NCBI GenBank assembly: GCA_038217285.1
Contig: JBBQPO010000034.1
Coordinates: forward strand, 1 to 30,990
DNA length: 30,990 nucleotides
From: Chthonomonadales bacterium
GTDB lineage: Bacteria; Armatimonadota; Chthonomonadetes; Chthonomonadales; Chthonomonadaceae
Reading direction: 5' to 3'
Positions 1-30,990 of this stretch are shown here, piece by piece (the stretch's first letter is position 1; every line of letters begins with the position of its first letter). The notes beneath the pieces were generated by a model. The model was not told the origin of the DNA and searched no databases. It saw nothing but the letters and a program-made list of their open reading frames with translations. Position numbers and translations under genes: made by a program.

Positions 1-3
1 TGG

Positions 4-28
4 AAAAACCGCCCTCTTCGGGCGTTTC
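4..28 (-). terminator. Possible intrinsic terminator for a minus-strand transcript
   Basis: Minus strand reads CGCCC-GAAGA-GGGCG followed by GTTTTT; the stem is short. Confidence 0.35.
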
Positions 29-338
29 TGCGGCTTCCGTCGCGGCCTAAAGCCGCCGGGAAGCAACAACCAGACGGGCAAGGAAGCTACTCGGTAATGC
101 CGAGACGCTTGGTGTCGTCAGTCGGATAGTCTAAACGTCAATATTCGAACAATATTTGGGGCTTTACCGTTCATATCCATGGGGCCTTCATGCCGCGCAT
201 ACGGTTTATGGACGCGAAAGAGCAGAAGGAGTCTACAACCGTGACAGCAAATATAGTCAGGTAACGAATTCCAGAAACGGTATGGCAGCGCCTCGCGTTT
301 CCCATGCCGTCCTAGCCTGATGGAGGAGTTCCGAATTT

Positions 339-1286
339 ATGAAGACACGTATCATCCTTCCTTTGCTGGCGCTGATGTTCAGCAGCGGATCCGGCCTTGC
401 ACTGGCGCAGGGACAGACAGAGAAGAGCACAAGGACGGTCCTTGTGCCGCAGCCTGTGCCGCAGGCACAACAGGAGAGCTATCCGGACGATCCGGACAAC
501 CATCCGAAAGATGGCGTACCGAAGGGCAAAATCACCAAGATGTCCCCCTGGAAAAGCCAGATCTTCGACCATACGGAGCGCGACTGGTGGGTCTACGTGC
601 CCGCGCAGTACACGCCCGAAAAACCGGCCTGCGTCATGATCTATCAGGACGGCCAGGGCTACGTGAACCGGGTTTCGGTCGTGTTCGACAACCTTATCGC
701 GAAGGGCGAGATGCCCGTCACCATCGGCATCTTCATTCAGCCGGGCAAATTGACGGAGGGCGGAACGCCGCGCGGCAACAGTGAGCGCAGCTTCGAGTAC
801 GACACCGTCTCCGACCAGTACTCCCGTTTCCTGCTCGAAGAGATCCTGCCGGAGGTCGAGAAGACATACAAACTGCGCCACGACGCCGCCAGTCGCGCGG
901 TCGCCGGGCTGAGCAGCGGCGCTTCGTGCGCCTTTACCGCTGCGTGGTTCCGGCCCGACCAGTTCAGCAAGGTGCTCTCCTGGATCGGCAGCTACACCGA
1001 TCTAGCCGGAGGCAAAACGGGCATCGAGGGCGCGCACAACTATCCCTTTATGATCCGTCGCACCGACAAGAAGCCGATTCGCGTCTTCCTGCAGGATGGA
1101 GATACCGATCTGGACAACCAGTTCGGCAACTGGCCGCTGGCGAACCAGTCGATGGCGAAGGCGCTGGCGTTCAAAGGCTACGACTACAAGTTCGAGTTCG
1201 GGCACGGCAGTCATAGCGGCACCCACGGGTACGCGATCCTGCCCGCCAGCCTCAAATGGCTATGGCGCGACTACAAGCCCGAGTAG
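339..1286 (+). CDS. Secreted alpha/beta-hydrolase, enterochelin-esterase (Fes)-like putative esterase
   Basis: GGAGGAG RBS upstream; N-terminal signal peptide; WVYVPAQY, IYQDG and RSFEYD motifs; nucleophile elbow G-L-S-S-G; C-terminal His motif GSHSG. Confidence 0.85.
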   Translation: MKTRIILPLLALMFSSGSGLALAQGQTEKSTRTVLVPQPVPQAQQESYPDDPDNHPKDGVPKGKITKMSPWKSQIFDHTERDWWVYVPAQYTPEKPACVMIYQDGQGYVNRVSVVFDNLIAKGEMPVTIGIFIQPGKLTEGGTPRGNSERSFEYDTVSDQYSRFLLEEILPEVEKTYKLRHDAASRAVAGLSSGASCAFTAAWFRPDQFSKVLSWIGSYTDLAGGKTGIEGAHNYPFMIRRTDKKPIRVFLQDGDTDLDNQFGNWPLANQSMAKALAFKGYDYKFEFGHGSHSGTHGYAILPASLKWLWRDYKPE

Positions 1287-1394
1287 ACACCCTGCAAGCC
1301 GGGGCGGAGAAAAAGGACTGAACCGCCCCGACGACCTGTCGAACGTGATCCCTGCGGACACGGGAGGCAGGCTCTTCGGCGCTTATCTTCCACT

Positions 1395-3626
1395 ATGAAA
1401 CTCCACTTCGACCCGCCGTTCGGCCCCATTCAGACCGTCGCGCTTCTGCTGCTGACGGTGGGGGTTGCGCTTGCGCTCTACCTGGGGCGGGAGAGGCGTG
1501 GGGCGAAGCGTCCTCCTCTGCTGTTGCTGGGCCTGCGGGTCGCGGTCGTGCTGCTGTTGGCGCTGCTGCTGCTCAATCCCGTCGCCACAATGACCGCCCC
1601 CCAGGCCAAGAGCAAAGCCCCCTTCCTCCTGCTTCTCGACACCTCCCGCAGTATGACGACACGTGATGTGCCCACCGTCTCGCAGCCCGAAACACGCTGG
1701 CAGGCGGCGCGACGCGTGACGCTGGAAAACCACGCCCTTCTGGAAGCGCTGGCACAGCGGTATCAGGTGCGCGTGTATGGCTTCGACACGCGCGCGGCTG
1801 CCACCGACCTGAACGTGCTGCGCGCCCTGGAGAGCCCCCACGGCGACCACACCAATCTGGGCGACGCGCTGACGCAGGCGGTCAGCGCCAACCGGCCTAC
1901 GGGAACGTCCGGCGGCTTCGGAGGCGTCTTGTTGGTGTCGGATGGGCGCGACAATGGGCAGGCCAGTCCGCTCGATGCGGCGCGTACCGCGAAGTCTCTT
2001 GGCTGCCCGGTATACACGCTCTGTCTCGGGCAGGAGACGAAAGCGCAGGACATCCTTGTCGTGGCGCAACGCCCGCAACTCTTTGCGGAGCCGGGGCAGC
2101 AGATCGAGATCGCGGCGGATCTGCGCGACAGCGGCATTCCCTCGGGGCCGGCGACGGTGGAGCTGCTGCGGGACGGCAAGCGGATCGCTACGCAGAACGT
2201 CCTGCTGAAGCCCGGCCGCCAGGAGGTCAGGTTCCCTGTCATGGAGCCGCACCGTGGATTCTATCGCTACGCCGTCGCCTGCTCGCCCGTTCCCGGCGAG
2301 ACAGACCTGACCAACAACCGCGCGAACGTCTTCCTGAACGTGATGGACAGCCATGCGCGGGTGCTGCTGCTCGAAGGTCAGCCGACCTGGGACTCGAAGT
2401 TCCTCGCGCAGGCGCTCCGCGACGATCCCACCATTCTCCTCGACAGCGTCTATCAGTTGACCGATACGCGGCCTTTCGCAGTCAGCGGCAGTGCGGAGCA
2501 GGCGCTGGTGCATGTGCCGCGCACCGTGGAGGAGTTTGCCCACTACGATGTGCTCCTGCTCGGCAGGGGCTACGAGTCGTTTTTCGATGGCAAGGCGACC
2601 GAGGAGCTGAAGAAGTGGGTCGGGGATCGGGGCGGCTGCCTGGTCTTCCTGCGCGGCCGCGCCGACGAGCGCTCGCCCGGCCTGCGGGATCTGGAGCCCG
2701 TCGTCTACGGCACCCAGGAACTGGCGTCGGCGCAGTTACGCCTGACGGACGCGGGGCGCTCGCACCCCGGCTTCGCCTTCGACACCGGGGAGGACGCGCA
2801 GACCGTCGTGAAGAAGCTGCCGTCGCTCATTACGGCGACGCGGGTGCAGAACGAGAAGGCGCTGGCCGTGGTGCTGGCCCGTTCGTCCGACTCGGAGAGC
2901 GGCGCAGACGGCAAGCCGATGGCGACTCTGGCCTATCAGCGGTTCGGGCAGGGCAAGGTGATGGCGGTGGTTGGGCAGGGGCTCTGGCGCTGGGCGTTTC
3001 TGCCGCCGGACCAGGAGAAGTACAGCAAGGTCTATCCGGAGTTCTGGGCACAGACTATCCGGTGGCTGGTGAGCGAATCGGACTTCCTGCCCGGCCAGAA
3101 CATCGCACTACGCACGGATAAGACGACCTATTCGGCGGGAGAGACGGTCACTCTGCTCGGTTTCCTGCGCGGCCCGAAAGTCGCTCCGCCGCCGATAACG
3201 CTGACCCTGCCGGGCGGCAAGACAACGACGCTGACGCCCGCGCGCGGCGACGGCAAGACGGCGGACTTCACTGCCTCCTATCGTCCGCCCTCCCCTGGTG
3301 AGTATGTCGCGACGGTCGCGCCTCCCCCCGGCAATGCGAAGGCGGTCCCGGTTTCGGCGGCGTTCACCATCTTCAGCGGTCAGGAAGAGGACGCGAACCG
3401 TTCGGCGGATCCCGCGCTCATGCAGCAGATCGCGGCGGTCGGAGGGGGGCAGATGCTTCAGGCGGCGGAGTTGAACACGCTTCCGGAGAAGCTCCGTTCC
3501 GCCGAGCTCGCCTCCGTTCGGGTCGTGGAGCCGCGCACGCTGTGGGATCGCTGGTGGGTGCTGGCCGCGCTGCTCGGCCTCCTCACCGTGGAATGGCTTC
3601 TGCGCCGCCGCAGCGGCCTGACCTGA
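1395..3626 (+). CDS. Membrane-anchored vWA-domain protein with Ig-like and glutamine-amidotransferase-like (class I fold) middle region
   Basis: Two N-terminal TM helices; MIDAS motif LLLLDTSRSM, T-N-L-G-D-A-L and VLLVSDG; RVLLLEGQPTWDSKFL...YDVLLLG...GGCLVF...LWRW pattern; C-terminal TM (LWDRWWVLAALLGLLTVEWLLRRR). Confidence 0.75.
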   Translation: MKLHFDPPFGPIQTVALLLLTVGVALALYLGRERRGAKRPPLLLLGLRVAVVLLLALLLLNPVATMTAPQAKSKAPFLLLLDTSRSMTTRDVPTVSQPETRWQAARRVTLENHALLEALAQRYQVRVYGFDTRAAATDLNVLRALESPHGDHTNLGDALTQAVSANRPTGTSGGFGGVLLVSDGRDNGQASPLDAARTAKSLGCPVYTLCLGQETKAQDILVVAQRPQLFAEPGQQIEIAADLRDSGIPSGPATVELLRDGKRIATQNVLLKPGRQEVRFPVMEPHRGFYRYAVACSPVPGETDLTNNRANVFLNVMDSHARVLLLEGQPTWDSKFLAQALRDDPTILLDSVYQLTDTRPFAVSGSAEQALVHVPRTVEEFAHYDVLLLGRGYESFFDGKATEELKKWVGDRGGCLVFLRGRADERSPGLRDLEPVVYGTQELASAQLRLTDAGRSHPGFAFDTGEDAQTVVKKLPSLITATRVQNEKALAVVLARSSDSESGADGKPMATLAYQRFGQGKVMAVVGQGLWRWAFLPPDQEKYSKVYPEFWAQTIRWLVSESDFLPGQNIALRTDKTTYSAGETVTLLGFLRGPKVAPPPITLTLPGGKTTTLTPARGDGKTADFTASYRPPSPGEYVATVAPPPGNAKAVPVSAAFTIFSGQEEDANRSADPALMQQIAAVGGGQMLQAAELNTLPEKLRSAELASVRVVEPRTLWDRWWVLAALLGLLTVEWLLRRRSGLT

Positions 3627-3668
3627 GCCGCGTCCGGTGACCGCCCCGCAGTAAACTCCGCCCCAGCC

Positions 3669-4352
3669 CTAAAACGTAAACTCGATGTTCTTGACGCCCA
3701 GTGTATTGAAGGTCTTCTGAAGGGTCTCCAGGGCGTTGGCACGGGCCTTGCCGCGTATATCGGCTTTCTCGGCGGCTTCCTGAAAGAGATGCCCTGCGGT
3801 CGCCTGCGCCTTGGGGACGATGTTCTCGTCGTGCCAAAACGGGCCGGCCTGGCTGTGCTCTACATGGACCGTCACATTCGGCTTATAGATCGTGACCGGC
3901 GGCAGATGGACGCGCAGTCGGGTCGTCCCGTCCGCCTGTTTTACCTGCTCCACGCTTTTGTCGCTGATCAGCGTCATATCCACGCCCGCCTCGACGGTCC
4001 CGTCCGCCACCACGAGCGCCTGATTGTGGGTCGCCCAGCTCACCACTCCCGAAGCGCCAGGAATATTTTTGACCCAGTTGTTCGGCTGCGCCTCCGACTC
4101 CTGCGTCAGTACATCGCTCTCATGGAACGAGGCGGTATGCAACTGCCCCAGCTTCTGCATCTGCAAAATGATCGGGCCGGTATCCTGGAAGCTCTCCCCC
4201 GTCTTGTCCTGATGCTTGCCGAGCATCCACCCTGCCATCACCCCCACCCCCAGTAATGCTACCGCAAACGCCCCCATCCATTTCAGGGATGCATTCGAGC
4301 CACCGGAAGGGCCATAGGGCGTACTGGTTGGACCTAATCGAAATCGAAACAC
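3669..4352 (-). CDS. DUF4230-like single-TM protein
   Basis: GTG start at 4352 preceded by AGGAGTGAGGAGG; TM helix, then LGQLHTA...ALVVADGTVEAGVDM...VHLPP...ARANA...LGVKNIEFTF pattern typical of DUF4230. Confidence 0.7.
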   Translation of the reverse strand: MFRFRLGPTSTPYGPSGGSNASLKWMGAFAVALLGVGVMAGWMLGKHQDKTGESFQDTGPIILQMQKLGQLHTASFHESDVLTQESEAQPNNWVKNIPGASGVVSWATHNQALVVADGTVEAGVDMTLISDKSVEQVKQADGTTRLRVHLPPVTIYKPNVTVHVEHSQAGPFWHDENIVPKAQATAGHLFQEAAEKADIRGKARANALETLQKTFNTLGVKNIEFTF

Positions 4353-4473
4353 ACGCGCCTCCTCACTCCTAAACAAGGGAACGTTCCTATTCCACCTACG
4401 TCGTAGTTTAGGAAAAGGTGACACAACAACTGCCAGAGGCAAATCAGATATCAATGGCATGACTCGAGTTAAT

Positions 4474-5637
4474 TTAGCGACCTGTTTCAATGCGTTCAAA
4501 CCTGGTTACGTTATCAATACGACAAGTTCGCCCGGTGCGGCGTAGGATACCTTCGATATGCACGTAGACATTGCCTTGCATATGGGCGAGATCAGCCACG
4601 GCATAGAGATCAGAATTGAGAACAGCCCTAGCATGGACAACCTCATCTTCCACAAAAACGTCCAAAATGACTTCACCGGCTCTCCGCCCATCGTCGCCAA
4701 CAACGCCGTTAAGGCTTTCGACAGTTCCGATCAAAAGCATAGAGCTATTTTCGGAGGCCACGGGACGCAGTCGTTTGGCAACTCGCTCGATTTCGGGGAA
4801 ATATTCGGTCTTGAAGGATACTTTCACCGGAACTTCCTTTGGAGGCGCAATACCAGATCGGGACGCCCAGGACACCCCAAGTTCCAGCGCCCCCTCGTGC
4901 TCTGGCTTCATTCGAATAAGTGCATCACACAGATTCCAACTAAGTATTGGCTTCGACGAATCGCCCTCCAGAAAGCTCTCTACATCGCCTTTCTCGATAC
5001 TTTTCGCCAAGCCTGCGGTAGCCTGCATCAGTAATCGTGTTGTACGGCGCACAAACGGGTCTGAAAGTTCCGAACCTACATTACTTCCGGTAAATATCGT
5101 ATCATCATCTACCGCGTTTAGCGGACACATCACTTTCATTACATAGCTGCCACGTTCCGTTTGGCCGGTCAGACAGGAACGTACAAGCTGTTCGGGCTGA
5201 CTTCGGCTTAACCTGGGATGATGGCGAACCGGATTGAGCACGGAAGACGCCGCAGCGAGCAGTAGGCGGCGGGCACCCTCTCTCAGATTGATATCTTCGG
5301 ACAATGACAGATCGCCGCTCTGAGTTTTCCAGGTAGCCACCCGAAATCGCAGCGTATCCGAGTCAGAGTGCAGAAGGTCTGCGAGAACGTTGGTTACATC
5401 ACGCTCCTCAATATCCGCCAGGCGCAATGCCACATCGAGCATTGCCTGATCGAAACCCACGAAATCAGCGTCAATGGGAATCTGTAGTTGACGCAAATTA
5501 TATTGTGGGTGATTCAGTACCCATAGGCGATCTTGTGACTCCGGAACCTGCTTCCATCCGCGACTCTCCGCATAGTTCCGGACCTCCAAGGGGCGAAGTC
5601 CAGCTGCGACTTGCACTAGATGCGTACTATCCGGCAT
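4474..5637 (-). CDS. Hypothetical 387-aa protein, partner of the DUF4365-like gene
   Basis: Long open frame in a visibly lower-GC stretch; its start overlaps the stop of the upstream DUF4365-like frame by 11 nt; GQTERGSY motif; beta-rich C-terminus. Confidence 0.75.
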   Translation of the reverse strand: MPDSTHLVQVAAGLRPLEVRNYAESRGWKQVPESQDRLWVLNHPQYNLRQLQIPIDADFVGFDQAMLDVALRLADIEERDVTNVLADLLHSDSDTLRFRVATWKTQSGDLSLSEDINLREGARRLLLAAASSVLNPVRHHPRLSRSQPEQLVRSCLTGQTERGSYVMKVMCPLNAVDDDTIFTGSNVGSELSDPFVRRTTRLLMQATAGLAKSIEKGDVESFLEGDSSKPILSWNLCDALIRMKPEHEGALELGVSWASRSGIAPPKEVPVKVSFKTEYFPEIERVAKRLRPVASENSSMLLIGTVESLNGVVGDDGRRAGEVILDVFVEDEVVHARAVLNSDLYAVADLAHMQGNVYVHIEGILRRTGRTCRIDNVTRFERIETGR

Positions 5638-6157
5638 ATTGTAGCTCCTCTCGACGGGCGATCCTAGCCAGGAGATCGTTTAGTCCTTCTGGGGAGAATA
5701 CCTGTTTTCGAGGCAGGTAAATCGTCTGGCCTGAGCCATTGGTCGATTCCTGAGCGCCTCGCAGACTGACCCAGTAAGCGCACCGCTTCAACAACAGTTG
5801 TTCGTCAGTATGCATCAGCCACGCCTCTTGTTCCTTCAGGCAAACACAATACGATTAGAATCTTTGGCGGCATGACGGTGGGGACGCGGAGACTATTGTA
5901 CTGGTCAATACCCTTAAAGAAGTACGAGAAGCGAGCATCCGTTTCTGCGGGCATGTTGACAGTAGCCTTCAATTGAACATGAATTGAAAACTCGGTAAGA
6001 AGGGATGTGGGCCCAAAATCACGTTTGACGTGAAGCGTTGCGTCAATACCCATATTATCCAACGCGCGGGCGGCCACCTGACAACCCACCCCGGCCTTTG
6101 CGGCAACGGCATGGAGATAGGCGTAGCTCAATTCGATTCGATGTCAGTAAAATGCAT
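5627..6157 (-). pseudogene. DUF4365-like PD-(D/E)XK nuclease gene with two frameshifts (or two sequencing errors)
   Basis: Reconstructed sequence: MHFTDIES[E]LSYAYLHAVA...DNMGIDA...IHVQLKAT...KILIVLCLPE/EQEAWLMHTDEQLLLKRCAYWVSLRG...; one base is missing near 6133 and one is extra near 5833. Confidence 0.75.
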
Positions 6158-6428
6158 TTCTCAACGTCCCTTTGTGTTGATTAGTGTAGACAAAAAGGCA
6201 GTAAAGCCTCAAGACAAATGACAGTAACGTTGGTTTTCATAGGACTTGGCGACATACCGTATTCTATACTCACCACTCTTTTAAGAGTCCTTACATCCGG
6301 AAACCAGATTTGCAAGTGTGCTCAACAGATTCTTCGGCCCTGCCCTCAATACCTGCCTCCATTACGGCGATACCAGCGACCAATAATTTGCGTCAATCGA
6401 TGGTGTTCTGTCAGCCACCGAATGTCGA

Positions 6429-6458
6429 TTGACGGGACAGCGTTCGCGGTGCTATACT
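6429..6458 (+). promoter_or_regulatory. Sigma70-type promoter of ndk
   Basis: TTGACG-N18-TATACT with an extended -10 TG. Confidence 0.6.
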
Positions 6459-6541
6459 TCGCCGTAAGCAGCGAGGTCGGCGTTGGGCTTGTGTGCGGCG
6501 TCGATCCACAGACAACATGCGATCTACCGATGGGGGAAAGA

Positions 6542-6964
6542 ATGGCTATCGAACGAACTTTTATTATGGTCAAGCCGGACGGCGTCGAGCGGCGACTGGC
6601 GGGCGAGATCATCCGCCGCTTCGAGACACGCGGCCTGCGTCTGGTCGCGCTCAAGCTCCTGAAGCCGAGCCGCGAGCTGGCGGAAGCGCACTACGCGGTG
6701 CATAAGGAGCGGCCCTTCTACGGTGAGCTTGTCGAATTCATCGTCTCCGGTGCGGTGGTCGCGATGGTCTGGGAGGCCAACGACGCCATCAAGCTCTGCC
6801 GCAATATGATCGGCGCGTTGAAGCCGTTCGAGGCGGTCCCAGGCACGATTCGCGGCGACTTCACCACCGAAGTCCAGACGAATCTCGTTCACGGCTCCGA
6901 CGCGGTGGAGACGGCGCAGTCCGAAATCGCCCTCTGGTTCAAACCGGAAGAGCTTCTTTCCTGA
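6542..6964 (+). CDS. ndk: Nucleoside diphosphate kinase
   Basis: [30 protein letters not shown] and catalytic [10 protein letters not shown] at 6542 after a purine-rich RBS; 140 aa. Confidence 0.97.
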
Positions 6965-6981
6965 GTCTCTGCGGCCAGGAT

Positions 6982-7012
6982 GCGCCGGCGAGTCGCCTTG
7001 ACTCGCTGGCGC
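6982..7012 (+). terminator. Hairpin after ndk, probable terminator
   Basis: GCGCCGGCGAGTC-GCCTT-GACTCGCTGGCGC forms a 13-bp stem with one G-U pair, followed by TCTATCTT. Confidence 0.55.
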
Positions 7013-7018
7013 TCTATC

Positions 7019-7047
7019 TTGACTTTCGCACTGCTATCCGCTACAAT
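7019..7047 (+). promoter_or_regulatory. Sigma70-type promoter of the TPR gene
   Basis: TTGACT-N17-TACAAT, near consensus. Confidence 0.65.
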
Positions 7048-7093
7048 GAGTTCAAAGCGATCCCCCCGTTTTTCACGCCACGGAGTTGCAAAC

Positions 7094-10000
7094 TTGAAGA
7101 ACGTATCCCTTGCGCGGCCTGCGCTCTGGGGCATTGCCGCCCTTTTTTCCCTATGTCTGCCTGTCGTGCTCTGCGCGCAATCCAGCGGTTTCGCCGGGGG
7201 CAGACCCGGCCAGAACGCCCCACCGGCGATGCCGCCCGAAGTGCAGAAGGCGGCGGAGCAGTATTCGCGCGCCGTTGCGCTCGACAAGGCGCATAAGTGG
7301 GCCGGGGCCGCTCCTGCCTACGAGGAGTTCCTGAAACTCGCCGCCGCCGCGCATCTGCCTCCCCGTAATCTGATCGAAGTCAACGGCCGATTGACGTTTT
7401 TGTATCAGGCGCGCGGGGATCAGAAGCGGGCCGAAACGGCTATGCTGCGCATCGTCGCCCTCGATCCCACCAGCGCCATCGGGTATGCGCAGCTCGCCAC
7501 CCTCTACAGCCAGCAGTCGAAAGTCGCCCAGGCGAAAGAGTACGCCACACGTACACTCACGCTCAAGCCCACCCCCACCGTCGCTGCGCTCGCGCATCAC
7601 GTTCTGGGGGCGGTCGCCATCATCAAACAGAACCCGGCCGAAGCGGAGAAGGAGTTTGCGCTCGCCATTCAGTCGGCCCCGCGCAACCCGCAGGGCTATC
7701 TGGACTACGCCTTCGCGCTGATGCAGCATAAGAAGAGCAAAGAGGCGCTGACAGCGGTGCAGAGGGCAGCCACCCTGGCCCCGGCGATGGTCCAGCCGAA
7801 GCTGATGATGGCAGGGATCTATCAGGAGCAAAATCGGCTTGTGGACGCCCTGGCGAAGTACGATGATGTGCTGCGCACGGAGCCGCACAACACCATCGCT
7901 CTCTATAATCGCGCCGCCGTCCTGCACCGACAGGGCAACGTGCAGGAAGCGATCTCCGCCTATATTACCTTCCTCAATGTCGCGCCGAACAGTTACGACG
8001 CCCACTACAACGTCGCGCAGCTCTACTACGTCCTCGAGAACTTCCAGGCCGCCCGATTGCACTTCATGCAGGCGCACAACCTGATGCCGAAAGACCCCCG
8101 CACCCTGGGGAGTCTGGCCCTCACCGAGCAGAAGGAGGCCACCCACCTGCTGGATAGGACGCAAAAACGAAACGAGATGGCGCTGGCGGAAAGCCATTTC
8201 AAAGAGGCGCAGGCGTTGGCTCCCAGGGATGCGTCGCTCCAGTTCGGCCTTGCGAGCCTGCTCGAAGACATGGGGCGCTACGACGAGGCCATCGGGCTCT
8301 ATCGCAAGCATATCGTTACGGCGCCCAAAGACGTCGAGTCCTATCGGCACATCGCCCAGGCCTATACGAAACAGCGCAAGGTCGATGAGGTGGTGAAGAC
8401 CTGGCGGGAGTATCGCCTGCAGGATCCGAAAAACCCGCTCTCTTATCAGGAAGCAGCGGATATGCTGGAGAAGGCGGGCAAACTGGCGGATGCGGTCGAA
8501 GAGTGGAAAGGACTGCTGGGCACCAAGCCCCGGAACGGTGTCGCGGGCGATGCCATGAATAGCATGGCACGGGACTTCACTCTGCTGAAACGCCCGGACG
8601 AGGCGCGCGCCCAGTACAAAGCCGTGCTGGCTCTGGACGCGACCGGCAGTTCTGGTCCGAAGGAGATGCAGGTCGTCGAAGTCTCCGCCGTGAAATCCGA
8701 GCGGATGACGGCCTTGCGGGGCCTCGCCGCCTTGGCGCAACAGGAGGACAAGCCGGACGAAGCCATTGCTGCCTGGGAACAGATCAAGAAGGAGGAGGCT
8801 ACTCTCTCCGCGAAGAACGGGCAGTACGACCCGGAACCGTATCTCACTATCGGCAGAATTTACGAACAACTGAAAAAACCGGACCAGGCCGCCGCCGAAT
8901 ACAAAGCTCTCCTCGCCGTCACGCCGAAAGACCCGAGCGTCTATGCGCAACTGGGGAAACTCTACGAGAGCCAGAACAGAGGGGACGAGGCGATCGCCAC
9001 CTATCGCCAGGCCGCCGCGCTCTCAAAAACTCCCCTTCAGGACGGGATACGCATCGCGCAGGCCTACCAGCGCTTCAACCAACCGGACAAGGCCATCGCA
9101 GAGTACCAGAGTCTGCGCCGACAGGCTCCGCAGGATGTGAGCCTCCTGACGGCGCTGGCGCTGGCGCTCCGGCAGGCAGGCCGCGACGGCGACGCTATCG
9201 AGGTCTACGATACGATCTTAAAAAGCGATCCACGCCTGTTCTGGGTCTACGACTACAAGGCCGTCGCCCTGATTCGTCTGAAACGCTTTCCCGAGGCCCG
9301 CGCGCTCTATGTCTCTCTGTTGGACAAAAACGTCCAGAGCCGCCAGACCTATGCCGACCTTGCCAACGTCTACAAAGAGGAGGGCAAGCCCGACGATTTT
9401 CTGAGCTGGCTGCAGCCCCGTTTTGAGAAGACGCCCGCCAATGCGGGCCTTATGACGGTGGTGCTGGATGAGTTTACGCGCCAGAAACGCGCCGATGCCG
9501 GGCTTTCCTACCTCAAAGGTATTGTGGAGCAGCACAAAACGCAGCGCCCCGTGCTGGAAAACTACGCCACACTACTCTCCGAACGGGGCAAAGGCGTCGA
9601 TGCCATCGCCGTCTATCGGCAGATCGTGGCTCTCGCGCCGAAAGATCTGCTGGCGCAGTTGACGCTCGCCGAACAGCTCGATAGGAACGCGCAGAAAGAT
9701 GAGGCCGCGAAAATCTATCAGGCGCTCCTCGCGCATCCGGATCTGCCTGCGGAGCAGCGGTTGAATCTGCGCCGCAGGTTCGCGCAGCGCTGCGTTCTTC
9801 AGGGCGACCGGGACGAAGCTATTCGGCAGTATCAGATTGTGGTCAAGGCGAATCCTGCGGACTTCGAAGCCACCTCGGAGTTGGCGCTGACCCTGACCGC
9901 CGCCAATCGAGAGGCGGAGGCGGTCCCTTACTATCTGAAACTCTCGATGGAGGCCGCCTATCCGGCAACGGTTCGCGCCGACATCTTCGCCAAACTGGGC

Positions 10001-10120
10001 GACATCTATGCCAAACAGAATCACAAGCCGGAAGCCATTGCGCAGTACCGGGAAGCGCTGAAACTCAACGCGCAGGATCCCGCCGCGATAGAGGGATTGA
10101 AGCGTCTGGGCGAGAAATAG
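7094..10120 (+). CDS. Large exported tetratricopeptide-repeat protein (~1000 aa)
   Basis: Many TPR-like repeats (A..Y...L...P); signal peptide ending VLCA-Q; TTG start at 7094 chosen for its GGAG RBS and its position downstream of the promoter. Confidence 0.85.
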   Translation: MKNVSLARPALWGIAALFSLCLPVVLCAQSSGFAGGRPGQNAPPAMPPEVQKAAEQYSRAVALDKAHKWAGAAPAYEEFLKLAAAAHLPPRNLIEVNGRLTFLYQARGDQKRAETAMLRIVALDPTSAIGYAQLATLYSQQSKVAQAKEYATRTLTLKPTPTVAALAHHVLGAVAIIKQNPAEAEKEFALAIQSAPRNPQGYLDYAFALMQHKKSKEALTAVQRAATLAPAMVQPKLMMAGIYQEQNRLVDALAKYDDVLRTEPHNTIALYNRAAVLHRQGNVQEAISAYITFLNVAPNSYDAHYNVAQLYYVLENFQAARLHFMQAHNLMPKDPRTLGSLALTEQKEATHLLDRTQKRNEMALAESHFKEAQALAPRDASLQFGLASLLEDMGRYDEAIGLYRKHIVTAPKDVESYRHIAQAYTKQRKVDEVVKTWREYRLQDPKNPLSYQEAADMLEKAGKLADAVEEWKGLLGTKPRNGVAGDAMNSMARDFTLLKRPDEARAQYKAVLALDATGSSGPKEMQVVEVSAVKSERMTALRGLAALAQQEDKPDEAIAAWEQIKKEEATLSAKNGQYDPEPYLTIGRIYEQLKKPDQAAAEYKALLAVTPKDPSVYAQLGKLYESQNRGDEAIATYRQAAALSKTPLQDGIRIAQAYQRFNQPDKAIAEYQSLRRQAPQDVSLLTALALALRQAGRDGDAIEVYDTILKSDPRLFWVYDYKAVALIRLKRFPEARALYVSLLDKNVQSRQTYADLANVYKEEGKPDDFLSWLQPRFEKTPANAGLMTVVLDEFTRQKRADAGLSYLKGIVEQHKTQRPVLENYATLLSERGKGVDAIAVYRQIVALAPKDLLAQLTLAEQLDRNAQKDEAAKIYQALLAHPDLPAEQRLNLRRRFAQRCVLQGDRDEAIRQYQIVVKANPADFEATSELALTLTAANREAEAVPYYLKLSMEAAYPATVRADIFAKLGDIYAKQNHKPEAIAQYREALKLNAQDPAAIEGLKRLGEK

Positions 10121-10227
10121 CAGGAAGTTCCCAAACCCTTTCCCGAATCTTAACAGGCCGATCCTTCCGTCGTCATTCGGGAGCACGGCCCGACAGTCGA
10201 AACCAACCCGTCAGGAGAAGAGACCCC

Positions 10228-11742
10228 GTGACCGTCGCCGCCCCGCCCGCCATAGCCCCTGCGCTGGAGATGCGCAACATCAGCAAGCAATACCCCGGTG
10301 TCCGTGCCCTCGACGATGTCTCTCTAAGCGTGGACGTGGGCGAGATCCACGCCCTGCTCGGTGAAAACGGAGCGGGCAAATCGACAATGATGAAGATTCT
10401 CGCCGGAGCGCAGTCCAAAGACAGCGGCGAGATTCTGCTCAATGGCAGCGTCGTTCAGATCGACAGCCCGCAGAAAGCTATGTCGCTCGGCATCTCGATC
10501 ATCTATCAGGAGTTCAATCTGGTCCCCTATCTCAGCGCGGGAGAGAACATCTATCTGGGCCGCGAGCCCCGCGCCGCCATTCCTGGCTTCGTCGACTTCA
10601 AGAAGCTGTACGCCGACGCCCAGGTGGTGCTGGACAAACTCGGGGTAAAGATCGATGCCCGTGCGCCCGTCAACACACTCAGCGTAGCCGGTCAGCAGAT
10701 GGTCGAGATCGCCAAGGCAACCAGCAAAAAGTCGAAGATCATCGTCATGGACGAGCCGAGCGCGACCCTGACCGACCACGAGCTCCGCGCCCTGTTCCGC
10801 CTGATGCTTCAGCTCAAGTCCGAAGGCGTCAGCATCGTCTACATTTCGCATCGTCTGGAGGAGATCGTCGAGGTGTGCGACCGGGCGACGATCATGCGCG
10901 ACGGCCGTCATGTCGCGACAAAGGCCGTCAAAGATCTGACGCGCGAAGAGATCATCCGGCTCATGGTCGGACGCGAGCTCAAAGACGCCATTCCGAAGGT
11001 GCCGGCTCCGCTGGGGGATGTGGCGCTGGAAGTGAAGCATCTCAACCGCAAAGGCGTTCTCCACGACATCTCGTTCGCGGTACGCAAGGGCGAAGTGCTG
11101 GGCATTGCCGGACTGGTCGGGGCGGGCCGTACGGAGACCGCGCGCGTCATCTTCGGAGCGGACCCGATGGACAGCGGCAGTATCGAGGTGTTCGGGAAGC
11201 CGGTGCGCATCAAGTCGCCACAGGACGCCATTCGGCACGGCATCGGCCTGGTGACGGAGGACCGCAAACAGCAGGGGCTGGTGCTGGGCATGGTCGTGCG
11301 CGAAAACACCACCCTCGCCAATCTGGACTTTCTCTCCTCCCTCGGCTTCATCCGGCGCGGCGAGGAGAGGGAGGTGGCGGAGAAGTACAGGACCGACCTC
11401 TCCATCAAGACTCCGACCATCGAACAGACCGTCCACAACCTCTCCGGCGGCAATCAGCAGAAGGTCGTGCTGGCGAAATGGCTCTACACCGGCAGCAAGA
11501 TCCTGATCTTCGACGAGCCGACACGCGGTATCGATGTCGGCGCGAAGTCGGAGATCTACAAACTGATGAACGAGCTCGCGAAGAACGGCGTGGCCATCAT
11601 CATGATCTCGTCTGAGCTGCCGGAGGTGCTGGGCATGAGCGACCGCATCCTGGTCATGCATGAAGGCCGCCTCACCGGCGAACTCTCCCGCGCCGACGCG
11701 ACGCAGGAGAAGATCATGCACCTTGCTACCGGCGGCGACTGA
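10228..11742 (+). CDS. Monosaccharide ABC transporter ATP-binding protein (RbsA/MglA-like, two NBDs)
   Basis: Walker A GENGAGKST; IIYQEFNL; MDEPSA; GLVGAGRTE; LSGGNQQKV; FDEPTRGIDVGAK; ISSELPE. Confidence 0.95.
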   Translation: MTVAAPPAIAPALEMRNISKQYPGVRALDDVSLSVDVGEIHALLGENGAGKSTMMKILAGAQSKDSGEILLNGSVVQIDSPQKAMSLGISIIYQEFNLVPYLSAGENIYLGREPRAAIPGFVDFKKLYADAQVVLDKLGVKIDARAPVNTLSVAGQQMVEIAKATSKKSKIIVMDEPSATLTDHELRALFRLMLQLKSEGVSIVYISHRLEEIVEVCDRATIMRDGRHVATKAVKDLTREEIIRLMVGRELKDAIPKVPAPLGDVALEVKHLNRKGVLHDISFAVRKGEVLGIAGLVGAGRTETARVIFGADPMDSGSIEVFGKPVRIKSPQDAIRHGIGLVTEDRKQQGLVLGMVVRENTTLANLDFLSSLGFIRRGEEREVAEKYRTDLSIKTPTIEQTVHNLSGGNQQKVVLAKWLYTGSKILIFDEPTRGIDVGAKSEIYKLMNELAKNGVAIIMISSELPEVLGMSDRILVMHEGRLTGELSRADATQEKIMHLATGGD

Positions 11743-11895
11743 TTCGTACTCTGCGGAGGGACGTACGGAAACTGAAACCGCTGGGGCCTTCTGTCTCGTC
11801 TATGACGGTACGAGCCACAGGTGATGACCAGGCATTTTAATCGTTTCACTCCGGAGGCGGCTCGAACGGGTGTGGTTACAGGAAGAAGGCTATCT

Positions 11896-12459
11896 ATGGC
11901 TGGTGGAATGAAGGGCGCGTATCCGCCGCCCCCCGCGCCAATGCGGAGACCGGGGCCGAACGGAGTCCTGCTCTGGAGTCTCGTGGGATGCGGCGTGATC
12001 GCGCTTCTCGTCGTGGTTATTGGGGGCGTCTCGGTGACGCGTATGTTCGGTAACTCCAAGGCAAAAGGGATGTTCAGCGTGATGGCTTCGGTGGGGCCGA
12101 CCGGTGAGAGCGTCGCGAAAGTCGGGGATGGTATCGAAGCGTACCGGAAAGATCATGGCGGCCAGTATCCTCCGACTCTAGACGCGCTCGTGCCGAAGTA
12201 CGTGGCCGACAAGTCGGCTTTTCTCTTTAGCAATACCGAGGATCCGAAGCCGATGGAGTATACGGTGCCGAAGCCGGATGCGGCAGACGGCACCGTCGTG
12301 GTGCGCGTTCATATCGGCGACATTACCATGGTGGCCACCCAGGTGCAACGGATGTACGTCTGCCTGCTGAAAAATGGGGAAGTGGTCTCGGATCAGAACG
12401 TGCGCACGATGCTCCCCAGGCATGGCATGGGGCGAGCCAAACCGATACGGACCTACTGA
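11896..12459 (+). CDS. Single-TM protein with a pseudopilin (GspG-like) helical segment
   Basis: Pro-rich N-terminus, TM helix, then GIEAYRKDHGGQYPPTLDALVPKY; start uncertain (11821 or 11896). Confidence 0.6.
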   Translation: MAGGMKGAYPPPPAPMRRPGPNGVLLWSLVGCGVIALLVVVIGGVSVTRMFGNSKAKGMFSVMASVGPTGESVAKVGDGIEAYRKDHGGQYPPTLDALVPKYVADKSAFLFSNTEDPKPMEYTVPKPDAADGTVVVRVHIGDITMVATQVQRMYVCLLKNGEVVSDQNVRTMLPRHGMGRAKPIRTY

Positions 12460-12568
12460 TCGGCGCGGCTGCAATTTCGGGAACAGTTCGGCTCCTCTTT
12501 AGTCTATCGTGTGAAAGTCAGAAGCACGTCGCTGCTTTTTTCATACCGTAGACGAGAGGAAACGAACA

Positions 12569-13801
12569 ATGCCCGCCCGGAGCCCTTTCCATAGTCATGT
12601 CGATACGACCCGTACCCGCTGCGATCTGCGCGCCGCCGTCAAAGAGGTGCGACAAGCGGCACGGCCCAACATTTTTTCGCTCCGCTCCGGCGTCTCCCTA
12701 CTGGTAGCCCTGGCGGCGGGAGGCATGGTCGCCTGGCGCAGCGTGGAAGCTGGACTGCAGACGGATCGTGCCGCCGCCCCGCCCATACCCATTACGCCGC
12801 GCCCGCCCACTCCCACCTATATGGAGAGCGCCCGCCCGTCCGACAAGGCCCACAAACCGCTGGACGAGCGCGCGGCCGAGCGCCCCAAAAGCACCGAGAC
12901 AACTGCCAAGGCCACGGGCATCATGGCGCTGGGGAAAGAGTTGCTGGCGCGCTACGGGGCGGACGAGTGCGGGATGCGGGCGCAGTCCATCGCCTTCGTC
13001 GGCGTCATGTCGTTGATTCCGGTGCTGCTGTTCGCGCTGGCCGCCGTGGGCTTTTTCGTTCCTCCGGAACAGGCGACGCGCCTGATCCACGATCTGGTTG
13101 CGCATATCGTTCCCGGCGAACAGGCGATGAAAGCGGCCGATCATGTCATCCAGCAGACCGGTCTGGCGAAATCGGCGCAGGAGATCATGAAGGCGCGCGG
13201 CTGGGTGCTTGGGATCGGTATTATCTCGCTGCTCTGGGCGGGTATAGGGCTCATCAACAACGCGATGCCTTCGATGAATGCCGCGTGGGAAGTGAAAGAG
13301 ACACGTGGTTTCGTCCGGATAAAGTTGATCGGTCTGGGCGTCTTTTTGGGAAGTGGCCTGCTGTTTCTGCTATCGCTGCTGCCCTCTGCCGGCCCCGACT
13401 TCATTCAGAACCTGCATATACCGGCGCTGGGCCTGCCGAAGCATCTCCCGTTCTTGCTGGCGCTGCTGATGCAGATCGTATTCGAGGCGCTGGCGCTGGC
13501 CGTCAACGTCGCGCTGTTTGTCTTCCTCTACCGCATGCTGCCCAATACAAAGGTCACCTGGCGGTCCGCGCTCTTCGGAGGCGTTGTCATCGCGGTGCTG
13601 TGGGAGATCGCCAAGAAGGCCTTCACAATCTATCTGGCGCACTTCGGCAACTTCAACAAGCTGTACGGCGCGTTCGGGGGTCTGGTGCTGCTCGTCACCT
13701 GGATTCTCTACTCCTGCATGATTCTGCTGGGAGGCGCCATTCTCTGCAAGATGTACCACGAACACGTCGAAGAGGGCGGTGTGGCAAAGAAAGCATCGTA
13801 A
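12569..13801 (+). CDS. YihY/virulence factor BrkB family membrane protein with N-terminal extension
   Basis: AQSIAF...SLIP, MNAAW, LYRMLPN...WRSALFGG, LYGAFGGLVLLVTWILYS motifs; multiple TM helices. Confidence 0.9.
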   Translation: MPARSPFHSHVDTTRTRCDLRAAVKEVRQAARPNIFSLRSGVSLLVALAAGGMVAWRSVEAGLQTDRAAAPPIPITPRPPTPTYMESARPSDKAHKPLDERAAERPKSTETTAKATGIMALGKELLARYGADECGMRAQSIAFVGVMSLIPVLLFALAAVGFFVPPEQATRLIHDLVAHIVPGEQAMKAADHVIQQTGLAKSAQEIMKARGWVLGIGIISLLWAGIGLINNAMPSMNAAWEVKETRGFVRIKLIGLGVFLGSGLLFLLSLLPSAGPDFIQNLHIPALGLPKHLPFLLALLMQIVFEALALAVNVALFVFLYRMLPNTKVTWRSALFGGVVIAVLWEIAKKAFTIYLAHFGNFNKLYGAFGGLVLLVTWILYSCMILLGGAILCKMYHEHVEEGGVAKKAS

Positions 13802-13826
13802 GCCGTCGGTTGGGAGGCCGCGTACA

Positions 13827-15119
13827 ATGAAACCCCTGCCCGCGCAAAATCTGCTGGTTGCACATAACGGCAATGCGCGGGTCACCATCGGCCTTGACGC
13901 TCCGGAGACGCTGCGACTGCTCTCCGATACGCGCAGCCTCACCTGCCCCGGCTGCGCCGGAACCGTGATCCTGCATGCCGGAACCGTGCGCGCCCATCAT
14001 TTCGCCCACCTGCCGGGAGCGGTCTGTACGCTGCCCACGTCGGAGCCGGAAACGGAAGAGCATCGCGCCGGGAAGCTTCTTATCGCCGCATGGCTGCGCG
14101 CCTGCCTGCCCGACGCCGACGTTCTGATCGAAGCCTTTCTCCCCGCGACAGGCCAGCGCGCCGATGTGCTGGCCGTGCTGGCAGATCGCAGTCGGATCGC
14201 GCTGGAGTATCAGTGCGCCCACCTGACGGCGCGCGAGTGGCGACGGCGGCATCGGCAGTACCGGGAAGCGGGCATCCGCGATCTCTGGCTGCTCGGCGGA
14301 TCACGGCTCATTCCGGCAGCCGCAAGTCAGACAGCCGTTCCCGAAGGTCGAGAACCAGGCGCAAAGAATTCGGGGAAAGCGGTCGTCCTGCGAACCACGG
14401 AGTTGGAACGCACGCTGCTCTGGGACGGCGCGCCCCTGCTGTTTCTGGACGCGTCCGGGGAACGCAGAAAGGCGGGAACGCTGGCCCGCTTCCGCCCGAA
14501 CGAGGACGCGCAGGCCCACCGCCCCCAGGGCCACCTCGTGACCCGCGCGCTGCTGGAACTGCCCTTTCCTCTGCACCTGCTGGACTGGCCCACACGCGCT
14601 CATCCCGACGCTCCTCTCACCGCCCCGACATCGACACCGTCTGCCCCAGACACCCCTTCGTCGTCCGCTTCCGACTTCTGGCTCTGGCAGTGGCTCGGGC
14701 AGCGCTTCCAGGTGACACCGGAAACCCTGCCCGCATTTTTCGGCCTCTCCCTCACCGGCGAAGAGGCGTTCTCCTGCCGAAGCGCCGCATGGCAAGCCGG
14801 AATCTACTATCGTTTCATCCATCAACGCATAGGAGCACGCTGGTGGCTCGGCGAGGTCGAAACCTGGGTGCGCGGCTTTATTCCGCTTGCACAACCGCTT
14901 CGCCTTTCCCGTCTCCGGGCCGCCCTCGCGGAATATCAGGAGGCCCTGGCGGCCACAGGGATGCTCTCCCTGCCGATGGGCTATGGCCGCTCCAATGCCC
15001 GCATCACCGCCGATCTCACCACCCTCCCCACCCCTCCCGACCGCGCCGAAGTCCTCCGCCTCGTTCGCTACCGCCGCACCCTCGCCCGCGAAAACGCCGC
15101 CGCCTACGGAAAAAGCTAA
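13827..15119 (+). CDS. Competence protein CoiA-like nuclease
   Basis: LTCPGC...HHFAH...C zinc module, ETEEHRAGK, QRADVL and IALEYQC nuclease motifs; GGAGG RBS before the ATG at 13827. Confidence 0.8.
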   Translation: MKPLPAQNLLVAHNGNARVTIGLDAPETLRLLSDTRSLTCPGCAGTVILHAGTVRAHHFAHLPGAVCTLPTSEPETEEHRAGKLLIAAWLRACLPDADVLIEAFLPATGQRADVLAVLADRSRIALEYQCAHLTAREWRRRHRQYREAGIRDLWLLGGSRLIPAAASQTAVPEGREPGAKNSGKAVVLRTTELERTLLWDGAPLLFLDASGERRKAGTLARFRPNEDAQAHRPQGHLVTRALLELPFPLHLLDWPTRAHPDAPLTAPTSTPSAPDTPSSSASDFWLWQWLGQRFQVTPETLPAFFGLSLTGEEAFSCRSAAWQAGIYYRFIHQRIGARWWLGEVETWVRGFIPLAQPLRLSRLRAALAEYQEALAATGMLSLPMGYGRSNARITADLTTLPTPPDRAEVLRLVRYRRTLARENAAAYGKS

Positions 15120-15266
15120 AATCTTCGGTTTCCAAGCACCCTCCCTCTCACGGACCACGACATGTACAACATTCGCTTACTCGGCAACAGACGCGCAACG
15201 CGTCGACACCACACGCTTGCGCGGTCTGCGATTGGTGAGAAAGGCAGAATACTACGGGCACTCCTA

Positions 15267-15297
15267 TTGACACAGTAGACAACCATATGATATCATA
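15267..15297 (+). promoter_or_regulatory. Sigma70-type promoter overlapped by a 12-bp palindrome
   Basis: TTGACA-N18-TATCAT with TG extension; the palindrome TATGATATCATA (15286-15297) covers the -10 box. Confidence 0.6.
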
Positions 15298-15506
15298 AAG
15301 ACTGTTAAGTATTGTTGCTCTCTACCCACCGGTGCAGAGTACAACGCTAAGCGCGATCCAACGCCCTTGACTTCGCTCCGCCGTGACACGACGATGTGGC
15401 CGGTGCGCTGAAGCAAGGCGTGGATCTCCCTGGACCGACGAAGACAGCGTTTGTGAGTGGGACAATGCGGGCGTCATGAAGAACGCCCGAGAGAGGGTGG
15501 TAGAGC

Positions 15507-15659
15507 ATGAAAACGGAAATCAAGGGACCCGTCGGCATTGTCGTCGTTATTATCGTCATCGCTCTCGTGGTCGGGGCGGGCTTCTGGTTTGTCAACAAGC
15601 CAAAGCCGGAAGGGCCCGAAGCCCTGAAGATGAAGCAATCTATGGGCCACGCTCCCTAA
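15507..15659 (+). CDS. Small 50-aa single-TM protein (below the ORF-track size cutoff)
   Basis: MKTEIKGPVGIVVVIIVIALVVGAGFWFVNKPKPEGPEALKMKQSMGHAP*; purine-rich RBS (GAGAGGGTGG); clean hydrophobic helix. Confidence 0.65.
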   Translation: MKTEIKGPVGIVVVIIVIALVVGAGFWFVNKPKPEGPEALKMKQSMGHAP

Positions 15660-15851
15660 CTCGCCCCTGCTCTCTTTCGATGCGCTGCCCGTCCTCCGCC
15701 GGGCTGGCTTCTGCGAGGCGGAGAGAATGGTCTCTCTTACCTGGCAGAAGACGGAACATCCGTTCCGTCTCTCCCTATGGCGCACGTTCTTATCGAAGCG
15801 GAATCTCAACAGTGAAGTGCAAATGAGCCTCAGAGAGGAGTCCCAAAAGAG

Positions 15852-16577
15852 ATGCACAGGAAACAGGGTTTTACCCTCATCGAACTGCTAGTGGTCATCG
15901 CGATTATCGCTATCCTTGCCGCGATTCTCTTCCCCGTTTTTGCGAAGGCCCGTGAGCAGGCACGCAAAATCTCTTGTCTCAGCAACATGAAACAGCTAGG
16001 CACCGCCGTGCTGATGTACGTTCAGGACAACGACGAACAGTTCCCGTTCGGCGAGAACTGGCACGCAGACGTGCCGAAGACCGCCAAAGGAATCGTGGAT
16101 ACGAACTACCAGCTAGGCAACCGTTTCCAGCTCGCGCCGTATATCAAATCGGAGGCGATATGGATCTGCCCGAGCGACAGCACCTGGGCGGGCAACAACA
16201 CCACGAACGACTGGCCCTACACCAGCTACGGCACTCAGTTCGACTGGTGGTACGACTGTCACTACTGGGACGTAAAAACACTACTGGATCAGACGACCGA
16301 CCCGAACCATAACAGCGCGTTGTCGATCCCATTGAAGGCGTCCGACTCCTGCGCCGGTGGCAGGCCGCGCACGGGCGTCTCTCTTGCGGCGCTTCAGGCT
16401 CCTACCAGCAAGGGCATGTTCTTTGATCAGGAAGGCTTCCACTCCTCGGTGCCCGATCTGAAGATCATCCCCTCCGGTCAGAGGAACGTGGTATATGCCG
16501 ACGGTCATGCCAAGTACGATCACATGAAAACATATGCCCCGGACCCGACCTCCGGAACCAACGAGAAAGACTACTGA
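15852..16577 (+). CDS. Prepilin-type N-terminal cleavage/methylation domain protein (DUF1559-like, C-terminal H-X-DG motif)
   Basis: [33 protein letters not shown]...CLSNMKQ; WICPSD; C-terminal H...[20 protein letters not shown]. Confidence 0.92.
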
Positions 16578-16638
16578 TGTTCGAGGGAATCCGAAACCGA
16601 GAGATCACGCTACGATCGGTTTTGAATTCCAGATCTGT

Positions 16639-16670
16639 ACGAAGCGACAGGAAGCCTCCTGCCGCTTCGT
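16639..16670 (+). terminator. Intergenic hairpin after the pilin-like gene (terminator or mRNA-stabilising stem)
   Basis: ACGAAGCGACAGGA-AGCC-TCCTGCCGCTTCGT, with 13 of 14 positions paired. Confidence 0.5.
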
Positions 16671-16742
16671 TCGTTCCTCGCCGCGCCCCGCTTCGGCGAC
16701 GCCTTCTTTGAAATTTCAATTCGACTGGTCCTGCGCTGTTCT

Positions 16743-17975
16743 ATGAGAAACCCGGTAAAATCCGTTTCGCCGTCTTCGGACGCGCCCACGCATCCGGCCA
16801 GAGGCCCCCGCCGCTCTCGGCGGCTGTTCCTGTCGCTCCTGCTATGCGGCGGAGTGATCGCGGTCGGCTACCTGCTCTGGTTCTGGCGCGAGCAGACCCG
16901 TCCCGGCGTCCGGCACTATCGGAAGGGCATCGAGTATCTGTCGGCCAAGCGTCCGGCATCGGCCGAGCGGGAGTGGCTGCAAGGAGTCCAGCAGGATCCC
17001 GGCTTCTCGGGGTGCCACGAACAGCTAGGCGATCTGTATACGGAGTTGCTGCGCTTTCCGGACGCCGCGCGGCAGTACACGGAGGCTGCGCGCCTGTCGC
17101 CGGATGACGGCAGCCTGTGGTATCGTCTGGCGCGCGCCCTGCGGATGGTGGGAAAAAAACCGGAAGCCATGAAGGCGGCCAGACGCGCAGCGCGCCTGCT
17201 TCCGAACGACGCCGATGCCCTCGGTGACTATGGTATTCTCGAGGCGGAGCTCAAAGAGCGCCAGGAAGCCATGCCGGCGCTCCGGCGCGCCCATCAACTG
17301 CGCCCGCAAGACCGCCGCTTCTTTATCGCTCTCGTCAATACCGAGATGGACGCCCTGGAAATCGAACCTGCCGAGCGCGATCTGATCCCTTATCTCCAGG
17401 CGCACCCGACGGATGCCCAGGCCTGCTTTCTGATGGAGATCGTCTATGACCACAAGCCGCGCACGCCCGAGAATCTGAAGGCCGCCATCGATTACGGTCG
17501 TCGCGCGATTGCGGGAATGCCCAACGATGAGCAAGCTTATACGGTGCTGGGTCAACTGGAGCTGTATGCGGGCGACACACGCCGAGCGCTCAATGTCTAC
17601 GGCGCGGGGCTGCGCCGCTGGCCGAACTCCCCAGGAATCATTCACGGCCTGGTGGAGTGTTATACGCGCACAGGCGATACCCGCAGGCGCGAGCTCGCCG
17701 CCGCCGATTTCGAGAAGGTTACCCGGCTCCATGATCGAATCGAGCATCTCAAGCATGTCATGGGCTTCAATAACCACGACCTCTCCTCGGGTCTGGAGTT
17801 GGCACGCCTGGAAGAGGAGCGGGGCAACACCCGACAGGCAGGGGTCTATTTCGAGCAGCTCGTTCGCCAGGCTCCGAAAGAGACGCGGGCTCGCGAGGCG
17901 CTCGTCGCCTTCTACCGGCGGCAAGGCCGCGAGGATTTAGCCCGCAACGCCGCACGCCCCGATTTCACTCCGTAG
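16743..17975 (+). CDS. Membrane-anchored TPR protein
   Basis: N-terminal TM helix followed by repeated TPR-like helices. Confidence 0.8.
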   Translation: MRNPVKSVSPSSDAPTHPARGPRRSRRLFLSLLLCGGVIAVGYLLWFWREQTRPGVRHYRKGIEYLSAKRPASAEREWLQGVQQDPGFSGCHEQLGDLYTELLRFPDAARQYTEAARLSPDDGSLWYRLARALRMVGKKPEAMKAARRAARLLPNDADALGDYGILEAELKERQEAMPALRRAHQLRPQDRRFFIALVNTEMDALEIEPAERDLIPYLQAHPTDAQACFLMEIVYDHKPRTPENLKAAIDYGRRAIAGMPNDEQAYTVLGQLELYAGDTRRALNVYGAGLRRWPNSPGIIHGLVECYTRTGDTRRRELAAADFEKVTRLHDRIEHLKHVMGFNNHDLSSGLELARLEEERGNTRQAGVYFEQLVRQAPKETRAREALVAFYRRQGREDLARNAARPDFTP

Positions 17976-17999
17976 CGAAGGTAAAAGGTCTTCTCATCT

Positions 18000-19790
18000 A
18001 TGCGGTTAACACGACGCTCTCTGCTATTAGGGCTGACAGGTGGGCTGACGGCGGGGGCGGGTTGCCAACGCGAATCGCACACTCCGCCGCCCGCCCGCCC
18101 CTCGACGACTGTCGTCGATCCGGCCCGCGCCGCTGCCGCCCCGCAACTCACCCGCTACCCCCTTCGTTTTTCAGATGTCAGCGCTTCCGCAGGCATTCAG
18201 TGGAAATACGCGAATGGCGCAACCGGCAAACACTACTTTGTAGAGACGACCGGCGGTGGGGTCGCCTTCTTCGATTACAATAACGACGGCTTCCTGGATA
18301 TCTTCGCGCTTCAGAGCGGGCCACTTCCAGGCGCGACTGGAGAGGGGCTGAAGTTCAGCCAGCGCAGTGTTTTGTACCGCAACAACGGCAACGGCGCGTT
18401 CAGCGACGTGACTTCCGAGGCGAAGCTCGATGGCGACCTGGGCTACGGACAGGGCGTCTCGGTCGCCGACTACGACAACGACGGCTGGGCCGACCTCTAT
18501 ATCACCGCCTACGGCGGCAATCGCCTCCTGCACAATAACGGGGACGGCACGTTTACGGATGTGACCCAGAAAGCGGGTCTGGCCGACCTGGCTGGGGAGA
18601 TGACCTGGCCGCTGAGCGCCGCGTGGGCCGACTACGATAACGATGGCCATCTCGATCTCTTCGTCTGCCACTACTGTCGCTGGGCGCCCGCTGCGAACAA
18701 GGACTGTCCCAACGCCGACGGCAAGCCCTCTTACTGTCGCCCCCAGGTCTATGAGCCCGGCCACTGCCGTCTCTACCACAACAATGGGGACGGCACCTTC
18801 ACCGATGTCACTCAGAAATCCGGGATCGGACGCCTGCTCGGCAAGAGTATGAGCGCCGCCTGGTTCGATTACGATGACGACGGCTGGATGGACCTCTTTG
18901 TGACCAACGACACGATGCCCAATTTCCTGCTCCACAACAATCGGAACGGCACCTTCACCGATCGGGCGGTCGCGGCGGGCGCGGCAGTCGGGGCGCATGG
19001 CGAGCCGCTCTCCGGCATGGGCATCGCGGTCGGCGACTACGACAACAACGGCTTTGAAGATCTGATGGACGTCAACTTCTCCGGCGAACCGAAATCTCTC
19101 TACCTCAACACGGGGCAGGGTTATTTTACAGACTCCGCCTATGCCTCCGGCCTGGCCAGCATCAATCTGCTCTATCTCGGCTTCGGACTCGAGTCTTTCG
19201 ACTACGATCTGGACGGAAACAAAGATATTATCGTCGGCAACGGCCACGTCCTCGACCGCATGGATGTCCAGACGAACGGGTCCTCATATGCACAGAGCCA
19301 ACAGTTGCTGCGTAACCAGGGGAAGGGGATCTTTCAAGAGGACACGCGTTCTCTGGGCGACCTCGCGCTGCCCCGTGTCACGCGCGGACTGGCCGTCGGT
19401 GACTACGATAACGACGGCGATTGGGATGTGGTCATGGTGTCCCAGGCCGGCCCGCTGCAGCTCTACAGAAACGATGGCGGCAATCAGAACCACTGGATCA
19501 CCCTGCGCCTCGAGGGCGTCGAGAGCAACCGGGACGCGATCGGAGCCAAGGTCGTCATCCAGGCAGGCAAGAAGACACAGACTCAGTGGGTGCGTGGAGG
19601 GTCGAGTTACTGTTCGCACAGCGATATCCGCGTTACCTTCGGCCTCGGAGACGAGACGCGTATCGACAAGATCACCGTCCGATGGCCGCGCGGCCGCCGC
19701 CAGGAGTTCGGCGCCCTTCCAGCCAACCAGTTCTACTGGCTCCGGGAGGGCCAGTCCCCGGTTCGTGACCCGCGCGTGGCGTCCAAATAG
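18000..19790 (+). CDS. CRTAC1-family FG-GAP/VCBS repeat protein with C-terminal ASPIC/UnbV domain; Tat lipoprotein
   Basis: TRRSLL twin-arginine signal with AGC lipobox; repeated DYDNDG..D motifs; C-terminal SNRDAIGAKV...GSSYCS...FGLG...VRWP. Confidence 0.9.
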   Translation: MRLTRRSLLLGLTGGLTAGAGCQRESHTPPPARPSTTVVDPARAAAAPQLTRYPLRFSDVSASAGIQWKYANGATGKHYFVETTGGGVAFFDYNNDGFLDIFALQSGPLPGATGEGLKFSQRSVLYRNNGNGAFSDVTSEAKLDGDLGYGQGVSVADYDNDGWADLYITAYGGNRLLHNNGDGTFTDVTQKAGLADLAGEMTWPLSAAWADYDNDGHLDLFVCHYCRWAPAANKDCPNADGKPSYCRPQVYEPGHCRLYHNNGDGTFTDVTQKSGIGRLLGKSMSAAWFDYDDDGWMDLFVTNDTMPNFLLHNNRNGTFTDRAVAAGAAVGAHGEPLSGMGIAVGDYDNNGFEDLMDVNFSGEPKSLYLNTGQGYFTDSAYASGLASINLLYLGFGLESFDYDLDGNKDIIVGNGHVLDRMDVQTNGSSYAQSQQLLRNQGKGIFQEDTRSLGDLALPRVTRGLAVGDYDNDGDWDVVMVSQAGPLQLYRNDGGNQNHWITLRLEGVESNRDAIGAKVVIQAGKKTQTQWVRGGSSYCSHSDIRVTFGLGDETRIDKITVRWPRGRRQEFGALPANQFYWLREGQSPVRDPRVASK

Positions 19791-20049
19791 TCCCGCTTCT
19801 GAACCCGATGCGTAGTGACATCTACTTTCTCCTCCTGCATCTGCTCCCTGTTTCATGACACTACCGCCATGCTCTTTCGGCGGAGCAGGAATCGCAGAGG
19901 CGTATTGGGAACTTACAGTCTGCCAATACAGCCTGCGAGTTCATCCGGAGGGCTGGTACGGGATCGACAGGTTTACCGCACGGTAGGGTTGTTGATCGTA
20001 TTCCGATAAGCCGTTCTACCTATCTACCCTGACCCCTTTGGAAAGACCC

Positions 20050-22524
20050 ATGACCCCTGCGCTGACGTGCACGTTTTGTGAGAATGCTCTGGAAGGCGAC
20101 GACCGATACTGTGTTCGGTGCGGCCAGACGACCGCACAAATTCGTTGGTCCTCCTCCCTGGACTCGCGACCGGGGACAGGCGCCGTCGTTTTGCCTCCCG
20201 ATGGCACGTTCTATCTGGTCGCCCACAATAGCGGCAGCGACGCGGTTAATGTCCGCGTCGATGTCACACGCTTGCACGGGCTGCGGCTGGTGGGGAAGAC
20301 AGCAGCGCGCGTGGATCGGCAGCAGTCGGTCGCCTTTGCGCTGCAGCCGCTGCCGCAAGAGAGCCTGAGCGGTTTTATCACGCTGGTGAGTGACGATGGC
20401 CCTCGTCCGCATCCCTCGGCGCTCGCACCGCAGAGCCCCTGGTGGGAGTTCCACGCGGAGCGTGAGCAGCGACTGCGCGCCAATGAGCTTGTGCGCGTCG
20501 TGGTGGACCGCTGGATCGTCGGCAGCGCCACTCTCCTCTTTCCCCCAGGCGTGCGCCGACAGTATGTGCGCCTCTGGAACGATGCCGACCAGGTGCGCAG
20601 CTTCGACTCCGATGTCCCGACGGGCTATCGCCTCACCAATGTCACCCTCCCCATCGACAGGAAAGCGCCCGAGGTCTTTGCACACGGCACCATTGAGATC
20701 GTCGCGGAAGCGCTGCCGGAACGGGTCGCGAAAGGCGCGGATCAGGAGTGGTCAGCCGGCCCCGAGGCCGAGCCGATACTTCTGCGGCGACTGGAGTCCG
20801 CAGTCGATGAAGCGGGCGCCGATGTTGTGATCGCCATCGACTTCGGAACGCGCAACACCGGCGTCCGGGTGCGCTGGCGGCATGGCCTGGTGGCGGGCAA
20901 GCCCCGGGGAACCGTAGACGTCATCGGCGACCGCGACGGCAAGGCCCGCTTTCCCACCGAGATGGCCATGCATCGCAATGGGCGAAGTTTCCGCTGGGGA
21001 TCGGAAGTGTCCCGAGGAATGCTGGCCCAGGATGAGATCCGTATCGGTAACCTGAAGACCCTGCTGCGCGTCAATGAGGAGCCGTTCCGCCGGGAGAACC
21101 CGCACTGGTCGAACGCCTATCTCCTGGAGCGCTACTTCGAGCAGCTCTTTCTCCGCATCGACGACTATTTCAAAGCCGCCGACGCCTCCCTCTCCCGCCT
21201 CAACCTGAATGTACGCTACGTCTTGACGCGCCCCGTGCTCGACGCCAATGAAGGCGATACGCAGGGGAAAACGTATGAGCTCGCCTTGAAAACCGCTATG
21301 GAGCGCTGCGGAGTCGCGGAGACACAGATCACCTTCGTCCCCGAACCCGTCGCTGCCGCCTACGGCATCGCCAAACGGCGCGCGCAGGAGCTTCTGGCTA
21401 TGGGTGAAGGCACTCCCATCGCCGTCATCGACGCCGGGGGCGGCACGACCGATATCGCGCTCGCCTATGTCAGCTTACGGGAGGGCCGGGTGGCGCTCGA
21501 CATTCGCGGCACCTACGCGCTCAATCTGGATGCGGCGAACCCCGCGCTGCCTGCCGTCGAGCGTTTTGGCGCGAGCGACCGGCGCGAGTTCGGCGGAGAC
21601 GTGCTCGATTATGCGCTGACCCACCGCCTGCTGACCGATGCCGCCGGCCTGCTCGAAACGGAAGGGCGCGCGGTGCCGAACCATCTGGAAGTCTCCGCAA
21701 CGCCTCTCTCCGAAGAAGAGAAGCAGCGCCGCGAGATCGAGCTTGTCCTCTCTTGCCGAACCATGAAAGAGGCGTTTGCCCATGTCTCCACCCATCACCT
21801 GACCCGCACCGCCAACCAGCAGGCGCGGGAGCATGAGCACTTCATCTTCGCGAATCGACCCGACTACGAAGGAATCTATCTGGAGCAGTCTCTGTTTGGC
21901 GACCACCTGCTTGCTCCTATTCTGCTCGCGCCGGTGCAGGAGCTTCGGGAACGCATGGAGCAGGACAGCTTTGAAGCGCAGGGCATTCGGCCCTCTCGCG
22001 TAAAGCACGTTTTCTATGTCGGCGGCACCAACATCGAGTCCTACCTGCGCCAGCAGTTTCAGGAAGCCTTTCCCAACTCGCCGCGCCTCCAGGCGGAAGG
22101 CCCCGAGGGCGTTGAGGAACGTATCGCGGAACGTCTGAATGCGGTAGTGGAAGGCGCGGTCTGGTGTGATGAAGCGTTGTTCGCAGCCTCGCCTCTGACA
22201 TGGACCCTGGAAGTGGATCAGGTAGAAAAGCGGTGCCTGCAGCAGGGCGATCCCCTCCCGCCGGAATCCACCCCCGGCTTGCACCTGTTTCCGATTCGGT
22301 TGGAGCCGTTCCAGGAGCTGGAAGCAACGCTCTCCGCGACTGGGAGCGGACTGTCGGAAACTCTCGCCGTGGCGCGCGGATTCTACCGCAACACGACGGA
22401 AACCTTGCAGGAGGGAACGCTGCAGGTGCGCATAAGCCGCGAGAAGGGCATCACCGCCACTCTCCTTATCAACAGCCGCAGCTACGAGCAGTGGCGTGTC
22501 GCTCTGGTGGAGGCCGGTCCATGA
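20050..22524 (+). CDS. Divergent Hsp70/actin-fold ATPase with N-terminal zinc ribbon and beta-rich domain
   Basis: CTFC...CVRCG; IAIDFGTRNT (phosphate 1), VPEPVAAA, VIDAGGGTTDI (phosphate 2), FGGDVLD, VFYVGG (adenosine motif), AVVEGA. Confidence 0.85.
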   Translation: MTPALTCTFCENALEGDDRYCVRCGQTTAQIRWSSSLDSRPGTGAVVLPPDGTFYLVAHNSGSDAVNVRVDVTRLHGLRLVGKTAARVDRQQSVAFALQPLPQESLSGFITLVSDDGPRPHPSALAPQSPWWEFHAEREQRLRANELVRVVVDRWIVGSATLLFPPGVRRQYVRLWNDADQVRSFDSDVPTGYRLTNVTLPIDRKAPEVFAHGTIEIVAEALPERVAKGADQEWSAGPEAEPILLRRLESAVDEAGADVVIAIDFGTRNTGVRVRWRHGLVAGKPRGTVDVIGDRDGKARFPTEMAMHRNGRSFRWGSEVSRGMLAQDEIRIGNLKTLLRVNEEPFRRENPHWSNAYLLERYFEQLFLRIDDYFKAADASLSRLNLNVRYVLTRPVLDANEGDTQGKTYELALKTAMERCGVAETQITFVPEPVAAAYGIAKRRAQELLAMGEGTPIAVIDAGGGTTDIALAYVSLREGRVALDIRGTYALNLDAANPALPAVERFGASDRREFGGDVLDYALTHRLLTDAAGLLETEGRAVPNHLEVSATPLSEEEKQRREIELVLSCRTMKEAFAHVSTHHLTRTANQQAREHEHFIFANRPDYEGIYLEQSLFGDHLLAPILLAPVQELRERMEQDSFEAQGIRPSRVKHVFYVGGTNIESYLRQQFQEAFPNSPRLQAEGPEGVEERIAERLNAVVEGAVWCDEALFAASPLTWTLEVDQVEKRCLQQGDPLPPESTPGLHLFPIRLEPFQELEATLSATGSGLSETLAVARGFYRNTTETLQEGTLQVRISREKGITATLLINSRSYEQWRVALVEAGP

Positions 22525-24053
22525 GTCAAGAAGAGTCCTCCTGGGAGGAAGAGGCTGCCGCGCCGCCCGCGACAGAAATCGACGGCAGGACCACCTCTGC
22601 GGAAATCGTAGTGGAGCCCATTTCAGACGCTTCCGTTCCGCTGCCGGAAGAGACGGAGAGTTCCGAAGAGGAGACCGGCATCTCCCAAACCCTCGCCTAT
22701 CTCACCGGAGAGGCGGAGGCTGCCCGTCAAAAGCTGGACGCCCAGAGTCAGCGCCTCGACGGGATCGAGCGGGAGATCCAGGATGTCGCCGGGGCGCTGC
22801 TAAGCCAGCTTGCTAGCCTGGAAACGCAGGGACAAGAGGTTGCCAAAGCTATTGCAGGATACGCTGTGCAGAGTGTCGGCACGCTGACAGCCTGCCTTGA
22901 AACGGCCGAGAAGGCGCGACGGGAGGCCGAACAGCGGGCTACGGAGGCCGAAGCGCAGGTTGCGCGGGTGGTAATACGGCAGGACGCGTACCAACAGGCG
23001 TGGAATTCCGCACCTCTGACACTGCGTCTGAAGTTCGTGCGCGAACTCCTCCCGGACAGCCATGCCTTACAGAATGTTCTGAAGGAAGCGGCGGCGCTGG
23101 AAGAGTTGCGGCGGCGCGGGCACGACCTCGAAAATTGGTTCACCAACTATCCTGCGCTGTTCGCCGACGCGGCCCAGGCGCTTCTCTCCGGAAGCGGCGG
23201 AAATGCCCTGGCACATGAGGAGTTAGAGACAGACCCGGCAAACACGCTGGCCGCGCAGGCGTTGCACGAAGCGCAGACGGCGCTCGAAACGACGCTTCAG
23301 GCTCTCGGCATTACCTGGATCACCCCTGCGCTCGGCGATGCCATACGGGCCGACTACGAAGTCGTCGGCGATGAGAGCTCCCCACAACGCGACGGCTGTG
23401 TGGCGCGTTTGCGACGCCGAGGATTCCGTTTCCAGGGGCGGCTGGCCCTGCCCGCGCAAGTCCTGCGCTCCGCCCCATACCGTCCGACCGCGCCGACGGT
23501 GACAGACCAGATCAGAGCGGCAGAGAGTGTGCCGCCTCTCGCTCCCGTACCGCAGACTGCCGAGGCAAGCGACCTGCCGGACTGGCTGCGCATGCTGAGC
23601 CAGCGCACGTTCGGATGCGATCTGCCCGTCGTCGCCTCGCTGACGGCGCAGGTGATCGCCCTGAAGGATCTGCCGGTACGCCTCGCTGCTGTGCCTGCGG
23701 AGACGGAGGCTCGCAAGCTGTTAAGCGACGCTTTGCAGCCGCTGCTGCCGTTACTGGGCCTCCGCTATGCGGATGGGCTATCCGACATCCCGGAAGTGTG
23801 GGGGGCGGCGTTTCTCGATGTGCGCGAGCCGCTGCTGGCATGGCTCGCCGACAAAATCGCCATCTCCCTCGTGGCTCCTGCGCGAGGTGACCGCTTCGAT
23901 CCGCAAACGATGGAGGCGCTGGAGACGCGCCGAACCGTCCATGCGAAAGAGGACGAAACCGTCGCGAAACTGGAGCGTATCGGACTGTTGTGGCGTGAGC
24001 GTCCGGTTATCCGCGCGCAGGTGGTACGCTATTCGATAGGAGGAGCCCCATGA
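22521..24053 (+). CDS. Coiled-coil protein with two GrpE-like domains
   Basis: ATGA overlap with the upstream stop, plus GGAGG RBS; acidic N-terminus and coiled coil; LGITWITPALGD...VARLRRRGFRFQGRLALPAQV and ISLVAPARGDRFDPQTMEA...TVAKLERIGLLWRERPVIRAQV both match the GrpE head pattern. Confidence 0.7.
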   Translation: MSQEESSWEEEAAAPPATEIDGRTTSAEIVVEPISDASVPLPEETESSEEETGISQTLAYLTGEAEAARQKLDAQSQRLDGIEREIQDVAGALLSQLASLETQGQEVAKAIAGYAVQSVGTLTACLETAEKARREAEQRATEAEAQVARVVIRQDAYQQAWNSAPLTLRLKFVRELLPDSHALQNVLKEAAALEELRRRGHDLENWFTNYPALFADAAQALLSGSGGNALAHEELETDPANTLAAQALHEAQTALETTLQALGITWITPALGDAIRADYEVVGDESSPQRDGCVARLRRRGFRFQGRLALPAQVLRSAPYRPTAPTVTDQIRAAESVPPLAPVPQTAEASDLPDWLRMLSQRTFGCDLPVVASLTAQVIALKDLPVRLAAVPAETEARKLLSDALQPLLPLLGLRYADGLSDIPEVWGAAFLDVREPLLAWLADKIAISLVAPARGDRFDPQTMEALETRRTVHAKEDETVAKLERIGLLWRERPVIRAQVVRYSIGGAP

Positions 24054-25489
24054 GCGCCCCCGTCATTACCTGCCTATGCGGGGAGCCGCTGCGGCCAGAT
24101 GCCAATTTTTGTGCACGGTGCGGCCGCGAGATACGCCAAAACTGCCCCGTCTGCTTCGAAGAACGTCGGCTTATCGCCAGAAGTGACCCTGCGGCGTCTC
24201 CCTGGTGTGCCAGCCGGGGGGGGCTCTTGCTGGCCTGCAAACGCTGTGGGCGCTGGCTTCCTGCCGACACCCGGCAGTGTCCCGATCCGGGCTGTCGCGG
24301 CAGCGTTCGCCTCACCTGGCCCGCCTCGACCGGGCGGGCGGTGGATGGCACGGGCATGACGGGATCGTGGACATGGCCTGCAAGCTGGGACCATCAGAAC
24401 CCGAACTACAGAGCGCCCCGACAGGAGAGCTGGAGCAGCGAAACTCCCGTGCATGCGGCCTTTGTCGCCCACGGACGGCTCTACGTCTGGGCCGAAACCA
24501 CGCTGCTTGCGCCGGAAGGTCCGGCGGGCGGGCCGCTCGCCGAAGCGTCGGGCCGTGGGCCGAGGTCGCCATGGCGCTGCTGGCTCAAACTCGACGGCGA
24601 ACCCGATCCTCGGCTGTCTATAGGGCAGCGTGTATCGCTCGTCGGCGGAGGAGCGATCCTGGCCGCACAGAACGACTTCCTGCTGGCCGGTCTCTACCCG
24701 CACCGCGCCGAGGATGTCGTTCCGCTCAATCTGGGAACACCGCTGGCGCAGGCCGCGTCGGAAGGCTGGTGGGTCGGCTGGAGCCGGCAATCGGGTCGCC
24801 CCACCCTCTGCCTGGCCCCTATTCCCGCGAACTGGCGCAGTCTGGACATCCGGCAGATCACGGATATACCGCCGCAAGCGGTTCCTCGGGAGAACAGTCC
24901 TCTGGCGCTCTGCGACGGAAGGGCCTCCTGGATCGGCGCAGAGGGGACTTTGTGGCAACTCGACTGCCTTTCTCTCGATCTGCAGCCGCTGCATGAGAGA
25001 CTTCCCGGCCTTCAGCGCGTCTGGTGTAAGCAGGATGGAACGCATACGATTCGCGTCACCGGGGAAGGGCTGCGCGTCGGACTCGATGCGGTGGTGCGCG
25101 ACGGGACGATACGGGAGACGCCGGCAGGCGCAGGGCCGTTCCGCGACCTGTTTGCCGCGCCTGCGCTGATCGCCGTCGTCGGCGAAACGGTGACGACCCT
25201 CGACCCGCAGACAGGCGACACGCTGGGCAGCGGGAGATACAGCGGGCAGTGGATCACCGGCGCCCTGACCGAGGCCCCGCTCGCTGCCGCCGACCGCGAG
25301 CCGCGCCTCCTGATGCTGACCTACGATATGGACGCCGGGAACCTCTCCGCGCTGCACCCCTCGTCCGGCGGAGAGGAACCGGTCTGGCGCGCGCCGGGAG
25401 TGCGTCCTATGAATCTGATCGTAGCGGGCGAAAGCCTCTACGTAGTGCATGAGCGCGGCGTAACACGCATACAGGAGGCCCTGCCTTGA
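24050..25489 (+). CDS. Multi-zinc-ribbon protein with putative beta-propeller C-terminal region
   Basis: CLCG...FCARCG, CPVC...WCASRG, CKRCG...CPDPGCRG; Trp/Gly-rich short strands ending LYVVHERGV; ATGA overlap with AGGAGG RBS. Confidence 0.7.
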   Translation: MSAPVITCLCGEPLRPDANFCARCGREIRQNCPVCFEERRLIARSDPAASPWCASRGGLLLACKRCGRWLPADTRQCPDPGCRGSVRLTWPASTGRAVDGTGMTGSWTWPASWDHQNPNYRAPRQESWSSETPVHAAFVAHGRLYVWAETTLLAPEGPAGGPLAEASGRGPRSPWRCWLKLDGEPDPRLSIGQRVSLVGGGAILAAQNDFLLAGLYPHRAEDVVPLNLGTPLAQAASEGWWVGWSRQSGRPTLCLAPIPANWRSLDIRQITDIPPQAVPRENSPLALCDGRASWIGAEGTLWQLDCLSLDLQPLHERLPGLQRVWCKQDGTHTIRVTGEGLRVGLDAVVRDGTIRETPAGAGPFRDLFAAPALIAVVGETVTTLDPQTGDTLGSGRYSGQWITGALTEAPLAAADREPRLLMLTYDMDAGNLSALHPSSGGEEPVWRAPGVRPMNLIVAGESLYVVHERGVTRIQEALP

Positions 25490-26964
25490 AGATAAGTGCT
25501 CGATGGTCGCATCTCCGCCCGGCCCGCCGCGCAGGAGGGATCACTCTGCTGGCGCTGCTGCTCTGCGTCGGAGCGGTCGTTTCCGGCTGGGCGCAGGACG
25601 TCAATCCAAAGGACTACGCGCGCATCACGCAGGTTCCGCGCGCCGAAATGGACGCGTGGCTGCGGCAGGAAGTGACCAAAAGCGGAGGGAAGTGGGACGT
25701 GGATCGCTACCACTTCTACATCGGTTTTTCCACCGGGCATTTCGGCCAGGATCCGGTCCACGCGATCGCGATGCGGCGGGTGGCCTTCAGCCTGATGAAC
25801 AACTCGCTCGCGGTCGGCGACCGCATCACCCCGATCGCCTGGGAGATGAAGACCTGGGACGTCGGCCCCTCCGTCGCCCTGACCGACGACCCGGCCAGTC
25901 GGGCGGAGTTCGTTGATCGCGTGCCCTATGCGCCCCACACCGGCAGCCAGGGCGGGCACGACATCGAGCGCGCGCTCTACGAAACGATCACGCAGGCGAT
26001 CCCAGCCGACGAAACTCAGAGCGCCATCGTGCTCCTGCTGACCAACAGCAACGCCAGCCAGTCGCCGACCGGGGAGCGGGCGACCCTCTTCGGAGCGGAC
26101 AATCCGCAGTTGATACGCGCGCTCCAGGCCGGAGGCTATCGTCTGCCACTGGTGCGCAAGGAGTTTCGAATGCAGGCCGGGACGCTGCCTGTCACCGTCG
26201 CCCTCACGGCCCTGTTCCCCACCAGGTTGGTCTCTCTGCCGGGCGCGCCGACGACCCCACGCTATCCGACCTTCGCCCGCGAAACCTGGCAGCCTGCGGC
26301 GGATACGCCTGCCGCCACCGACGCCCTGCCCAACCCGACGCGCCCTGCGTCTGCGGGGCAGGCGCGCACCGGCACGGCAGGCTCCGCCGGCGCGGCCTCC
26401 GACACCTCGAACCCTCCCCACTCCATTCCCGGCTGGGTCTGGATCCTGGCGGCGCTGGCGCTGCTGGTCATCGTAGCGCTGATCGCTCTGCACTACAGCA
26501 AGCGCAAACTTGCCGTATCGGGCGCACCTGTCGCCAAAACGCCGCCTGCCGTCCCCCTAGCAGCTTCCGTTCCCGGCAGCCTCACCGTCACGGTCGGCCC
26601 CACGGAGCAGGCGCTGGACTCCCTGACCAAGCTGACGACGGCCAGCGCCTGGATGCTCCTGCGCGAGGCGGATGGCAAGGTGATCCTGGCCGATGTGCCA
26701 GCGCCATTGGGGAGTGTCCCTAGCACGCCTGCCATTCCCACGCCGACCGTCCTGGCGAAATTCGCCTTCGATGCGAAGCGGGCGCTGCGAGTCGATGCCG
26801 AGCTCGGCGCGCAGTTTATGAAACTGCAGGGGACCGCCGCAGACCAGTGCAACCCGCGCCTGCTGCTCATTGAACCCGGCAAAAAGGTGTTCTGCCGGGT
26901 TCTGCCGCCGGATACCGCCGTGGAGACACGGATTGAGATCAACTACAATACGCCGAAAGGATAA
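25486..26964 (+). CDS. Exported degenerate vWA-like domain, Pro/Ala/Thr linker, TM helix and cytoplasmic beta-rich domain
   Basis: Signal peptide (…GWA-Q); HFYIGFSTGH, GGHDIERAL and IVLLLTN fall at vWA motif positions; TM WVWILAALALLVIVALIAL; TTGA overlap with AGGAGG RBS. Confidence 0.6.
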   Translation: MKISARWSHLRPARRAGGITLLALLLCVGAVVSGWAQDVNPKDYARITQVPRAEMDAWLRQEVTKSGGKWDVDRYHFYIGFSTGHFGQDPVHAIAMRRVAFSLMNNSLAVGDRITPIAWEMKTWDVGPSVALTDDPASRAEFVDRVPYAPHTGSQGGHDIERALYETITQAIPADETQSAIVLLLTNSNASQSPTGERATLFGADNPQLIRALQAGGYRLPLVRKEFRMQAGTLPVTVALTALFPTRLVSLPGAPTTPRYPTFARETWQPAADTPAATDALPNPTRPASAGQARTGTAGSAGAASDTSNPPHSIPGWVWILAALALLVIVALIALHYSKRKLAVSGAPVAKTPPAVPLAASVPGSLTVTVGPTEQALDSLTKLTTASAWMLLREADGKVILADVPAPLGSVPSTPAIPTPTVLAKFAFDAKRALRVDAELGAQFMKLQGTAADQCNPRLLLIEPGKKVFCRVLPPDTAVETRIEINYNTPKG

Positions 26965-29900
26965 TGCGCTCCATGTCTGAAACGCTTTCGATCCGAAAAA
27001 CGCTGATATTGGGATTAGGCACGACGGGCAAGGAGGTCGCGGAGGCCGTCGCCGAACATCTGACCTGGCAGTTCGGCGGGTTTGAAAAGGCAGCCTGGGT
27101 GCGCCTGCTGGTGCTGGAGACCGAACAGCCCAACTCACCGCTGGGCGACCGTGTGCTGCGCGGCGGCATCAGTCGGGAAGAGTACGCCGCCTATCTCAAC
27201 GCGCCCCGGACAGCAGGCGCGGCCTTCGACTTTTTCCAGTGGCAGGACGGGCAGAGCCTCAAGGCCATCGACAACCCTTCCGCCGGAGCGGGCAACCTGC
27301 GCATGCTGGGGCGGCTCTGCCTCTTTCACTCCTCCACCTCCTCCGAAGCCTCGACCTACGAGCGGCTGAAGCGGCGCGTCATGAGCGATCTCTCCGCGCT
27401 GAACCAGCTCACGCCGCAAGCCATCGCCGACCAGTTGGGCCGCGCCGACGTGAACGTGGACATGCACTCCGACACCGTCGTCTACGTGGTCGGAACCCTC
27501 TGCGGCGGCACCTGCAGCGGCGGAGCCGCCGATATGGGCTATCTGCTGCGCGAATGGGCCGGGAACGGGATCGACTGTCAGGCCATCTTCACGCTGCCGC
27601 ACCCGCAGCTTGCGGGCGCGAAGGCCGCGCGCTACAAGAAAAACGCCTACTACGCGCTCAAAGAGCTGAACCACTATCAACTCGACAGCACCGCCTGGCT
27701 GCAGAAGCTGCCCGGCAACGACAAACAGTCGCGCCGCGCCGAGAAGCCCTATGTCATTCTGCGTGTTCTTATGCCGGGCGGTTCGGATGGGGCCGATGTG
27801 CGGCGGCTCAACGTCATGATCGGGCAGTATCTCGCCGCAGCGGTCGGGCCTGCGGGCGGCGCCATCGCCGCGCGGGACGTCGATGCCAAAGGCAATATGG
27901 AGACGGCGGACAGCGTCGGCTTCATGCGCCCCCTGTTCAGCACGATGGGCATGGCCGCGCTGGAGTATCCCGGCGAGCACATCCTGCGGGCGACGACGCT
28001 GCGACTCATGGCGGGCGCGCTGGAGCACTGGTGCCGACACTCCCTCACCCCGGAGCGGATCGACGAGGCCCTGCGCCTGCTCGGCGGCAACGACTTCGAG
28101 GCGCAGTTGCAGCGCCTCACCGAAAATGCGACCGATAAGCTCGGCGTCGCGGTCTTCCAGAAGATGACTCAGCCGGACGCGAACGGCCAGCCGCCGAAGG
28201 TCGAGCAGATACGGCAACTGCTGCGTGATGTCGATGGACGCCTCACCGCCACCGATCTGCCGCGCGGCGACGTGAACGACGCCCTGCCGACCCTGCTGCA
28301 CGTCATGGAAAACAACCAGAAGACGTTCCTGACCCGCATCGACACCGACATTCAGCAGTTCGTGACGCGCGCTCTGTTCGATCTCGACGGTGGGCCAGGC
28401 TTTGTGTCCGCCGTCCTGGAAGAGCAGATGCGGCGCATGGAGGCCTGGGCCCGGGAGGCGCAGGACAACCTCCAGGAGTACCGGCAGGACTCCAAATCGC
28501 TGCGAGAGACGCTGGACGAGCAGATCGCCGAAGTCGAGCGCATCCAGAACAGCCACATGCTGTTCGGGAAAAAAGAGAAGCTGAAGCATGGCTGGGAGGG
28601 CGTGACACAGAGCGCCCACTCCTATCTCCAGACGGAGCTGCGCACTCAGGCAACCACGCACCTGCAGCGCCGAGAGATGATCGGCCAACTGCTGGAGAAG
28701 TACCGTCAGAGCACCGCCCTCCTGATGCGCCGCCTCAAGACGATGCAGTCCGCCTTCACGCAGACGGCCGTGGGCTGGAAAGACACCTGGCACGAGATGG
28801 CGCAGGATCAGCCGCCCGTCAACGGCAAGGTCTATTTCGAGGCGGAGCCTCCCGCACCGCGTGGGACCATCACGGAGGAGTACTACAACCTGCTGCGGCA
28901 GCGCTCCTGGCCTGGTGAGACGGCGACCGGGTGGGACGACGCACAGAAAGAGGAGGCGGCCCAGCGGGACGTCCTGGAGGCGCTCCAACTGCTCATGCAG
29001 GATCTGCGCCTACCGGACGGGCAGAGCGCGTTCGACTTCAAGCCGGGACGGGGCAGTGCGCAGGACAGCATTCCGCCGGACCTGCTGCAGACGCTCGAAG
29101 CCCGTTCCCGCGCCTTCTTCGAGCCGCTGCGCGACCATGTCCATATCGCCGACAAAGCGGCGGCGGCCGATCTCGATACGGTCATCCAGCTCAGCGCGCC
29201 CCGACTCGGCATTCACGGCGCACAGGTCAGTCCGCAGTTGACCGGCGCACGCGCCGTGACGCCGCAGCCGCAGAATCTGGCGTTTCTCGACCTGAGCCGC
29301 AAGGATGCGCGCACCCTGCAGATGATCGCGAAGATCGAAACCAACGTCGCGCTGGCCCGCGACGGCAAGATCACCGACAGCCACGATCCCTTCCGCCTCC
29401 TGATCGTTCAGGAGCGGCATGGCTTCACCTTCGGGCAGATGGAGGGCGTCGTCAGCAGCCATGCCTACGACCTCGCCGCCCTGCAGAGCGCCGAAACGGC
29501 GGCGAACGACTTTCATTTCTGGCACACGCGCCGCGACGTCAACTGGATCGACCCGCTCGTGCCGCCGCGCCGGGTCGAGGAGACGGAGGAGTGGTGGCTC
29601 CAGGTGATTCTGCTGGGCCGCCCCGCCGACAACGTGTTCAAATGGACACCCGCGAACCACAAAGAGATACCGGGTGAGGGCTGGTACCAGATCGCAGGCG
29701 GTGAGTTCCGGGTCTTCTATCCGGCGGGCATACCGGGCGTGACGGACACGGAGGCGCGTATTCCGCTGGATTTCAACGATGCGATCATGCAGTTGCTATC
29801 GGTGAACTACGGGACGATGCGGCAGGGGCTAAAAGTGCATTTGAGCGGCTACCGGCACGAGGTGAAGGAGCCGCGCCTGGTGAGCGCCCTGGCCGACGGC

Positions 29901-30218
29901 CTGAAAGCCCTGCCGAACCTCGGCGTGAAGGGGCTGGACAAGGGGCAGGCCGACCGCATTCTGCGCCGCGCCTATGGGCGCGACACGGCGTTGGCGGACG
30001 CCTTCTTCGTCTATGAGACCGAGGCCAGCAAAGACTCCGCGAAGCTGTTCTCGCACCTGTTCAAAATGGAGGGCGACCAGATCCCCGAGTCGAGCGGCGA
30101 GTACACGGCCAGCGCCTACTACTGCCCGCACTGCAATCACCTGCTGAGCGACAACGTGGAGGCGCTGCGCGCGGCCCACTTCCTCTGCCCTGCCTGCGGG
30201 GAAAGGTACTGGCCGTAG
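26964..30218 (+). CDS. Divergent tubulin/FtsZ-superfamily GTPase (Tubulin_2/FtsZl-like) with long helical region and C-terminal zinc ribbon
   Basis: LILGLGTTG, GAGNLRMLGRL, signature-like VGTLCGGTCSG, NAYYALKELNHY; coiled-coil middle; CPHC...CPACG at the C-terminus; TAATG overlap. Confidence 0.85.
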   Translation: MRSMSETLSIRKTLILGLGTTGKEVAEAVAEHLTWQFGGFEKAAWVRLLVLETEQPNSPLGDRVLRGGISREEYAAYLNAPRTAGAAFDFFQWQDGQSLKAIDNPSAGAGNLRMLGRLCLFHSSTSSEASTYERLKRRVMSDLSALNQLTPQAIADQLGRADVNVDMHSDTVVYVVGTLCGGTCSGGAADMGYLLREWAGNGIDCQAIFTLPHPQLAGAKAARYKKNAYYALKELNHYQLDSTAWLQKLPGNDKQSRRAEKPYVILRVLMPGGSDGADVRRLNVMIGQYLAAAVGPAGGAIAARDVDAKGNMETADSVGFMRPLFSTMGMAALEYPGEHILRATTLRLMAGALEHWCRHSLTPERIDEALRLLGGNDFEAQLQRLTENATDKLGVAVFQKMTQPDANGQPPKVEQIRQLLRDVDGRLTATDLPRGDVNDALPTLLHVMENNQKTFLTRIDTDIQQFVTRALFDLDGGPGFVSAVLEEQMRRMEAWAREAQDNLQEYRQDSKSLRETLDEQIAEVERIQNSHMLFGKKEKLKHGWEGVTQSAHSYLQTELRTQATTHLQRREMIGQLLEKYRQSTALLMRRLKTMQSAFTQTAVGWKDTWHEMAQDQPPVNGKVYFEAEPPAPRGTITEEYYNLLRQRSWPGETATGWDDAQKEEAAQRDVLEALQLLMQDLRLPDGQSAFDFKPGRGSAQDSIPPDLLQTLEARSRAFFEPLRDHVHIADKAAAADLDTVIQLSAPRLGIHGAQVSPQLTGARAVTPQPQNLAFLDLSRKDARTLQMIAKIETNVALARDGKITDSHDPFRLLIVQERHGFTFGQMEGVVSSHAYDLAALQSAETAANDFHFWHTRRDVNWIDPLVPPRRVEETEEWWLQVILLGRPADNVFKWTPANHKEIPGEGWYQIAGGEFRVFYPAGIPGVTDTEARIPLDFNDAIMQLLSVNYGTMRQGLKVHLSGYRHEVKEPRLVSALADGLKALPNLGVKGLDKGQADRILRRAYGRDTALADAFFVYETEASKDSAKLFSHLFKMEGDQIPESSGEYTASAYYCPHCNHLLSDNVEALRAAHFLCPACGERYWP

Positions 30219-30990
30219 ATGCCGATCTCTCCCCGCGCGAAGCTGCCTCTGCTCTTCTCGGCACTGATGGGCCTCTGCGTGCTTGGCGCGGAGGGCTATG
30301 TCCTGACCGGCCTGCTCCGCCAGCATGCCGATGGATGGCAAACCCTCGTCGCGGCCCTCTTTGCACTCGTCGTCTTCACGGTCTGGTTGTGGGGTTTCTA
30401 CCGCTCCTGGCGCGTCTTGAGCCAATATAGCGTGGAAGAGGCGGCGCTGCCCCAGGCCACGGCCGCGCTGGAGGCGATGGCGCATGGCATCGAGGCCGGC
30501 GACTGGAAACGGCAGAGCTTCACGGACGCCGCACCACTGCTCGACCGGCGTCTGACGCAGATGTGGAGAGGGCTGCAGCGGGGCGCACCGCTGCTCGCGG
30601 GGGATAGGGTCGAGAGCGAAGACCGCCCTCTCCCCGGCCCGGAGCGCGAAATCCGGACCTACAGGGACATCGCGTTGAACGTCGGGATCGCCGGAGCCTT
30701 CGTCTCCATTCTCATCACGTTAGGGCAGCCACAGGGTCTGACGGCCGACGCGCTGCTGACCCATGCTGGCCCCGGTATTGCGAGCGGACTGGCCGCTATC
30801 ATCGCTGGAATCGGGCTGCGCCTCTGTCATCGCGCCATACAGGACGAGCAGGACGCCCTCGCCGGGCATGTAGACGAGGCCGTCTCCGAATTTTTCGTGG
30901 CCCATCTGCCGAAGACCGTGACGAGTCCGAACGAGCGTATGGTCCTGGCGACCACGGCGTTGGCGCAGAGCGCTAAAGACGATTTGGCGG
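30219..30990 (+). CDS. MotA/TolQ/ExbB (ZorA-like) proton-channel-type membrane protein, 3' truncated by the window end
   Basis: ATG directly after the TAG at 30218; open to the window end (MPISPRAKLPLLFSALMGL...); two N-terminal TMs, a soluble loop, then TM pair IALNVGIAGAFVSILITL and GPGIASGLAAIIAGIGL, followed by a helical tail. Confidence 0.6.
   Translation, partial: MPISPRAKLPLLFSALMGLCVLGAEGYVLTGLLRQHADGWQTLVAALFALVVFTVWLWGFYRSWRVLSQYSVEEAALPQATAALEAMAHGIEAGDWKRQSFTDAAPLLDRRLTQMWRGLQRGAPLLAGDRVESEDRPLPGPEREIRTYRDIALNVGIAGAFVSILITLGQPQGLTADALLTHAGPGIASGLAAIIAGIGLRLCHRAIQDEQDALAGHVDEAVSEFFVAHLPKTVTSPNERMVLATTALAQSAKDDLA

Follow-up and report, generated by a model that had tools for sequence, protein, structure and literature searches.

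Which branch of the tubulin/FtsZ superfamily is represented by the long gene near the end of this Chthonomonadales contig, and what might its product do among the genes that surround it? To answer these questions, we analyzed the complete contig, a stretch of 30,990 nucleotides referred to here as the window, and in particular six adjacent genes, A to F (Table 1). An earlier note on this DNA had proposed a tubulin/FtsZ-like product for gene E.

Gene E encodes an FtsZl1 protein

Gene E comprises 1084 codons without a stop. Its probable start is the ATG at 26973 (MSETLS..., 1081 aa), as in the database gene call and in homologues. The open reading frame and the motifs GLGTTG, GAGNLR and GTLCGGTCSG were all found exactly as the earlier note had described them. 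In hhalign alignments, the first aligned with GVGGGG and the second with GAGG of FtsZ, corresponding to T1- and T3-type loops, and the register of the third identified it as the T4 signature. The latter reads CGGTCSG, with C180 and C184 replacing the first and fifth glycines of GGGTG(S/T)G. Residues G17, G19, T21, G22, G108 and R113, together with G177, L179, C180, G181, G182, T183, S185 and G186 of T4, were invariant in 32 aligned homologues. A109 of the T3 loop was also invariant in homologue alignments, and C180 was retained in at least 90% of 31 more diverse N-terminal domains. The motifs are conserved and are not chance occurrences. Since the nucleotide-contacting loops T1, T3 and T4 are all invariant, we infer that the gene E protein binds GTP, and it probably self-associates in a nucleotide-dependent manner.

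The Pfam family Tubulin_2 (PF13809) matched gene E with 123.9 bits (E 1.2e-35; Pfam cut-off 27 bits) over aa 14-352 and profile positions 1-354 of 356, covering the region (residues 1-340) in which the earlier note had expected a tubulin fold. The same family was present in all 70 homologues found for gene E and in 31/31 diverse N-terminal domains, eight of which also matched PF00091 weakly (best E 0.0099). PF00091, the second family named in the earlier note, had no match on gene E itself in the Pfam search, and HMMER against PDB sequences found no tubulin or FtsZ. When the gene E family was compared with 18 FtsZ sequences by hhalign, the motifs aligned in order, with E 0.11 for the N-terminal alignment and 0.037 for the full length and with probabilities below 2%. 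Sequence profiles alone do not prove kinship of gene E with FtsZ.

These searches place gene E in the FtsZl1 (Pfam Tubulin_2) branch of the tubulin/FtsZ superfamily, a family defined by Makarova & Koonin 2010 (PMC2875224), and in one subfamily with DR_0538 of Deinococcus radiodurans. DR_0538 and gene E belong to the same Pfam family and have similar lengths (about 1070-1084 aa), and the T4 string VVGTLCGGTCSG is identical to that in Additional file 2 of the 2010 paper. The fetched Deinococcus loci showed about 24-26% identity to gene E over the full length. The cysteine-containing signature singled out by the earlier note is present; it is not a new variant, because this subfamily trait was already printed for two Deinococcus proteins in that Additional file 2 (Makarova & Koonin 2010, PMC2875224). 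The terminal Zn ribbon suggested by the same note was also recovered. C1054 and C1075 are invariant in the 32 aligned homologues, among which distant members lose the second cysteine of each pair, and 37 of 71 fetched homologues have two CxxC motifs within their final 45 aa.

Table 1. Positions of genes A to F and of the features of gene E in the window.
Feature	Position	Strand	Basis or remark
Gene A, N-terminal Zn ribbon and Hsp70/DnaK-like ATPase, 828-aa ORF	20038..22524	+	From TTG 20038; ATG 20050 likelier start
Gene B, acidic/coiled-coil protein with GrpE-like C-terminal domain, 510 aa	22521..24053	+	ATG 22521; 4-nt overlap with gene A stop
Gene C, three N-terminal Cys clusters (Zn ribbons) and Trp-rich beta region	24050..25489	+	Pfam, cysteines
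Gene D, membrane protein with predicted periplasmic vWA fold	25486..26964	+	TM scan, model, VIA-align
Gene E, FtsZl1/Tubulin_2 protein, 1084-aa ORF	26964..30218	+	Likely start 26973
T1-type loop GLGTTG, gene E aa 17-22	27012..27029	+	Aligns with FtsZ GVGGGG in hhalign
T3-type loop GAGNLR, gene E aa 107-112	27282..27299	+	Aligns with FtsZ GAGG in hhalign
T4 signature GTLCGGTCSG, gene E aa 177-186	27492..27521	+	Register from hhalign
Predicted helical/coiled-coil insertion, gene E aa ~358-765 (inferred boundaries)	28035..29258	+	Model secondary structure; whole-chain alignments skip over it
Predicted distal tubulin-fold core, gene E aa ~766-868	29259..29567	+	Shifting end of aligned model range
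Predicted C-terminal mostly helical domain, gene E aa ~869-1051	29568..30116	+	Model secondary structure
Terminal Zn ribbon (CPHC ... CPAC), gene E aa 1052-1081	30117..30206	+	CxxC...CxxC at aa 1054-1078; Zn-ribbon family matches weak
Gene F, MotA/ExbB/ZorA-like membrane protein, first 257 aa	30219..30989	+	TM scan; orthologues

Predicted fold of the gene E protein

An AlphaFold2 model of gene E was obtained with pLDDT 88.2 and pTM 0.75. Foldseek gave 21 matches at E<=1e-3, and all 50 matches listed were members of the tubulin/FtsZ superfamily. In VIA-align against 48,161 representative chains, ranks 1-17 were occupied by this superfamily alone (Z 24.3 to 13.5), followed by a drop to unrelated folds at Z<=8.8. 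The scores were 24.3-24.4 for CetZ, 20.9-21.0 for TubZ, 20.4-21.7 for FtsZ, 20.2-20.3 for BtubA and gamma-tubulin, and 16.6-16.8 for PhuZ. With high-scoring matches confined to this superfamily, the model agrees with the tubulin/FtsZ-like identity given in the earlier note. About 85-95% of the target chains were aligned (277/306 for Bacillus subtilis FtsZ, 303/360 for CetZ), and sequence identity in the alignments with CetZ, FtsZ, TubZ and tubulins was 10-16%.

The aligned range of the model started at residue 10, and its end tracked the target: 821 for FtsZ, 832-835 for Methanocaldococcus jannaschii FtsZ, 848-851 for CetZ and TubZ, and 865-869 for tubulins, while 155 aa of a chain consisting of the N-domain only were aligned to 10..273. 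The model contains an alpha/beta domain at 7-357 and long helices at 444-614 (444-470, 477-528, 536-569 and 572-614), followed by a helical C-terminal part. Within the distal core, strands are predicted at 768-775 and 811-821 and helices at 782-794 and 840-846. Residues 805-861 are the best-conserved stretch of the C-terminal half, with R811, R856, D858 and W861 present in 32/32 sequences and D808 and D849 in 31/32. Since whole tubulin/FtsZ chains align over 10 to ~821-868, gene E appears to encode a complete two-domain fold with an insertion: the N-terminal 357 residues and residues ~766-868 are predicted to form the tubulin/FtsZ fold together, and an arm of ~400 aa, helical and coiled-coil, is most likely inserted between the elements equivalent to H9 and S8. 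This split-fold reading draws on one predicted model and on the first and last aligned residues only. The Foldseek alignments span 324-384 columns in all listed rows but one (649), so that they contain no 400-residue gap. No row of the VIA-align results was confined to residues ~869-1051.

The architecture described for FtsZl1 in 2010, an FtsZ-like domain at the N terminus, a long coiled coil and a mostly helical C-terminal part (PMC2875224), fits the model of gene E. Similarity in the C-terminal domain was not found for FtsZl1 in that paper, and relative to it the predicted complete fold with a large insertion is new. The earlier note had read the ~700 aa that follow the motifs as helical and unknown; these residues are not all additional to the fold, and ~766-868 are predicted to complete it. 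Gene E would thus have the two-domain fold in common with CetZ, FtsZ, TubZ, PhuZ and tubulins, with T1, T3 and T4 aligning in order, and would differ from CetZ, FtsZ, TubZ and tubulins by the ~400-aa insertion and by about 215 extra C-terminal residues that include the Zn ribbon.

Membrane, motor-like and chaperone-like genes of the operon

The genes follow the order Zn-ribbon Hsp70-like (A), GrpE-like (B), Zn-ribbon/beta (C), membrane vWA-fold (D), FtsZl1 (E) and MotA/ZorA-like (F). They abut or overlap, with 4-nt overlaps, TAATG, or a stop directly before ATG, and form a translationally coupled operon. The window copy of gene A had no Pfam family above threshold, and NCBIfam matches were likewise below threshold. 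A PDB search with a profile of 11 orthologues matched the DnaK/Hsp70 nucleotide-binding domain (E 3.3e-10), and the DxG (phosphate-1), EPxAA, DxGGGTxD (phosphate-2) and VGG (adenosine) motifs aligned with those of DnaK. D268, G270, T271, E436, D465, G467, G469, T470, T471, G662 and G663 are invariant; C11, C14, C25 and C28 are nearly so in the orthologue alignment. The orthologue in locus L017 matched PF00012 weakly, together with Zn-ribbon families. Gene B matched PF01025 GrpE with 32.3 bits (cut-off 25.8), its L017 orthologue with 58.8 bits (E 7e-16), and its profile gave weak GrpE matches in the PDB (E 0.15-0.5) over the same C-terminal stretch. In gene C, aa 10-78 were matched by PF12773 DZR, PF13240 and PF13248, its profile matched only Zn ribbons in the PDB, and C8, C10, C21, C24, C32, C35, C53, C63, C66, C77 and C82 are invariant. 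No P-loop or Walker A motif was seen on reading the gene C sequence. Language-model features of gene C pointed to BamB/PQQ beta-propellers (0.92, 165 shared features), which we treat as a lead only.

Gene D is laid out as a signal/anchor helix (aa 16-34), a predicted vWA fold (~64-258), a TM segment (317-335) and a cytoplasmic beta-sandwich (~360-490) with an FHA-like lead. The top VIA-align matches of its model (pLDDT 78.8) among the 48,161 chains were vWA/I-domains (Z 10.7-7.9), led by the VWA domain of CLCA1 (Z 10.7, 139 aa, rmsd 3.2) and followed by a bacterial vWA (Z 9.5). Foldseek with this model gave nothing at E<=1e-3, and vWA was not detected by sequence, either by Pfam in 25 orthologues or by a sequence profile against the PDB. 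The MIDAS is degenerate, and its motif is not intact. Gene D thus appears to carry a vWA fold that is seen by structure only, and it is in this structural sense that the vWA partner typical of FtsZl1 operons is found directly upstream of gene E.

Gene F is cut at 30990, because the window is the whole contig. TM segments were detected at 11-29, 42-60 and 151-169, and full-length orthologues measure 572-776 aa with a long coiled-coil tail. These orthologues matched PADLOC ZorA models weakly (E 1e-5 to 2e-6), mostly in the coiled-coil tails, and the Deinococcus counterpart matched PF01618 (E 0.0035) and NCBIfam ZorA_2 (33.7 bits, under the cut-off of 100). A MotB/OmpA-like gene, G, follows F in six loci (L001, L002, L008, L014, L015 and L017) and would lie beyond the window end. 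An OmpA-family partner is described for FtsZl1 in several genomes; in L001, L015 and L017 gene G matched PF00691, two of these loci scoring 32 bits and the third 24 bits, which is under the cut-off. Gene G matched PADLOC ZorB1/MotB models with E 1e-16 to 1e-20 and flagellar MotB/MotD/MotS models about as well, all under NCBIfam cut-offs. Where the TM helix begins, an Asp was present in 17/17 G-like proteins.

Zorya is an anti-phage system with a ZorA/ZorB motor, in which ZorA has a long cytoplasmic tail. Gene F resembles it in a MotA/ExbB-like membrane part followed by a long coiled-coil tail, and gene G in a MotB-like organization with an OmpA peptidoglycan-binding domain and the conserved Asp at the TM start. 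No ZorC-, ZorD- or ZorE-type effectors were found by PADLOC in the A-E proteins of the window. Since Zor effectors are missing there, the ZorA matches are under the cut-off and MotB models match G equally, the F-G pair is best described as a unit that works like MotAB/ZorAB and not as a member of Zorya.

The Deinococcus gene order, D-like, FtsZl1, MotA/TolQ/ExbB-like and OmpA-like, is the same as that of the window; in D. radiodurans the neighbors of DR_0538 are DR_0540, DR_0537 and DR_0536. The order DR_0540, DR_0538, MotA/TolQ/ExbB, OmpA was given in the 2010 supplement (Makarova & Koonin, PMC2875224). In contrast, the Zn-ribbon Hsp70-like, GrpE-like and Zn-ribbon/beta genes of the window are extra and absent in Deinococcus. 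Hsp70, GrpE and MotA are absent from the main text of the 2010 paper; in the supplement, MotA/OmpA appear for Deinococcus, and a single DnaK-like gene is recorded, in Magnetospirillum (PMC2875224). A second comparison is offered by the DO-GTPase/GAP1-N2 conflict systems (Kaur, Burroughs, Iyer & Aravind, eLife 2020, PMC7159879). In common with the window, they have a tubulin-family protein to which coiled-coil/helical regions are fused and a membrane protein whose vWA domain is extracellular; Zn ribbons are frequent, and other neighborhoods contain HSP70 and GrpE. According to that paper, which mentions none of MotA, MotB, ExbB and TolQ, the tubulin theme and the HSP70/GrpE theme do not overlap and occur mainly in Firmicutes and Actinobacteria; in the window, a single operon of an Armatimonadota-type genome unites them. 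Those systems are defined by a DO-GTPase (TRAFAC P-loop) and GAP1, neither of which was seen among the six ORFs of the window in a search that covered the general Pfam families and gave no P-loop GTPase family.

Conservation of the locus was examined by tblastn with the window's own proteins in 18 close and 28 distant loci. Gene D was upstream of E in 14/18 and 20/28, respectively, and gene A was detected in 9 close and 4 distant loci. In the two distant loci L047 and L049, an Hsp70-like gene directly follows E. Loci L009 and L010 have E alone, with none of its partners, and neither F nor G is found downstream of E in L003, L011, L013, L016 and L018, though there is room.

Proposed role and alternatives

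We consider it rather probable that the FtsZl1 tubulin-fold protein serves an accessory sensor/motor system that spans the envelope, as its GTP-gated module in the cytoplasm. Gene order suggests that E would be the cytoplasmic module of the complex, and that D, encoded directly upstream with its periplasmic vWA fold, one TM helix and cytoplasmic beta-sandwich, would be the constant partner. In many loci the MotA/ZorA-like and MotB/OmpA-like ion-channel pair would be part of the system. The Hsp70-like ATPase, GrpE-like exchange factor and Zn-ribbon/beta protein added by the Chthonomonadales-type operon may control assembly and disassembly. Such an accessory system would sense or act on the cell envelope and respond by GTP-gated cytoplasmic assembly, and it is most likely nearest, in logic, to Zorya-type and vWA/tubulin 'conflict' systems. 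In a more far-reaching version, which we regard as speculative and quite unlikely, each FtsZl1 protein would be a complete tubulin whose activation domain carries an inserted coiled-coil arm. A polymer or lattice of it would assemble GTP-dependently on the inner face of the membrane, with the periplasmic vWA sensor and a ZorAB/MotAB-like motor driven by protons acting as triggers and a dedicated Hsp70/GrpE pair resetting it; thousands of bacterial lineages would then possess an unrecognized envelope surveillance or anti-phage system based on a tubulin.

FtsZl1 could instead belong to a housekeeping machine for membrane remodeling or vesicle formation, a role proposed by Makarova & Koonin in 2010 (main text, PMC2875224), with its polymers anchored through the vWA and OmpA/MotA-like proteins and no role in conflict. 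The partners are mostly membrane proteins, with two hydrophobic helices in D, three to four in F and a peptidoglycan binder in G, and no nuclease, protease or NAD-type effector domain was found in the seven-gene operon. The flanking genes vary between loci and are mostly housekeeping; among 86 ORFs within 5 kb, defense-type neighbors were present at 4 of the 15 loci, and the flanks give no clear defense-island signal. On the other hand, FtsZl1 has a patchy distribution, having been found in 54 of the 151 genomes that make up the phylum sample and in none of eight others from the same taxonomic family, one of them a 98%-complete member of the same genus, and the genome of the window carries a second, very different FtsZl1 system beside an HD-CE domain protein and a transposase. 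Both observations fit an accessory system better, and we regard a housekeeping role as possible, though on balance unlikely.

It is decidedly improbable, in our judgment, that the tubulin fold serves as a non-polymerizing, nucleotide-gated switch or scaffold, used like a signaling GTPase, with the coiled-coil arm mediating fixed oligomers. The earlier note had suggested looking for a T7-loop equivalent in a predicted structure. A candidate region could tentatively be placed at aa 313-324, and no invariant acidic residue was found in it among 32 homologues, as such a switch would lead one to expect. Because no invariant T7-type acid was found, hydrolysis activated in the classical FtsZ manner cannot be taken for granted in gene E, which departs from FtsZ and tubulins in this respect as well as in the two signature glycines replaced by cysteine. 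T6-H7/T7 was not identifiable in FtsZl1 in the 2010 paper either (PMC2875224), and the insertion of ~400 aa in the C-terminal domain might impede head-to-tail contacts. Against a switch or scaffold, the model keeps the complete two-domain fold, nearest to the filament-forming CetZ, TubZ and FtsZ, and position 316 is acidic (D/E) in 24/32 sequences.

Gene E was ruled out as the division FtsZ, in line with the earlier note. The true ftsZ lies on another contig (C337) directly after ftsA (411 bits); it scored 419 bits with TIGR00065, over the cut-off, and was the only match in the genome, with none on gene E, whose occurrence is patchy whereas ftsZ was found in 26/26 sampled genomes of the phylum. 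A second FtsZ or CetZ-like shape factor, as part of an alternative division or cell-shape cytoskeleton, is hardly credible: the closest structural matches are CetZ proteins (Z 24), but the genome has its canonical ftsA-ftsZ pair, the family is missing from the eight relatives, and the operon consists of membrane, motor-like and chaperone-like genes and not of the division or wall genes, or the plasmid-partition genes, that accompany FtsZ/TubZ-type proteins.

The FtsZl1 family has been known since 2010, and our literature searches found no experimental paper on it, in agreement with the earlier note's remark that little such work exists. A search of 1.84 billion proteins with a profile of the N-terminal domain of the gene E family retrieved 7,895 cluster representatives (50% identity) at E<=1e-3, of which 1,392 remained at E<=1e-30. 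The predicted complete fold offers construct boundaries for biochemistry and a place to seek the T7 loop. The set of partners, a periplasmic vWA fold, a MotAB/ZorAB-like pair with a channel Asp and a dedicated Hsp70/GrpE, points to a machine for envelope-to-cytoplasm signaling or force transduction, and the system could be tested in D. radiodurans, which carries the core genes. If it is indeed a defense or envelope-stress device, this deep branch of the tubulin superfamily would gain its first function.

Gene E and the FtsZl1 family

The plus strand is open for 1084 codons from 26964 to 30218 (gene E; residue numbers follow this frame), and the GTP-binding loops and the Cys-containing signature that an earlier note had read from this DNA lie within the frame. 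In the database gene call and in homologues, E starts at the second ATG, at 26973 (MSETLS..., 1081 aa), with AAAGGA located 11–16 nt 5' of that codon. Pfam Tubulin_2 (PF13809), the profile proposed in the earlier note as a check, matched residues 14–352 of E over its whole length, scoring 123.9 bits where the cut-off is 27. In an alignment of 32 sequences with 23–85% identity, comprising the query and 31 of 70 homologue matches after exclusion of partial and near-duplicate rows, the T1, T3, and T4 residues including C180 were invariant, and position 184 was Cys or Gly. C180 was retained in at least 90% of 31 more diverse N-terminal domains from genome loci. The Pfam match and the invariance of the loops in homologues confirm the original observation, indicating that the motifs are not due to chance. 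The signature GTLCGGTCSG was found in 52 and GTLCGGTGSG in 13 of 71 fetched homologues, counts that the word-based search has skewed and that do not represent the whole family. With an N-terminal-domain profile of the family, 7,895 cluster representatives were retrieved at E ≤ 1e-3, and still 1,392 when the limit was set to E ≤ 1e-30.

PF13809 corresponds to the FtsZl1 family of Makarova & Koonin 2010 (PMC2875224), whose operons were described, in the portions of that paper available, with vWA proteins, GTPases, OmpA-like proteins, and kinases; T6-H7/T7 and any similarity in the C-terminal domain were not identifiable there. Its Additional file 2 gives VVGTLCGGTCSG in both Deinococcus proteins and AGGTGSG- or SGGTASG-type strings in other members. 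The Cys-containing string is therefore real but not novel, being a subfamily trait already in print, undiscussed in the available text. For Deinococcus radiodurans, the accessible part of Additional file 5 lists DR_0540 (hypothetical), DR_0539, DR_0538 (FtsZl1), DR_0537 (MotA/TolQ/ExbB), and DR_0536 (OmpA). The Tubulin_2 group was left out of a later phylogeny as too divergent, according to the available text (PMC9871819). Our literature searches for FtsZl1, Tubulin_2, PF13809, and the DR locus tags found no experimental study, in agreement with the earlier remark that little experimental work exists on the family. Judged from sequence comparison, E is a well-conserved member of this known but unstudied family, located in a variant operon.

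That E is not the division FtsZ, as had been proposed from its location, was borne out by a canonical ftsZ on another contig of the same genome, C337 (419 bits, above the TIGR00065 cut-off), with ftsA (411 bits) directly upstream. An ftsZ was found in all 26 sampled genomes of the phylum. Of 151 genomes, 54 gave a match to the FtsZl1 N-terminal-domain profile (E ≤ 1e-20); the eight other genomes of the family to which this bacterium belongs, one of them 98% complete and from its own genus, gave none. The flanks of the E locus differed in every locus examined. Gene E is accessory and patchy in distribution.

Predicted fold of E

Sequence alone provided a weak bridge from E to FtsZ. HMMER searches of PDB sequences with E and with its 32-sequence profile yielded no tubulin/FtsZ match, and hhalign against 18 FtsZ proteins of the phylum was not significant (E-values of 0.11 and 0.037, very low probability). 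The longer hhalign alignment placed T1, S2, T3, T4, S5, and H5 in the correct order and matched C180 and C184 to the first and fifth Gly of GGGTG(S/T)G, and PF00091 was weakly matched by 8 of 31 family members. Structure prediction was much clearer with respect to kinship with tubulin/FtsZ. With the AlphaFold2 model of E (32-sequence alignment; mean pLDDT 88.2, pTM 0.75), Foldseek returned 21 PDB chains with E ≤ 1e-3, and every one of the 50 rows listed belonged to the tubulin/FtsZ superfamily. In a wide VIA-align search of 48,161 representative chains, run without Foldseek preselection, ranks 1–17, with Z 24.3 to 13.5, were all members of this superfamily (CetZ, TubZ, FtsZ, BtubA, gamma-tubulin, Asgard and Odin tubulins, and PhuZ). 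Below them the score fell to Z 8.8, and only 32 chains reached Z 8.

Unexpectedly, structural alignment covered about 85–95% of whole targets, with 303 of 360 residues for CetZ, 277 of 306 for B. subtilis FtsZ, and 326–335 of about 410–445 for tubulins. The aligned range in the model began at residue ~10 and ended at 820–822 for FtsZ chains that stop after S10, at 832–835 for the longer M. jannaschii and Aquifex FtsZ, at 848–851 for CetZ and TubZ, and at 865–869 for tubulins. The N-terminal domain alone of Spiroplasma FtsZ (chain 10–167) aligned with 155 residues onto 10–273 of the model. This whole-chain coverage with target-dependent end points suggests that E retains the C-terminal (activation) domain of the tubulin fold and that this domain is completed distally, its predicted last elements coming from residues ~766–868, beyond a helical region some 400 residues long. 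Consistent with distal completion, D808, R811, E817, F821, D849, R856, D858, and W861 were invariant or nearly so across the subfamily. In Foldseek's own alignments, a long gap was absent from all but one row listed. The element map in the table was derived from the secondary-structure string of the model, not from a residue-level alignment. No invariant acidic residue was found in the putative T7 loop, where position 316 was D/E in 24 of 32 sequences.

Features of E and of the second FtsZl1 system in the same genome
Feature	Location	Strand	Basis
T1, GLGTTG	E aa 17-22	+	read in ORF
T3, GAGNLR	E aa 107-112	+	read in ORF
T4, GTLCGGTCSG	E aa 177-186, nt 27492-27521	+	read in ORF
CPHC...CPAC pair	E C-terminal end	+	read in ORF
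H7 (putative)	E aa 298-314		secondary-structure string
T7 (putative)	E aa 315-324		secondary-structure string
S7 (putative)	E aa 325-334		secondary-structure string
H9 (putative), insertion next	E aa 337-357		secondary-structure string
Long helices of helical region	E aa 444-470, 477-528, 536-569, 572-614		model secondary structure
S8 (putative), past insertion	E aa 768-775		secondary-structure string
H10 (putative)	E aa 782-794		secondary-structure string
S9/S10 (putative)	E aa 811-821		secondary-structure string
vWA protein, 754 aa	contig C196, first in order		PF13519, 37.9 bits
Tubulin_2 protein, 1082 aa	contig C196, second		70.4 bits
220-aa ORF	contig C196, third
HD-CE protein	contig C196, fourth		PF24391

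Operon genes and their conservation

Genes A–D directly upstream of E and gene F downstream lie on the same strand, all overlapping or abutting. The A/B, B/C, and C/D junctions are 4-nt overlaps, D and E share TAATG, and F starts with an ATG immediately after the stop codon of E. A promoter and terminator scan of 19000–30990 detected nothing above shuffles bearing on the operon. Gene A encodes a Zn ribbon and an Hsp70-type ATPase domain (profile against the DnaK NBD, E-value 3.3e-10) with invariant catalytic motifs. The C-terminal domain of B is GrpE (32.3 bits here and 58.8 in an orthologue; cut-off 25.8). Gene C has three Cys clusters followed by a Trp-rich beta region, whose likeness to a PQQ propeller is a lead only. 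Zn ribbons occur in three operon proteins (20038–30218), at the N-terminus of A, in the three N-terminal clusters of C, and at the C-terminus of E.

In the product of gene D, a signal/anchor helix precedes a periplasmic domain, and a single TM helix leads on to a cytoplasmic beta domain. Neither Pfam on 25 orthologues nor a PDB sequence profile detected vWA in D, and Foldseek of its model (pLDDT 78.8) gave no match at E ≤ 1e-3. The predicted vWA fold was visible in the wide VIA-align search only (CLCA1 VWA domain Z 10.7, bacterial vWA 9.5), where vWA-type entries including integrin-I domains recurred down the list. F-S-T-G-H takes the place of DxSxS at the MIDAS. The cytoplasmic domain showed FHA-like matches in weak Foldseek rows (probability 0.95–0.96, E-values 0.03–0.06) and one Pfam match with an E-value of 0.19, a lead only. 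Complex prediction with E 1–850 and D 345–492 gave a median score of 0.28 against a mark of 0.32.

Gene F, truncated by the contig end, encodes three to four TM segments. Full-length orthologues have 572–776 aa, with a long helical tail weakly matching ZorA models, and the Deinococcus counterpart matched MotA_ExbB (E-value 0.0035) and, below the cut-off, ZorA_2 (33.7 bits). Gene G, located beyond the window, follows F in L001, L002, L008, L014, L015, and L017 (L numbers denote loci with homologues of E). It is MotB/OmpA-like, matching PF00691 and PADLOC ZorB1 (E-values 1e-16 to 1e-20) as well as, all below cut-offs, MotD/MotB/MotS models (1e-17 to 1e-22). In 17 of 17 G-like proteins, the TM helix has at its start a conserved Asp, which we take to be the channel Asp of MotB/TolR/ExbD.

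Gene neighbours were counted by tblastn with the window's own proteins, avoiding locus HMMs partly built from the same loci. Of 18 close loci (E identity 31–86%), 14 have D directly upstream of E; two of the other four have less than 100 nt upstream, and L009 and L010 have room and no partner. Among distant loci of Deinococcus, Meiothermus, Hydrogenedentota, Abditibacteria, and others, D was upstream of E in 20 of 28, three of the misses having less than 400 nt of upstream sequence. The pairing of D and E is thus conserved. A, B, and C were colinear upstream in L001, L003, L006, L007, L013, L015, L017, and L018; E of L017 is only 31% identical to ours. Three Abditibacteria loci and one Fimbriimonadales locus also have an A-like gene upstream. 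F and G after E were absent in L003, L011, L013, L016, and L018 despite room.

Several loci depart from this arrangement. In L013, C is separated from D by sugar-modifying genes (5517–8391), whose products are a PglD-like acetyltransferase, a DegT-type aminotransferase, and a GT2 glycosyltransferase, and L011 has a similar gap, both interruptions being several kb long. L009, L010, and L012 encode full-length E orthologues (49–53% identity) with no partner gene within the locus, the genes in the 8 kb upstream of E in L010 being on the opposite strand; their partners may lie elsewhere in those genomes. In L008 (4051–13286), A and E are fragmented, E into three overlapping frames, probably through frameshifts or assembly errors. 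In L016, the 1517-aa ORF found upstream of B showed no relation to A and may be spurious. In very distant Deltaproteobacteria and Poribacteria records (L047:9130–12003 and L049:13128–16754), an Hsp70-like gene lies directly downstream of FtsZl1, so the tubulin-Hsp70 link recurs in another gene order. In a Deinococcus marmoris record (L024:15442–20737), the MotB-like gene is followed by genes for an LRV-repeat protein (865 aa) and a Ser/Thr kinase with SH3 and beta-helix (901 aa), an order listed likewise for D. radiodurans in the available part of the 2010 supplement (PMC2875224).

A second, very distant FtsZl1 system is located on contig C196 of the same genome (L083:2540–10665). Its FtsZl1 has the signature GCQFGGTGSG and is just 25% identical to E over about 200 aa, and the protein encoded upstream of it is a bona fide vWA. 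The contig starts with a DDE transposase fragment. Elsewhere in the window, a 743-aa ORF at 1395–3626, 17 kb upstream of the operon, has weak vWA matches below Pfam cut-offs (PF00092, 22.8 bits). A nucleoside diphosphate kinase at 6218–6964 carries an N-terminal extension of ~110 aa (NDK domain, residues 112–245 of 248), and a 446-aa ORF at 13779–15119, following a BrkB-family membrane protein, has CoiA N-terminal and nuclease-like domains. Another ORF of the window matches DUF1559/N_methyl.

Possible role of the E system

Since its nucleotide loops are invariant, E would bind GTP. D would attach E to the membrane, and F and G would form an ion-driven, peptidoglycan-anchored unit coupled to the E system, with the dedicated Hsp70/GrpE pair (A and B) controlling assembly; the system would act in an accessory role at the envelope. 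The GTPase-centred conflict systems of Kaur et al. 2020 (PMC7159879), mainly from Firmicutes and Actinobacteria, have tubulin+vWA, HSP70+GrpE, and kinase themes that do not overlap, arranged around a DO-GTPase and GAP1, as described in the available text. Unlike these, the operon studied here unites tubulin+vWA, HSP70+GrpE, and a MotAB-like pair, and no GTPase was detected among its ORFs; MotA, MotB, ExbB, and TolQ are unmentioned in the available text of PMC7159879.

A surveillance or conflict role is our tentative preference, given that the gene occurs patchily, that its flanks vary, that a second system has an effector-like partner, and that there are parallels in design. Pfam analysis of 86 flanking ORFs (≤5 kb, 15 loci) found BrxC/D (L031), WYL+Cas6 (L020), Uma2 (L022), HNH (L008), and otherwise housekeeping genes; with defence-type neighbours in 4 of 15 loci and no baseline for comparison, these flanks gave no clear defence-island signal. 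Housekeeping membrane remodelling ranks somewhat below a surveillance or conflict role. The F/G pair resembles ZorAB of Zorya in design, and membership of the operon in Zorya was rejected because PADLOC found no Zor effector among the products of A–E. What is new for this family is the prediction that E has the whole tubulin fold, interrupted by an insertion, together with a definite set of partners.
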